Source of the DNA: a bacterium
GTDB lineage: Bacteria; Bacillota_I; Bacilli_A; RF39; UBA660
NCBI GenBank assembly: GCA_029007115.1
Contig: JAQXHG010000048.1
Location: 1 to 62,160 of the forward strand
Length of the DNA stretch: 62,160 nucleotides
Direction: 5' to 3'
Shown: in pieces, positions 1 through 62,160 of the stretch
Layout: each line of letters begins with the position of its first letter
Position numbering within the stretch: the first letter of the stretch is position 1
Position numbers and translations under genes: made by a program
The notes under the pieces: model-generated
Database searches by the model: none
Seen by the model: the letters and a program-made list of their open reading frames with translations, nothing else
Told to the model about the DNA's origin: nothing

Positions 1-1
1 T

Positions 2-190
2 AATGACTTGATTGATCATGTTGCATTTGTAGAAAAGTATGAAAATGGTTATGTATATACTATTGAAGGTAATGTTGGTGGTAATTCAAGTATGTCACGA
101 GCAGAAAAAGCAAAGGTAAGAAAAGTAGTACAAAGAAAATATAAAAAGAATAGTTTACATTTATATGGATATGGAGTTCCAGAATATTAA
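2..190 (+). CDS. C-terminal fragment of a CHAP/NlpC-P60-type cell-wall amidase (5' end lies outside the window)
   Basis: The frame is open from the window edge. ...DLIDHVAFVEK..GYVYTIEGN.. resembles the catalytic-His / TIEGN C-terminal signature of CHAP domains. A hairpin terminator follows. Confidence 0.5.
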   Translation, partial: NDLIDHVAFVEKYENGYVYTIEGNVGGNSSMSRAEKAKVRKVVQRKYKKNSLHLYGYGVPEY

Positions 191-217
191 AAATACATTT
201 TTGTAAATGTATTTTTT
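191..217 (+). terminator. Rho-independent terminator
   Basis: Perfect 10-bp stem AAATACATTT / AAATGTATTT with a 4-nt loop, running into a T tract. Confidence 0.8.
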
Positions 218-236
218 ATTTGTAAATAAAGAATTA

Positions 237-265
237 TTGTTTAATGAATATATAAATGTTATAAT
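237..265 (+). promoter_or_regulatory. Sigma-A-type promoter of the IscU-like/GGGtGRT operon
   Basis: TTGTTT (237-242), 17-bp spacer, TG-n-TATAAT (257-265). About 30 nt upstream of the AGGAGG/ATG of the first gene. Confidence 0.55.
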
Positions 266-295
266 TTATATAAGTAGATAAGTAGGAGGTATGAT

Positions 296-988
296 ATGAT
301 TTATACAAAAGAAGTAGAAAGTATGTGTAAGGTAGCTAAAGGTGTAGAACATGGACCTGCTCCTATTCCAGAAGAGGGCAAATGGGTTAAGGCTCGTGAA
401 ATAAAAGATATAAGTGGACTTACACATGGTATCGGATGGTGTGCTCCACAACAAGGCGCATGTAAGTTAACTTTAAATATAAAAGAAGGAATAATACAAG
501 AAGCATTAGTTGAAACAATTGGATGTAGTGGTATGACTCATAGTGCTGCTATGGCAGGAGAGATATTAGTCGGAAAAACTATTTTAGAAGCATTAAATAC
601 TGATTTAGTTTGTGATGCAATTAATACAGCAATGAGAGAATTATTTTTGCAAATAGTATATGGAAGAAGTCAATCAGCATTTTCAGAAGGTGGCCTTGCA
701 ATTGGAGCTGGTCTTGAAGATTTGGGTAAAGGAACTAGGAGTCAAGTAGGAACAATTTATTCAACATTAGAAAAAGGGCCAAGATATTTAGAATTAGCAG
801 AGGGATATATTGTTGAAATTGGTCTTGATGAAAAAGATGAAATAATTGGATATAAATATGTAAATATGGGTAAGATGATGGAAAATATTAAAAAAGGAAT
901 GGATGCTATTGAAGCTATTGAAGCAGCTAGTGGTACTTATGGCAGATTTGAAGAAGCTGTTAAGAAAATAGATCCAAGACATGATTAG
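296..988 (+). CDS. IscU/NifU-like Fe-S scaffold-domain protein with a C-terminal extension
   Basis: AGGAGG lies 6 nt upstream. The three IscU-type cysteines sit in conserved contexts (QGAC, IGCSG, LVCDAI) with GKT..EAL between them. About 100 extra C-terminal residues. Confidence 0.75.
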   Translation: MIYTKEVESMCKVAKGVEHGPAPIPEEGKWVKAREIKDISGLTHGIGWCAPQQGACKLTLNIKEGIIQEALVETIGCSGMTHSAAMAGEILVGKTILEALNTDLVCDAINTAMRELFLQIVYGRSQSAFSEGGLAIGAGLEDLGKGTRSQVGTIYSTLEKGPRYLELAEGYIVEIGLDEKDEIIGYKYVNMGKMMENIKKGMDAIEAIEAASGTYGRFEEAVKKIDPRHD

Positions 989-997
989 GAGGATATA

Positions 998-1999
998 ATG
1001 GCATTATTTGAAAGTTATGATAGAAGAATTAAACAAATAGAAGAAGTAATGAAAAAATATGATATTAAAGATTTTGATGATGCAAGAAAAATATGTACTG
1101 ATAAGGGGTTTGATCCATATGAAATAGTTAAAAGTATCCAACCAATTTGTTTTGAAAACGCTTGTTGGGCTTATACATTAGGTGCCGCAATAGCAATTAA
1201 ATCAAATAGAACAAAAGCAAGTGAAGCTGCTGTAGCGATAGGAGAGGGATTACAAGCATTTTGTATCCCAGGAAGTGTAGCTGATGATAGAAAAGTTGGT
1301 CTTGGTCATGGAAATCTTGCATCTATGTTATTATCAGAAGATACTAAATGTTTTGCATTTCTAGCAGGACATGAATCATTTGCGGCAGCAGAAGGAGCTA
1401 TTGGAATCGCAAAAAGTGCTAATAAAGTTAGAAAAGAACCTTTAAGAGTAATATTAAATGGTCTTGGAAAAGATGCAGCTCAAATAATATCTAGAATAAA
1501 TGGTTTTACTTATGTTAAAACAGATTTTGATTTCTTTACGGGAAAAGTAAATGTAATTGAGAGAATTCCTTACTCTAATACAGAAAGAAGCAAGGTTAAT
1601 TGTTATGGATGTAATGATGTAAGAGAAGGCGTTGCTATAATGCATATGGAAGGTGTTGATGTGTCAATAACTGGAAATTCAACAAATCCTACTCGTTTTC
1701 AACATCCAGTAGCAGGAACATATAAAAAAGAATGTATTGAAAGAGGAAAAAAATATTTTTCAGTTGCATCAGGTGGTGGTACTGGAAGAACACTTCATCC
1801 AGATAATATGGCCGCAGGACCAGCTTCTTATGGTATGACAGATACTATGGGAAGAATGCATAGTGATGCTCAATTTGCTGGTTCTTCAAGTGTACCTGCA
1901 CATGTTGAAATGATGGGGCTTATTGGTATGGGAAATAATCCAATGGTAGGAGCAACAGTATCAGTATCAGTAGCGGTAGAAGAACACTGTAGTAAATAA
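998..1999 (+). CDS. GGGtGRT-family protein (function unknown)
   Basis: Contains the eponymous motif SVASGGGTGRTLHPDN plus the glycine-rich C-terminus. The start lies 9 nt after the upstream stop, preceded by AGGAGG. Confidence 0.85.
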   Translation: MALFESYDRRIKQIEEVMKKYDIKDFDDARKICTDKGFDPYEIVKSIQPICFENACWAYTLGAAIAIKSNRTKASEAAVAIGEGLQAFCIPGSVADDRKVGLGHGNLASMLLSEDTKCFAFLAGHESFAAAEGAIGIAKSANKVRKEPLRVILNGLGKDAAQIISRINGFTYVKTDFDFFTGKVNVIERIPYSNTERSKVNCYGCNDVREGVAIMHMEGVDVSITGNSTNPTRFQHPVAGTYKKECIERGKKYFSVASGGGTGRTLHPDNMAAGPASYGMTDTMGRMHSDAQFAGSSSVPAHVEMMGLIGMGNNPMVGATVSVSVAVEEHCSK

Positions 2000-2016
2000 T
2001 AAATAAAAAATAGTGG

Positions 2017-2892
2017 GTGATAAATGTGAGAAAATTTAAGATTGAAGGAACAAATGCAACTTTATTAAAAAGTATTGATAAAAAAATTATTAGAAAGAAA
2101 AAAATAAAAGGTTTATGTGCATATCCAAGAATTGTTCCACAAAATAAAATCTTAAAATTATTAAAAGGTAGTAATTTAAAATATCCTAAATTAATAAGAA
2201 ATAGATTATTAACAGTTGATATTGAATATATAGAAGGAAAGCCAATTGCTGATATAGATAAGAATTATCTTACAGGAATAGTTTGTAACTATATATATGA
2301 AATGAGTAAAATTGATTGTACATCTATTAAAAAATATTCAAAATGGACAAATAACTCTGAATTTTTATACTATCAGATAAATAATTTATTACTGCTTGTT
2401 AGAAAAAGCGGGTATATAGATAAATTAAAGAGAGTGGGAATAGATTTTAATTCGCTTTTAGCAATAAAAAATATTAAACTTGATGATAATAGAAGACAAA
2501 TGTTAATACACGGAGATATTAATAAAAATAATATTATTCAAGATAATAGCCAATTTACACTAATAGATTGGGAGTTATCTTGTTATGCTGATATTGCATA
2601 TGATTTAGCTTTATTTTTCATAAATGAAAGTTATAATGAATCAGAAATGAATGTTGTAATTGATAGATTATGTGGCTCGTTGTTATTAGATCCAAATACA
2701 ATTATGAGAGATGTTTCTATATATATGAAATTTGAATATTATAGAAAAAGTATAGTGGGATTTATTGAGGCAATAAATCTAAAAAATAAAAAGCAATCAA
2801 ATGATAATTTATTACAACAAACTTATGAATATTATTCAAAAATAACTAGACCATTAATATTAGATAATATTAGAAATATAATTAACAATTAG
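2017..2892 (+). CDS. APH/choline-kinase-type phosphotransferase
   Basis: Brenner motif LIHGDINKNN and the downstream IDWE motif. GTG start 17 nt after the GGGtGRT stop; an alternative GTG lies at 2026. Confidence 0.7.
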   Translation: MINVRKFKIEGTNATLLKSIDKKIIRKKKIKGLCAYPRIVPQNKILKLLKGSNLKYPKLIRNRLLTVDIEYIEGKPIADIDKNYLTGIVCNYIYEMSKIDCTSIKKYSKWTNNSEFLYYQINNLLLLVRKSGYIDKLKRVGIDFNSLLAIKNIKLDDNRRQMLIHGDINKNNIIQDNSQFTLIDWELSCYADIAYDLALFFINESYNESEMNVVIDRLCGSLLLDPNTIMRDVSIYMKFEYYRKSIVGFIEAINLKNKKQSNDNLLQQTYEYYSKITRPLILDNIRNIINN

Positions 2893-2902
2893 AATAAATA
2901 TT

Positions 2903-2931
2903 AAACATATACTCAAATGTATATGTTTTTT
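2903..2931 (+). terminator. Rho-independent terminator
   Basis: Stem AAACATATAC / GTATATGTTT with a 6-nt loop and a T tract. Confidence 0.8.
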
Positions 2932-2959
2932 AGTTTATTTATGATAAAATACTAAAAAG

Positions 2960-3008
2960 CAACTAAAAATTGACAAAAAACAACTAAAAATTGGTAGTAC
3001 GCAACTGG
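2960..3008 (+). promoter_or_regulatory. Phased direct repeats (putative operator) overlapping the promoter of the XRE gene
   Basis: CAACTAAAAATTG occurs at 2960-2972 and 2981-2993, and CAACT again at 3002-3006. All three are spaced exactly 21 bp apart. TTGACA (2970-2975) and TTGGTA (2991-2996) -35-like hexamers are embedded. Confidence 0.45.
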
Positions 3009-3044
3009 CTGTTATTATAGAATTTGGGTATGAAAGGAGGAAAA

Positions 3045-4427
3045 ATGAACTTAAAAGAAAACTTAAAAAAGATTAGAAAAGATAATAATTTATCACAAGA
3101 AGATTTAGCAGAAAAACTAGGAGTATCAAGACAATCAGTTTCTAAATGGGAATCTGGACAAGCATATCCAGAAATGGATAAAGTAATACAAATATGTAAT
3201 TTATTCAATTTGAATATTGATGATTTACTAAATCAGAATATTAAAGAGGTAGAAAATAATAATAAATCTAAAGTTAACATTAATAAATATATAGATGATT
3301 TTTTAGATTTTATTACTAAAACAATTAAAATGTTTTCTAGTATGAAGTTTAAGGATAAATTAATATGTTTATTTGAACAATGCGTTGTAGTTGGAATGAT
3401 AGCCTTAATATTTTTATGTGTTGGAGCAGTATTATTAGGTATTGTAGATAACATTTTGTGTTTACTTCCAGAGAGCATTAGTTATGCATTATGTAATATC
3501 TTAAGTTCCATATATTTATTTATATCTGTTATTTTAACAATAATAATTCTTATTCATGTATTTAAAACTAGATATTTAAATTATTATATTATTGTTGATG
3601 CTGATGAAGAAAATAATGAATTAGTAGATGAAACTAGAGTTGTTGAAAATAAAAATGTTAATTATAAATTTATAGAAGAAAAGAAAGAAAAAATTATTAT
3701 AAGAGACCCTAAACATTCAGAATATAAATTTTTAAATGGTATACTTAAATGTTTATTATTTGTTGTTAAAGTACTAGATGCATTTATTGGACTTTTCTTC
3801 TGCTTTACATTTGTAGTCTTCATAATAGCATTTGTATTATCGTTCTTGATAGTTAAGAGTGGATTATTATTCTTTGGTATATTATTAATTGTCATTTCAT
3901 GTATTATAATAAACTATATTATTCTTAATATTTCATATAATTTTATTATTAATAAAAAGGTTAAAAAAGTATTAATTGGTATGTTAATACTATTATCATT
4001 GGTTTTATTTGGAACGGGAAGTGGTTTATCTCTTGTTAGTATTAAAGATTTTAAATTATTAGAAACACCTAATTCTAATAATATTGTTACAAGTGAAAGA
4101 ATAATTGAAATGAGTGATGATCTTATTATAGAAGTAGAAGATAATAATATTAAAATTATAGAAAGTGATAATAGTGATTTAAGATTTGTTATAAAAAATA
4201 TTAAGGGATGTAAAACTAAATTTTACGAAGGTGATATGGATATAATATATTATTATAATGTTTGTGATTTTAGTCCAGAATTATTTAAAGGGTTTGTTGA
4301 TTCAATAAATAATAAAGAAATATTAGATTATTCATATAATGAGGTAGAATTATATACAAATGCTAAAAATATAGAAACATTAAAAACAAATAAAAGAAAG
4401 TTTTATAACTATGATGAAGAATATTAA
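3045..4427 (+). CDS. Membrane-bound XRE-family (HTH_3) transcriptional regulator
   Basis: The N-terminus LSQEDLAEKLGVSRQSVSKWESGQAYPE is a canonical Cro/C1 HTH, followed by several hydrophobic helices and a C-terminal extracytoplasmic domain. Start moved to ATG 3045, behind AAAGGAGG. Confidence 0.8.
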   Translation: MNLKENLKKIRKDNNLSQEDLAEKLGVSRQSVSKWESGQAYPEMDKVIQICNLFNLNIDDLLNQNIKEVENNNKSKVNINKYIDDFLDFITKTIKMFSSMKFKDKLICLFEQCVVVGMIALIFLCVGAVLLGIVDNILCLLPESISYALCNILSSIYLFISVILTIIILIHVFKTRYLNYYIIVDADEENNELVDETRVVENKNVNYKFIEEKKEKIIIRDPKHSEYKFLNGILKCLLFVVKVLDAFIGLFFCFTFVVFIIAFVLSFLIVKSGLLFFGILLIVISCIIINYIILNISYNFIINKKVKKVLIGMLILLSLVLFGTGSGLSLVSIKDFKLLETPNSNNIVTSERIIEMSDDLIIEVEDNNIKIIESDNSDLRFVIKNIKGCKTKFYEGDMDIIYYYNVCDFSPELFKGFVDSINNKEILDYSYNEVELYTNAKNIETLKTNKRKFYNYDEEY

Positions 4428-4441
4428 TAAATAATATTTTA

Positions 4442-4478
4442 AAAGGATTATAATTATTATAAATTATAATCCTTTTTA
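4442..4478. terminator. Bidirectional hairpin terminator between convergent genes
   Basis: 14-bp stem AAAGGATTATAATT / AATTATAATCCTTT, flanked by A and T tracts. Confidence 0.8.
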
Positions 4479-4486
4479 TAATTATA

Positions 4487-4831
4487 CTATTTTTTATCAA
4501 TTGTATTTTTAATAGATGAATAAGTTAATCCTATATTAAGTAAAAGACCAATTATATATCCAACAACTGAAGGTGCACTATAATCATTTTTTAAAGATAC
4601 AACTAATATTGCATTGATTAAATAGCATCCAATATACAAATATAAATACGGTAATGGTTTTCCTTTTAGCATATAAACTAATGCAACTACTTCACCAATA
4701 CATGCTAATGTTGATATTATGTATATATAACCAGCATTAATTGCAAGTGCGTTTGATATCACACCTATAGAGGCAATTACAAGAATAAAGATTAACCAAA
4801 CTTTACCAATTGTAGGTATTTTTTCTGACAT
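4487..4831 (-). CDS. Small integral membrane protein (about 4 TM), function unknown
   Basis: AGGAGG lies upstream on the minus strand. The 114-aa protein is almost wholly hydrophobic. Confidence 0.5.
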   Translation of the reverse strand: MSEKIPTIGKVWLIFILVIASIGVISNALAINAGYIYIISTLACIGEVVALVYMLKGKPLPYLYLYIGCYLINAILVVSLKNDYSAPSVVGYIIGLLLNIGLTYSSIKNTIDKK

Positions 4832-5379
4832 ATTATATCCTCCTTAATTATAATATAACATATTTTTTATTAATTTTATATACTGATTGATAGTTAAAAG
4901 TTTTTTGATATACTGTTATGAGTAATATATATTCAAAAAAGTATTAATGATAAGAAGTTGATTTAAATTTTTAATGGAGAAGAACAAACAAATAAAATTG
5001 TTGAATTCATAAGAGGTATATTGCTATTGATAATTATGTAGTTGACAAAATTATGTTGATAAATTGTTAATCGTACCAATAGGTAATTATTGGAATAAAA
5101 ATAATAATATAAATTTATTTAGAATAAAGATGACAGAAAAGTATGAAAATGATAAAATAAAAGTGAAGAGTATAATAATTCTAGATATACATGTGAATTA
5201 TTTAGAAAAACTTGATAAAATAGAAAATTATTTTATTTTAAATAATGTGCCTAAATAGGATATATCAAGTACTAATATTTGGAATACTATTAAAGATTTT
5301 TATAATATTAGTAATGTACTTGATAAGCATGTTTTAGATACTACTTTAAAATATAATTTATATAATGATTAGGAGAAGT

Positions 5380-5850
5380 ATGAAAGAAGAAATAATAATA
5401 AAAAAATTAATATCTAATAAAGAAACAATTGCAACTATGGAGTCTTGTACAGCAGGATATTTAGTGGCTAATTTAACTAATGTAGATGGTTCTAGTGAAG
5501 TTATAAAAGTATCTCTTGTTACTTATTCAAATGAATATAAAATTAAATTTGGAGTTAAAGCTCAAACTATAGAAAAATATAGTGTTTATAGTAATGAAAC
5601 ATCAAGAGAGATGGCAAAAAGCGTAAGTGAATTTGCAAATAGTACATATGGAATTGGTATTACTGGGCAGATAAACAGAGTAGATCCTAATAATCCCTAT
5701 GGAAAAGATAATGAAATATTTGTGACTATTTATAACTCAAAAAATAAAGAATATAATGATTTTATAATAATTTGTCCAAATAAAAAAAGAAAATTATGTA
5801 AAGAATATATAATTGACAAAGTATATGATAAATTAATTGAAATTTTATAG
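5380..5850 (+). CDS. CinA C-terminal-domain / PncC-type nicotinamide-nucleotide amidohydrolase
   Basis: The MESCTAGYL motif matches ESCTGG of the CinA family; the fold is about 155 aa. Start moved to ATG 5380, behind AGGAG. Confidence 0.7.
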   Translation: MKEEIIIKKLISNKETIATMESCTAGYLVANLTNVDGSSEVIKVSLVTYSNEYKIKFGVKAQTIEKYSVYSNETSREMAKSVSEFANSTYGIGITGQINRVDPNNPYGKDNEIFVTIYNSKNKEYNDFIIICPNKKRKLCKEYIIDKVYDKLIEIL

Positions 5851-6025
5851 GAGAAAATATTAATTATTTGGTAGAACTTAAAAATAAAAATATAGGTATT
5901 TATCCAATTGAACAATTAGTACTTACTAAAGAGAAGAATGTTGTATCTATTGATAACCTAAAAGATTTAGTTAATTATTTAAATATATAATAGTAATAAA
6001 TTTTTATAGTCAACATATTATTAGT

Positions 6026-7021
6026 ATGAAGAAAATATTAATAATATTGTTGTTTTTTTTATGCGTTAAAGTTAATGCATCAATAGTAGTAATGGATGCA
6101 GATAGTGGAAGAGTTTTATATAGTGAAAATATGAATGAAAGAAAGTTAATAGCTTCGACAACTAAAATTATGACAAGTATTATAGCCTTAGAAAATGGGA
6201 ACTTGGAAGATATTTTTAAAGCAGGTAGAGAGATAAGAGAAGTAAATGGTTCAATGATTTACATAAAAGAGAATGAAAGTATGTCACTTAATGATTTATT
6301 ATATGGACTAATGCTTAGAAGTGGAAATGATGCGGCTATGGTTATAGCTAATAATGTACTTGGTTATGACAATTTTATTGCTCAGATGAATATTAAAGCA
6401 TTTAAACTTGGTATGAATTATACTACTTTTGAAAATCCACATGGTCTTAATGATAATACTAAAAACTATTCAACAGCATATGATTTATCTTTACTAATGA
6501 AATATGCAATTAATAATGAAGAGTTTCTTAAAATAACAAGTACTAAAAAATACAAAGATTGGTATAATAAAAATGAATTATTGTCAGACTATAAATATCT
6601 AATTAGTGGAAAGATTGGATATACACAAAAAAGTGGACAAGTTTTTGTAAGTGCTGCTAGAAAAAATAATAAAACATTAATAATTTCATCAATTGATGAG
6701 GGTGATAAATTTAATTTGCATAAAAAACTATATGAAAAATATTTTGAAATGTATGATAAATATAAAATATTAAATAAGTATACTTTTTCTTTTAAAGTAA
6801 AAAATAAAAATAATAATCATTATTTTATATTAGATGATTTTGATATGCTTATGAAAAAAGATGAAATAGATAAATTAAAAATTGAAGCTGATTTAGACAA
6901 TGAATATGTTCTTGTATATCTTTCTAACAAACTAATACATACAGAAAAACTATATAAAAATACATATAATCTTACTAAAAGAAGTAAATTAAAAGAGTTA
7001 TTGTCATTTTTTAAATTTTAA
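6026..7021 (+). CDS. Serine-type D-Ala-D-Ala carboxypeptidase (peptidase S11)
   Basis: Signal peptide, then the SxxK (ASTTK), SxN (SGND) and K[TS]G-like (KIGYT) motifs in the correct order. Confidence 0.8.
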   Translation: MKKILIILLFFLCVKVNASIVVMDADSGRVLYSENMNERKLIASTTKIMTSIIALENGNLEDIFKAGREIREVNGSMIYIKENESMSLNDLLYGLMLRSGNDAAMVIANNVLGYDNFIAQMNIKAFKLGMNYTTFENPHGLNDNTKNYSTAYDLSLLMKYAINNEEFLKITSTKKYKDWYNKNELLSDYKYLISGKIGYTQKSGQVFVSAARKNNKTLIISSIDEGDKFNLHKKLYEKYFEMYDKYKILNKYTFSFKVKNKNNNHYFILDDFDMLMKKDEIDKLKIEADLDNEYVLVYLSNKLIHTEKLYKNTYNLTKRSKLKELLSFFKF

Positions 7022-7047
7022 TGTAAAATGTATGCAGGTGACTAAAT

Positions 7048-7761
7048 ATGGAAAGATTACAAAAATATTTAAGTGCTTGTGGGGTAGCATCTAGGCGCAA
7101 AAGTGAAGAGTTGATTTTAAATGGTAAAGTTAAAGTAAATGGAGTTATTGTTTGCGAACTTGGTAGTAAAGTAAGTGATAGTGATACTATCATGGTAGAT
7201 GGATTAATTGTAAATAGACAAGATAAAGAATATTATTTATTATATAAACCTGAAAAAACTATATGTTCAGTTAGTGATGATAAAGGTAGAGTTTGTGTTG
7301 TTGATTTAATTGATACTAAAGAAAAAATATTTCCAGTTGGAAGACTTGATTATGATACGAGTGGTTTATTACTTTTAACAAACGATGGAAATATAACAAA
7401 TAAATTAACTCATCCTAAAGGAAATGTTGAAAAAACATATTTAGCTAAAGTAGATGGAATTGTTACAAAAGATGAACTTAGTATGCTAGAAAAAGGAATA
7501 ATATTAGATGGAGTTAAGACTAAAAGAGCACTAGCAAAATTAAAAAAAGTAGATAAAAAGAATAATAAGTCATATGTTGAATTAACAATAACAGAAGGAA
7601 GAAATCATCAAGTTAAGAACATGTTTAATTTTATAGGTCATAAAGTATTAAAATTAAAAAGAATATCATATGCTTTTTTAACATTAGATAATCTTAGTAT
7701 TGGAGAATATAGACGTTTGACTATAAAAGAAGTAAAACAATTATATAATTATGTAAAATAA
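7048..7761 (+). CDS. rluB: RluB/RsuA-family pseudouridine synthase with an S4 domain
   Basis: N-terminal S4 motif (MERLQKYLSACGVASRRK..) and the catalytic GRLDYDTSGLLLLTNDG motif. Confidence 0.85.
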   Translation: MERLQKYLSACGVASRRKSEELILNGKVKVNGVIVCELGSKVSDSDTIMVDGLIVNRQDKEYYLLYKPEKTICSVSDDKGRVCVVDLIDTKEKIFPVGRLDYDTSGLLLLTNDGNITNKLTHPKGNVEKTYLAKVDGIVTKDELSMLEKGIILDGVKTKRALAKLKKVDKKNNKSYVELTITEGRNHQVKNMFNFIGHKVLKLKRISYAFLTLDNLSIGEYRRLTIKEVKQLYNYVK

Positions 7762-7764
7762 AAA

Positions 7765-7786
7765 AATAGATTAGTCTATTTTTTTA
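7765..7786. terminator. Hairpin shared by convergent rluB and the ferredoxin gene
   Basis: AATAGA-TTAG-TCTATT, flanked by A and T runs. Confidence 0.5.
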
Positions 7787-7987
7787 TTTTTCTTCTTCAA
7801 TTACAATTGCTTCTCCAGGACAAGCTTCAACAATATTAAGTAATTCTTTTTTATCTTCTTCATCAATTACTTCTTTGATAACCTCACTAAATCCTTCATC
7901 ATTAATTGTAAAATATTTATCGTATTGAGCAGCGCATAAACCACATCCAATACAATTTTCATTAACTCTTAATTTTTCCATTTTCAT
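7784..7987 (-). CDS. Small single-cluster ferredoxin
   Basis: CIGCGLC ... CPGEAI cysteine pattern in a 67-aa acidic protein. Confidence 0.8.
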   Translation of the reverse strand: MKMEKLRVNENCIGCGLCAAQYDKYFTINDEGFSEVIKEVIDEEDKKELLNIVEACPGEAIVIEEEK

Positions 7988-8086
7988 TTTCTCCTTATCA
8001 ATACTATTGTAACTTAAAAAAATTAAAAAATCTATGCTTTATTGAAAAGTATGTCTAATTATGTTATCATTAACATGGTGAATGCT

Positions 8087-9028
8087 ATGAGTTCAAGGAT
8101 GGATAAATATGAAAATAATATTAGTTATGATAGTTTGAGTAGAACTAAAAGAAATGAACATATATATAACTCAACAGATATGAATGAACTATCAAGAATT
8201 AAGACTAATAATAATGTTAGTATAATTTCTGATGGTGGAAAAACTGTTAATTTAGAAAAGATTAAAAGTTATATAGATAGCATAAATAATAACGATGAAG
8301 ATGAAAGAAAGAAGATTTCTATTGATATACCTGAAAAAGAAGAATTAGTCATTGTCAGAAAAGAAGAAAAAGATTATGATATAAATGCTGTTTTAGAAAA
8401 AGCAAAGGAAAATCAGGAAACTGATTATGAAGAAAATAGACATAGAAAGATAAATAATACTCAAATAGATATATTAAAGAGTATAAAAATAAAAAATACT
8501 AAGAAATCTGAGGATCTAACTCCGTCTGTAGATGAACTTAATACTGAAGAAAAAACTATTGTTGATTTAATACAAAATATTCAAAATAATAGTAGTAATG
8601 CTAAAAAAGAAAGTAAAAATGATTTATTTGAAGATTTAATGGGAGAAGATGATGATACTGTAGTTATGGGTGCTAAAGATAATGGCAATATAAAAGAAGA
8701 ACTACTTAGTATGACACAAGATTTAGAAAATATTAAACTACCTGAAAATGATTTTACACAAGAAATTAACATTGAAATAGAAAAATTAAAATCTAAAGAC
8801 AATGAAGAAGATGATAGTGATAATACAGATGAAATAAAACAAGATGATTCTTTCTATACAAATTCTGTATCTTTTGATAAATCAGATTTTGAAGGATTTG
8901 AAGATTTAGAAGATACTGCTAAGAAGAGTAGTATGCTTACGAAAATTGCTATAGTTCTTGTATTGTTATTGTTACTTGGAACAATCTTTATTATAGTAAA
9001 TTATGTATTTGATTTGAATTTAATATAA
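8087..9028 (+). CDS. Acidic, low-complexity protein with a C-terminal TM anchor, function unknown
   Basis: Long open frame in AT-rich DNA with a hydrophobic tail (IAIVLVLLLLLGTIFIIV). The TTG start in the ORF track (8042) coincides with a TTGAAA-17-TATCAT promoter, so the start is placed at ATG 8087. ATG 8075 is also possible. Confidence 0.5.
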   Translation: MSSRMDKYENNISYDSLSRTKRNEHIYNSTDMNELSRIKTNNNVSIISDGGKTVNLEKIKSYIDSINNNDEDERKKISIDIPEKEELVIVRKEEKDYDINAVLEKAKENQETDYEENRHRKINNTQIDILKSIKIKNTKKSEDLTPSVDELNTEEKTIVDLIQNIQNNSSNAKKESKNDLFEDLMGEDDDTVVMGAKDNGNIKEELLSMTQDLENIKLPENDFTQEINIEIEKLKSKDNEEDDSDNTDEIKQDDSFYTNSVSFDKSDFEGFEDLEDTAKKSSMLTKIAIVLVLLLLLGTIFIIVNYVFDLNLI

Positions 9029-9066
9029 CAGAAGTATTTATTACTTCTTTTTAAATATAATTTAAT

Positions 9067-9705
9067 ATGAAAAAAAGTGATATATTTCTTATAATTACTA
9101 TTATTGTATTTATATTAACATATATTTTTATTAAAATATTTACTTATAAAAGTGAAAAGATATTAAATAATTATGCTAAGAGAAATTCAACTAATATAGT
9201 TACTAATATAATAAATGATTCGATATATGAAGTTTTATATGATAACAATTATGATGATTTAATACAAATTGATAAAAATAATTCCAATGAAATTAATTCA
9301 CTTAATTTTAATAATGTTAAAATTAACAATATATTATATTTAACAACACAAAATATTTTAGAAAATATAAAAGTATTAGAATCAAATAATAATCTAATAT
9401 ATAATGTTCCAATAGGAGTAATATACTCTTTACCTATATTAATTAATATAGGACCTAAAATCCCTTTTAAAATTGATATATTAAGTGATATTAATAGTGA
9501 TGCTGATATTAAAATAAAAGAATATGGAATAAATAATGTAGTAGTTGAAGTTATTTTAAATATAGAACTTAGTGTTCAAGTTATTTTTCCATTTGTTTCT
9601 CAAACACTTAATATAGAAAAACAATTAATATTAGATAGTAAGGTTATACAAGGAAATATTCCAGATTATTATGGAACTTATAGTAGTTTAAAGGATAAAA
9701 GTTAA
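9067..9705 (+). CDS. yunB: Sporulation protein YunB
   Basis: N-terminal TM. The C-terminal block IKEYGINNVVVEVILNIELSVQVIFPF...VIQGNIP matches the conserved YunB core as I remember it from Bacillus. Confidence 0.7.
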   Translation: MKKSDIFLIITIIVFILTYIFIKIFTYKSEKILNNYAKRNSTNIVTNIINDSIYEVLYDNNYDDLIQIDKNNSNEINSLNFNNVKINNILYLTTQNILENIKVLESNNNLIYNVPIGVIYSLPILINIGPKIPFKIDILSDINSDADIKIKEYGINNVVVEVILNIELSVQVIFPFVSQTLNIEKQLILDSKVIQGNIPDYYGTYSSLKDKS

Positions 9706-9760
9706 TGTATTTACTAAGAATAATAAATTTGTTATAATTCAATATGAAAGACAGGTAATT

Positions 9761-10042
9761 ATGGAAATAGAAGTAGAGGAAAATAAATATAAATTAATTA
9801 AAGATTATAAAAATGCTTTTGATGAAGAAATGTTTAAAGAAAGATATACATCTTATTTTGAAAATTATGATTATATTGTTGGGGATATAGCATATTCTAA
9901 ATTAAGACTTAAAGGTTTCAATAAGAAAAGTAATAAGAATGTTAATAAATTTAATAATTATAATAATGTTGAAAAATACATTAAAGAAAATTGTGCTTAT
10001 GGATGCAAATATTTTATTTTAGAAAAAATAACAGAAAAATAA
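9761..10042 (+). CDS. yutD: YutD-like protein (DUF1027)
   Basis: FDEEMFKERYTSYFENYDYIVGDIAYSKLRLKGF matches the YutD signature. Confidence 0.65.
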   Translation: MEIEVEENKYKLIKDYKNAFDEEMFKERYTSYFENYDYIVGDIAYSKLRLKGFNKKSNKNVNKFNNYNNVEKYIKENCAYGCKYFILEKITEK

Positions 10043-10105
10043 TATTAAATTAATTGATATTGTTTTTTTTATGTGATAATATTATATATGATAGAGAGGG
10101 TGCTT

Positions 10106-10360
10106 ATGAATAAGATATCAATTAAGAATATGGATGGTACAATGGAAGAGGTTGACCTAGTAAATGCTTTTAAGATTGGTGAATTAAACAAAAGTTTTGT
10201 CATTTTATCAAAAGGTGAAACTGCTGGTGAAGGAATGAGTAAGATATATATATCTGAATTTGTTGAAAATACTCCAGGAGTATACAGTTTGATTGGTATT
10301 AAAGATGATGATACTTGGAAAAAAGTAAAAGAAGCTATGAAACAAATTGTTGAAAGTTAG
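10106..10360 (+). CDS. DUF1292-like small protein
   Basis: About 85 aa with the pattern 'short N-terminus, D..G...E..L...F......Y.vL, acidic C-terminus with W'. Start moved to ATG 10106, behind GAGAGGG. Confidence 0.45.
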   Translation: MNKISIKNMDGTMEEVDLVNAFKIGELNKSFVILSKGETAGEGMSKIYISEFVENTPGVYSLIGIKDDDTWKKVKEAMKQIVES

Positions 10361-10368
10361 GTGAAATT

Positions 10369-11232
10369 ATGACGAGTGAAGTTGATAACATATTAAAAGG
10401 AAGAGTAGAAGCAACGGTTGAATTTGTTAATTCAAAGAAAGTTATTGGTATATCAAGTGCACACTTAACTCCAAAAGAAGATGGAGTTGTTCCACTTTCA
10501 AAACAGGGTGCATTTATTGTTAATAAAGAAGAACAAACAGCGCAAATAGAAACGTTGGATTTTTCTGATACACCAAAAGAAAGTGGTAATACTGATAGTG
10601 AAGAAGTTAAAGTAGATGCTATACCAGGTTTAAAAACTCCAGAGTTTACGGATGTGGTAGTTGATGCTCCTTTAGAAGTAACAAGTCCAAAAGAACTAAG
10701 TGATTTTAATGTTACCGCAAGTAGTGAAGTTGTAGAAAAGCAAGAGCCACAAACAACTATAGAAGATACTATTGGAACAATAGATATTCAAATGCCACAG
10801 ATGCCAGATACAATAATTGCAGAAGAACCAAAAGAAGTAAATGAGCAGTTATTTGAAATTCCTAGAAATGATAATCCAATAAATGATATCCCAAATGATT
10901 CAAAAGAAGTAAGTACTCCAGATACACTAAATGAGTCATTATCAAATAATGTGGTAAATACTGTAGAAGAAAGTCCTATTGCAGAATCATTAGATGTTGA
11001 TGCTTTAGTAGAACAAAAGCGAAAAGAATTAATGGATGAAATAGATAAAAAAATAAAAGCATATTTAAGTGAAATAAAAGAAATATATAATCATGGAAAA
11101 TTAAATAATAGTACTAAAGTAGAGTCAAATGATGTTAAAGAAGTTCAAACTCAAGAAAATCCTGTTATGAATGATGCATTAGCGCAAATTAATAATATGG
11201 TAATACCAGGAGATAATGGATTAAAATTATAA
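10369..11232 (+). CDS. Acidic E/P/T/V-rich protein, function unknown
   Basis: Uninterrupted 287-codon frame starting 8 nt after the upstream stop. No recognisable motif. Confidence 0.45.
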   Translation: MTSEVDNILKGRVEATVEFVNSKKVIGISSAHLTPKEDGVVPLSKQGAFIVNKEEQTAQIETLDFSDTPKESGNTDSEEVKVDAIPGLKTPEFTDVVVDAPLEVTSPKELSDFNVTASSEVVEKQEPQTTIEDTIGTIDIQMPQMPDTIIAEEPKEVNEQLFEIPRNDNPINDIPNDSKEVSTPDTLNESLSNNVVNTVEESPIAESLDVDALVEQKRKELMDEIDKKIKAYLSEIKEIYNHGKLNNSTKVESNDVKEVQTQENPVMNDALAQINNMVIPGDNGLKL

Positions 11233-11283
11233 TATTTAAACTAATCGAAGTGATTAGTTTTTTTTTATTGAATAATATTTAAT

Positions 11284-12147
11284 ATGAAAGATTTTATATA
11301 TGTTAATTATGGATTAAAAGTAAATAAAATATATAACAATTATTTTTTTGTTGGAAATGATAAAGTATATATTTATAAAACTTTAAAAAATGAAAAAGAA
11401 TTAGAAAAGTTATTTAATATAACAAATGATATGTATACTAAAAGACTTTTAGTTGATACATTTTTAATTAATAAAAATAATAAGTATTATACGAAAAAAG
11501 ATAAAGAAAATATTGTTTTATTAAAAGTAAATGATAGAGATAGTAAAGTAACATTAAAATATTTAATGAAATATATTGATTTTAAATTAGATATTGATGA
11601 GTTTGATATTATAGAATATTGGAAAAACACTATAGATAATATAGAAGAATTATTAGTTGAATATAATAAAGAGCATTTGTTATTACAAGATAGTGTTAAC
11701 TATTTTATTGGAATGTCAGAAAATGCAATTACTCTTATGGATCAATATGAAAAAAGAATATCTAATGATATAGCTCATAATATAAATTATTATAATTATA
11801 GTAATGAAAGTTTTAATAACCCTTTTAATTTTATTAGATTAAATAAGTTATATGATATTTCATTATATATAAAATATAATTTTTATATTGATAATATTGA
11901 TTATGATGAAATTTATAATATTTTAAATAGTATAGATGATGAGTATGATGAAGCATTTTTATTTTCCTGTTTATTATATAGAAATTTCTATTTTGATGTC
12001 GTTTTAAAAATTATAAAAGAAGATGAAGATGATGAAAAGTTAAAACTATTTATAAATAAAATTAAAAAATATGAAGAATTATTATCTTTTTGTCGTCAAA
12101 ATTTAAAAAAGTGTAAATGGTTAGCATTAATAAATTGGTTAAATTAA
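11284..12147 (+). CDS. Hypothetical protein, possibly a degenerate CotS/YutH-like spore-coat kinase fold
   Basis: 287-codon frame. Only a loose architectural resemblance, and no intact kinase motifs seen. Confidence 0.35.
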   Translation: MKDFIYVNYGLKVNKIYNNYFFVGNDKVYIYKTLKNEKELEKLFNITNDMYTKRLLVDTFLINKNNKYYTKKDKENIVLLKVNDRDSKVTLKYLMKYIDFKLDIDEFDIIEYWKNTIDNIEELLVEYNKEHLLLQDSVNYFIGMSENAITLMDQYEKRISNDIAHNINYYNYSNESFNNPFNFIRLNKLYDISLYIKYNFYIDNIDYDEIYNILNSIDDEYDEAFLFSCLLYRNFYFDVVLKIIKEDEDDEKLKLFINKIKKYEELLSFCRQNLKKCKWLALINWLN

Positions 12148-12163
12148 AAATATATGCTATAAT
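12135..12163 (+). promoter_or_regulatory. Promoter of the S1-domain gene (implies a leaderless mRNA)
   Basis: TTGGTT (12135-12140), 17-bp spacer, TG-c-TATAAT (12155-12163). The ATG lies only 6 nt after the -10 element and there is no Shine-Dalgarno sequence. Confidence 0.5.
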
Positions 12164-12169
12164 GAAAAC

Positions 12170-12544
12170 ATGGAAAAGAAATGTCAAAATATAAAAGTAG
12201 GAGAAATTATTAATACTCAAATAACTGGTATAAGCAAATATGGTATATTTGTAAAAGTAGATGATATATATACTGGTATGATACATATATCTGAAATTAC
12301 TGACAAATATGTAAATGATATAGGTAGAATATATGTTATTGGTGAAAGTATTGATGCTAAGATTTTAGAAGTAGATGAAGAAAAAAAGCAATTAAAATTA
12401 TCAACAAAAGAATTAAACAGTGGAAAAAATAAAAGAAAACCTATTAAAGAAGAAGGAAGAGGATTTGAGCCTTTAAAAGAAAATTTGGATAGATGGATTA
12501 ATGAAACCCTTGAAGATTTGAAAAAAAATGAAAAAACAGAATAA
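12170..12544 (+). CDS. S1 RNA-binding-domain protein (YugI / general-stress-protein-13-like)
   Basis: VGEIINTQITGISKYGIFVKVDD..TGMIHISEI...G..I.AKILEVDEEKKQLKLS is a canonical S1 domain. Confidence 0.8.
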   Translation: MEKKCQNIKVGEIINTQITGISKYGIFVKVDDIYTGMIHISEITDKYVNDIGRIYVIGESIDAKILEVDEEKKQLKLSTKELNSGKNKRKPIKEEGRGFEPLKENLDRWINETLEDLKKNEKTE

Positions 12545-12561
12545 AAATTTAACTTTTTGTA

Positions 12562-12590
12562 TTGACATCACTTTTCAGAAATGATATATT
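12562..12590 (+). promoter_or_regulatory. Promoter of the 12-tRNA array
   Basis: TTGACA (12562-12567), 17-bp spacer, TG-a-TATATT (12582-12590). About 24 nt upstream of the first tRNA. Confidence 0.7.
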
Positions 12591-12613
12591 TATAAGCGCA
12601 ACAGAGAAATTAT

Positions 12614-12690
12614 GGGCGATTAGCTCAGTTGGTTAGAGCATCTGCCTTACAAGCAGGGGGTCGGGAGTTCGAGTCTCTCATCGCCCACCA
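12614..12690 (+). tRNA. tRNA-Val (anticodon TAC)
   Basis: Manual cloverleaf: acceptor GGGCGAT/ATCGCCC, anticodon loop CTTACAA, T-loop TTCGAGT, encoded CCA. Confidence 0.9.
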
Positions 12691-12707
12691 TAATTTTATT
12701 TTTTTTC

Positions 12708-12783
<76 letters not shown>

Positions 12784-12788
12784 GTTTT

Positions 12789-12872
12789 GGAGAGATAGCG
12801 AAGAGGCTAAACGCGGCAGACTGTAAATCTGTTCCTTCGGGTTCCATGGTTCGAATCCATGTCTCTCCACCA
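12789..12872 (+). tRNA. tRNA-Tyr (GTA), long variable arm
   Basis: Acceptor GGAGAGA/TCTCTCC, anticodon loop CTGTAAA, class II variable arm, encoded CCA. Confidence 0.9.
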
Positions 12873-12882
12873 CTTGTATTGA

Positions 12883-12958
12883 TGCCTCGTAGCCAAGTGG
12901 TAAGGCACAAGACTTTGACTCTTGCATTCCGCTGGTTCGAATCCAGCCGAGGCAACCA
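12883..12958 (+). tRNA. tRNA-Gln (TTG)
   Basis: Acceptor TGCCTCG/CGAGGCA (U1-A72), anticodon loop CTTTGAC, encoded CCA. Confidence 0.85.
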
Positions 12959-12975
12959 TTTAATTTTAATTATAT

Positions 12976-13051
12976 GTCTCGCTAGCTCAGCCGGTAGAGC
13001 ACTTGACTTTTAATCAAGGGGTCTGGAGTTCGAATCTCCAGCGAGACACCA
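12976..13051 (+). tRNA. tRNA-Lys (TTT)
   Basis: Acceptor GTCTCGC/GCGAGAC, anticodon loop CTTTTAA, encoded CCA. Confidence 0.9.
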
Positions 13052-13056
13052 GGTGT

Positions 13057-13145
13057 GCCTTAGTGGCGGAATAGGTAGACGCACAGGACTTAAAATCCTG
13101 CGAGTGTAAAAGCTCGTGCCGGTTCGACTCCGGCCTGGGGCACCA
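13057..13145 (+). tRNA. tRNA-Leu (TAA), long variable arm
   Basis: Acceptor GCCTTAG/CTGGGGC (two G-U pairs), anticodon loop CTTAAAA, class II variable arm, encoded CCA. Confidence 0.85.
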
Positions 13146-13150
13146 TTTAC

Positions 13151-13243
13151 GGAGGAATACCCAAGTCTGGTTGAAGGGACCGGTCTTGAAAACCGGGAGG
13201 TCGAGAAATCGGCGCAGGGGTTCGAATCCCTTTTCCTCCGCCA
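13151..13243 (+). tRNA. tRNA-Ser (TGA), long variable arm
   Basis: Acceptor GGAGGAA/TTCCTCC, anticodon loop CTTGAAA, class II variable arm, encoded CCA. Confidence 0.9.
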
Positions 13244-13255
13244 TTTATATAATAT

Positions 13256-13332
13256 CGCGGAATGGAGCAATCTGGTAGCTCGCTGGGCTCATAACCCAGA
13301 GGTTGTTGGTTCAAATCCAGCTTCCGCAACCA
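13256..13332 (+). tRNA. Initiator tRNA-fMet (CAT)
   Basis: C1 x A72 mismatch and three G-C pairs closing the anticodon stem (GGG CTCATAA CCC). Both are initiator hallmarks. Encoded CCA. Confidence 0.85.
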
Positions 13333-13333
13333 T

Positions 13334-13409
13334 GGTCCGTTGGTGTAGTGGTTATCACGCTCGCCTGTCACGCGAGAGATCACGGGTTCAAGTCCCGTAC
13401 GGACCGCCA
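13334..13409 (+). tRNA. tRNA-Asp (GTC)
   Basis: Acceptor GGTCCGT/ACGGACC, anticodon loop CTGTCAC. Only a 1-nt spacer from the preceding tRNA. Confidence 0.9.
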
Positions 13410-13412
13410 TGT

Positions 13413-13488
13413 GGCTTCATAGCTCAGTTGGCAGAGCACAAGACTGAAAATCTTGGTGTCGTTGGTTCGATTCCAACTGAAGCCACCA
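13413..13488 (+). tRNA. tRNA-Phe (GAA)
   Basis: Acceptor GGCTTCA/TGAAGCC, anticodon loop CTGAAAA, encoded CCA. Confidence 0.9.
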
Positions 13489-13529
13489 CTTTTTTAATAA
13501 GAAAAATAATAGTGTTGCCTCTAGGATAT

Positions 13530-13606
13530 GCGCTCATAGCTCAATTGGATAGAGCATTTGACTACGGATCAAAAGGTTAGGGGTCCGACTCCTCTTGGGC
13601 GCACCA
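13530..13606 (+). tRNA. tRNA-Arg (ACG) with an atypical T-loop (C at position 55)
   Basis: Acceptor GCGCTCA/TGGGCGC, anticodon loop CTACGGA. The T-loop reads TCCGACT rather than TTCGACT. Confidence 0.85.
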
Positions 13607-13612
13607 TATAAT

Positions 13613-13689
13613 CGGGAAGTGGCTCAACTTGGTAGAGCATTCGGTTTGGGACCGAGGGGTTGCAGGTTCAAATCCTGTCTTCCCGACCA
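13613..13689 (+). tRNA. tRNA-Pro (TGG)
   Basis: Acceptor CGGGAAG/CTTCCCG, anticodon loop TTTGGGA, encoded CCA. Confidence 0.9.
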
Positions 13690-13700
13690 TTTAGAAATTA

Positions 13701-13726
13701 ACATCGACTAATCGATGTTTTTTTGT
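13701..13726 (+). terminator. Terminator of the tRNA array
   Basis: ACATCGA-CTAA-TCGATGT followed by T7. Confidence 0.8.
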
Positions 13727-13822
13727 TTTAGTCATTATTTATAGTTATATATAATCTAATAATTATCAATTTTTTATATAAGAACAAGACTTTATTTTAT
13801 TAAAATTAACACTTAAAAAAGG

Positions 13823-13851
13823 TTGTCATTCTTTAGTATAAATGATAAAAT
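13823..13851 (+). promoter_or_regulatory. Promoter of the Cys-rich exoprotein operon
   Basis: TTGTCA (13823-13828), 17-bp spacer, TG-a-TAAAAT (13843-13851). Confidence 0.6.
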
Positions 13852-13875
13852 ATTATCAGTAATAGTAGGTGAGAT

Positions 13876-14529
13876 ATGAAAAAATTATTGATAGTAATAA
13901 TATGCTTAGTAATTAGTATATGTAGTGTAAAAGCAGAGTGTACTGACACAGATATTTTAAAATGGGCTAAAGAAGTAGAAGTAAAATTTGAAACAAGTGA
14001 TAATATACCAAATGCAGAATATCTATATTATTTATATTTAGAGCCAAGTAGAGATGATATAGAAATACGTTCTACAAATAGTCTATATTCTGGAGTGACA
14101 AAAGGTGCAGTTCAAGAAAATGGAAGATATGGAATTGCGTCATATATTCATTTTGAAGAAAAAACATATACATTAGAAGTTTATATGAAGAAAGATGCGA
14201 AAGTATGTGCTGGAGAACAAATATTAAAATTAAGAAAAACAGTACCTCAGTATAATAGTTATTCAAATACAGCATATTGCTATGAATATCCACAAGCAGA
14301 ATTATGTCAAACAATGTCAGATACAGATGACTTAAGTCAAGAAGAGTTTATAAAACAAATGGAAGAATATGTAGAAGGTCAAATACATAAAGAAAATCCA
14401 AAGAAAGAAAACATAATATTAACAATAATATTTGATTATTTAATATGGATAATCGTACCAGTCTTACTAATTGGAATATTCTATAAGGTAAGAATAAATA
14501 AAGTAAGGAGGGAAAAAGATGCAAAATAA
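13876..14529 (+). CDS. Exported single-pass membrane protein (signal peptide + ectodomain + C-terminal TM), function unknown; operon gene 1
   Basis: Signal peptide MKKLLIVIICLVISICSVKA|E, four ectodomain Cys, C-terminal TM (ILTIIFDYLIWIIVPVLLIGIF) and a basic tail. GTAGGTGAG lies upstream. Confidence 0.6.
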   Translation: MKKLLIVIICLVISICSVKAECTDTDILKWAKEVEVKFETSDNIPNAEYLYYLYLEPSRDDIEIRSTNSLYSGVTKGAVQENGRYGIASYIHFEEKTYTLEVYMKKDAKVCAGEQILKLRKTVPQYNSYSNTAYCYEYPQAELCQTMSDTDDLSQEEFIKQMEEYVEGQIHKENPKKENIILTIIFDYLIWIIVPVLLIGIFYKVRINKVRREKDAK

Positions 14530-17500
14530 AATAACAAAGATAATAACAATAATAATAGTTTTCACTCTATTTGTAAGCACTATAGATGCTTTAGATGTAG
14601 GTACTAAGGTAAGAATTGAAAAAGATGGTAATACATATGTTGTTGTTTCTGTAGAAGATGCAAGTGATAGATGTCCAATTGTAGATAATCCAGATGAGCC
14701 AGATGCTTTTAAAGTTAAATCATCTTATTTTGATACGATAGGTTATACATACGAAAACACTTGTCAACAAGGTGGACAAGTATGTACTGAAACATGGACA
14801 CAGGCAGTAAAAGATAAAACTATCTTTGATGCTATTAATTCGGCATATGGTAATAATGGAGCAAATTCTGAATCAACTGCTGAAGATAGCAATACTACTG
14901 TTGGTGCTGTGGGCGATAAAAATGACACATCTTTGTCAACCATAAGTGATAAATATGTGTCATTTAATAAATCAAAATATAATGTTGTTAAAGTGTATAC
15001 TTCATATCAAGATTATCTAAATTCAATAGGAAATGAATATTATAGTCCAGATGGTACTGATGATATACTGTATGGAGATTATCCTGTAGTATCAGATACT
15101 TCATATTTTACAACTAATGGTGGAATAGCAGCTGCAGCAGCAAAGTTAAAAAATTATGGTTATAGAGTTGTATACTTTGATGAGTGCGTAGGACAAAAAG
15201 CTAGAAAGTGTCAGAAATGGATTCCACCTGAATGTACTTCATGGGGAGAAACAAAAACAGGTGTTCCTTATTGTGTATCTTCGTCACCTGGCTATTATGA
15301 CAAAATTACTAATTATGGATTAAGTGTAACAAAGACTATGTGGCCATCAGAAGAGAATGTGGACAAGGTTACTTTAGAAGATTTTTTTGAAAGAGAAGTC
15401 GAAGATCCTCCTGCGTGTAGTGGAGGTTATACACAAGTTGGTGAAGTAAGCAATTACGGTCATTGTGGAGAAGCTTGGTATAGAGCAAAAACAAAAACTT
15501 GCAAGTGGGTATGTACTAAGTCAGGACCTAGTAAGGTTGAAGTTTATGGCACAAGGTTAGTTATTGATGATGTTGATGCATATTGTGTAACACCTTCAGC
15601 AGGATATAATAAATCTTATGCTTGGGATACTACTTTCGATGCATCAAAATGTAAAAATAGTTTACAAATGTATAAAATTAAAGATGGAAAATCTGTTGCG
15701 GAGTATGATATAGATTGTGGATATGCATATATTCTAGCAGAAGCTAACAGATTAAATAATATAATAAAAGAGCAAACAGGAAAAGAAAATTATTTTAGTT
15801 ATGGTGCAATTGATTTCGCTATGAAATTATTTGGAACAGGTATTACTGGAAATGGAACAGATTTAGGTACTATAACAGGAAAAGAGTATTTACAATCAGG
15901 AGGATATTACACTAGATATTATGGATATTCAGGCTCATACGAATATGTTGGAATACCTTGGATAAGGGATGGTATTGATAGATCTAGCTGGCCATCTATA
16001 TATAGATATTTTTTACCAGATTTTTATAGTATTTATATTAGAACAGCTAGAGTGGCAAGATCATATTTAAGAGGAAATTATAGATTAGCAGATGTTGGAA
16101 ATGTAGAAAAATCTAATATAAATGGTAATGCTTTAACTGAGACTATTGTAAAAGATGGAAAGAGTGTTGAAATGGTAATAGATCCATTTGAATATTTACT
16201 TCCAAGAGAATGTAAAGTTACATTTGATGATTGTACACAATCTGATACTGAATTATCATATAATGATAAATATTCTCAATCTACACTTGATTTGTTTATT
16301 CCAATGGATGATAAAACTTTAGATTATCTTCAAGATGCAGGAAAGAATACTACACAATGTAAAAATCAAAGTGGACTTGGAGTATTATGTGGATTAAAAA
16401 ATGAAAAAGGTAATGCTGAATATATAAAATCATTATACTTATATATAAGAGCACTTCAAGGAAACGAATTAAGATTTGAAGAAAAAGTTGAAGAAAGTAT
16501 TGAACAGTACATACCTGTTGATGGGTTAACAAAAGTACTATATGAGGTAGGTGAAGATGGAGAAGCAAATGCAATAATAAGATATGCAATTGATACTAGA
16601 ATTACAACTGAGTTAATATCTGGAGAAAAAGAAGTAGATTGTGATTGGACTAATGAAGAAACAAAAAATCAATGTGTTGCTCAAATATTTGTATATAATA
16701 GTAATGGACAATTGATTTCTCAATCTGATCACTATGATTATTGTAAAAAGAATTATTGTTATTACAAAGTTGATTCTAAAAAAATTTGTAAAGAAGAGGG
16801 AGTAAATACAAAAATAACTTCAATTGTAGTAACTCCATCAAGTTTAAAGTCTACTACCGTTAAAAAGATAGATAATGGTATTAAAGGACAACAAACAATA
16901 TTTGTATATGATGTTAATTCAAAATTAACTGGAAGTTTTTGTCAATTAATTGAAGCAGTTCAAGAAAATACAACTGTTCAGTGCCCATGTAATTCAAAAG
17001 AACAACCAAATTTAGTAGAGCCAACTGGAAATATAAGTGGAACTAATTATTGTAGTAAAAATTATAATGCATATGATGAATTATTCTATGGAGATCCTAG
17101 TATAAGTACAATAATAAATGCTTGTTATGAAGAAGATAAATTAAAATATGATTTTACAGATGATTTAAATGCAAATGGAAATGATATAATGTATCAAGCA
17201 GAATTAGAATCAAGATATTCATTCCAAAAACAGAGTGATGACTTTGGAGTATGTAAGTTATATTGTAGAGATGAAACAAGATTCTATATTGGAAATAAAC
17301 TATCTGTAAAAGCAGGACAAAATTTAAGATATGATATAGGGCAAACATTAATAGATAAAAAGATAATAAATGAAACAGCAAAAGATAAGGGTAACTTAGA
17401 TGGTAAAGATAGAAATACTCAACATAATTATATGCCAAGTGTTGTACTACAATTAAGAGAATGTACATCAGAAATAGATTATAAGAAGTGGGAGACATTA

Positions 17501-19030
17501 TATAATAAAGCAACTACAACAAAAGAAAAGAATCAGTTATTATATTCAATATATAATTGTAATTTATATACGACAGAAGAGATAAGACAAAAGATAACGG
17601 AAGGAAAATTAAAGAATATAATAAATGAGAATCCAACAACATATCAATCATTAAATGGCTATGCAGAACCAGCAATGATAGAATATAAATATAATACTAG
17701 CGATGGAAATATAACAATAGTAAATAATTATGGAACAACAAAAGATTATTTATTAGCGCAAGAGGGATGTACAAGTTTAGGATTAAATCAAACTGATTGT
17801 GCAGCGTACTTCTTAAATTATTATTCAGATGATTATTATAATATTGATAGTCCAGATAACTTAGGAATAACATTAGATTTTGAACATGGACTAGTAAATT
17901 CAAATTTAAATGAGACTATATATTGTTCAGGAGAGTCATGTTATAAATTAAAAGGAAAAGATGGTAAATATTACTATAATCCAAATGCAAAAAATAAAAA
18001 TGATTATACAACAGTAGATAATATATATGATGGTTCTGGAAATATAGTTAGATATGAAAGTGGAAAAATACTAAGTTATCAAGAATGGGGATTAAATTAT
18101 AAAGAGTATGATAAAAATAGCACTAATTATATAACAACTAAGATAGATGGAAATGAAGTTCCTAAAAATGAATATGCATCATTTATAGTAGTAACAGAGA
18201 CAGGATTTTATAATAAACAGAAATACTATTCAGATAGTTATAGCGGAATAATAAGAAATGAACCAAATCAGGATGCAACAATAAAATCAGTAGAGTTAGA
18301 TAAAAATATATTCCCATTACATTTAGATAAACAAACAGGAACATATGAGATAAGCCATACATTTAATAGTATAAGAACAGCATATAAGAGAAGTACATAT
18401 TATACAGAAAAGAATTATTCATTATTTGATAAGATAGATAATAAGCCCGGAACTGTAAACTTCATATGCGAATATGATGTATATAATACAACAACTAAAT
18501 ATGAATGTGAGTCTGGTAATTGTAAGAGAGAATTAGGGTTTATTTATAGAGCAGTTGATTTAAATGATGTATTTGAGTCAGTTACAAATGAGTCAAGACA
18601 ATATCCAGAAAACTGGGCAACATCATTTGCTCAGACAACTCTAAATCAAATACAAGCTAGTTCTCAAAATATTTTAGAACAAGATAAAAATAATGATGAT
18701 AATGATAGTTACTTAGAATATAGTTATACATTAACTCCAGATGGAATAAAAAGAATAAAAGAGTATAATAAAACAAAATTAATAGATGGTGGATACTTAG
18801 ATACTTCTACATATGGATGTCAATATGATGAAGAAGAAGGAATTTTCTATAATTGTAAAAGTAAATTCTTATTAGAGTTAGAATCATTAAATGGAAAGTA
18901 TGATGGTTTAATTACAGTAAATAAAAATGATGGTGTGTCAGAATTTTGTTCAAATACACATAATGAAGACAAGGATTATTGTAAGTATCAACAAAAATAT
19001 GAAACTATTGATTTATCAGGAGGTGAATAA
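14519..19030 (+). CDS. Giant (1,503 aa) cysteine-rich extracytoplasmic protein with an N-terminal hydrophobic anchor/signal, no recognisable family; operon gene 2
   Basis: Uninterrupted 4.5-kb frame in DNA where stop codons are otherwise frequent. AAGGAGGG lies 8 nt upstream, inside gene 1, and the start overlaps the gene 1 stop by 11 nt. About 43 Cys by manual count. Confidence 0.75.
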   Translation: MQNKITKIITIIIVFTLFVSTIDALDVGTKVRIEKDGNTYVVVSVEDASDRCPIVDNPDEPDAFKVKSSYFDTIGYTYENTCQQGGQVCTETWTQAVKDKTIFDAINSAYGNNGANSESTAEDSNTTVGAVGDKNDTSLSTISDKYVSFNKSKYNVVKVYTSYQDYLNSIGNEYYSPDGTDDILYGDYPVVSDTSYFTTNGGIAAAAAKLKNYGYRVVYFDECVGQKARKCQKWIPPECTSWGETKTGVPYCVSSSPGYYDKITNYGLSVTKTMWPSEENVDKVTLEDFFEREVEDPPACSGGYTQVGEVSNYGHCGEAWYRAKTKTCKWVCTKSGPSKVEVYGTRLVIDDVDAYCVTPSAGYNKSYAWDTTFDASKCKNSLQMYKIKDGKSVAEYDIDCGYAYILAEANRLNNIIKEQTGKENYFSYGAIDFAMKLFGTGITGNGTDLGTITGKEYLQSGGYYTRYYGYSGSYEYVGIPWIRDGIDRSSWPSIYRYFLPDFYSIYIRTARVARSYLRGNYRLADVGNVEKSNINGNALTETIVKDGKSVEMVIDPFEYLLPRECKVTFDDCTQSDTELSYNDKYSQSTLDLFIPMDDKTLDYLQDAGKNTTQCKNQSGLGVLCGLKNEKGNAEYIKSLYLYIRALQGNELRFEEKVEESIEQYIPVDGLTKVLYEVGEDGEANAIIRYAIDTRITTELISGEKEVDCDWTNEETKNQCVAQIFVYNSNGQLISQSDHYDYCKKNYCYYKVDSKKICKEEGVNTKITSIVVTPSSLKSTTVKKIDNGIKGQQTIFVYDVNSKLTGSFCQLIEAVQENTTVQCPCNSKEQPNLVEPTGNISGTNYCSKNYNAYDELFYGDPSISTIINACYEEDKLKYDFTDDLNANGNDIMYQAELESRYSFQKQSDDFGVCKLYCRDETRFYIGNKLSVKAGQNLRYDIGQTLIDKKIINETAKDKGNLDGKDRNTQHNYMPSVVLQLRECTSEIDYKKWETLYNKATTTKEKNQLLYSIYNCNLYTTEEIRQKITEGKLKNIINENPTTYQSLNGYAEPAMIEYKYNTSDGNITIVNNYGTTKDYLLAQEGCTSLGLNQTDCAAYFLNYYSDDYYNIDSPDNLGITLDFEHGLVNSNLNETIYCSGESCYKLKGKDGKYYYNPNAKNKNDYTTVDNIYDGSGNIVRYESGKILSYQEWGLNYKEYDKNSTNYITTKIDGNEVPKNEYASFIVVTETGFYNKQKYYSDSYSGIIRNEPNQDATIKSVELDKNIFPLHLDKQTGTYEISHTFNSIRTAYKRSTYYTEKNYSLFDKIDNKPGTVNFICEYDVYNTTTKYECESGNCKRELGFIYRAVDLNDVFESVTNESRQYPENWATSFAQTTLNQIQASSQNILEQDKNNDDNDSYLEYSYTLTPDGIKRIKEYNKTKLIDGGYLDTSTYGCQYDEEEGIFYNCKSKFLLELESLNGKYDGLITVNKNDGVSEFCSNTHNEDKDYCKYQQKYETIDLSGGE

Positions 19031-19804
19031 GTGAAAGAGTCTGCATGGGGATATTTAATAATATTATTAGGTGTATCAATAATAGCAATAATGTTATTAA
19101 TACAAAATTTAACAACAACAAGTGAAGAAAATTTTTACTTGACTAGAGAAGTATTAGAAGCGTCAATGTATGATGCTGTAGATTATGGAACTTATGCAAA
19201 GAGTGGAAAATTAGTTATGTCAGAGCAAAAGTTTGTAGAGGTATTCTTAAGAAGATTTTCAGAAAGTGTAACAAATAATAGAACATATAATATAAATTTT
19301 TATGATATACATGAATATCCACCAAAAGCTACAGTGTTAATAACTACAGATACGGGGGAAACAACAGTATCATCAGATACAGTAAATATAAATGTTAATA
19401 CATATTTAAATGCAATATTAGAGACAGTATCTGTATATAATGAAAAAATGATAATATCAAAATTGACGGAAACTTATACAAAAGATGGAGTATTGGTTGA
19501 AAGTTTAAAATGTGGTGAGGAAGTAATAACTAATTTTCAGTTTTTGGCAGATAATGATCCTTGTGGATTATATAAGAATATAGGAACAGATGATGCAGGT
19601 AATGAAAAGATAATATTTTCAAGAAATGCAGGATCAGATAAAACAGAAGAATATTGTAATGTAAGAATAGAAACAGAAGGTTTGCAAGGACAAAAGAATA
19701 TAAGAGAATATATAGTTAGAAAATCATCTTTAGTAAAACCAGAAGATTGGAATGATTTGGCAACTCCAGCATATACAAATAGATATTGCAACATTTCAAA
19801 TTAA
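19031..19804 (+). CDS. N-terminally anchored ectoprotein, function unknown; operon gene 3
   Basis: The GTG start falls on the base after the gene 2 TAA, with GGAGG 7 nt upstream. N-terminal TM (WGYLIILLGVSIIAIMLLI) and four ectodomain Cys. Confidence 0.6.
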   Translation: MKESAWGYLIILLGVSIIAIMLLIQNLTTTSEENFYLTREVLEASMYDAVDYGTYAKSGKLVMSEQKFVEVFLRRFSESVTNNRTYNINFYDIHEYPPKATVLITTDTGETTVSSDTVNINVNTYLNAILETVSVYNEKMIISKLTETYTKDGVLVESLKCGEEVITNFQFLADNDPCGLYKNIGTDDAGNEKIIFSRNAGSDKTEEYCNVRIETEGLQGQKNIREYIVRKSSLVKPEDWNDLATPAYTNRYCNISN

Positions 19805-19810
19805 ATATTA

Positions 19811-19846
19811 ACCTTATTTCTTAGTAATTTTAAGAAATAAGGTTTT
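19811..19846 (+). terminator. Terminator of the three-gene operon
   Basis: 13-bp stem ACCTTATTTCTTA / TAAGAAATAAGGT followed by a T run. Confidence 0.8.
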
Positions 19847-19936
19847 ATTATGAAATAAAATAAACTTGTTTTTATTTTACTTTGAATATATAATATTATT
19901 GTTATAAATTTAGATATTTATAAATTGGAGGTAAAT

Positions 19937-20656
19937 ATGTTAGAACTAAAAAATATATGTTTTACTCGTGAAGGTAAAAAAATATTAGATAATGTTAGTC
20001 TAACTTTAGATGAAGATAAATTTTATGTTATTACAGGACCTAATGGTAGTGGTAAATCTACTCTTGCTAAAATAATAATGGGTATTGAAAAACAAGATAG
20101 TGGAGAAATTTTATATAATAATGAAGATATAACTCATTTAAGTATAGATGAAAGAGCTAATTTAGGAATATCTTATTCATTTCAACAACCAGTTAAGTTT
20201 AAAGGAATAACTGTTTATGATTTAGTATGTCTTGCATCAAAAAAATTTTTAACTAAAGAAGATGTGTGTCAAATATTAACTAAAATAGGATTATGCACTA
20301 ATGAATATATAAATAGAGAGGTAAATGATTCTTTATCTGGGGGAGAACTTAAAAGAATAGAAATAGCAAGTGTGTCTGTTCGTGATAGTAAACTTACTAT
20401 ATTTGATGAACCAGAAGCTGGCATTGATTTATGGAGTTTTGATAATTTAATTGAATTATTTAAAGATATTAGAAAGAATACTAATGGAAGTACAATAATA
20501 ATATCACATCAAGAAAAGATATTTGATATAGCAGATAAAATAATATTATTAAAAAATGGAAAGATAGAAAAAATTGGAAACAAGGAAGATGTAATAGGTA
20601 GCTTTAATAATAAAAGAAAAAAGTGTTGTCATGAGGGGTGTATAAATAATGAATAA
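19937..20656 (+). CDS. sufC: SufC-like Fe-S assembly ABC ATPase
   Basis: Walker A GPNGSGKST, LSGGE signature, Walker B IFDEPEAGID, and the SufC-like segment SIDERANLGISYSFQQP. Start moved to ATG 19937, behind GGAGG. Confidence 0.7.
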   Translation: MLELKNICFTREGKKILDNVSLTLDEDKFYVITGPNGSGKSTLAKIIMGIEKQDSGEILYNNEDITHLSIDERANLGISYSFQQPVKFKGITVYDLVCLASKKFLTKEDVCQILTKIGLCTNEYINREVNDSLSGGELKRIEIASVSVRDSKLTIFDEPEAGIDLWSFDNLIELFKDIRKNTNGSTIIISHQEKIFDIADKIILLKNGKIEKIGNKEDVIGSFNNKRKKCCHEGCINNE

Positions 20657-21563
20657 TATAGATAATGAATTATTAAAAACAATTAGTGGTACATTTTCAT
20701 ATACTGGTGCTTATAATATAAGAAAAAATGGAGAATCTATTGATAGACAGACAACACCAAATATAGATATAGTATCAAAGAAAGATAAATCTGGTTTAGA
20801 TATATATATCAAAGATAATACAACAAATGAATCATTAGATATTCCTGTATTAATAAGTAATGCTGGTATAAAAGATGTTGTATATAATGATTTTTTTATT
20901 GGAGATAATGTTGATATTACAATAGTTGCTGGGTGCGGTATTCATAGTGAATTAGAAGAAGATTCAGAGCATGATGGTATTCATAGATTTTATATTGGGA
21001 AGAATTCTTGTGTTAAATATATTGAAAAACACTATGCAGAAGGATTTGGACTTGGTAAAAAAATAATTAGTCCTGTTACTGAGATTTACATGAAAGATGG
21101 AAGTAGTATGGAAATGGAAACTTCTCAGATAAGGGGAATTGATGATGCGATTAGAACAACTAAAGCTAAACTTGATAATGATACAAAACTTGTTATAAAT
21201 GAGAAAATAATGACTCATGAAAATCAAAAAGCAAAGACTGTATTTGAAGTTGTTTTAAATGGTAAAAATTCTAGTTCTAAAGTTACTTCTCGTAGTGTAG
21301 CAATAGATAAATCAAAACAGTATTTTATATCTAAAGTAACTGGAAATAATGAGTGTTTTGGTCATGTTGAATGTGATGCGATAGTAAAAGATAATGCTCG
21401 TGTTACATCTACACCAAAAATAGTTGCAAATAATATTAATGCATCTTTAGTTCATGAAGCAACTATTGGAAAGATTGCTAAGGAACAATTAGTTAAGTTA
21501 ATGACTCTTGGTCTTTCAAAAGAAAGAGCAGAAGAAACAATTATTAATGGTTTTCTAAATTAA
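20649..21563 (+). CDS. SufB/SufD-family protein (short, SufD-like)
   Basis: The C-terminal block SRSV....G.VECDAI...A.V.S.P.I......ASLVHEATIGKI..EQL.YLM.RGLS..EA matches the SufBD beta-helix domain. It overlaps sufC by 8 nt. Confidence 0.7.
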   Translation: MNNIDNELLKTISGTFSYTGAYNIRKNGESIDRQTTPNIDIVSKKDKSGLDIYIKDNTTNESLDIPVLISNAGIKDVVYNDFFIGDNVDITIVAGCGIHSELEEDSEHDGIHRFYIGKNSCVKYIEKHYAEGFGLGKKIISPVTEIYMKDGSSMEMETSQIRGIDDAIRTTKAKLDNDTKLVINEKIMTHENQKAKTVFEVVLNGKNSSSKVTSRSVAIDKSKQYFISKVTGNNECFGHVECDAIVKDNARVTSTPKIVANNINASLVHEATIGKIAKEQLVKLMTLGLSKERAEETIINGFLN

Positions 21564-21620
21564 AAAAATATGATAAAATAATATATAACACTATATATTT
21601 AAATGAGGTGATAAAAGTTA

Positions 21621-24600
21621 ATGCTTAAACTAGATAATATTACAAAAGTATATGAAGTAGGTGAAATGAAACAAGTGGCTCTTAACGGAGTTTCTTTATC
21701 GTTTAGAAAAAATGAATTTGCATCTATTTTAGGACCATCTGGAAGTGGTAAGACAACACTTTTAAACATTATTGGTGGTTTAGATAAATATACTAGTGGT
21801 GATTTAATAATAAACAATGTATCAACAAAGGAATATAAAGATTCTGATTGGGATTCATATAGAAATCATAAGATTGGTTTTGTATTTCAGAGTTACAATT
21901 TAATATCTCATCAAACAGTTTTGCAAAATGTTGTACTCGCACTAACATTATCTGGAATATCTAAAAAAGAAGGAATTGAGAGAGCAAAACAAGCTTTAAT
22001 AGATGTCGGTCTTGAAGATCATATTTATAAAAGACCTAATCAATTATCCGGTGGTCAAATGCAAAGAGTTGCGATTGCAAGAGCTTTAGTAAATAATCCG
22101 GATATATTACTTGCTGATGAACCAACAGGAGCACTTGATTCAGAAACAAGTGTACAAATAATGAAGTTATTGAAAGATATTTCTAAAAATAAATTAGTCA
22201 TTATGGTCACACATAATCCTTCACTAGCAGAGAAATATTCAAATAGAATTATTAATTTAATAGATGGGAAAATTATTTCTGATACAAATCCATATAAGGA
22301 AAAAAAGGAAAAGGAAGCAACTGGTTATATAAAAACCAAAAAAACTTTTATGTCATTTATAACTGCTCTTAGTTTATCTTTTAATAATCTAATGACTAAA
22401 AAAGGAAGAACTGTTTTAGTATCTGTAGCTGGTTCAATTGGAATAATTGGCATTGCATTAATAATGTCACTATCTAATGGATTTCAAAATTATATAGATA
22501 AAATACAAGAAGAAACTTTATCGTCATATCCACTTACTATAACTAGTGAAACAGCAGATATGACAAGTATGTTACTTTCTATGGTTAGTGGTGATTCAAC
22601 TAATGATAATACTAATAAGGTTATCGAAAAACAATATGTATCATCTATGTTTTCAAATATAGCAACTAATGATTTAAGAAGTTTTAAATATCATTTAGAA
22701 CAAAATGAAGATAAAATAAAAAATGATGTATCATCAATTAAATATTCTTATAGTATAGACCCTACTATTTACACAAAAGAAAAGAATGGTGATATTACTA
22801 AGGTAAATCCAAATACATTATTTACATCAATGTTTTCAAGCAATATAATGAGTAGTTATTCAAATTATTCAAGTATATTTAGTCAAATGACGGATGATAT
22901 TGATGCATTAAATGAACAATTTGATGTACTTGCTGGCTCTTGGCCAAAAAAGTATAACGAACTAGTAATTGTATTATCAGAACCAAATGCTATTCCAGAT
23001 TTGCTTGTATATTTTTTAGGTCTTAGAGATATGGATGAACTTACTGATACAATCACTAAACTGATGTCTGGTGAAGAAGTAAATTTAAATAACAAACCGC
23101 TTGAATTAACATATGATGAATTAATGGATATAGAATTAAAATTAATACATCCAAGTAATTTATATAAATACAATAGTAAATATGAAATATATGAAGATAT
23201 GTCTGAAGACATAGATTATGTAAAAAAGCTATATGATAAAGCAACAAGGCTTAAAATAGTAGGAGTAGTTGCACCTAAAAAAGGTAGTACATCTATGATT
23301 CTTACTCAAGGTGTTGCTTATACAAAAGATTTAATTGATTATATAATAGAAGAATCCAAAAAAAGTGAAATAGTTAAGAAACAACTTAATAATAAGGACA
23401 TTGATGTTTTTTCAAATTTAAGATTTGATGAAGAAAAAGAAAAAGATACTCTTAATTTTGAAGATATGATTAGTGTCGATGAGGATATGTTAAAAAGTGC
23501 ATTTAATATTAATATTGATAGTAAAACACTTGAAAATAAAACTAAATCATATATGCAAAACATTCAAAATAGTATAACTACTAATACTAATCCTGCTTAT
23601 GAAAATTTGAAATTAACATTAGAAACTCTTGCTAAGAATATACTTAATAATTATATTGAAAATCCAAAGGAAACATTTACTCATCCATTAGATTCAAGTG
23701 TAATTTTACCTCTTATTCATATTAATATCGTAGATAGTTATGTTAGTGAATATATGAGTAGTGATAAAGCAACAGCGTTAATTAAAAGTTTAGAGAGTAA
23801 ATATGTGATTCCATCAAGTGTATATAATGAAACTTTTTCTGCGATGTTATCAAGTATGATAAAGGGATATATAACATCTTATAATGAATTGGATTCATCA
23901 CAAACAACAGATAATGATAATATGGGTGCTTTAATTACCAGTGAATCAGTTGATATAACTGTAAGCAATTTTATGTCACAATCTGCAGTTTTAGGAGTGC
24001 TAGATAATTTATCTTCTAAAATGACTGAGGCCGTAATGCAAAAAACTATACTTACTGATGTTGGTAATTTAACACAAGAAATAATAAATAGTTTTTCAAA
24101 TGCATTTGATGTAGATCCGGATAAAATATCTAAAGCATTTAAATTCGATTTAAGTGAGTCTGAACTAAGAAGAATAATGGAAGCAATGATGAATACTGAA
24201 GAGAAGAATACTCAAAAGTCAAATTTAATAAAACTTGGATATCAGGATAAAGATGATCCTACATCAATATCAGTATATTTTAAGAGTTTTGATTCTAAAG
24301 AAAATTTTATTGATTTTATAGATAAATATAATGATAATGCAACTAAAAATAATGAAGAAGATAAAGTACTTAGATATACAGATATTACTGGAATACTTAT
24401 GGGTTCTGTTAAAAAGGTAATTAATAGTATTAGTTATGTACTTATTGCATTTGTTTCAATATCTCTTGTAGTGTCTTCAATAATGATTGGAATTATTACA
24501 TATATATCTGTATTTGAAAGAACAAAAGAGATTGGTATATTAAGAGCAATTGGTGCTTCTAAAAGAAATATTTCTTCTATATTTAATGCAGAAACATTTA

Positions 24601-24833
24601 TTATAGGTTTGTTATCTGGATTATTTGGAGTTGGTGTAACATTATCATTAATACCAATAATAAATCTTATAATTCATTCTCTTACTGGTAATTATAATAT
24701 AAATGCTTCTCTTCCACTTTTGGGTGGTATAGTTCTTATAATACTTAGTGTAATATTAACTTTAATTGGTGGTATTATTCCGTCAAAAGCAGCTTCTAAA
24801 AAAGATCCTGTTATTGCGCTTAGAACAGAATAG
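21621..24833 (+). CDS. Fused MacB-type ABC transporter: ATPase + FtsX-family permease with a very large extracytoplasmic domain
   Basis: The N-terminal LolD/MacB-like NBD has GPSGSGKTT, LSGGQMQRVAIARAL and LLADEPTGALD. A TM follows near residue 265, then about 650 hydrophilic residues, then a C-terminal FtsX-type helix bundle (ERTKEIGILRAIGASK). Confidence 0.8.
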   Translation: MLKLDNITKVYEVGEMKQVALNGVSLSFRKNEFASILGPSGSGKTTLLNIIGGLDKYTSGDLIINNVSTKEYKDSDWDSYRNHKIGFVFQSYNLISHQTVLQNVVLALTLSGISKKEGIERAKQALIDVGLEDHIYKRPNQLSGGQMQRVAIARALVNNPDILLADEPTGALDSETSVQIMKLLKDISKNKLVIMVTHNPSLAEKYSNRIINLIDGKIISDTNPYKEKKEKEATGYIKTKKTFMSFITALSLSFNNLMTKKGRTVLVSVAGSIGIIGIALIMSLSNGFQNYIDKIQEETLSSYPLTITSETADMTSMLLSMVSGDSTNDNTNKVIEKQYVSSMFSNIATNDLRSFKYHLEQNEDKIKNDVSSIKYSYSIDPTIYTKEKNGDITKVNPNTLFTSMFSSNIMSSYSNYSSIFSQMTDDIDALNEQFDVLAGSWPKKYNELVIVLSEPNAIPDLLVYFLGLRDMDELTDTITKLMSGEEVNLNNKPLELTYDELMDIELKLIHPSNLYKYNSKYEIYEDMSEDIDYVKKLYDKATRLKIVGVVAPKKGSTSMILTQGVAYTKDLIDYIIEESKKSEIVKKQLNNKDIDVFSNLRFDEEKEKDTLNFEDMISVDEDMLKSAFNINIDSKTLENKTKSYMQNIQNSITTNTNPAYENLKLTLETLAKNILNNYIENPKETFTHPLDSSVILPLIHINIVDSYVSEYMSSDKATALIKSLESKYVIPSSVYNETFSAMLSSMIKGYITSYNELDSSQTTDNDNMGALITSESVDITVSNFMSQSAVLGVLDNLSSKMTEAVMQKTILTDVGNLTQEIINSFSNAFDVDPDKISKAFKFDLSESELRRIMEAMMNTEEKNTQKSNLIKLGYQDKDDPTSISVYFKSFDSKENFIDFIDKYNDNATKNNEEDKVLRYTDITGILMGSVKKVINSISYVLIAFVSISLVVSSIMIGIITYISVFERTKEIGILRAIGASKRNISSIFNAETFIIGLLSGLFGVGVTLSLIPIINLIIHSLTGNYNINASLPLLGGIVLIILSVILTLIGGIIPSKAASKKDPVIALRTE

Positions 24834-24850
24834 ATTTTAATAATAAGTAA

Positions 24851-24876
24851 AACTTCATTAATTTGAAGTTTTTTCT
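24851..24876 (+). terminator. Rho-independent terminator
   Basis: AAACTTCA-loop-TGAAGTTT followed by T run. Confidence 0.7.
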
Positions 24877-24945
24877 TACATAATAAAATGTTAAATTAAA
24901 TTAAATAACTAAACTATTAGTTTTTATTGTGTTATAATTATTTAT

Positions 24946-25494
24946 ATGGAAAGTAGTATGAGTAAAATTAGTATTAAATCTAAGAGTATTATTAAAAATA
25001 ATAGTCTTTTGTTTGCTGCTTTTGAAAATAGATTAATAGCAAGATTAGTTCATATATTTGAAAAATATAAAATACCAATAAATCAGAAAATACTTAAAAA
25101 AAATATAGAAGAGAATTTAATTAATACATTAAATAGTTATAATGAAGATATTATTGATAAATATGAAGTACTTATTGGTAAATATGAAAAAATAATTATT
25201 GAATATGTAAAGAATCATACTGATACTAAAATAATAAAAGAAGCGACAATGAATTTTATAAAGAAAATAGCTGATAAGAATAGTAGTTTTGTGAATAAAA
25301 ATATTTCTAATAATTTTATTGAATATATTAATTCTATTATATATGTTTATGATAATCATGAGTTGAATAAAGAAATAATTAATAGAATAAATACTGATAT
25401 AAATGATATAATAGATGAGTTTAATAGAAATAATTATAATTATGTTATTGAATCAGTAAATATAGTTATTAAAGGAATTATTAGTAGTATGTAG
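24946..25494 (+). CDS. Hypothetical protein (predicted helical, N/I/K-rich)
   Basis: 182-codon open frame with no motif. ATG 24958 is an alternative start. Confidence 0.4.
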   Translation: MESSMSKISIKSKSIIKNNSLLFAAFENRLIARLVHIFEKYKIPINQKILKKNIEENLINTLNSYNEDIIDKYEVLIGKYEKIIIEYVKNHTDTKIIKEATMNFIKKIADKNSSFVNKNISNNFIEYINSIIYVYDNHELNKEIINRINTDINDIIDEFNRNNYNYVIESVNIVIKGIISSM

Positions 25495-25503
25495 GAGGGT
25501 AAA

Positions 25504-25941
25504 ATGAATGATATTTACAAAAGAGTAAAAGAATTTAAAAACAGATTCCCATTAACAATGGCGTTTAGATTAGTAAAACATACAAAAGTTTTAGAAAGTC
25601 ATTTAAATCCAGGAGAAGAAATAAAATATATTTTTTGTGGTCAAAAGAATTATAATTCTTATATGCTTTGTAATACATGTGTAGTAGCACTTACAGATAG
25701 AAGAATATTAATTGCTCAAAAAAGATTACTATGGGGATATTTTTTAACTATGATAACACCAGATATGTATAATGATTTAAAAGTAACAAAAGGCTTAATT
25801 TGGAGTAATATTGAAATAGATACAATTAAAGAAACAGTATATATTTCAAATTTAGATCCAAAAGCAGCTAAAGAAATTGAATCAGAAATTACTGAATTTA
25901 TGATGAAAGAGAAAAAGAAATATGGTAAAAAAAATAATTAG
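25504..25941 (+). CDS. Bacterial PH (YokE-like) domain protein
   Basis: GGAGGG upstream. The pattern GEEI.y.f.G......CVVALTDRRILIAQKR resembles bacterial PH domains. Confidence 0.45.
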   Translation: MNDIYKRVKEFKNRFPLTMAFRLVKHTKVLESHLNPGEEIKYIFCGQKNYNSYMLCNTCVVALTDRRILIAQKRLLWGYFLTMITPDMYNDLKVTKGLIWSNIEIDTIKETVYISNLDPKAAKEIESEITEFMMKEKKKYGKKNN

Positions 25942-27118
25942 TTTTATATTATTTTTTTTGATTAGTATAAATTTTGTTAATGCAACTGAGGTTGATGTAA
26001 TTAGTGAAAAATATATATTATATAATATGAATGAGGGTGTTATCTTAGATGAGAAAGATGCATATAGTGAAACTTATATTGCTAGTTTGACTAAGATAAT
26101 GTCTGTGATAGTTGCACTTGAGAATATTGATGATTATGAAAAAAAAGTAACTATTACAAGTGATATGCTTAAAGATATTGATTGGGATGTTGCAGTGACT
26201 GGTTTTAGTATTAATCAAGAAGTCACTTATAATGATTTATTATATGGAGCAATATTATCTAGTGGAGCAGATTCTATTAATGCGCTTGGATATTCTATAG
26301 CGGGAAACATGGATGAATTTGTTAAATTAATGAATAATAAGGTTAAAGAATTAGGTCTTAAAAATACTAAGTTTGCTAATGCTATTGGTTTGTATGATGA
26401 AAATAATTATAGTAGTGCATATGATGTTGCTCAAATATTAATCTATTCATTAAAGAATAAAAAATTTAAAGAAATATTTGAAACTAAAGAATATAAATTA
26501 AGTAGTGGTAAAGATATAAAAAGTACTTTATACTATTATAATAAGAATAGTGATATAAATGTTGAATATATAAAAGGAGCAAAAACAGGTTATATTAATG
26601 CTTCTGGTTATTGTCTTGCATCAACAGCAACAATAAATAATGTAGATTATTTACTTGTAACATTAAATGCAAGAGGTTCTACACAAAATAATCACATTTT
26701 AGATAGTACAAAAATATATGATTATTTTTCAAGTAATTATAGTTATCAAAATATAGTTAGTAGGGATGATATTGTTGTTAATCTTAACACTAAATATGCA
26801 AAAGAAAAAAATATCAATATTAAGTCTGGAGTAAATATAGATAAATATTTAAAAAATGGATTTGATAAAACTAAATTGAAGTATGAATATAATGGTATTT
26901 CTAAAATTGATGCAACTACTAAGATTGGCACTAAAATAGGAACTATTAAAGTAATATATAATGATGAAGTATTAGATGAATTTGATTTACTATTTAATGA
27001 AAAATTAACTTTAAGCGTTTTAGGAATTATGTATAAAAATAATTTTTTAATTATTGCTTGTATTTTATTAATAATATTATTTAGTTTACCTAGTAAAAAG
27101 AAGCGTAAAAGAAAATAA
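25922..27118 (+). CDS. Serine-type D-Ala-D-Ala carboxypeptidase (S11) with a C-terminal beta domain and TM anchor
   Basis: Signal peptide; ASLTK (SxxK), SGAD (SxN-like) and KTGY motifs; C-terminal hydrophobic helix + KKKRKRK. Confidence 0.8.
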   Translation: MVKKIISFILFFLISINFVNATEVDVISEKYILYNMNEGVILDEKDAYSETYIASLTKIMSVIVALENIDDYEKKVTITSDMLKDIDWDVAVTGFSINQEVTYNDLLYGAILSSGADSINALGYSIAGNMDEFVKLMNNKVKELGLKNTKFANAIGLYDENNYSSAYDVAQILIYSLKNKKFKEIFETKEYKLSSGKDIKSTLYYYNKNSDINVEYIKGAKTGYINASGYCLASTATINNVDYLLVTLNARGSTQNNHILDSTKIYDYFSSNYSYQNIVSRDDIVVNLNTKYAKEKNINIKSGVNIDKYLKNGFDKTKLKYEYNGISKIDATTKIGTKIGTIKVIYNDEVLDEFDLLFNEKLTLSVLGIMYKNNFLIIACILLIILFSLPSKKKRKRK

Positions 27119-27281
27119 ACGCTTCTTTATTTTATTTATATAAAAATGTAAATATAAAATATTTTAAAAAAGATTTACATATTATTTACATATATTATTG
27201 ATTTGATTTGCTCAAATGTTTATAATGAGTATGAAGGTAGTAAGCGTAAGACGTGATGATTACTAAGTGAAGGAGGGTTGT

Positions 27282-28898
27282 ATGAAAAACGTTGACGAGA
27301 AGAGCAGCAAAACATCTAATATTACTAAGAAAACTAATCATAAAAATACTCAAAATAAAGCAAAAGATGTTGAAGCTGTTAAACCAGAAAAAATTGTACA
27401 AGATGAAGGCGTGCGTGTAAAAGAAATTAAAGTTACGACTATTGATGATGATTTTTTAGAAGAGGATGAAGATAAAAAACTTATAGTAGTAATCGCAATA
27501 GCAATTTTAATTATTATGGCTACTATTGTTGGTCTTTTAGTAGGTTGTGAAAAGAAAGAACTAGAGGAACCAGAAAAGCCAAATGATGATGTAGTTTTAC
27601 CAATAGAGGATGATACTACAGAGGAAGAAGAGCCAAAAGAAATTGTTAAAAAAGTAACAGTAAAGACAGAAGATAAGGAAGAACCAACAACTACAATTAA
27701 TTATTATAGTGTTAAATTTATGTTAATGGATGGTACTTTTAAATACTTAGAAGTAGAAGAAAATTCATTAATTAGTAAATTTGTACCAACTGGATATAAT
27801 TATTGTACATATTATTCTGATAAAGAATTAACTAGTGAGTTTAATTTTAAAAATAGAATTAATGAAGATACAATTATTTATACAGTGTGTTCAGCAGATA
27901 ATTATACTATAGAATATAATGTTGATACTACTAATCCAACTTTATATAATTCTAGTTTAGGAACTATTGTTTTAGATGATGCAATAAGTTTAGAACAATT
28001 ACCATTTTTAGGTTGGTATTTAGATAGTGAATTTACTAGTGAAGAAGTAAGTGAATTATCTACTAAATTACTTGAATATGCAGATGAGAATAAAGTTATT
28101 AAATTATATGCTAAATTTGGTATATTAAATATTTCATATTATAACCAAGATGAAGAGTTATTATTAACAGATGAATATTTTGGCTCATATACAATAAATG
28201 AAGAAGTAAGAGGAGCATGTAGTGAAAGTAATTTCTTAGGATGGTCTACTAATAAAGATAGCAAAGTAATTAATTATAAAGGTGGAGAAAGCATTAATAA
28301 ATTAAGAGAAGACTTAAATTTATATCCTGTTTGTGGAAGTGCAACTGTAATTTATACAAGCGAAGGAAATTCTGTAAGTGTTGGTTATACTACAGAAGAC
28401 TTAATTGAGTACAATTTACCACAACCAAGTGAAGTAGAAATTGATACTCCAACTTATGTGATTCCAGTTGAAGAAGCAACAGATAGTAGTAAAAAAGTAG
28501 TTCCAGATGAGGCTATTGAAATACTTGAAAATGAAATTAAACTTCAAGATGCTAAAGATAAAGCAGGAAGTAATTATATACCTGAAGTTGGAGATTATGT
28601 TGAAGAGCATAATAAAGTTTTCGTAGGATGGGTTGAGAAAGAAGAAACATTAGAAGAAATTATTGATGATAATGTAATAGAAGATGGAGTAATCACAGAA
28701 GAGCCTATTATTCCTGATGTAGAAGTATTACCGGATGATTATGTTCCAGAAGATAATAAAACAACAGAATTAGAAGCTATATGGAGAGAACAAACAGAAG
28801 AAGAATTATTATCAGGAGAATATGACTCAGAGGAAATAGAAACTGAAGAACCTGATTTAGAAAATCAAGATTCAATTGAAGTAATTCCAGAATTATAA
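27282..28898 (+). CDS. Acidic membrane-anchored surface protein with InlB-B / Listeria-Bacteroides-type repeats
   Basis: AAGGAGGG lies upstream of ATG 27282. One TM (LIVVIAIAILIIMATIVGLLVG), then recurring modules ending in F[LV]GW (FLGWYLDSEF, FLGWSTNKDS, FVGWVEKEE). Confidence 0.55.
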   Translation: MKNVDEKSSKTSNITKKTNHKNTQNKAKDVEAVKPEKIVQDEGVRVKEIKVTTIDDDFLEEDEDKKLIVVIAIAILIIMATIVGLLVGCEKKELEEPEKPNDDVVLPIEDDTTEEEEPKEIVKKVTVKTEDKEEPTTTINYYSVKFMLMDGTFKYLEVEENSLISKFVPTGYNYCTYYSDKELTSEFNFKNRINEDTIIYTVCSADNYTIEYNVDTTNPTLYNSSLGTIVLDDAISLEQLPFLGWYLDSEFTSEEVSELSTKLLEYADENKVIKLYAKFGILNISYYNQDEELLLTDEYFGSYTINEEVRGACSESNFLGWSTNKDSKVINYKGGESINKLREDLNLYPVCGSATVIYTSEGNSVSVGYTTEDLIEYNLPQPSEVEIDTPTYVIPVEEATDSSKKVVPDEAIEILENEIKLQDAKDKAGSNYIPEVGDYVEEHNKVFVGWVEKEETLEEIIDDNVIEDGVITEEPIIPDVEVLPDDYVPEDNKTTELEAIWREQTEEELLSGEYDSEEIETEEPDLENQDSIEVIPEL

Positions 28899-28920
28899 AA
28901 AGCACTAAAAAGTGCTTTTT
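28897..28920 (+). terminator. Rho-independent terminator
   Basis: AAAAGCAC-loop-GTGCTTTTT. Confidence 0.75.
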
Positions 28921-28967
28921 ATCTATGAAAAAATATATATTAATGATAAAATAATGTTGAGGTAATT

Positions 28968-29603
28968 ATGGAAATACAACTAGGAAATAAAATATTTAAT
29001 GTATATATAGTTAGAAAGAATAATAAGAATATGTATCTTAGAGTTAAAGAGGATGGAATACATATTTCTTGTAATTATTTTGTTACTAAATCAATGATAA
29101 CTTCTTTTATAAAGAGTAATGAAGATGCAATTATTGAAGCAAGTAATAGATTAGAAGTTAAATCTAAAAAGAAAGAAGAGTTTTATTATCTTGGTAATAA
29201 ATATGATGTTATAATATTAAATACTGTTTCAAAAATTGAGTTTTCAAATGATAAAGTATTTGTAAAAAATAAAACTTATTTAGATACTTTTTTAAAAAAT
29301 GAAGCTAAAAGAATATTTAATGATAGAGTAGAAGTATGTTATAATTTATTTGAAGAAAGAATTCCTTATCCTGATATATTAATTGGCAAGATGACTAGAA
29401 AATGGGGATATTGTAATAAAGCAAAAAAACTTATAAAACTTAATTTTGAACTTATAAAATATAGTATTAATGAAATTGATTATGTTATTATACATGAACT
29501 ATGTCATTTTCTTGAATTTAATCATTCTAAAAAGTTCTGGTATTATGTAAAAAAATATAAACCTGATTATAAAGAAGCACAAAAAGTACTTAAGGAGGAG
29601 TAA
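28968..29603 (+). CDS. YgjP-like (DUF45 / M48-related) metal-dependent hydrolase
   Basis: HELCHFLEFNHSKKFW is the HExxH..NHS..FW motif typical of the family. Confidence 0.7.
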   Translation: MEIQLGNKIFNVYIVRKNNKNMYLRVKEDGIHISCNYFVTKSMITSFIKSNEDAIIEASNRLEVKSKKKEEFYYLGNKYDVIILNTVSKIEFSNDKVFVKNKTYLDTFLKNEAKRIFNDRVEVCYNLFEERIPYPDILIGKMTRKWGYCNKAKKLIKLNFELIKYSINEIDYVIIHELCHFLEFNHSKKFWYYVKKYKPDYKEAQKVLKEE

Positions 29604-29604
29604 A

Positions 29605-30333
29605 ATGTTAATTACATCTAAAGATAATAGTAGAATAAAAGAAATAAGAAAATTATTAAATAAAAAGTATTCTATAGAAAAAGGATTATTTGTAATTGAA
29701 GGAGAAAATTTAGTTGAAGAGGCTATTAAAAGTAATTTATTAGTTGAATTATATGTACTTGATGGAACTTCTTGTAAATATAATTTTAAGTACGATAATA
29801 TAACTTTAGATGTGATGAAAAGTATCAGTGATTTAAAAAGTACTCCTAGATTAATTGGAGTATCAAAATATATTAATAAAAATAATTTAGGTAATAAGAT
29901 TGTTTTATTAGATGGTGTGCAAGATCCAGGAAATGCTGGTACAATTATAAGAAATTGTGTTGCTTTTGGAGTAGATACTATAGTATTTTCTAAAGATAGT
30001 GTTAGTCCATATAATGAAAAAGTATTAAGAAGTACTGGTGGAATGATATATAATATTAATATTATTATTGATGAAATAGAAAATATAGTAAAGAAAATAA
30101 AAGAAAAAAATATTAAACTAATTGGAACTTCACTTTCTTTATCAAAAGAATTAGAACAAATAGAAAAGTCTGAAGAGTATGCTATAATATTTGGTAATGA
30201 AGGTAATGGTGTTAGTAAGAAAATATTAGATTTATGTGATGATATAGTAAGAATAGATATGGAAAATAAGTGTGAAAGTTTAAATGTTGGAGTATCTAGT
30301 GGAATAATTCTATATTATATGTATAAGAGGTAA
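29605..30333 (+). CDS. TrmH/SpoU-family RNA 2'-O-methyltransferase
   Basis: The three SpoU motifs are present: LDGVQDPGNAGTIIRN, IFGNEGNGVS and ESLNVGVSSGIILY. Confidence 0.85.
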   Translation: MLITSKDNSRIKEIRKLLNKKYSIEKGLFVIEGENLVEEAIKSNLLVELYVLDGTSCKYNFKYDNITLDVMKSISDLKSTPRLIGVSKYINKNNLGNKIVLLDGVQDPGNAGTIIRNCVAFGVDTIVFSKDSVSPYNEKVLRSTGGMIYNINIIIDEIENIVKKIKEKNIKLIGTSLSLSKELEQIEKSEEYAIIFGNEGNGVSKKILDLCDDIVRIDMENKCESLNVGVSSGIILYYMYKR

Positions 30334-30336
30334 TTT

Positions 30337-30816
30337 ATGGTATATATTAAAATTGGTAAGATTGTTAATACTCATGCTCTTAAGGGAGAGGTAAGATTAA
30401 TAAGTAATTTTGAATATAAAGATAGGGTATTTAAAGTAGGAAATATATTATATGTAGGGCAGTTAAAAACTCCACTTGAAATAGAAAGTTATAGGGTTCA
30501 TAAGCAATTTGATATGGTTAAATTTGTTGGAATAGATTATATTAATGATGTATTAAAATATAAAGGAAGTAATGTTTATTTTAATGAAGATGATTTAAAT
30601 TTAAATGATAATGAATTATTAAATAGTGACTTTCCTTTAATGGAGTTATATAATGACAAGTCTTATGTTGGTAAGATAGAGGAATATAGATGTGATAATG
30701 GAAATGAAATGATAAGGGTTAATGGTAAATATATTCCTTATAATAAAGATTTTATTGAAAGAATAGATAAAGCAAATAAAAAAATATATATGCATGATAT
30801 AGGGGTGTTTTTATGA
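30337..30816 (+). CDS. rimM: 16S rRNA processing protein RimM
   Basis: IGKIVNTHALKGEVRL N-terminal signature. Sits immediately upstream of and overlapping trmD. Confidence 0.8.
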   Translation: MVYIKIGKIVNTHALKGEVRLISNFEYKDRVFKVGNILYVGQLKTPLEIESYRVHKQFDMVKFVGIDYINDVLKYKGSNVYFNEDDLNLNDNELLNSDFPLMELYNDKSYVGKIEEYRCDNGNEMIRVNGKYIPYNKDFIERIDKANKKIYMHDIGVFL

Positions 30817-31472
30817 GAATAGATATATTAACTTTATTTCCTGGTATGTTTGATGGTTTTAAAACAGAAAGTATTATAAAAAGAGCTATAGAAAAAGAAA
30901 AAGTACAAATAAATATTATTGATATACGAAAGTATACACCATATAAAAACAATCAGGTTGATGATTATCAATATGGTGGTGGTGGTGGGATGATATTGAT
31001 GTGTGAACCTGTATTTAATGCAGTTGAGAGTATTAAAACAGAAGAATCACATATTATATTATTAAGTCCAAGAGGAAAAACATTTAATCAAAGTAAAGCA
31101 TATGAACTTACAAATAAGAAACATTTAATAATTATATGTGGTCATTATGAGGGGTTTGATGAGAGAATATATTCTTTATGTGATGAAGTAATATCCATTG
31201 GTAATTTTATATTGACCGGTGGAGAATTACCTGCGATGATGATAAGTGATGCGGTTATTAGATTATTAGATGGAGTAATAAGCCAAACAAGTTTAGCTTA
31301 TGAAAGTTTTAATGATAATTTACTTGATTATCCTGTATATACAAAGCCAAGAGAATTTAGAGGCATGAATGTACCAGATGTATTATTAAGTGGTAATCAT
31401 AAATTAATAAATGAATATAGAGATAGTGAAAGAAAAAGAATAACTAAGGAATATAGAGATGATTTATTATAA
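30813..31472 (+). CDS. trmD: tRNA (guanine37-N1)-methyltransferase TrmD
   Basis: MRIDILTLFPGMF..., YGGGGGM and GHYEGFDERI motifs. Confidence 0.9.
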   Translation: MRIDILTLFPGMFDGFKTESIIKRAIEKEKVQINIIDIRKYTPYKNNQVDDYQYGGGGGMILMCEPVFNAVESIKTEESHIILLSPRGKTFNQSKAYELTNKKHLIIICGHYEGFDERIYSLCDEVISIGNFILTGGELPAMMISDAVIRLLDGVISQTSLAYESFNDNLLDYPVYTKPREFRGMNVPDVLLSGNHKLINEYRDSERKRITKEYRDDLL

Positions 31473-31484
31473 GGTGGGTTATAT

Positions 31485-31940
31485 ATGAAATTTAAATTGG
31501 AAAAGATTAAAGATAATATGAAATTGTCTTATTACAAAGTTAATATTAGTGGTCTAAAAGTACAACCAATAAATAAGGTATCAGGTCAAAGTATTAAAGC
31601 AAATGAAATTACAATAGTTGATAATAGTCTTATAAATTCATATATTAAGCAAAGAATAAATAAAAAGATGAATAAAATAGTTGATTTTATGGTTAATATT
31701 ATTAATGATAATGATAGTGATGATGATAGTGGTATGGTTCTTGATGAAGTGAATAGGTTGAAAGGTATTATTGAAAAAAAATATAAAGAGTTTTTAGTTA
31801 TTAGTGATTATAGAAATTATATGAATAAGCTTAATATTATTGAAGAAGAGTTTCAAAGAAATTATAGACAAAAGATGTATATGAATTATTTAAGTGGAAG
31901 TTATTATGAAGAAGAATTAAGTAGTGGTAGATCAAGATAA
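31485..31940 (+). CDS. Hypothetical protein
   Basis: 151-codon frame with GGTGGG upstream and no motif. Confidence 0.4.
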   Translation: MKFKLEKIKDNMKLSYYKVNISGLKVQPINKVSGQSIKANEITIVDNSLINSYIKQRINKKMNKIVDFMVNIINDNDSDDDSGMVLDEVNRLKGIIEKKYKEFLVISDYRNYMNKLNIIEEEFQRNYRQKMYMNYLSGSYYEEELSSGRSR

Positions 31941-31960
31941 ATAAAAGGAGAAAAATCATT

Positions 31961-32434
31961 ATGGATGTGTTTAGTGATGAATATTTAAATTGGATAGAAA
32001 AAATTACTATTAAAAAAGGATCAATAAATGATAGAGAAAATGATGATTTTGCTCCTTTTTTAAAAGACTTTTATTATAGGATACATGATTATTATGAAGA
32101 AAATTATGTGTTTAGTATTGATTCTTCATGCAATATCTTTAGCTTTAATTATAATGGAAGATGTTACCTTATAGGTGAAACATATGATAGTGATAATGAT
32201 TCATTTATTTATAGTCTGACACAAATGCATATTATAGGTGAAATGGATCATAATTATGATATAGAAAGTATAAGAAATAATATAGTACCATCTTATCAAT
32301 TAGAATTGAAAAATAGGCTGAATATGATTAAAAGTTGTATTAATGATTTACAAAATATGGGAGTTCCTTTAATGAAAGTTTATGGTGAAACATATAGTTA
32401 TGTTCTAAAATTAATGAAAAGAGATAATAATTAG
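31961..32434 (+). CDS. Hypothetical protein
   Basis: 157-codon frame with AAGGAG upstream and no motif. Confidence 0.4.
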   Translation: MDVFSDEYLNWIEKITIKKGSINDRENDDFAPFLKDFYYRIHDYYEENYVFSIDSSCNIFSFNYNGRCYLIGETYDSDNDSFIYSLTQMHIIGEMDHNYDIESIRNNIVPSYQLELKNRLNMIKSCINDLQNMGVPLMKVYGETYSYVLKLMKRDNN

Positions 32435-32499
32435 TTTTCTTATATAGCTTAAATATAATATTTTTATGAAAAAAAATTAATTTTTTTAGTAAAAAAGTG

Positions 32500-32528
32500 T
32501 TGCAAAATAGTATAAAATGTTATACAAT
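32500..32528 (+). promoter_or_regulatory. Promoter of tRNA-Ile/tRNA-Glu
   Basis: TTGCAA (32500-32505), 17-bp spacer, TACAAT (32523-32528). Confidence 0.6.
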
Positions 32529-32559
32529 GATGAAGAAAGCCGAAAGAAAGGCTTAAAAT

Positions 32560-32636
32560 GGGCTTGTAGCTCAGTTGGTTAGAGCGTTCGTCTGATAAGC
32601 GAAAGGTCGATGGTTCAAGTCCATTCAGGCCCACCA
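32560..32636 (+). tRNA. tRNA-Ile (GAT)
   Basis: Acceptor GGGCTTG/CAGGCCC, anticodon loop CTGATAA, encoded CCA. Confidence 0.9.
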
Positions 32637-32644
32637 TTATTAAT

Positions 32645-32720
32645 GGCCCGTTGGTGAAACGGTTAACACACACGCCTTTCACGCGTGCATTTATGGGTTC
32701 AAATCCCGTACGGGTCACCA
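32645..32720 (+). tRNA. tRNA-Glu (TTC)
   Basis: Acceptor GGCCCGT/ACGGGTC, anticodon loop CTTTCAC, encoded CCA. Confidence 0.9.
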
Positions 32721-32733
32721 TTTTAATTATAAT

Positions 32734-32753
32734 ATCTCGATTGCGAGATTTTT
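32734..32753 (+). terminator. Rho-independent terminator
   Basis: ATCTCG-ATTG-CGAGAT followed by TTTT. Confidence 0.7.
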
Positions 32754-32869
32754 AATCCTCTAAAAGGGATTATTTTTTTTACAATAAATTATGTTTATTA
32801 TTCTAGCTAGACATTGAAAAAAAATAATAATTATAGTATTATATTATTTAGAATAGGAGAGGTTGGTAT

Positions 32870-33601
32870 ATGTTTACAACATCAAATAAAGTTGTAACAA
32901 TTATTATCATAGTGTGGGCACTTACACTTGGTAGATCACTAATTATCATGTGTGGTGGTAATAAATTATTTGATAAAGCGCTAAAAGGTGGAAAAACTGC
33001 TTTTGTTCCAATTATCAACTTATTTGTTATGCTTGAAATTGCTGATATATCAACATTCCTTGGAATACTTTTATTCATTCCTATAGTTAATATAATTATA
33101 TTATTATTAATGTCTTATAAAATAGGTAAAGTTTTTGAAAAGTCTTCAAGTTTTACATTAGGACTAATGTTTTTACCATTTATATTTTATCCTATATTAT
33201 TTAAAAGTGATTTAAAATATAAATATAGAGATGAGAATTATTTTCTTGCATTAGATAGTGCAAGAGCAGATAGTATCAATCTTATGACTGAAGATGAGGT
33301 ACAAAAACTAAATAATTATGAAGCACCACCAGAACCACAAGTTGACTCAATATTTAAAAGTCAAATTGATATGATTGATCCAGTTGCGACTTATAAGGCA
33401 AATAAAATAGATAATGAAACACTTGATAAAATGGATAAGTTAGATTTTAATGATAATACTTTTGCTCCGATTGAAAGAGTTGAGCAAGATAATCCTATAT
33501 ATCAAAATACTTCTACTACACAAAATGAAGAAGTGAAATCTAGTAATATGTTTACAAGTGAGCTTGAGAAAGAGGATGAAGTTGAATTTATTGACTTGTA
33601 A
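32870..33601 (+). CDS. DUF5684-like multi-pass membrane protein with an acidic C-terminal tail
   Basis: GGAGAGG upstream. The pattern KALKGGKTAFVPIINLFVMLEI...LLFIPIVNIIILLL...GLMFLPFIFYPIL is typical of that family. Confidence 0.5.
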   Translation: MFTTSNKVVTIIIIVWALTLGRSLIIMCGGNKLFDKALKGGKTAFVPIINLFVMLEIADISTFLGILLFIPIVNIIILLLMSYKIGKVFEKSSSFTLGLMFLPFIFYPILFKSDLKYKYRDENYFLALDSARADSINLMTEDEVQKLNNYEAPPEPQVDSIFKSQIDMIDPVATYKANKIDNETLDKMDKLDFNDNTFAPIERVEQDNPIYQNTSTTQNEEVKSSNMFTSELEKEDEVEFIDL

Positions 33602-33627
33602 AGTGTAAAGTAATGTTTACACTTTTT
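33601..33627 (+). terminator. Rho-independent terminator
   Basis: AAGTGTAAA-loop-TTTACACTT followed by T run. Confidence 0.75.
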
Positions 33628-33669
33628 ATTTTATTTTGTATAATATTTATGAAGAATTAGGTGATGTTA

Positions 33670-35571
33670 ATGACGGATTATAATGAGAAATCTATAAAAA
33701 TATTAGAAGGATTAGATGCGGTTAGAAAAAGACCGGGTATGTATATTGGCTCTACTGATAAAAGAGGTCTTCATCATTTAGTGTGGGAAATTGTAGATAA
33801 CTCTATTGATGAAGCAATAAATGGTTATGGTAATAAGATATCTGTTACATTAACAAAACAAGGTAGTGTAATAGTACAAGATCATGGTCGTGGAGTACCA
33901 ACAGGTAAACACTCATCTGGAAAGTCCACTCCTGAGGTTATATATACAGTATTACATGCTGGTGGTAAGTTTGAAAATTCAGGATATAAAGTATCTGGTG
34001 GTCTTCATGGTGTTGGTTCATCTGTTGTAAATGCATTATCAGAATGGATGAAAGTAACTATTTGTAGAGATGGAAAAATTCACGAAATTAAATTTAAAAA
34101 TGGTGGTCATGTTGAAAGTCCATTAAAACAAATAGGAGTCTCTCGTGAAACAGGTACTACTGTTGAATTTTATCCAGATAGAGAAATATTTGGTAATGCT
34201 AGATTTAGTTATACGACAATATGTGAGAGAATGCAAGAAAGCGCTTTTCTAATAAATGGACTTACTATGGAAGTTATTGATGAAGAAGATGATAAAAAAA
34301 GTGTATTTTGTTATGAAAATGGTCTTGTATCTTTTGTTGAATATATTAATGAAAATAAAGAAATATTAACTAAAGTTATTAGTTTTAGTGGGGAGAAAAA
34401 TGGTATTGTTGTAGATATCGCAATGCAATATAATACAGATTATAATGAAAATATTATGTCTTTTGTTAATAATGTAAAAACTAGTGATGGCGGTACACAT
34501 GAAGTAGGATTTAAAACCGCTTTAACAAAAGTATTTAATGAGTATATAAAAGAATTTAATTTATTAAAAGGAAAAGATAGCATTGATGGTAGTGATGCTA
34601 GAGAGGGAATAAGTGCAGTAATTAGTCTTAAAATACCTGAGAGTCTACTTCAATTTGAAGGTCAAACAAAAGGTAAACTTGGAACTCCTCAAGCAAAGAC
34701 AGTTGTTGAAAATATTGTTTATGATAAACTTTCATATTTCTTAAAAGAAAATAAAGATACAGCTACTTTAATAATGGACAAAGTATTAAAGAGTAAACTT
34801 GCTCGTGAAGCAGCTAGAAAAGCAAGAGCAGAAGCAAGAGATGGAAAAAATAAATCAAAATTAGAAAAAAATCTTTCTGGAAAATTAGCTCCAGCTCAAG
34901 GAAAAAATCCAAAAATAAATGAATTATTTTTAGTTGAGGGAGACTCAGCAGGTGGTTCTGCTAAGGGTGGAAGAGATAGAAAATTTCAAGCAATATTACC
35001 CCTTCGTGGTAAAGTATTAAATACTAGTAAAGCTAGTGTTGAAGAAGTATATAAAAATGAAGAATTAAATACTATGATTTATACTATTGGAGCTGGTGTT
35101 GGTTCTAATTTTGATATTAATGAATCTAATTATGATAAAGTAATTATAATGACAGATGCTGATGTTGATGGAGCACATATTCAAATATTACTATTAACTT
35201 TTTTCTATCATTATATGAGACCATTAATTGAAAATGGAAAACTATTTATAGCATTACCTCCACTTTATAAAATAGAATATGGTAAGAAAAGATATTATGC
35301 ATATAGTGATGATGAGTTAAACGATATAAAAGCTCAAAATTCAGGTAAATGTTCTATTCAAAGATATAAAGGTTTAGGTGAAATGAATGCTGAGCAGTTA
35401 TGGGAAACTACAATGAATCCTGAAACTAGAAGTTTAATTAGAGTAAACATAAATGATGCAGTGCTTGCTGAAAAAAGAGTAAGCGTGCTTATGGGAGATA
35501 AAGTTGATCCAAGAAAAGAATGGATTGATGAAAATGTTGAGTTTACTATGGAAGATGATTATAGGAATTAG
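33670..35571 (+). CDS. parE: DNA topoisomerase IV subunit B
   Basis: GHKL ATPase motifs (LEGLDAVRKRPGMYIGST, LHHLVWEIVDNSIDEA) and Toprim motifs (EGDSAGG, DADVDGAHI). Called parE because its partner has ParC signatures. Start taken at ATG 33670, behind AGGTG; GTG 33661 and ATG 33664 are also possible. Confidence 0.75.
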   Translation: MTDYNEKSIKILEGLDAVRKRPGMYIGSTDKRGLHHLVWEIVDNSIDEAINGYGNKISVTLTKQGSVIVQDHGRGVPTGKHSSGKSTPEVIYTVLHAGGKFENSGYKVSGGLHGVGSSVVNALSEWMKVTICRDGKIHEIKFKNGGHVESPLKQIGVSRETGTTVEFYPDREIFGNARFSYTTICERMQESAFLINGLTMEVIDEEDDKKSVFCYENGLVSFVEYINENKEILTKVISFSGEKNGIVVDIAMQYNTDYNENIMSFVNNVKTSDGGTHEVGFKTALTKVFNEYIKEFNLLKGKDSIDGSDAREGISAVISLKIPESLLQFEGQTKGKLGTPQAKTVVENIVYDKLSYFLKENKDTATLIMDKVLKSKLAREAARKARAEARDGKNKSKLEKNLSGKLAPAQGKNPKINELFLVEGDSAGGSAKGGRDRKFQAILPLRGKVLNTSKASVEEVYKNEELNTMIYTIGAGVGSNFDINESNYDKVIIMTDADVDGAHIQILLLTFFYHYMRPLIENGKLFIALPPLYKIEYGKKRYYAYSDDELNDIKAQNSGKCSIQRYKGLGEMNAEQLWETTMNPETRSLIRVNINDAVLAEKRVSVLMGDKVDPRKEWIDENVEFTMEDDYRN

Positions 35572-35581
35572 TAGGTGAGTT

Positions 35582-38155
35582 ATGAACAATGATATATTAA
35601 AAAGGATACAAGATTATGCTCTCGAAGAAATAATGGGTGATAGATTTGGTAAGTATGCTAAAGAAATAATTTTAGATAGAGCAATACCAGATGTTAGAGA
35701 TGGATTAAAGCCTGTTCAAAGAAGAATCCTTTATGCAATGTATAAAGCAGGAAACACATGGGATAAAGGATATATTAAATGTGCAGCTACTGTTGGAGAT
35801 GTACTTGGTAAATTTCATCCACATGGGGATTCTTCAGTTTATGATGCGATGGTTAGAATGTCTCAATGGTGGAAACAAAATACAATACTTGTAGATATTC
35901 AAGGTAATAATGGATCTATGGATGGAGATTCTGCCGCCGCTTATCGTTATACAGAAGCAAGACTTGCTAAAATCAGTGGTGAATTATTAGGAGACTTAGA
36001 TAAAGAAACAGTTAAATGGGCACCTAATTTTGATGATAGATTTTTAGAGCCAACAGTTTTACCTGCTAAATTTCCAAATCTTCTAGTTAATGGTTCAAGT
36101 GGTATATCTGCAGGATATGCAACAAATATTCCACCGCATAACTTAGGAGAAGTAATAGATGCAACTATTAAAAGAATAGATAGTCCTAATTGTAGACTTG
36201 AAACTATTTTAGAAATAGTTAAGGGTCCAGATTTTCCAACAGGTGGTATAGTAGAAGGCAAAAAAGGAATAATAGATGCATTTACTACCGGCCGTGGTAA
36301 AGTAATTGTTAAAAGTAAAACTGAATTTAAAAAAGAAAAAGGAAAAGAACAAATTATAGTTCATGAAATACCTTTTGAAGTAAATAAAGCATTACTTGTA
36401 CAAAAAATAGATGCTCTTAGAATAGATAAAAAAATAGAAGGTATTGCTGAGGTAAGAGATGAGACTGATAGAGAAGGCTTAAGAATAGCAATTGATCTTA
36501 AAGCTGGAGCAAATAAAGAATTAATTTTAAATTATTTACTTAAAAATACTGATTTACAAGTATCATATAACTATAATATGGTTACTATTGTAAATAGAAC
36601 TCCAAAGACATTAGGAATTATACCAATATTAGATGCTTATATTGCACATTTAAAAGAGGTAATAATTAATAGAACAACATTTGAACTTTCTGCATATAAA
36701 AAAGAATATAATATAGTATCAGGTTTAATAAAAGCTATATCAATATTAGATGAAGTTATTTCAACAATTAGAGCAAGTAAAAATAAATCAGATGCTAAAG
36801 TTAATTTAGTAGAAAAATATCAATTTACTTTAGAACAAGCAGAAGCAATCGTAACATTACAATTATATAAATTAACTAATACTGACATTGTAGTTTTAGA
36901 AGAGAGAAGTGAATCTTTAAAAGAATTAATCAAAGAATGTGAAAAAATATTAAGTAGTGAAGATGAACTTAAGAATGTTATGAAAAGTGAACTTCGTGAT
37001 ATTAAAAAGAAATATGCAGAACCTAGAAAAACAGAAATTAAAGATGAAATAAGTGAAATCATAATAGATGAATTAGATATGGTTAGTAAGGATGATTTTG
37101 TTGTATGTATATCTAGTGCTGGTTATGTTAAAAAACATTCTCTTAAAGTAATGAGTTCAAATGAAAATGAATATCCTATTGTTAAAGAAGGAGATTATAT
37201 TGAAGGGTTCTATAAAGTTAATAATATAGATACAATACTTTTATTTACTAATCTAGGAAATTATTTATATTTACCAGTAAGAGAAATAAGTGAAACTAAA
37301 TTTAAAGATGTAGGAACTCATATTTCAAGTTTAATTAAGGTTAGTGATGGTGAAAAGATTGTTCAATCTATTGCTGTTAATAAATTTGATGATTCAATTA
37401 TTACTGCATTTACTAAAAATGGTATGGTTAAAAGAATGACTTTAAGTTCATTTGAAGTAAGTCGTTATACTAAACCGATAATGATGTTTAAATTAAAAGA
37501 TGAAGATGAATTAATTTCTGTTAGTAGATATCAAGGTAAAAATGCTTTAGTAGTAACTAACGATGGATATGCTCTTAAATATAGTGTAGAAGAAATACCA
37601 GTTGTTGGTATTAGAGCAAGTGGTGTAAAAGCAATTAAATTAAATGCAAAAGCAAGTGTTGTAAATGGATTTGTTATTAATGATAATAAAGAATATGTTA
37701 CTATATTTACTGATAAAAATACTGCTAAGAGAATGAAGTGTGATGATATAGAGGTATCTACTAGAGCAAAAAAAGGAATGCTTATAATTAAAAGCCCTAA
37801 ATCCAAAACATATAGCATAATAAAAGCATTTAATACAAGTAGTAAGAGTATATTTGGAATAATAGATGGAGTTATTGGATACTTAAAATCAAGTGATATT
37901 AATATTCTTGATAAAGCAAGTACTGGTAGTACATTTACTAAAAAGAATGTTGATAATATATTTGTACTTTCTAAGTTAATTGATACTACTAATCAAAAAA
38001 GTGAAATAGTTGAATTAAAAGAAAAAACTATTAGTGAAGAGAGTTCTCAAGAAGATGAAAAAATAAATAAAACATCTAAAAAAGAGGAAAAGAAAGAAAT
38101 TAAACAAGAAAGACAATTAACTATGAGTGATTTTTTTGAAGAATTTAAACTGTAA
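35582..38155 (+). CDS. parC: DNA topoisomerase IV subunit A
   Basis: The N-terminus EEIMGDRFGKYAKEIILDRAIPDVRDGLKPVQRRILYAM is ParC-type (GDRFG.Y, PVQRR). The catalytic region AAYRYTE is present, and I can see no GyrA-box (QRRGGKG) in the C-terminal domain. Confidence 0.8.
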   Translation: MNNDILKRIQDYALEEIMGDRFGKYAKEIILDRAIPDVRDGLKPVQRRILYAMYKAGNTWDKGYIKCAATVGDVLGKFHPHGDSSVYDAMVRMSQWWKQNTILVDIQGNNGSMDGDSAAAYRYTEARLAKISGELLGDLDKETVKWAPNFDDRFLEPTVLPAKFPNLLVNGSSGISAGYATNIPPHNLGEVIDATIKRIDSPNCRLETILEIVKGPDFPTGGIVEGKKGIIDAFTTGRGKVIVKSKTEFKKEKGKEQIIVHEIPFEVNKALLVQKIDALRIDKKIEGIAEVRDETDREGLRIAIDLKAGANKELILNYLLKNTDLQVSYNYNMVTIVNRTPKTLGIIPILDAYIAHLKEVIINRTTFELSAYKKEYNIVSGLIKAISILDEVISTIRASKNKSDAKVNLVEKYQFTLEQAEAIVTLQLYKLTNTDIVVLEERSESLKELIKECEKILSSEDELKNVMKSELRDIKKKYAEPRKTEIKDEISEIIIDELDMVSKDDFVVCISSAGYVKKHSLKVMSSNENEYPIVKEGDYIEGFYKVNNIDTILLFTNLGNYLYLPVREISETKFKDVGTHISSLIKVSDGEKIVQSIAVNKFDDSIITAFTKNGMVKRMTLSSFEVSRYTKPIMMFKLKDEDELISVSRYQGKNALVVTNDGYALKYSVEEIPVVGIRASGVKAIKLNAKASVVNGFVINDNKEYVTIFTDKNTAKRMKCDDIEVSTRAKKGMLIIKSPKSKTYSIIKAFNTSSKSIFGIIDGVIGYLKSSDINILDKASTGSTFTKKNVDNIFVLSKLIDTTNQKSEIVELKEKTISEESSQEDEKINKTSKKEEKKEIKQERQLTMSDFFEEFKL

Positions 38156-38160
38156 AAAAA

Positions 38161-38187
38161 GCGTTTCAAAATTGAAACCTTTTTTTT
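38161..38187 (+). terminator. Rho-independent terminator after parC
   Basis: GTTTCAA / TTGAAAC stem followed by T8. Confidence 0.7.
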
Positions 38188-38219
38188 GTTATGTTAAAAT
38201 ACAAAGGGAAGATGATAAT

Positions 38220-39716
38220 ATGAATAAAAAGATATATATTTTATTAATAGGTATAATAATTATGTTTAACTCTATAATTGTAAAAGCTGATGTAACAGCT
38301 CCTTTAATTGATGTTAATTATAATAATGTTTATAAAGGTGATGTATTAGATTTAAAGATTGGGTTTGATTATAAATGGTTTGATGGAATAGTTAAACATG
38401 ATGAAAATTATGACTACATAGAGGGTGAAGAGTATTCTTATAAAGCACAAGAATTTGCTATAAAATATGATCCTTTAATATTTGATATTAATCTTGATAG
38501 TATGATTTTTGAAGATGAAGATTATTATTTTATTGATTATGATGAATATAATGATGGTAGTAATACATTTATAATTTTTAATTTAGATATTAAAAGAGAT
38601 TTTCATGATGCAGATTATGATGGATCATATGATGGTAAAATTGATGATTTAGTTTTTTCAAATATAAAATTGAAAGTAAAAGATGATGTAGAATTAGGTA
38701 AATATTTTATAGAAACGGGTTATTATAATTTAGATGAGAAAGAATTATTTCATAATGAAAAATATCCAATAACAATAATAAATCATGAAGAAAATGAGAA
38801 CACTATTTCTAATATATCTTTTTATACTTATATGTTTGAACCTAAGGAATCAGAAAAATATATATTAAATATTGAACCTAATAAATATAATTATGAAATA
38901 CGATTATTTAAAAAAAATAATAATTTAGATATTTACACAAAGTGTAATAGTAAATGCAAAATAAGTGGTATAGGGTCAGACTTTTATAATTTAATAGAAG
39001 AAGTTAAATTAGATGATAATAATGAATATATTAATTATATTATAGATGTGGAATATGAGGATGGAACAAAAGAAAAATATATAATACATGATTATTATTC
39101 TAGGTCAACATTATATTCTTGTCCATGGACTAATGATTTACATTCAGAAGCAATTGTTATAATAGGTCATTCATCATATGCAAGTCAAATAAGTAATTAT
39201 GTAGAAAAGTTTAATCAATATATAAGTAATACATATTTATTGCCTGTTAATTATTATGAATTTGATACATTGAATGATGTTGATAGAGAAATAATTTTAT
39301 TATTAAAAGAGGGTATAGATGTATCAACAAAACCATATATAGCTTATTTAGAAGAAAAAAAAATTGTTTATGAATATTCTGATTTTATTAATAATGATAG
39401 TGACTTTGAATTAATTGTAAATAAGGGAAATAATAATTCTCAAAATCAAGAGAATAATGAACAAGAAGAAGATAATAATACAAAAGAAGAAAAAAATACA
39501 ATATATGATTTTATTTCAAAAAATCTTAAATCAATTATAATAACAAGTATACTTTTAATATTAATACTTATTATAATTATAATTTCAATAAAAAATAAAA
39601 AATTAAAAAATAAGTTAAAGCAAAATAATTCTAATAATAAAACTATAGAAGAGTCATCAAATAATATAGTTCAACCTCAAGAAGAACAATTAAAAAAAAC
39701 AAATGAAAATACTTAG
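38220..39716 (+). CDS. Secreted surface protein with a signal peptide and C-terminal TM anchor, function unknown
   Basis: Start moved to ATG 38220 because the ORF-track extension crosses the parC terminator. Signal peptide ..IIMFNSIIVKA|D and a C-terminal helix IIITSILLILILIIIIISI + KNKK. A possible cohesin/cadherin-like beta-sandwich N-terminal part is a guess only. Confidence 0.55.
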   Translation: MNKKIYILLIGIIIMFNSIIVKADVTAPLIDVNYNNVYKGDVLDLKIGFDYKWFDGIVKHDENYDYIEGEEYSYKAQEFAIKYDPLIFDINLDSMIFEDEDYYFIDYDEYNDGSNTFIIFNLDIKRDFHDADYDGSYDGKIDDLVFSNIKLKVKDDVELGKYFIETGYYNLDEKELFHNEKYPITIINHEENENTISNISFYTYMFEPKESEKYILNIEPNKYNYEIRLFKKNNNLDIYTKCNSKCKISGIGSDFYNLIEEVKLDDNNEYINYIIDVEYEDGTKEKYIIHDYYSRSTLYSCPWTNDLHSEAIVIIGHSSYASQISNYVEKFNQYISNTYLLPVNYYEFDTLNDVDREIILLLKEGIDVSTKPYIAYLEEKKIVYEYSDFINNDSDFELIVNKGNNNSQNQENNEQEEDNNTKEEKNTIYDFISKNLKSIIITSILLILILIIIIISIKNKKLKNKLKQNNSNNKTIEESSNNIVQPQEEQLKKTNENT

Positions 39717-39738
39717 GAAGAAAAATCCTAAGTTTTTT
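39712..39738 (+). terminator. Rho-independent terminator
   Basis: CTTAGGA-loop-TCCTAAG followed by T6. Confidence 0.75.
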
Positions 39739-39739
39739 A

Positions 39740-39768
39740 TTGACTAAGATAAATAATTATGATAATAT
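39740..39768 (+). promoter_or_regulatory. Promoter of tRNA-His
   Basis: TTGACT (39740-39745), 17-bp spacer, TG-a-TAATAT (39760-39768). Confidence 0.6.
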
Positions 39769-39785
39769 TAATTACGAATTGAAAT

Positions 39786-39862
39786 GGCGGAATTGGTGAA
39801 GTGGTTAACACGGCGGATTGTGGTCCCGTTATGCAAGGGTTCGATTCCCTTATTCCGCCCCA
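39786..39862 (+). tRNA. tRNA-His (GTG) with an encoded G-1
   Basis: An extra 5' G pairs with C73, the bacterial His identity element. Anticodon loop TTGTGGT. The anticodon stem has an A31 x C39 mismatch. Encoded CCA. Confidence 0.85.
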
Positions 39863-39873
39863 TATGAAATGAT

Positions 39874-39893
39874 CTCGAATTTTTTCGAGTTTT
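39874..39893 (+). terminator. Rho-independent terminator
   Basis: CTCGAA-TTTT-TTCGAG followed by TTTT. Confidence 0.7.
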
Positions 39894-39977
39894 ATAGAAA
39901 GCTAATCTGTTTTGATTAGTTTTTTAATTATAAATACTTTTACATTATAATATATAAAGTTAATTGAGGTGATTATA

Positions 39978-40090
39978 ATGAAGATTTCTACTAAAGGAAG
40001 ATATGCTTGAGGATTATGGTAGATATAGTTAAAAATAGTAATGATGATTTTGTATCAATTAGTAGCATTTCAGAAAGACAAAATATTTAA
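39978..40090 (+). pseudogene. Remnant of an Rrf2-family (IscR/CymR-like) regulator: frameshifted and truncated after about 37 codons
   Basis: GAGGTGA RBS + ATG gives MKISTKGRYA, then TGA. Shifting by one base restores LRIMVDIVKNSNDDFVSISSISERQNI, the Rrf2 wHTH N-terminus. A TAA follows and no further similarity is seen. Confidence 0.7.
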
Positions 40091-40178
40091 GAAATTGATA
40101 CTATATACATTTATTTTACATATTTTTTTGATAAATTTTTATGTATTTGTTATCATTTTTAGTGTAAGAGAGGTAATT

Positions 40179-41990
40179 ATGAAAGAAGAACTAATAGAAC
40201 TAAGAAATAAAATTATCGGATTAAAAAAAGAGCCAACTGGTTATCCTAGTATTGATAAGACTCATGAAGAAGGGTATTCTTATTTTAAGCTTCATCCAAT
40301 TATACCAAATCTAAGTATAGCTAATGCAGTTGATTTAATAAATTTGTTTAATGGAAATCAAGATGCTGTTGATAGTATATATTTATCAGTAAACTATAGA
40401 GAACTACAAAAGAATAGTGATATTCTTGCTAAATCCTTTAAAGAATTAGGAGTAAGAGCAGGTGATATAGTAACTGTTTGTATGGATAATACATATCAAG
40501 CAATATTAGTTTTTTTAGCAGCCAATAAAATAGGAGCGATTACTACATTTTTAAATTATAGGGAATCTAAACATGAAATTAAAAATTATTTAAATTTATT
40601 TGAGTCACCTATATTAGTTAATTTTAATAAAGATAGTGAATATAACGAAGAAATAAAAAGGGATACTAAAGTTAGAAATATTATTACATTAGATGAGAAA
40701 GATTTATATACTAAAGATTTTAATGAAAAAGATAATACTAAATTATATGGTTATAGTGACTTTATTACATTTAATGATTTAGGAATAATATCTAGTTTTC
40801 AAAAAGGTCCAATTAATAAATTATATGGAAAAAATCGTGATGCTTTATTGTTATATACTAGTGGATCTAGTGGTAATCCTAAAACAGTAGTATTAACAAA
40901 TGAAAATGTTCTTGCTAATGGCATATATTGTAAATCAACAATTAATTTACCACAAGATAAAAATGAGAGATGTCTATCATTTGTTCCTTTTAAATATCCA
41001 TATGGTTTTGCTACATCTGTGCTTTTAACCTTTCTTTGTGGAAGAACTGTTGTAGTTTTACCAGAGGGGTTAACTAGAGAAAATGCTAAAGATGCATTAA
41101 AAAATATTAATTATTATTATGGAAGTCCTGCTTTAGTAGATGTACTTAAAAATACTGTTCCTGATGATGTTGATTTATCAAGTGGTCATACTTTTGTTAC
41201 AGGAGGAGATTTTTGGACTGAAAAAACAGAAAAGACAGCTAACGAGTTTTTTAAAAAACATAATAATGATAGAATGATTTATTGTAATGGCGCTGGTAAC
41301 GCAGAAACAGTAGCAACCTGGTCTAGTTCTGTTGGAACGCCAATAAAAAAAGGTACAGTTGGTAAAATACTTGTGGGAAGTGATCCTATTGTTGTTGATA
41401 GTGATACTATGCAAGAAGTAAAATATGGTGAAGAAGGAACCTTATTAATATCTGGTAAACATGTATTTAGAGAGTATTATAATAATCCAGAGTTAACTAA
41501 TAAAGAAATAGTAAATATTAATGGAAAAAGATATTATAATACAAGAACAATAGGTTCTTTAGATGAAGATAGATATTTTAAATTAACAGGTAGGGAATCA
41601 AGATTCTATATACTAAATGATGGTAATAAAGTGTATTGTGAAAAAATACAAAATTTTATATCACTAATTGATGTAGTAGAATCATGCGTTGTTGTACCAA
41701 AGCCAAATGATGAAACAAGATTTTCTGGTAAAGCATATATTGTATTAAAGAATGGAATAGATGCAAGTGATGAAGTTAAAAAATATATTATTGATGAGTG
41801 TAGTAAAGAATATATTCTTCAAAATGGAGAAAAAAAGAGTATTGCATCATTTGAAATCCCATCGGATATAGAATTTGTTGATAAGATACAACTTACTGAT
41901 GCAGATAAAATTGACTATTTATTTTATGAAAATGAAGCTAACAATGAATACGAAAAAGAAAAAAGTAAATCTTTAAAATTAAAAAAATAA
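40179..41990 (+). CDS. AMP-binding (class I adenylate-forming) enzyme, acyl-CoA-synthetase-like
   Basis: AGAGAGG lies upstream of ATG 40179. Has the AMP-binding motif LLYTSGSSGNPKTVVLTNENV, plus later GDF/GR motifs. The ORF-track N-terminal extension is the Rrf2 remnant read in another frame. Confidence 0.7.
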   Translation: MKEELIELRNKIIGLKKEPTGYPSIDKTHEEGYSYFKLHPIIPNLSIANAVDLINLFNGNQDAVDSIYLSVNYRELQKNSDILAKSFKELGVRAGDIVTVCMDNTYQAILVFLAANKIGAITTFLNYRESKHEIKNYLNLFESPILVNFNKDSEYNEEIKRDTKVRNIITLDEKDLYTKDFNEKDNTKLYGYSDFITFNDLGIISSFQKGPINKLYGKNRDALLLYTSGSSGNPKTVVLTNENVLANGIYCKSTINLPQDKNERCLSFVPFKYPYGFATSVLLTFLCGRTVVVLPEGLTRENAKDALKNINYYYGSPALVDVLKNTVPDDVDLSSGHTFVTGGDFWTEKTEKTANEFFKKHNNDRMIYCNGAGNAETVATWSSSVGTPIKKGTVGKILVGSDPIVVDSDTMQEVKYGEEGTLLISGKHVFREYYNNPELTNKEIVNINGKRYYNTRTIGSLDEDRYFKLTGRESRFYILNDGNKVYCEKIQNFISLIDVVESCVVVPKPNDETRFSGKAYIVLKNGIDASDEVKKYIIDECSKEYILQNGEKKSIASFEIPSDIEFVDKIQLTDADKIDYLFYENEANNEYEKEKSKSLKLKK

Positions 41991-42078
41991 GATTTAATTT
42001 TTCTTTTTTTATTTCATTTTTCTTGAATAAAATGTCTAATTTTGATATTATTATATAAATGATAAAGAGGTGGAAGAA

Positions 42079-43953
42079 ATGAATTTTACAATGGTATTAG
42101 TTTTTTGTTTAATATTATCAGCAATATTAGTTGTTTCATTCTTTGCAAGAAAACAAATATCATCTGATGAAACTAATATTTATTCAAAATTACTAATAAT
42201 AAATATGATTGGTATTATTCTTGAATTATCATTTACTTTTTTTAATAAATTTGAGTTTGGTGATGATTTAAAAAGAATACTTATGGACATGTATTTCATG
42301 TATTTACTTGGATTTATATCATATATTGGAATATATATATTTAAAGTTTGCTTTAATGATAAAAGTGATAAATTCCATAAAATTATACGTTATATCGTTT
42401 TAGGAATGTTTTTAATTTTTAGTGTATTAGTTTGTGTTTTACCAATAAAAATGTATGATGGATATTCTGTTGGTGCTGCGGCTAATACTGTATATATTTA
42501 TTCATTTGCATTTTTTATAGTAAGTGGTATAGCATTTTTTATGAATATTAGAACTGTTAATTATACTAAGATGTTACCTATGTTTTTACTTGCAATTGGA
42601 TCATCAATATTAACAGTTATTCAAAAGATAAATCCAGAGATTGTTATTATGACAGAGTGTCATTTCTTAATATTATTCATTATGTATCATACAGTTGAAA
42701 ACCCAGATGAAAAAGTAGTTAGAGTTGAAAAGCAAGCTAAATTAGAAGCAGAGAGAGCTAATCAAAGTAAGAGTGAATTTTTAGCTAGTATGTCTCATGA
42801 ACTTAGAACTCCTTTAAATGCTATTATTGGTCTTAGTGAAGATATTGAATCATATAAGGAAAGTGTTTCTGAAGAAATAAGAGAAGATAGTGCTGATATA
42901 GTTAATGCTTCTAATACATTACTTGAATTAATCGGAAATATTTTAGATATTAGTAAGATAGAAAGCGGTAAATTAGAAATTGTTAATACTTTTTATGATC
43001 CTAGAGAAGAAATTGAGTCATTAACTAAAATAATGAGAACTAAAGTAGCTGAAAAGCCAATTGAACTAATTGTTAACATTTCAAATAACATGCCAAGAGT
43101 TTTATATGGAGATAGATTAAGAATTAAACAAGTTATTAACAATTTTTTAAGTAATGCAATTAAATATACAGAAAAAGGAACTATTACATTAGATGCATTA
43201 TGGATAGATAAAGAAAAGAAAATATCATTTAAGGTAAGTGATACAGGAAATGGAATAAAGAAAGAAGATTTAGATAAAGTATTTGGTAAGTTTGAAAGAT
43301 TACAGGTAGAGAAAATAAGTGCTGTACAAGGTACTGGGCTTGGTCTTGCAATTACTAAGAATTTAGTTGAACTTATGAATGGAGAAATTGGAGTATATAG
43401 TATATATGGTCAAGGTACAACATTCTATGCTGTAATACCACAAGAAATAGGTGGAATTTCTGATCTTGCTAAATTGCAAGAAGAGTCTATAAATAAAGCA
43501 ACTGATTCTAATATCTTTAAGGGAAAGAGAATATTAATAGTTGATGATAATCAATTGAATATTAAAGTACTAAAAAAAGCAATTAAGTTATATGATTTTA
43601 TAATAGATGAATGTTATAATGGAAAAGAATGTCTAGATAAGATAAATGAAGGGAATACATATGATTTAATATTGCTTGATAATTTAATGCCTATAATGAA
43701 TGGTGAAGAGACTATAAAAGCACTTAAATCTAATCCTAATTTTAAGACACATGTTCTTGCGTTAACTGCTGATGCTATGACTGGAGCAAGAGAAAAATAT
43801 GTAAGTATGGGATTTGATGATTATTTAGCAAAACCATTTACAAGAGATACAATTATTCAAAAAATAGGTAATGTGTTTGATAATAATAGTTCATCTAGTA
43901 TTGGTATAGGACCTGTTGAAGCAATTATTAACCAGGATAGTAACAATCAATAA
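42079..43953 (+). CDS. Hybrid sensor histidine kinase / response regulator with a multi-TM sensor domain
   Basis: About 6 N-terminal TM helices, H-box SHELRTPLNAIIG, N/G boxes (NAIKYT, DTGNGI, GTGLGLAI), and a C-terminal REC domain (ILIVDDN...LLDNLMP...LTADA). AGAGGTGG lies upstream of ATG 42079. Confidence 0.85.
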   Translation: MNFTMVLVFCLILSAILVVSFFARKQISSDETNIYSKLLIINMIGIILELSFTFFNKFEFGDDLKRILMDMYFMYLLGFISYIGIYIFKVCFNDKSDKFHKIIRYIVLGMFLIFSVLVCVLPIKMYDGYSVGAAANTVYIYSFAFFIVSGIAFFMNIRTVNYTKMLPMFLLAIGSSILTVIQKINPEIVIMTECHFLILFIMYHTVENPDEKVVRVEKQAKLEAERANQSKSEFLASMSHELRTPLNAIIGLSEDIESYKESVSEEIREDSADIVNASNTLLELIGNILDISKIESGKLEIVNTFYDPREEIESLTKIMRTKVAEKPIELIVNISNNMPRVLYGDRLRIKQVINNFLSNAIKYTEKGTITLDALWIDKEKKISFKVSDTGNGIKKEDLDKVFGKFERLQVEKISAVQGTGLGLAITKNLVELMNGEIGVYSIYGQGTTFYAVIPQEIGGISDLAKLQEESINKATDSNIFKGKRILIVDDNQLNIKVLKKAIKLYDFIIDECYNGKECLDKINEGNTYDLILLDNLMPIMNGEETIKALKSNPNFKTHVLALTADAMTGAREKYVSMGFDDYLAKPFTRDTIIQKIGNVFDNNSSSSIGIGPVEAIINQDSNNQ

Positions 43954-43973
43954 TTTAAATAGAATATGAATTA

Positions 43974-44000
43974 AAAACATGAATTAATTTCATGTTTTTT
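43974..44000 (+). terminator. Rho-independent terminator
   Basis: AAAACATGAA-loop-TTCATGTTTT. Confidence 0.8.
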
Positions 44001-44014
44001 ATATACAATTTAGT

Positions 44015-44230
44015 ATGAAGAATAATGATTATGAAATAAATATATATAAAGATTTAATACATATAAAAAATTATAATAAAATTAAAGATATTAACATTAA
44101 ATACATAGTTATTGAATTAAATATCAAAATAATAAAAATTAATGGAAATAATTTAATAATTAATAAATTAGATGAGCATGAACTAAGTATTATTGGTGAA
44201 TTTAAGGGAATAGAATTAATAGATGAATGA
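44015..44230 (+). CDS. yqfC: YabP/YqfC-family sporulation protein
   Basis: Small protein immediately upstream of and overlapping yqfD, with the I.I.G..L.I..L......I.G.i..ie pattern. Assignment rests mainly on conserved position. Confidence 0.55.
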   Translation: MKNNDYEINIYKDLIHIKNYNKIKDINIKYIVIELNIKIIKINGNNLIINKLDEHELSIIGEFKGIELIDE

Positions 44231-45386
44231 TTTAGTTCTAATAAAAGTTGATACAAATTCCAATAGATTTATTAATTATTTGGTTTACCATGATATAAAG
44301 TATTCTTCATTAAAAAAAGATGATATATCATATACATTAATTGTTAAGTACGAAGATTATAAAAAGATTAATAGAAGATACTCATCTAATATAATTAAAT
44401 ATTATGGTGTAAAATATTATAAAAATATTTTAATTACTCATAAATACATTATTATATCTTTTGCAATAGGTTTATTATTATTACTTCTACTTACTAATAC
44501 AATATTTGACATACAAATAAATACAGATGATGTTGAATTAAAAAATAAGATAATCAGAATACTTAAAAAATATGATATATATGTTTATAAAAGAAAAAAA
44601 AGTTTTAATGAATTAGAAATAATAAAAGAAAAAATATTATATGATAATGATGATATTTTAGAATGGATTGAAATAAGTAATAAAGGTTGTAAATATATTG
44701 TCAATTTAACTCCAAAAATTACAAGTGATAAAAAAGAAGATGATTCTCTTGGAGATATAATTGCACAAAAAGAGGGCGTTATTAAACATATAATTGTCCA
44801 TAGTGGTACAAAAGTGAGAGAAGAAAATGAATATGTTAAAAAAGGGGATATATTAATTAGTGGTAATATACTAAAGAATGATGAAGTAATAAACCAAGTG
44901 AAAGCTAAAGGTGAAGTATATGCAGAAGTTTGGTATCTTGTTAAAGTAAATATTCCTTTTAATTATACTGATAGGGTTAAAACTGGAAAAGTTGTTAATC
45001 ATTATTATATTGAACTTTTTAATAAAAAATTTACAATATTAGGTAAGTATGATAGTGAAAATACTATGAATGAAAAAAAACTTCTTGTTGATAAACCATA
45101 TTTAAAATTTAAGCTTTATAAAGAAAAGAAAATAGAATATGATTATAAGGAGTTTAAACTAACACAAGAAGAAGCTTATAATGAAGGCCTTAAAAGAAGT
45201 GAAGAATATATTAAAAATACTCTTTCTAGTGATGAATATATTATTTCTAAAAATGTTTTGAAAAAAGAGGTAAATAGTAGTAAAATGTATTTAGAAGTAT
45301 TTTATAAAGTTTATGAAAGTATTGGGGTTACTTCTAAGATTAAAGAAATAGAAAAGGAAGAGTTAAATGAGGAATACAGTAATTGA
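44223..45386 (+). CDS. yqfD: Sporulation protein YqfD
   Basis: About 390 aa with a single central TM (YIIISFAIGLLLLLLLTNTIF) and the block A.K.G.I..I.v..G...V..G..V.KGD.LISG. Conserved position before ybeY/dgkA/cdd/era. Confidence 0.65.
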   Translation: MNDLVLIKVDTNSNRFINYLVYHDIKYSSLKKDDISYTLIVKYEDYKKINRRYSSNIIKYYGVKYYKNILITHKYIIISFAIGLLLLLLLTNTIFDIQINTDDVELKNKIIRILKKYDIYVYKRKKSFNELEIIKEKILYDNDDILEWIEISNKGCKYIVNLTPKITSDKKEDDSLGDIIAQKEGVIKHIIVHSGTKVREENEYVKKGDILISGNILKNDEVINQVKAKGEVYAEVWYLVKVNIPFNYTDRVKTGKVVNHYYIELFNKKFTILGKYDSENTMNEKKLLVDKPYLKFKLYKEKKIEYDYKEFKLTQEEAYNEGLKRSEEYIKNTLSSDEYIISKNVLKKEVNSSKMYLEVFYKVYESIGVTSKIKEIEKEELNEEYSN

Positions 45387-45966
45387 AGTAATAGATAAAA
45401 CTTGGCCAACTATTATTATTGTATCTAGTGTATTAATAATAATGAGAATAACTGTTTTAATTAAAGGTGATAAAAAAAGCTTTGTTTTACATGAAGAATT
45501 ACTTAATTTGATGTTTATAATATATTTAATAGTTCTTTTTCAATTAGTTACAAGTCAAGATATCGCAGGTGGAGGATCAAATTTTACTCCATTTAAAGAA
45601 ATACTAAGGTATGATTATGGTACTGGTTCTTTTTATAAACAAGTAGTTGGAAATATATTATTATTTATACCATTTGGGTATTTTATATCTAGATATTGTA
45701 AAATAAAGGGAATGTTTTCCATATTTATTATATCTATGATAACAAGTGGTGTTATAGAATGTACACAACATTTTATTGGCAGAAGTTTTGATGTTGATGA
45801 TATAATATTAAATACTTTAGGTGGTGTATTAGGGTTCTTATTGTATATTGGATTAAATGCAATAAAGAATCGATTACCAAAAGTATTTAGAAGTAGATGG
45901 TTTTATAATCTTTTAAGTATTATATTTGTAGCATTAATGATACTTTATATACTTAAGATTATATAA
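45367..45966 (+). CDS. VanZ-family membrane protein
   Basis: FTPFKEI...NILLFIPFGYF...E..QHFIGRSFDVDDIILNTLGGVLGF is the VanZ signature. Confidence 0.75.
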   Translation: MRNTVIEVIDKTWPTIIIVSSVLIIMRITVLIKGDKKSFVLHEELLNLMFIIYLIVLFQLVTSQDIAGGGSNFTPFKEILRYDYGTGSFYKQVVGNILLFIPFGYFISRYCKIKGMFSIFIISMITSGVIECTQHFIGRSFDVDDIILNTLGGVLGFLLYIGLNAIKNRLPKVFRSRWFYNLLSIIFVALMILYILKII

Positions 45967-45978
45967 TAAGGGGGAGTT

Positions 45979-46419
45979 ATGAAAGATTATATATTTAATA
46001 CAACAAATGAAAATGTTGATGTAGAAGAATTAGATAAAGTAATTAAATTTGCTTGTAATCATTTAAAAATAGAAAATCCACTATTAAATATAGTAATTGT
46101 GGATAATGAAAAAATTCAAGAAATAAATAGAGAATATCGAAATAAAGATGCTGTTACAGATGTAATATCATTTGCTTTTGAAGAAGTGGACGATGTTAGT
46201 TATGAGGATTTTAGATTTTTAGGTGAAATATATATTTCTTATGAAAGATGTGTAAGTCAAGCAAGTGATTATGGACATAGTGTAAAAAGAGAATTTTGTT
46301 ATTTAGCTGTTCATGGATTATTGCATTTACTTGGATATGATCATATGGTAGATGAGGATAAAAAAATAATGAGAGCTCTTGAGGAGGAAATATTAAATGA
46401 ATATGATATCAAGAGATGA
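45979..46419 (+). CDS. ybeY: rRNA maturation endoribonuclease YbeY
   Basis: HGLLHLLGYDH zinc-binding motif; TDVISF. Confidence 0.9.
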   Translation: MKDYIFNTTNENVDVEELDKVIKFACNHLKIENPLLNIVIVDNEKIQEINREYRNKDAVTDVISFAFEEVDDVSYEDFRFLGEIYISYERCVSQASDYGHSVKREFCYLAVHGLLHLLGYDHMVDEDKKIMRALEEEILNEYDIKR

Positions 46420-46795
46420 GAGAAAAAAACAAAAAGGAATAAAAAAATTTTTAATTAGTTTTACATATCCGATAAAAGGTCTTAGATATGCATATAATAA
46501 TGAGCAAAATTTGGCATTTGATGTTGGGATGGCTCTAGTTGTATGTATACTTGGATTTTTATTCCATATAAATAAGTATGAATGGTCAATACTTGTTTTA
46601 ACAATAGGACTAGTAATATCTTGTGAACTTATAAATACTGCAATTGAGGCAGTCGTAGATTTAATAACAGAAGAGTATCATCCTCTTGCTAAGGTTGCAA
46701 AAGACACATCAGCAGCAGCGGTATTTATTTTTGCAATAGTAGCAGTAATAGTTGGGTTAATAATATTTTTACCAAAATTAATCAGTTTAATATAA
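46397..46795 (+). CDS. dgkA: Diacylglycerol/undecaprenol kinase (DgkA family)
   Basis: Three TM helices and the motifs NEQN and ELINTAIEAVVD. Confidence 0.8.
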   Translation: MNMISRDERKKQKGIKKFLISFTYPIKGLRYAYNNEQNLAFDVGMALVVCILGFLFHINKYEWSILVLTIGLVISCELINTAIEAVVDLITEEYHPLAKVAKDTSAAAVFIFAIVAVIVGLIIFLPKLISLI

Positions 46796-46803
46796 GGAGT
46801 AAT

Positions 46804-47184
46804 ATGAAAGAAAGATTAGAAAAATTATTAGAAAATAGTTATGCACCATATTCCAATATGCATTTTGCTTGCATAGTTGAAACAAAAAATGGTAATTTTT
46901 ATGAAGGAGTAAATATAGAAAATGCATCTTTTGGTGGAACTATATGTGCTGAGAGAAATGCAATAAATAATGCTATTAGTCATGGAGAAAGAGAATTTAA
47001 AACATTATACTTAATGACAAGTAGTGATGAAATATGTTATCCATGTAACATTTGTAAACAAACATTTTTAGAATTTTTTGATAGTGATGTTATATTTAAT
47101 ATAATGACTAAAAGTGGAAAAATGGAAGTTATGAGTTTTGAAAAACTAATGTCTACTACATTTACTAAGGAGGATTTAGTATGA
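46804..47184 (+). CDS. cdd: Cytidine deaminase
   Basis: CAERNAI and PCNICKQ zinc-ligand motifs in 126 aa. Confidence 0.9.
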   Translation: MKERLEKLLENSYAPYSNMHFACIVETKNGNFYEGVNIENASFGGTICAERNAINNAISHGEREFKTLYLMTSSDEICYPCNICKQTFLEFFDSDVIFNIMTKSGKMEVMSFEKLMSTTFTKEDLV

Positions 47185-48071
47185 AAAGTGGCTTTGTTAG
47201 TATAATTGGTAGACCTAATACTGGAAAAAGTACACTTTTAAATTCAATTATAAAAGAGAAAGTTGCGATTATTTCATCTAAACCACAAACTACTAGAAAT
47301 TTAATTCAAGGAATATATAATGAAGAGGATACACAAATTGTATTTGTAGATACTCCAGGTATACATAAACCAATTGATAAACTAGGCGTAGCTCTAAATG
47401 ATCAAGCATATTATTCTATAAATGATGTAGATATAGTACTTTTAGTAGTAGATGCGAGTGTTCCTTATGGAAAAGGAGATCAATTTATTATTGATAAACT
47501 TCAGGATGTAGATAAACCTGTATTTTTGATACTTAATAAGATTGATAAGATGACTGATAATGAAATATTACTTAAGATAAACGAGTATAAGGATTTATAT
47601 GAATTTGCTGAAATTATACCAGTATCAGCTTTAAAAAGTGATAATACAGATAGATTAATAAGCGTACTTAAGAATTATTTACCTGATAGTGTTAAATATT
47701 TTATGGATGGTGAGACTACAACAAGTGAACTTGATTTTAGATTGTCTGAACTAGTTAGAGAAAAAATATTTATTCATACTAATGAAGAAGTTCCACATTC
47801 AATTTCATGTAAGTTAATTGGATATGAAGAATATGATGATATTGTTAAAATATATATTGATATAATAGTAGATAGAGATTCACTAAAGAAGATAATAGTT
47901 GGATCAAACGGTCAGATGATTAAAACAATTGGGTACGAAGCAAGACTTGATATGGAAGAGTTATTGAAAAAGAAAGTTTATCTTGAACTTTATTGTAAAA
48001 CTATTAAAAAATGGAGAGAAAAAGATAAATATATTAAAGATTTAGGTTATTTAATTAATACGGATGAATAA
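47181..48071 (+). CDS. era: GTPase Era
   Basis: G1 GRPNTGKST, G3 DTPG, G4 NKID, and a C-terminal KH domain. Confidence 0.9.
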   Translation: MKSGFVSIIGRPNTGKSTLLNSIIKEKVAIISSKPQTTRNLIQGIYNEEDTQIVFVDTPGIHKPIDKLGVALNDQAYYSINDVDIVLLVVDASVPYGKGDQFIIDKLQDVDKPVFLILNKIDKMTDNEILLKINEYKDLYEFAEIIPVSALKSDNTDRLISVLKNYLPDSVKYFMDGETTTSELDFRLSELVREKIFIHTNEEVPHSISCKLIGYEEYDDIVKIYIDIIVDRDSLKKIIVGSNGQMIKTIGYEARLDMEELLKKKVYLELYCKTIKKWREKDKYIKDLGYLINTDE

Positions 48072-48115
48072 TATTTTTTAAAATCCTACAATATAATATT
48101 GTAAGGAGAGAAAAA

Positions 48116-48196
48116 ATGACAAAAGAAGAAGCTTGGAAAAAATTTAAAGAAACTGGTAAAATAGAATATTATTTGGAATATAAGAAAGGAAAGTAG
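48116..48196 (+). CDS. yqzL: YqzL-family small protein (26 aa), absent from the ORF track
   Basis: GTAAGGAGAG RBS 6 nt upstream of the ATG; encodes MTKEEAWKKFKETGKIEYYLEYKKGK. The W..F..TG.IE.YL pattern and the era-recO intergenic position match B. subtilis yqzL. Confidence 0.65.
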   Translation: MTKEEAWKKFKETGKIEYYLEYKKGK

Positions 48197-48230
48197 CATA
48201 AAGAAATAATCTTTATGCTTTAGTTTAGAC

Positions 48231-48956
48231 ATGAAGGTTATTAGTGTAGAGGGAATAGTAGTTGGAGTGACTCCATATAAAGAAAGTAGTAAAATACTTA
48301 ATATATTTACTCGTGAGTATGGAATTATTGGTTGCTATTCTAAAGGATGTAAAAGTATTAAAAGCAAACTTAGATTAATAAGTGAGAGATTTGCTTATGG
48401 TAAATTTCAGCTATCATATAAAGAAAATGGTTTATCTACTTTAATTGATGGAGATGTAATAGATTTTTTTACTAATATTAAAAGTGATATCGTAAAAATA
48501 AGTTATCTTACATATATATGTGACTTATCAACTAGAGTATACAAGGAATGCGAAAGTGAAGATATATATGACTTGATGATGTCTTCAATAAATAAAATAG
48601 AAGATAATTTTAATTCTAAGATTATTACGAATATTTTAGAACTTCAATATTTGAATTATATAGGAATTAATTTAAACTTAGATGAATGTGTTTCATGTGG
48701 GAGTAGTAAAGTAGTTACATTATCACTTGAAAAAGGTGGATATGTATGCTCAAAATGTAGGACTAATGAACCATTACTTGATGAAAAAGTTATGAAATTA
48801 TTAAGATTATATTATTATGTAGATATATCAAAAATAAGTAATTTAGATATAGAAGATAATGTATCAAATAAGATTAATATGATTATTGATGAGTATTATG
48901 ATAGATATTCTGGAATTAGTACTAAGAGTAAGAGTTTTTTAAAAGAATTAGAATAG
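48231..48956 (+). CDS. recO: DNA repair protein RecO
   Basis: N-terminal OB fold (EGIVVGVTPYKESSKILNIFTREYG) and a CxxC...CxxC zinc finger (CVSCGS...CSKCR). Confidence 0.85.
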   Translation: MKVISVEGIVVGVTPYKESSKILNIFTREYGIIGCYSKGCKSIKSKLRLISERFAYGKFQLSYKENGLSTLIDGDVIDFFTNIKSDIVKISYLTYICDLSTRVYKECESEDIYDLMMSSINKIEDNFNSKIITNILELQYLNYIGINLNLDECVSCGSSKVVTLSLEKGGYVCSKCRTNEPLLDEKVMKLLRLYYYVDISKISNLDIEDNVSNKINMIIDEYYDRYSGISTKSKSFLKELE

Positions 48957-49012
48957 TTATTCAATTCTTTTTTATTTACAAAAATAAGCTAATAATATAT
49001 AATACATATAGA

Positions 49013-49630
49013 ATGATAGAGGCAAATATGATTGAAGAAGTAAAAATAAATAATGAAGATAAAATTAATGGATTTGATTCCAAAGTGGATTATATAAAAA
49101 AATTGTATGAAAAAATTCCTTATGAAACAATAAATGAACTTAATAATTTAATAGTAGAGTTAACATGCAGAAAAAATAAAGTTATAACTCCTAAAGTAGC
49201 ATTTATATTATTTTCACTTGCTATAATATTTCTAGATATGTTAAATTATCATTTTGGTTTTTCTATTACGGCTAGTTATTTTTGTGGATCTTTATTTTTT
49301 TTAGAAGGATTATACTTTTGCTTATATTATTATCGTTTAGGTATTTTTGCTTTTATTTTTCATGGCTTATGTGGTATTTCTATTATGTGTTTACCTATAG
49401 TGATTACAATATTAAAAAGTTTAAATACTTTAAATAATTCTTTGTATATAAAAGAATTATTAATTTTGTCTTTGTCATTTATTATACTAGGAACAATAGG
49501 AATAATTATTTATAATGTAAGTATGGATTTTAGAAAAAGTAAATATAGTTTAATTAGTGTATTATCATTATTTTTTATAGGTATTTTAATTATTTTGATA
49601 GTACCGTTAATATTCAATATAACAATTTAA
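49013..49630 (+). CDS. Membrane protein, paralog A (soluble N-terminus + about 4 TM), function unknown
   Basis: Shares architecture and a C-terminal block (IILGTIGIIIYNVSMDFRKSKYSL...FFIGILIILIVPLIFN) with the next gene. Confidence 0.5.
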   Translation: MIEANMIEEVKINNEDKINGFDSKVDYIKKLYEKIPYETINELNNLIVELTCRKNKVITPKVAFILFSLAIIFLDMLNYHFGFSITASYFCGSLFFLEGLYFCLYYYRLGIFAFIFHGLCGISIMCLPIVITILKSLNTLNNSLYIKELLILSLSFIILGTIGIIIYNVSMDFRKSKYSLISVLSLFFIGILIILIVPLIFNITI

Positions 49631-49653
49631 GTAAAATTATAATAGAGGGAAAT

Positions 49654-50253
49654 ATGAATGAGTTAGATAAAACGATAAATGATTTAAAAGAATTATATAA
49701 TGATAATCCAAAAGAAACACTAAATAGATCACAAAAAGTATTAAATGAATTATACCGAAATAGAAATGAAGGAAATATAATGTTACCATGTATTTTATTT
49801 TCAATTTCAATAGAATTGCTAGGTTTTTTAAATAATAATTCTGTACCAATATTTTTATATGTGACTTGTTCTATGTTTTTTTTGGCAGGAATATTTGTTG
49901 GTTTATTTAAAAAATATACTGGAATATTGTTTCTTTTCCTATTTGGTATGATAATGGGTTTTGGTGAAATGTATTTTCCAATAATAAATGATGCATTAAA
50001 TAGTCCAATTATGACAGATAACCCAATATTAATGAAATTATTAATAATTATTTCATTAGTATTTATTATATTAGGAATAATAGGGACAATTTTTTATAAT
50101 GTTAGTGAAGAAATTAAAGAGAAAAAATATAGTTTAGAAATTATCTTATTATTATATTTTATAGGTCTTGTATTAATAGAATTATTACCAATAATATTTA
50201 ATAGAGATTTTTATGAACCAATTTTTCCAATAATAGCTAATATATTATTTTAA
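49654..50253 (+). CDS. Membrane protein, paralog B, function unknown
   Basis: GAGGGA upstream. IILGIIGTIFYNVSEEIKEKKYSL...YFIGLVLIELLPIIFN aligns by eye with paralog A. Confidence 0.5.
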   Translation: MNELDKTINDLKELYNDNPKETLNRSQKVLNELYRNRNEGNIMLPCILFSISIELLGFLNNNSVPIFLYVTCSMFFLAGIFVGLFKKYTGILFLFLFGMIMGFGEMYFPIINDALNSPIMTDNPILMKLLIIISLVFIILGIIGTIFYNVSEEIKEKKYSLEIILLLYFIGLVLIELLPIIFNRDFYEPIFPIIANILF

Positions 50254-50300
50254 AGAGTTAAACTCTTTTTTTTTATTTATAGAAAATATTTTAAAAAAAA

Positions 50301-50327
50301 TTAGCACTTTGGTATTGACTTTGCTAA
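50301..50327 (+). promoter_or_regulatory. CIRCE-like operator 1 (overlaps the -35 of the hrcA promoter)
   Basis: TTAGCACTT-N9-CTTTGCTAA versus the consensus TTAGCACTC-N9-GAGTGCTAA. Left arm 8/9, right arm 6/9. Confidence 0.55.
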
Positions 50328-50343
50328 TTTATCATAATATAAT
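50315..50343 (+). promoter_or_regulatory. Sigma-A promoter of the hrcA-grpE-dnaK operon
   Basis: TTGACT (50315-50320), 17-bp spacer, TATAAT (50338-50343). Confidence 0.75.
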
Positions 50344-50347
50344 ATAT

Positions 50348-50374
50348 CTGGCACTAAAGGAAATAGAGTGCTAA
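50348..50374 (+). promoter_or_regulatory. CIRCE-like operator 2 (in the 5' UTR, abutting the RBS)
   Basis: CTGGCACTA-N9-GAGTGCTAA. Right arm 9/9, left arm 6/9. Confidence 0.65.
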
Positions 50375-50384
50375 AAGGAGGTAT

Positions 50385-51393
50385 ATGATGATAGGTACAA
50401 GACAAAAAGAATTACTTAAAACAATTATTGAAGAGTATGTAAAATCCGCAAGACCTGTTGGAAGTAAGGCTTTATGTAAGAAATTTAAATGTTCAAGTGC
50501 TACTATTAGAAATGATATGGCTATGCTTGAAGATTTAGGTTATTTAGAAAAAACACATATATCTTCAGGAAGGATTCCATCTGATGAGGGCTATAGGTAT
50601 TATGTTGATAATTTAATGGAGCCTAAGAAGATTAGTGGGGAGGATATGCTTAAACTTCAAACTATATTTAATAACAAAGAGTTAGAATTAAATGATGCGA
50701 TTACTAAAAGTTTAGAAATTATAAGTGATATTACAAACTATACATCTGTTGTTTTAGGTAAAGAATCAAGTGATAATTTACTTAAAAAGGTTGAAGTTGT
50801 TCCAATAACTAGTAAGCAATTGATTGCAATATTAATTACAAATACTGGTCATATTGAGAATAAAAATATTATTTTAGATGATAATATACCATCAGAAGAA
50901 ATAGCAAAAACTACTGAGTTATTGAATAAAATGCTCATAGGGACGCCAATAGATGAAGTTCCAAGTAAACTAGAGTTTGAAGTAAAACCAATTATAAGGA
51001 ATTACATTCAAAATTATGAAGTAGTATATAATGCATTTTATAATGCATTATCTAATTTTACTAGCGAAAGGGATGTTAAGTTTACTGGTAAAGCTAATAT
51101 ATTAAAACAACCAGAATTCAGTACAGTCGATGATGTTAAGAATATCATAAGTAAATTTGAAAGCAAAGATATGGTAAGTAAAATTGAAGAGGCTAATGAT
51201 GAGGTTAAGATATATATTGGTAGCAAGAGTGATATAGATGATAATGTTACAGTAGTTAAGACTAAATATAAAGCAGGTGGTAGAGAAGGAACAATTGCAA
51301 TAATTGGGCCTAAAAGAATGGAATATGAGCGTGTTGTAAATATGCTTGAATATTTAAAAGAAAATATTGAAGCTAAAGGAAAGGAAAATATAA

Positions 51394-51413
<20 letters not shown>
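50385..51413 (+). CDS. hrcA: Heat-inducible transcription repressor HrcA
   Basis: RQKELLKTIIEEYVKSARPVGSKAL wHTH N-terminus. CIRCE elements lie upstream and grpE-dnaK downstream. Confidence 0.9.
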
Positions 51414-53890
<2,477 letters not shown>

Positions 53891-53904
53891 TTTGTGAAAT
53901 ATTG

Positions 53905-53927
53905 GGGCTCTAATATGAGCCCTTAAT
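53905..53927 (+). terminator. Possible weak terminator/attenuator after dnaK
   Basis: GGGCTC-TAATAT-GAGCCC stem, but only a poor T tract (TTAATT). Confidence 0.4.
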
Positions 53928-53963
53928 TAATATAAAGAATTTAATAAAATATAAGGAGATATT

Positions 53964-55727
53964 ATGAATTATAAGTGGGATTTAACTAGGATGTTTAAAG
54001 ATGAAAAAGAATATAAAGATACAATAGATAAGGTAAATAAAAAACTAGATGAAATTATAAAATATAAGGGTAGAATACTTGAAGATGAGAATACTTTGTA
54101 TGAATTATTAGAATTAGATAATGATATAGATTTTTTAGTTTCTAGACTTTATGTATATGCTTATTTATCTTTTTATGATAATATGGCTGATGTTAAATTT
54201 CAACAATATAAAGAAGAATGTAATTCATTATATATTAAATCTGCTAGTGTAAGAAGTTTTATTACACCAGAATTATTAGAGTGTGATTTTTCTTTGATTG
54301 AGGATTATATTTCTAAAAATAAAAAATTAGAAAAATATAAAGTAGCTTTAGAAAGAATGTTTAGAAATAAACCACACATATTAAGTGAAAAAGAAGAAAA
54401 AATATTAAGTGATGTATCTGAAATAATGAGTACACCAGATGATGCTTTTTCTGCTCTTAATAATGTTGATGTTAAATTTGGTAAGATTAAAGATGAAAAT
54501 GGAGAAAAAGTAGAATTAACATCATCTAACTATACAAAGTTTTTATCATCTAAATGTGAAAGAGTAAGAAAAGAAGCATTTAAAAAGAAACATGCGTTTT
54601 ATAAGAATCATATAAATACACTTAGTTCACTATATATTGGTCAAATTAAGAATGATGTATTTTATTCAAGAACTAGAAAGTATAATAGTGTACTTGAGGC
54701 TAATTTATTTTCAGATAACATTGATCCTAAATTATATAAGACATTAATTAAAATAACTAATAAAAATACTAAGTATTTAAAAGAATATTATAAAATTAAA
54801 TCTTCTTCAATTGGAAAGAAGATGCATATGTATGATACTTATTTAAATACAAGTAAAGTAGTAGAAAAAAATATTAAGTATGAAGATGCAATAAATCTAG
54901 TTAATGAAGCTTTAAAACCATTAGGAGAAGATTATTTAAATAAATTTAATTATTTAGTTAATAATAGATGTGTTGATGTATTTCCAAAAGATAAAAAAAG
55001 GAGTGGAGCATATCAATGGGGAAGTTATAAAGTACTTCCATATGTATCTTTAAATTATGAGAATAATATGGATAGCGTAAGTACATTTGCTCATGAAATG
55101 GGGCATGCTATGCATACATATTATAGTGATGAAAATCAAGATTTCTTATATGCATCATATCCAATCTTTTTAGCAGAAATTGCATCAACAGTTAATGAGG
55201 TTTTGTTGTCTGAATATTTATTAAAAAATGCAACTGATAAGGATGAGAAAATATACTATATTATTGAGTTTTTAGATAAATTTAAAGCAACTGTTTATAG
55301 ACAAGTGATGTTTGCAGAATTTGAAGATATTGTTCATACACATTATGAAAATGGAAACTCTTTAACTAAAGAATATTTATGTGATACTTATTTAAAATTA
55401 GTTAAACATCATTTTAGTCCATCTGTTATTATAGATAAAGATATTCAATATGAATGGTCTAGAATACCTCATTTTTATAGTTCATATTATGTATATAAAT
55501 ATGCTACTGGTTTTATAAGTGCTTTAATTATTGCTGATAGATTATTAAATGATAGTACATTTAAAGAAAAATACATTAAATTTCTAAGTAGTGGTGGTAG
55601 TAAATATCCACTTGAATTATTAAAAGATATAGATATAGATTTAACAGATGAGAAAGTTATAAATAAAGCATTTGAATTATTTAATGATAAAGTTTCAATG
55701 TTAAAAGATTTAGAAAGCGGTGAATAA
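53964..55727 (+). CDS. pepF: Oligoendopeptidase F (M3B)
   Basis: HEMGHAMH zinc motif in a 587-aa protein with the typical M3B layout. Confidence 0.8.
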
Positions 55728-55729
55728 AA

Positions 55730-56857
55730 ATGGCTAAAAGAGATTATTATGAAGTTTTAGGAGTGTCAAAAGATGCTACTGAGCAAGAGATAAAAAGTGC
55801 ATTTAGAAAGAAAGCAAAAGAATTTCATCCAGATGTAAATAAGAGTCCGGATGCTGCTGACAAATTTAAAGAAGCTCAAGAAGCATATGCATGTTTGTCA
55901 GATAAAGATAATCGTGCTAAATATGATAAATATGGTCATGCTGCATTTGAAAATCCAACTGGAGGTGCAGGAGGAGCATACCAAGGAAATCCTTTTGGTA
56001 ACTTCGATTTTGGAGATATATTTGATGACTTATTCGGTGGAGGTTTTGGATCTTTTTCATCTTTTAATACAGGAAGAGGAAGTCAAAACCGTGCTAGAAA
56101 AGGGGCAGATACTTTATATGGAATTAAAATAGATTTCATGGAAGCTGTATATGGGTGTAAAAAAGATATTGAAATAGAATATTATGAAAAATGTGATGAT
56201 TGTGATGGACTTGGAGGACATAAAGAAGTAACTTGTGATGAATGTGATGGTCGAGGTTATATAATTAGACAAACAAACACAATACTTGGTGCAATTCAAA
56301 CAAAATCATCTTGTAGTGCATGTAATGGAAAAGGAAAAGTATTTAAAACAAAATGTAATACATGTCGTGGAACTGGAAAGATTAAGGTTAATAAGACACT
56401 AACAATTGATATTCCAGCTGGTATTGATAATGGAGAACAATTAAGAATTAGTGGTAAGGGTGAAGTTGGAGTAAATGGAGGACCAAACGGGGACTTATAT
56501 CTTCAATTTAGAGTTACCCCTCATGAATTATATAAAAGAGATGGTGATGATATTTATATAGATTTACCTGTTACTATAACTGATTTATGTCTTGGATGTA
56601 AAAAGTCAATCATGACAATGGATGGTGAAGTAGAATTAAAGATAAAAGAAGGTACTCAACCAGGAGAAACTCTTAGAATTAAAGGAAAAGGTATTAATAA
56701 TCCAGATTCATGGAAAAAAGGTGATTTTTATTGTGTAATTAAGTTAATAATACCTACTGATTTATCAAGAAAACAAAAGAATTTATTAGAAGAATTAGAT
56801 GAAACAGATCTTGAAGATGATATAGTATTTAAAAGATTTAGAAAATTAAACAAATAA
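55730..56857 (+). CDS. dnaJ: Co-chaperone DnaJ
   Basis: J domain (DYYEVLGV...HPD), G/F region, and four CxxCxGxG zinc-finger repeats. Confidence 0.95.
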
Positions 56858-56861
56858 AATT

Positions 56862-56885
56862 AAGTCCAAGCATGGACTTTTTTTA
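56862..56885 (+). terminator. Rho-independent terminator after dnaJ
   Basis: AAGTCCA-AGCA-TGGACTT followed by T run. Confidence 0.8.
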
Positions 56886-56971
56886 ATTCTAATAAATAAG
56901 TTAAAATAAAAAAATTGTATATATTGATAAAATAGATTATAATGTAATTATTAAAGATAGGTGACTAAAAT

Positions 56972-58723
56972 ATGAAAAATAAAAAAGGATTTACATTAGT
57001 AGAGTTATTAGCAGTAATTGCAATACTAGCAATATTAGTTATTATCGCAATGCCAAATGTATTAAAATTGTTTAATAGTTCAAAAAAAGATACATTTTTA
57101 ACGGAAGTAAAAACAATATTTAATGAAACAAAAAAGAAGTATTTGAGTGAATCAATGAAAGGTAATACTATAACTACAATAAGTTCAAAAGATGACTCTA
57201 AACTAGATATAAATGGAAGTGATTTAGATTATTGTGTAATATTGAATAGTGAAGGAAAAGTAGAAAAAATAGCAGTAGGAAATAAATCATTTTATGTAAT
57301 GTTAAATAATGTAGAAGATATTAATTCATTAAAAAAAGAAGATATTAAAGATGGACAACTACAAGAAATGGAATGTAATCCTAGTGCATTTAAAGTAAAA
57401 TTAAATTGTGAATTTGATGGAGATTTAAAACAAGGCGCTGAATATGTAAATGGACAGTATACTTATAGATATAAGCAAGAAGGTGCATATTCTACCGATG
57501 AACTTAAATGGGAAAATATAAGTGCAGATGGATGGGGAGTACAATTAACAGATAAAGAAAATACAGAAGAAGTAACAAGCGAATTATGTACAACTATAAA
57601 TAAAAAACCAATTGTAAGCATGTCATATATGTTTTCGGGTTCCCAAGCCACAGCATTAGATTTAAGTAGTTTTGATACAAGTAATGCAACTAATATGACT
57701 GCTATGTTTGCTAGCTCACAAGCAACAGAAATAAGAGGCTTAAAAAATTTTGAAACAAGTAGTGTAACTAATATGAATCGAATGTTTGAAGATTCAAAAG
57801 CCACAACCTTAGACTTGAGCAGTTTTGATACAAGCAATGTGACGAATATGAGTTCTATGTTTTTTAGTTCACAAGCTACAACATTAGATTTAAGCAGTTT
57901 TAACACAAGCAGTGTAGAAGATATGCGCTTTATGTTTTCTGAATCACAAGCCACAACCTTAAATTTAAGTAGTTTTGATACAAGTAATGTAACTAATATG
58001 CATAATATGTTTTCATGGTCAAAAGCCACAACCTTAGACTTAAGAAGTTTTAATACAAGCAATGTAACTGATATGAGTTTTATGTTTTCTGAATCACAAG
58101 CTATAACAATAAAAGGCTTAGAAAACATTAATACAAGTAATGCAACTAATATGAGTAGGATGTTTTATAAATCACAAGCCACAACATTGGATTTAAGAAG
58201 TTTTGATACAAGAAACGTAATTAATATGGGTAATATGTTTGGAGGTTCACAAGCTACAACTTTAGATTTAAGAAGTTTTGATACAAGCAATGTGACTGAT
58301 ATGAGTCATATGTTTGCAGGCTCACAAGCAACGCAAATAAAAGGTTTAGAAAATTTTGATACAAGAAATGTAACAGATATGCGTTTTATGTTTTCTGAAT
58401 CACAAGCCACAACCTTAAATTTAAGTAGTTTTGATACAAGAAATGTAACAGATATGAGCTATATGTTTTATGATTCTCAGGCCACAAGCCTAGACTTATG
58501 TAGTTTTGATACAAGCAATGTAACAGATATGAGTTATGTTTTTTGGAATTCAAAAGCCACAATCTTAGACTTAAGTAGTTTTGATACAAGCAATGTGACT
58601 AGTATGAGTAATATGTTTGTATATTCAAAAGCCACAAAAGGATACGCTAGAACACAAACAGATGCAGATAAGTTTAATGCAAATTCAGGTAAACCATCAG
58701 GACTAACATTTGTTGTTAAATAA
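56972..58723 (+). CDS. Type IV prepilin-like N-terminus fused to about 14 DUF285/BspA-type leucine-rich repeats
   Basis: The N-terminus is MKNKKG|FTLVELLAVIAILAILVII (Gly-1, Phe+1, Glu+5). The C-terminal half is tandem 25-26-aa units LDLSSFDTSNVTNMSxMFxxSQATT. Confidence 0.8.
   Translation: MKNKKGFTLVELLAVIAILAILVIIAMPNVLKLFNSSKKDTFLTEVKTIFNETKKKYLSESMKGNTITTISSKDDSKLDINGSDLDYCVILNSEGKVEKIAVGNKSFYVMLNNVEDINSLKKEDIKDGQLQEMECNPSAFKVKLNCEFDGDLKQGAEYVNGQYTYRYKQEGAYSTDELKWENISADGWGVQLTDKENTEEVTSELCTTINKKPIVSMSYMFSGSQATALDLSSFDTSNATNMTAMFASSQATEIRGLKNFETSSVTNMNRMFEDSKATTLDLSSFDTSNVTNMSSMFFSSQATTLDLSSFNTSSVEDMRFMFSESQATTLNLSSFDTSNVTNMHNMFSWSKATTLDLRSFNTSNVTDMSFMFSESQAITIKGLENINTSNATNMSRMFYKSQATTLDLRSFDTRNVINMGNMFGGSQATTLDLRSFDTSNVTDMSHMFAGSQATQIKGLENFDTRNVTDMRFMFSESQATTLNLSSFDTRNVTDMSYMFYDSQATSLDLCSFDTSNVTDMSYVFWNSKATILDLSSFDTSNVTSMSNMFVYSKATKGYARTQTDADKFNANSGKPSGLTFVVK
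57610..58636 (+). repeat. Intragenic tandem repeat array (about 75-78-bp period, about 14 units) encoding the DUF285 repeats
   Basis: Visible periodicity of ..AGTTTTGATACAAG[CT]AATGT[AG]AC.GATATGAG... A 56-bp perfect duplicate occurs at 57929-57984 and 58385-58440. Confidence 0.9.
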
Positions 58724-58864
58724 TATATATAATATGATTAAATTACAGAATTCATTGTAATCAAAAAACACTTTTAAGCAACTATAATTTATTTTAGTAT
58801 AAATATACATAAATTATATTAAAACCACTAAAAAATGATTTATTGAAGTATTAAAGTATATTAA

Positions 58865-58891
58865 AAGCATGGAGAAATTCATGCTTCTTTT
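58865..58891 (+). terminator. Rho-independent terminator, about 140 nt after the pilin-like gene stop
   Basis: AAGCATG-loop-CATGCTT followed by CTTTT. Confidence 0.65.
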
Positions 58892-58903
58892 AATGTATAT
58901 TAC

Positions 58904-58932
58904 TTGAATATGTTAACATATTTTGCTATACT
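58904..58932 (+). promoter_or_regulatory. Promoter of the 58957-61260 gene pair
   Basis: TTGAAT (58904-58909), 17-bp spacer, TATACT (58927-58932). Confidence 0.55.
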
Positions 58933-58956
58933 TGTGTAGAATATACAGGTGGTAAA

Positions 58957-60252
58957 ATGAGTAAAGAAGTAAGTAAAAAAAAGAAAATAGGTAAATTAGA
59001 ACTATTTTTTGATATATTTAGTATTATTTTTTTGATAGGTTTTATTTGTTTTTATGGTTATAGGATGATTTATTATAAAAATAAATTCCTTCCTAAAAAT
59101 AAAAATGGTCAAAATATTACTTTACTTTCAAATAAGATAAAAGAAAATATAACTACTACTGGTGATGGACTTTATAATGAAGAAAATAATTATATATTTA
59201 AGGGAGAAAATGTTAATAATTATATAAAATATTCTAATATGTTATTTAGAGTTATTAAGATAAAAAAAGATAATACAATTGAAATTATTATAGAAGATAC
59301 TTTAAATTATTTATCTTATGATATTGATAAAGTTAATTATAATGAGTCTAATTTAAAAAAATACTTAAATGATATTTTTTATAAAAATATAAATAATACT
59401 TTATTAGTTAAAAGTCCATATTGTACAGATATTATTGACGATGTTAATAATATTAATTGTAATAATATAGAAATAGATTATATTAAATTATTGTCTTTAA
59501 CAGACTATTTAAATAGTAAAAATAATACAAATAGCTATTTAGATAGTGAAAGTATTATATGGCTTAATGATAGTAATAATGACTCAGTATGGTTAGTAAA
59601 TAATGGTAATTTATCTTTATCTAAGCCAAATGAATTATATCAAGTAAGGCCAGTTATAACATTAAATAATTTAGTTGAATTTAATGGTGGTGATGGCTCT
59701 TTTGATAATCCATATACTATTAATGAAAATAAATCATACTTTTCTTCATATGTAAAATTAGAAAATGATTTATATAGAGTATATGATATAGATGGTGATA
59801 TTCTTAAATTACAAGCTGAAGATATATATAATGATGGAAATATTAAATATCAACTTTCAAATACTAGTAATGTTTTAACATTAGATGATGGACTTGGTAG
59901 TTATTTAAATAATATTATTTATAATAATCTTACATATAAAGATATATTACAGGAGTGTGAATTTAATACTGGTAGTTATGATTCATCTTATGAAAATACA
60001 AGTAAAACTACAATAAAAAGTAAAATAGGAATTAGTAGTATAATAGATCCAATATTTAATAAAAATAAAAATAATTATTATCTATCAACTCCATATCAAA
60101 ACGATTATTCTTATATATATAATGGTAGTGTATATCCGGCAAAATCAAATATAGTAAGAAATATTAGTATATCTGTTTGTATAAATAAAAATAAAATATC
60201 TACTGGAGATGGAACTTTTAGTAATCCATATAAGTTAGGTGATGAGGAATAA
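58957..60252 (+). CDS. N-terminally anchored extracytoplasmic protein with two similar modules each ending G-DG-F-NPY, function unknown
   Basis: TM FFDIFSIIFLIGFICFYGY. The modules end ..VRPVITLNNLVEFNGGDGSFDNPYTI and ..SVCINKNKISTGDGTFSNPYKL. Resemblance to DUF6273-type domains is from memory only. Confidence 0.5.
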   Translation: MSKEVSKKKKIGKLELFFDIFSIIFLIGFICFYGYRMIYYKNKFLPKNKNGQNITLLSNKIKENITTTGDGLYNEENNYIFKGENVNNYIKYSNMLFRVIKIKKDNTIEIIIEDTLNYLSYDIDKVNYNESNLKKYLNDIFYKNINNTLLVKSPYCTDIIDDVNNINCNNIEIDYIKLLSLTDYLNSKNNTNSYLDSESIIWLNDSNNDSVWLVNNGNLSLSKPNELYQVRPVITLNNLVEFNGGDGSFDNPYTINENKSYFSSYVKLENDLYRVYDIDGDILKLQAEDIYNDGNIKYQLSNTSNVLTLDDGLGSYLNNIIYNNLTYKDILQECEFNTGSYDSSYENTSKTTIKSKIGISSIIDPIFNKNKNNYYLSTPYQNDYSYIYNGSVYPAKSNIVRNISISVCINKNKISTGDGTFSNPYKLGDEE

Positions 60253-61260
60253 ATGAGAAAGACAACAATATTATTAATTATTTTAGATGTATTTGCTTTA
60301 ATTGGCTTCTTTTTGTTTTATGGCCCAATTAAAGATATTAGAACATGGTGGATTAATACAGCTATGAATACAATGTCACATAAATATTTTGCTTATATTT
60401 TTTATAATGATGAAATGATTGATAAAACTATGAATGAAAATTATTATATACCTTTAAATGAAGAAGTTGATTTAGATAGTATAGTTATTGATACTAATCA
60501 GAAATATACTTATGAAAATGAATATGATGAGCAAATATTGATTAGGGATGAAAATAATAGTGATTATAAGCTTATAAATGTAAAAGTTGGTAAATATGAT
60601 GCTTTTTTAGTTGCAATTTATGATCCATCAAAAGTAAAAGTTATATCTAAAGAAAAATTAGGCACTGGTGGATATGGTGAAAATATCTTATCTATGTGTA
60701 AAAGAACAAATTCTATAGTTTGTATTAATGCTGGTAGATTTAGACAAGATTCTAAAGGATTATCTTCAGATTATCCTGTTGGTTATATAATTAAAGATAG
60801 TGAAATAATTTGGGCTACTAATTCTAAAAAAAAGGGAGAACTAATTGGATTTAATAAGGATAATAAATTAGTATTAACTAAAGCAACTGGTGCAGAAGCT
60901 TTAGAAATGGGAATTAGAGATGCGGTTGAGTTTGGACCGTTTTTAATAATTAATGGTAAGGCTATGCAAACAGTAGGAAGTGGTAGTTCTGGTAATGCTC
61001 CAAGAGTCGCTATTGGTCAAAGACAAGATGGAATAGTATTATTTTTAGTTACAAATACTAAATATGTATATAGTGGTCCTAATTTTACTGAAATGATAGA
61101 AGTATTACAAAAATATGGGGCATATAATGCAGCAAATTTAGATGGAGGTTCATCTGCTACATTAGTAATAAAAAATCAATTAATAAATACTCCTAGAGAT
61201 TTAAAAACAGGTATTATAAATCCAAGAGGTACAGTTTCTGGATTTGCACTTACAAATTAA
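60253..61260 (+). CDS. Phosphodiester glycosidase (NAGPA/DUF2233) family protein, membrane-anchored
   Basis: The ATG abuts the upstream TAA. N-terminal TM; motifs CINAGRF, PRVAIGQRQDG and AANLDGGSSATLV. Confidence 0.7.
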   Translation: MRKTTILLIILDVFALIGFFLFYGPIKDIRTWWINTAMNTMSHKYFAYIFYNDEMIDKTMNENYYIPLNEEVDLDSIVIDTNQKYTYENEYDEQILIRDENNSDYKLINVKVGKYDAFLVAIYDPSKVKVISKEKLGTGGYGENILSMCKRTNSIVCINAGRFRQDSKGLSSDYPVGYIIKDSEIIWATNSKKKGELIGFNKDNKLVLTKATGAEALEMGIRDAVEFGPFLIINGKAMQTVGSGSSGNAPRVAIGQRQDGIVLFLVTNTKYVYSGPNFTEMIEVLQKYGAYNAANLDGGSSATLVIKNQLINTPRDLKTGIINPRGTVSGFALTN

Positions 61261-61319
61261 GAATATTATTTAAAAAAATATTAAAGTATGCTATAATCAA
61301 GCAATTGGAGATGATATAT

Positions 61320-62159
61320 ATGCTAGAAATAATCATAGATACAATAAAAGATGGTATAAAACTATTACCATTTTTATTAATAGCTTTTATAATAATAGAA
61401 TACTTTGAACATAAATTTACAAATAATAGTAAAAAGATAATAAAAAAATCCGGTAAATTTGGACCATTATTTGGAAGTTTATTAGGACTTATACCACAGT
61501 GTGGTTTTTCTGTATTAGCGACAAACTTATATATAACAAAAATAGTTTCATTAGGGACATTAATATCAATATATTTATCTACTAGTGATGAGATGTTACC
61601 TATATTAATTAGTCAAAATGTAAGTACTAATATTATTATAAAAATATTATTAGTTAAATTTTTAGTTGGTATGATAAGTGGTTTCTTAATTGATTTAATA
61701 TTTAGAAAACATAAAGAAAAAGAAGATTATTCTATATGTAATACTGAGCATTGTCATTGTCATAAAGAAAGTATATTATTATCAGCTTGTAATCATACAT
61801 TTAAAATATTAGGATTTATTGTAATTGTATCTTTTATACTAAATTTACTTCTATATTATTTGGGAAGTGATTTTATATCAAATACATTTATGAAAGAAAG
61901 TTTACTTAGTCCGTTTATATCAAGTTTAATAGGACTAATACCAAATTGTGCTTCTAGTGTAGTTTTAACAGAATTATTTGTAAATGATGTAATATCTTTT
62001 TCAAGTTTAATAGCTGGACTACTAACTGGTAGTGGTGTTGCTATATTAGTATTATTTAGATCAAATAAGAATCTAAAAGAAAACTTATTTATATTAACTT
62101 TAATTTATTTAATTGGAAGTATAAGTGGTTTTATAATAGAATTATTTTCTTTAATATAA
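61320..62159 (+). CDS. Putative multi-TM metal(loid) permease (ArsP_2 / putative manganese-exporter-like) with a Cys/His-rich central loop
   Basis: Two-fold internal repeat marked by GLIPQCGFSV and GLIPNCASSV. Central loop ICNTEHCHCHKESILLSACNH. Start taken at ATG 61320, 9 nt after GGAG. Confidence 0.5.
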   Translation: MLEIIIDTIKDGIKLLPFLLIAFIIIEYFEHKFTNNSKKIIKKSGKFGPLFGSLLGLIPQCGFSVLATNLYITKIVSLGTLISIYLSTSDEMLPILISQNVSTNIIIKILLVKFLVGMISGFLIDLIFRKHKEKEDYSICNTEHCHCHKESILLSACNHTFKILGFIVIVSFILNLLLYYLGSDFISNTFMKESLLSPFISSLIGLIPNCASSVVLTELFVNDVISFSSLIAGLLTGSGVAILVLFRSNKNLKENLFILTLIYLIGSISGFIIELFSLI

Positions 62160-62160
62160 G

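Follow-up and report, generated by a model that had tools for sequence, protein, structure and literature searches.

What is the function of three adjacent genes behind a tRNA array, the middle one of which encodes a giant exported protein rich in cysteine? The question was raised by a locus in the 62,160-nt stretch of DNA analysed here (the window), which carries the genes g1, g2 and g3 (together, the trio). A re-scan of open reading frames (ORFs) and signals returned the coordinates, overlaps, Shine-Dalgarno sites, promoter and terminator reported in the first-pass annotation, and the topology predicted there for all three products was recovered. The features are:

12614–13689: array of 12 tRNA genes
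13700–13719, + strand: terminator-like hairpin ending the 12-tRNA array, the upstream border of the trio unit
13823–13851, + strand: sigma-70/SigA-like promoter (TTGTCA-17-TG-TAAAAT), a consensus match only (10/12 plus extended -10)
13876–14529, + strand: g1 (ORF, 217 aa); product with predicted Sec signal peptide (cleavage at ~VKA/EC), ~160-aa ectodomain, C-terminal transmembrane (TM) helix and basic tail
14519–19030, + strand: g2 (ORF, 1503 aa); product with predicted Sec signal peptide (~IDA/LD), variable N-terminal third and conserved core (~330–1503)
18116–18898, + strand: g2 C-terminal domain, residues ~1200–1460, conserved throughout the family and always C-terminal in homologs
19031–19804, + strand: g3 (ORF, 257 aa, GTG start)
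19031–19426, + strand: g3 residues 1–132, DUF5411 domain (Pfam match and AF2 model)
19433–19801, + strand: g3 residues 135–257, lineage-specific C-terminal β-domain with 4 Cys
19810–19844, + strand: terminator-like hairpin after g3 (15 pairs, weak T tail)

The stop codon of g1 overlaps the ATG of g2 by 11 nt, with AAGGAGGG located 6 nt 5' of that ATG, and the GTG of g3 follows the g2 TAA without a gap and is preceded, at a distance of 7 nt, by GGAGG. This GTG start is backed by the g3 homologs, all of which start with MKES or MKHS. All three ORFs are genuine genes, and their coupling is tight. Within the region, the promoter is the only site on the + strand that combines 10/12 matches with an extended -10; promoter-like matches overall are not above chance for such AT-rich DNA (45 found vs 50 expected).

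Exported proteins of Firmicutes normally exclude cysteine. The counts of 4 (mature g1), 43 (g2) and 4 (g3) Cys residues claimed previously were confirmed, as were the close pairs CKWVC, CKKNYC, CPC, CKLYC, CSGESC and CESGNC. All 43 of the g2 residues follow the signal peptide, and g1 has six in total, two of them in its signal peptide. The positions are conserved. All but ~8 of the 43 in g2 are invariant among 6 close homologs, and of the 33 in residues 330–1503, ~22 recur in 85% or more of 57 homologs with identity of only 23–30%; because they persist across both sets, the alignments indicate that the g2 cysteines are not there by chance. The 4 Cys of the g1 ectodomain are likewise conserved in a 65-member family alignment. 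Enrichment extends to all predicted extracellular parts of the system described below, including its small pilin (5.6% Cys) and g2 (3.7%), and is absent from the membrane machinery. The trio is an exported, cysteine-rich surface assembly, probably stabilised by disulfides rather than by metal sites. That much of the original proposal stands; its suggestion of a spore-surface complex is not supported, as nothing points to the spore surface.

The statement that the products belong to no recognisable family held for g1 and g2, neither of which has a Pfam family, and failed for g3. Each of the first two is nevertheless a member of a large uncharacterised family. That of g2 has 160 representatives at 50% identity, nearly all of 1000–1600 aa, and g1 is a paralog of g0, the gene that precedes it in the clusters of relatives. 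No match to g2 was found in Pfam, NCBIfam, PHROGs or PDB sequences, and its predicted structure had no significant Foldseek match in PDB or BFVD; the missing fold match is weak evidence because the model is only moderately confident (pLDDT 69.5). The C-terminal domain of g2 ends in NCKSxFL followed by a short strand-like G-[IV]-x-[IV]-x-K segment. The g2 C-terminus is a soluble tail, with none of the LPXTG-like motif, hydrophobic segment and basic tail of a wall anchor, and the 65-member alignment revealed no conserved motif ahead of the TM helix in g1.

The product of g3 matches Pfam DUF5411 (PF17424; E=3.4e-49, 166.7 bits against a cut-off of 30, model positions 1–132 of 134), a domain already tied to CpaF operons (PMC9523054). 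In other lineages this N-terminal domain is conserved, and the C-terminal domain is absent or is replaced by dockerin/EF-hand-like or FG-GAP-like modules. The AF2 model (pLDDT 84.8) consists of a 47-residue helix (3–49), short helices and a three-stranded sheet (strands within 86–129), a predicted pilin-like 'lollipop' shape. The leader, MKESAWG/YLIILLG, has a Gly followed by a hydrophobic stretch, and the pattern M[KR]E[AS]xxG plus hydrophobic stretch is common to g3 and to the pilin and minor-pilin families of the system. However, g3 lacks Glu+5, and the class III signal of type IV pilins was not found. Pfam gave no match to N_methyl (PF07963), TadE or Flp (TadE-like none even at E<=1), and no pilin came up in a Foldseek search of PDB (best E=0.08). 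Profile comparison with the minor-pilin family gave an alignment limited to residues 1–23, with a probability of 24%. The g3 product probably functions as a pilin. Another ORF in the window (56972–58723) has a canonical KG/FTLVE leader, unlike g3.

The genetic context of the trio was examined in relatives. In the loci L001 and L002/L004, whose g2 homologs are 46–60% identical, g1-g2-g3 are followed after a gap of ~100 bp by genes for two RcpC-like proteins, a T2SSE ATPase, polytopic proteins of 299 and 265 aa, a pilin of 80–100 aa, a minor pilin-like protein of 160–190 aa, proteins of 314 and 120 aa, and LtaS. Distant DUF5411 genes have the same surroundings. Of 80 genome loci found by seeding with the ATPase, 56 had at least 6.5 kb upstream and were informative, and 54 of these showed synteny of the trio with the Tad-like cluster. 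The canonical order g1-giant-g3-rcpC lay directly upstream of the machinery operon in 48, g0-giant-g3 was present in 1, g1-g2 had shifted upstream of pedC-srt-g0-g3 in 5, and 2 had none. The three genes always travel together, and the cluster also includes pedC-like, sortase-domain, g0/g1 and LtaS genes.

The cluster ATPase belongs to PF00437 (E=2e-27), and its best solved relatives are CpaF (E=1.7e-19), then archaeal GspE/FlaI and VirB11. An ATPase of this CpaF/TadA type, a Tad trait, adjoins the trio in relatives and is encoded in a sister MAG; none is encoded in the 62-kb window. The two RcpC-like paralogs match PF16976 with E=5e-5 and 1.5e-4 (22–24 bits), under the 28.8-bit cut-off, and precomputed matches at other loci were 'weak' or 'faint'. 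The two polytopic proteins (299 and ~265 aa) are encoded after the ATPase, in the position of TadB and TadC, and these and the 314-aa protein had no Pfam or PDB profile match. In the cluster pilin, with the consensus MKEATG ELNMTVvTvvAIAA, there is no EY at +5/+6 and no Flp match in Pfam, and the 'minor' pilin-like family had no TadE-like Pfam match even at E<=1. No prepilin peptidase (TadV/CpaA, A24) was found among the cluster proteins and window ORFs scanned. Identity to the same genomes forms a gradient, from 67–92% for the ATPase and 63–89% for the TadB-like protein to 44–81% for g3, 24–67% for g1 and 26–60% for g2, so that the trio supplies the three fastest-evolving genes of these five; across the cluster, g2, g1 and g0 evolve fastest. 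At least 497 species-level genomes carry the cluster according to the ATPase-seeded scan, and a protein search with the ATPase returned more than 7,000 clusters at 90% identity. Most hosts are uncultured Bacilli from human and animal guts, frequently under the label 'Tenericutes', in which this Tad-like pilus system is very widespread and uncharacterised.

The position of the trio in the window, away from any such cluster, was accounted for by the sister MAG JBJEED01. Its contig 85 shares 93.2% nucleotide identity with window positions 12905–19849, from the tRNA array through the trio. Its contig 86 carries pedC-srt-g0, a terminator, a promoter and then rcpC1-rcpC2-ATPase-tadB-tadC-pilin-minor-p314-p120-LtaS without the trio, and the empty slot corresponds exactly to g1-g2-g3 of the canonical order. 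As the machinery in the sister MAG lacks exactly these genes, gene content identifies the trio as a module that has moved out of the pilus cluster in the source lineage; most likely it works in trans with the machinery, as judged from a binned MAG rather than from the genome of the window itself.

We consider it reasonably likely that the trio is an accessory module serving a divergent filament of the Tad-like (type IVc-like) kind, relocated and acting in trans as a minor-pilin/tip-adhesin complex. Its role is probably that of a tip or adhesin. In the arrangement envisaged, the module would be expressed behind the tRNA array from its own promoter and terminator, with its partner machinery encoded elsewhere. 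The g3 product would be a minor-pilin-like subunit that inserts its hydrophobic N-terminal helix into the base or tip of the filament with its variable C-terminal domain facing outward. The g2 product would be exported by Sec, fold with many disulfides and use its conserved C-terminal domain, possibly the β-strand at its end, to dock onto g3 and onto the second minor pilin. The filament tip may then carry g2 as a variable, ligand-facing adhesin, which may additionally license filament assembly. Produced in a fixed ratio with g2, the bitopic membrane protein g1 may keep g2 at the membrane, or chaperone it there, pending the incorporation of g2.

A wider claim can be made only tentatively, namely that type IV filaments include an undescribed subclass with the trio as its distal complex, present in hundreds of uncultured, often genome-reduced gut Bacilli species and used for attachment to host or partner cells. 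The tip of this filament would be swappable and relocatable, built from a giant disulfide-rich non-pilin of novel fold, a DUF5411 pilin and a bitopic partner, with oxidative folding of all extracellular parts.

One observation counts against a tip adhesin, as the core of g2 (330–1503) is long and conserved with fixed cysteines, which would also fit a structural envelope part. It is possible, though unlikely, that the trio belongs to an envelope-spanning machine as a cell-wall conduit, anchor or assembly platform of a monoderm Tad-like system. With few exceptions the trio occurs once and beside the machinery, ~22 of the g2 core cysteines survive in very divergent homologs, g1 and g0 are membrane-anchored, and the sortase-domain protein and LtaS of the cluster are cell-wall enzymes. 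However, the rapid evolution of g2, g1 and g0 argues against a structural part, as do the range of g2 length among cluster loci (955 to 1962 aa), the second g2-g3 copy in two genomes (L029 and L036), the adhesin-type Flg_new surface-protein repeats in 3 of 35 g2 homologs and the ability of the module to leave the cluster.

It is improbable that g2 is a secreted cargo or effector expelled by a pseudopilus in the manner of type II secretion, with g1 and g3 as targeting partners. Secretion systems do exist among type IV filament machines, a DUF5411/CpaF operon has been termed 'secretion-related' (PMC9523054), and g2, which has a Sec signal, lacks an anchor. However, a monoderm has no outer membrane requiring a second secretion step, searches of Pfam, NCBIfam and PHROGs found no catalytic or toxin domain in g2, and its conserved part is a docking-like C-terminal domain encoded next to a pilin-like gene.

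The first-pass annotation had described the operon as self-contained, which makes its products an autonomous surface or spore-surface complex, stabilised by disulfides or metal and independent of any other apparatus. The promoter and terminator of its own, the distance to pilus genes in the source genome (at least 13 kb and 42 kb) and the sporulation genes yunB and yqfD in the window agree with that description. It is made improbable by the synteny with a Tad-like cluster in nearly all relatives, the empty slot in the sister MAG and the leader that g3 shares with the pilins of the system, and neither yunB nor yqfD adjoins the trio. That the trio is left over from a phage, plasmid or conjugative element that entered next to the tRNA array is barely credible: the trio does lie directly 3' of the array and GC content is 31% at 14–16 kb vs ~25% for the whole window, but there is no integrase, PHROG searches gave no credible match, tblastn with g2 and g3 found nothing in 50,697 phage and 72,556 plasmid records, BFVD gave no significant fold match, and relatives keep the genes in a conserved chromosomal cluster.

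None of the parts of this system other than the ATPase is annotated. If the trio forms the filament tip, its products are the molecules that bring a large and unstudied share of gut bacteria into contact with their surroundings. DUF5411 gains a testable role, and a cysteine-rich extracellular apparatus in Firmicutes calls for a route of oxidative folding. As accessory modules of a pilus can lie far from the machinery, annotation by neighbourhood only misses them.

Related arrangements are found in several known systems. The DUF5411/CpaF/PilC-like operon of Roseburia, Ruminococcus and Eubacterium, predicted to be secretion- or pilus-related by Miller et al. 2022 (PMC9523054), also combines a DUF5411 protein and a CpaF-family ATPase with a large protein, there with internalin-like repeats. 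However, it occurs in Clostridia and has 8–9 genes, whereas the cluster described here is in Bacilli-type MAGs and adds pedC-like, sortase-domain, g0/g1 and LtaS genes, with the trio detached in the window. The uncultured gut order TANB77, also of Firmicutes, has a Tad-like pilus cluster with divergent CpaB-TadZ/CpaE-TadA-TadBC machinery (PMC11680825), followed, as here, by several unannotatable pilin-like genes, one of them a large minor pilin. Gene content and gene order are not the same: TANB77 has a fused TadBC and a ParA-like TadZ/CpaE and lacks both DUF5411 and a giant cysteine-rich non-pilin protein.

PilC/PilY1, the tip adhesin that forms an initiation complex with minor pilins in type IVa pili, is closer in architecture. 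It too is a large (>1000 aa) Sec-exported non-pilin with a variable N-terminal and a conserved C-terminal part, encoded beside minor-pilin genes, and its C-terminal β-strand complements a minor pilin (PMC12918778), to which the short conserved strand-like segment at the extreme C-terminus of g2 may be compared. The likeness does not go beyond architecture and gene context, as g2 has no β-propeller match in Pfam or PDB sequences and no significant Foldseek match, and the machinery here is of the CpaF type, not PilB/PilT. In the Tad-like Kil pilus of Myxococcus xanthus, the 'Tip' modules KilL/KilM/KilN comprise three genes whose products have many predicted intramolecular disulfides, and the Kil modules are variable and interchangeable, several of them encoded apart from the machinery (PMC12075869). 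Here too a three-gene module with many predicted disulfides, variable and away from its machinery, would serve a Tad-type machine, and the extremity would be formed by a single large protein whose distal domain is of unknown fold. However, KilL, KilM and KilN are each pilins of the TadE/F/G type and carry prepilin sites, whereas in the trio pilin-like character is confined to g3, the signal of g2 is an ordinary Sec peptide and g1 has the topology of a type I membrane protein. The two modules are unrelated in sequence and by Pfam, and the host here is monoderm. By analogy with these systems, the best reading is that the trio would form a PilY1-like or Kil-'Tip'-like complex of a divergent type IV filament.

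The three coupled genes, referred to here as g1 (a membrane protein), g2 (a giant cysteine-rich exoprotein) and g3 (a DUF5411 protein), were recovered as open reading frames (ORFs) at exactly the coordinates proposed in the first-pass annotation:

13700-13719, hairpin ending the tRNA array
13823-13851, + strand, promoter-like site; no other site on this strand of the region matches at 10/12 with an extended -10
13876-14529, + strand, g1, ORF of 217 aa
14519-19030, + strand, g2, ORF of 1503 aa
19031-19804, + strand, g3, ORF of 257 aa with a GTG start
19810-19844, hairpin ending the trio

The 11-nt overlap between g1 and g2 was confirmed, with AAGGAGGG located within g1, and g3 was found to start at the base directly following the g2 stop, GGAGG lying 7 nt before it. 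As promoter-like matches as a class were not above chance in this AT-rich DNA (45 found, 50 expected), the site at 13823-13851 is a plausible rather than proven promoter for the trio.

A word-indexed protein search identified only five relatives of g2, giving the impression of a tiny family. An exhaustive profile search, run against 1.84 billion representatives, corrected this and identified 160 members at E<=1e-3, 107 of them at E<=1e-10. On the contigs encoding two g2 homologues (P0004 and P0005), g1-g2-g3 is followed ~100 bp downstream by these genes:

two RcpC/CpaB-like genes
a T2SSE ATPase gene
genes for polytopic proteins of 299 and ~265 aa
a gene for an 80-100-aa cysteine-rich pilin-like protein
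a gene for a 160-190-aa pilin-like protein
genes for 314-aa and 120-aa proteins
LtaS

Distant DUF5411 genes were found in the same cluster, with a pedC-like gene, a 520-570-aa sortase-domain gene (srt) and a g1 paralogue (g0) upstream. The giant ORFs beside them are g2 homologues (E=1e-27 to 1e-38), and the upstream neighbours of these are g1 homologues. A scan of species-representative genomes seeded with the ATPase identified at least 497 loci, mostly in uncultured gut 'Bacilli', 'Tenericutes', 'Clostridium sp. CAG:609/628' and Ca. Onthocola. The neighbourhood survey proposed in the first-pass annotation was performed with HMMs built here on the best 80 of these at least 497 loci, 56 of which had at least 6.5 kb of upstream sequence and were informative. 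The order g1, giant ORF, DUF5411 gene, rcpC was found in 48 of the 56, and g0, giant ORF, g3 in one. In five (L013, L015, L021, L024 and L028), g1-g2 is shifted upstream of pedC-srt-g0-g3 and g3 remains beside rcpC1, and in two the trio was absent nearby. Loci missed by the g2 HMM include an ORF of 1079-1962 aa between g1 and g3, mostly with a 4-nt overlap with the g1 stop, and in two species (L029 and L036) a second, tandem module copy is present, arranged g2-g3-g1-g2-g3. This genomic context is the decisive evidence on the trio, which very probably belongs to a Tad-like system.

Of solved relatives, CpaF (1.7e-19) is nearest to the ATPase, ahead of archaeal GspE/FlaI and VirB11, and the pair of RcpC-like proteins and the two separate membrane proteins of TadB/TadC size would also fit a Tad-type machine. 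However, the Flp motif is not present in the cluster pilin, no TadE-like domain was matched among the cluster proteins, and the cluster includes no A24 peptidase. Neither the platform proteins nor the 314-aa protein had an HMM match, and profile searches of the PDB with the 314-aa and TadB-like families gave none. As several defining Tad features fail or lack a clear match, the system is described as Tad-like and is not called a Tad system. Many cluster proteins end in ..GGE, ..GGN or ..GAE because the Shine-Dalgarno sequence GGAGG of the next gene falls in their last codons, a signature of systematic translational coupling in the cluster. The conserved C-terminal ..GGE of g2 (window 19016-19030), considered as a signal, was rejected on the same grounds, as it is the GGAGG preceding g3 read as codons.

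The 120-aa (p120) family (e.g. L005 17037-17384) comprises proteins of 115-125 aa with two transmembrane (TM) segments and, in 77 of 84 members, a C-terminal CxxC; a weak match to the T4SS pilin family PF18895 (E=0.07) hints at a VirB2-like element, unexpected in a Tad-like cluster. No prepilin-peptidase gene was found among the window ORFs of at least 100 aa scanned. The window also encodes, at 56972-58723 (+), a 583-aa protein in which a type IV prepilin leader of canonical form, MKNKKG/FTLVELLAVIAIL (PF07963, E=2e-8), is fused to DUF285/BspA-like repeats (PF03382, E=1.6e-74). It is a predicted modular pilin, and the system it would belong to is a second one in this genome, of canonical T4P/Com type.

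No machinery genes are present in the 62-kb window, which is ordinary chromosome (12-tRNA array, sufC/sufBD, gyrB/gyrA, hrcA-grpE-dnaK-dnaJ, era, ybeY, recO, yqfD, yunB). A contig of the sister metagenome-assembled genome (MAG) JBJEED01 is 93.2% identical to window positions 12905-19849 and has the same arrangement of tRNA array, trio and terminator. A second JBJEED01 contig (L091) carries pedC-srt-g0, a terminator hairpin with a 12-bp stem after g0, a promoter-like site and then rcpC1-rcpC2-ATPase-tadB-tadC-pilin-minor-p314-p120-LtaS, and the canonical g1-g2-g3 slot is empty. The same promoter-like site, TTGAAA-18-TG-TATACT, was found ahead of rcpC1 both in this trio-less cluster (L091; 8124-8245) and in a canonical relative (L004; 12843-12872), thus the machinery operon would already be a separate transcription unit. 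The simplest reading is that the trio left the cluster in this lineage and would still serve it in trans, a reading that depends on a binned MAG rather than the window's own genome.

The window encodes a hybrid histidine kinase (HisKA-HATPase_c-receiver; 42070-43953, +), a paralogue of which (68% nt identity over 316 nt) lies at L091 1-1787, ~8 kb upstream of the sister machinery cluster. Window positions 9067-9705, 44223-45386, 6026-7021 and 25922-27118 hold the sporulation-associated yunB and yqfD and two S11 DD-carboxypeptidases, in a genome of ~25% GC; MAGs related to it bear the labels 'Bacilli' or 'Tenericutes'. Two adjacent 287-aa ORFs (10369-11232 and 11284-12147, +) had no Pfam family at the thresholds used, and the product of 998-1999 (+) belongs to the GGGtGRT family (PF14057, E=1.5e-195), which is conserved but of unknown function.

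The first-pass annotation had reported no recognisable family. Searches with g1 and g2 gave no match in Pfam, NCBIfam or PHROGs, but the statement is contradicted by g3, which matches Pfam DUF5411 over the full length (E=3.4e-49). In the AF2 model of g3 (pLDDT 84.8), an N-terminal helix of 47 residues and a β-sheet (86-129) appear to form the 'lollipop' shape of a pilin. Two short helices are also present, and residues 135-252 form a separate β-domain. The g3 leader, MKESxWG/Y, resembles those of the cluster pilin (MKEATG/ELNMTV) and minor protein (MRESxGG/TWL), and alignment of the g3 and minor family profiles was limited to the N-terminal 23 residues. Foldseek comparison of the g3 model with the PDB found no pilin and no match at E<=0.001, and PDB profile searches with the g3 and minor-pilin families gave none. 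Across the g3 family the DUF5411 domain is constant and the C-terminus varies (nothing, dockerin/EF-hand-like or FG-GAP-like modules), a pattern suggestive of a modular minor pilin. For g1, a signal peptide, four conserved cysteines, a C-terminal TM helix and a basic tail were identified. The family alignment revealed no sorting motif ahead of the TM helix, and g1 and g2 were rejected as sortase substrates, there being no conserved motif of any kind.

The g2 protein carries a normal Sec signal, and nearly all family members are 1000-1600 aa long. The best-conserved stretch is always C-terminal, matching g2 residues ~1200-1460, and the family sequences close with NCKSxFL and then, near the C-terminus, a short G-[IV]-x-[IV]-x-K segment. 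A sequence profile of g2 matched no PDB sequence. The model of residues 330-1503 was of moderate confidence (pLDDT 69.5), with β-rich and helical parts mixed, and the Foldseek comparison suggested in the first-pass annotation returned no PDB or BFVD match at E<=0.001. With both the g3 and the g2 model, Foldseek gave only generic β-sandwich noise. Flg_new surface repeats were present in 3 of 35 diverse homologues, and no further Pfam family was detected among the 35. In one 1691-aa representative (P0245), g1 with its TM helix and basic tail is in frame with the g2 signal peptide and body, either a real g1-g2 fusion or a gene-calling read-through of the 4-nt overlap.

All of the close cysteine pairs listed in the first-pass annotation were found, and the totals are 6 cysteines in g1 (4 in the mature protein), 43 in g2 and 4 in g3. 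As ~22 of the 33 cysteines between g2 residues 330 and 1503 recur in at least 85% of 57 homologues at only 23-30% identity, they are structural and not a compositional accident. Cysteine content reaches 5.6% in the pilin, 3.5% in the 120-aa protein and 3.7% in g2, and g0, g1 and the minor protein have four cysteines each. The enrichment is thus common to all predicted extracellular components, and the membrane machinery is almost without cysteine. Exported proteins of Firmicutes generally avoid cysteine. A check for a thiol-disulfide oxidoreductase was negative, with no DsbA/BdbD-like gene among the window ORFs of at least 100 aa that were covered, and the pedC-like protein was rejected as the oxidase as its family has a median of 0 cysteines and no CxxC.

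Within one genome set, identities were 67-92% for the ATPase, 63-89% for the TadB-like protein, 44-81% for g3, 24-67% for g1 and 26-60% for g2. This rate pattern and the second g2-g3 copies in two genomes would be expected of an exposed, ligand-facing part, not of the core machine. Confidence is evenly balanced for a tip-adhesin mechanism, proposed by analogy, in which g3 and the minor pilin would form the base of the tip or an initiation complex, g2 would dock on this complex via its conserved C-terminal domain and present its variable N-terminal part, and g1 would handle g2 at the membrane. That the trio is instead a structural part of the envelope is possible but unlikely, and that g2 is secreted cargo is very doubtful. 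Slightly less probable still is the reading of the first-pass annotation, an autonomous or spore complex encoded by a self-contained operon, as relatives keep the trio beside pilus-type machinery. A mobile-element remnant was rejected as highly improbable, PHROGs and phage/plasmid record searches having given no credible match.

The trio is less exotic than first hoped, but directs attention to a surface organelle that is very common and unstudied. No description of the Bacilli cluster, the g1 and g2 families or the detached arrangement was found in the literature. DUF5411 was seen beside CpaF in Clostridia in a gene-embedding study that did not analyse its role (PMC9523054), and a different Tad-like cluster was described in the uncultured order TANB77 (PMC11680825). 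In PilC/PilY1 and its minor pilins, a C-terminal strand of the adhesin completes the minor-pilin sheet (PMC12918778), a possible model for g2 docking. The three-gene 'Tip' modules of the Myxococcus Kil system are variable, rich in disulfides and in part encoded at a distance from the machine (PMC12075869), and may likewise serve as a model for the detached, cysteine-rich and variable trio.
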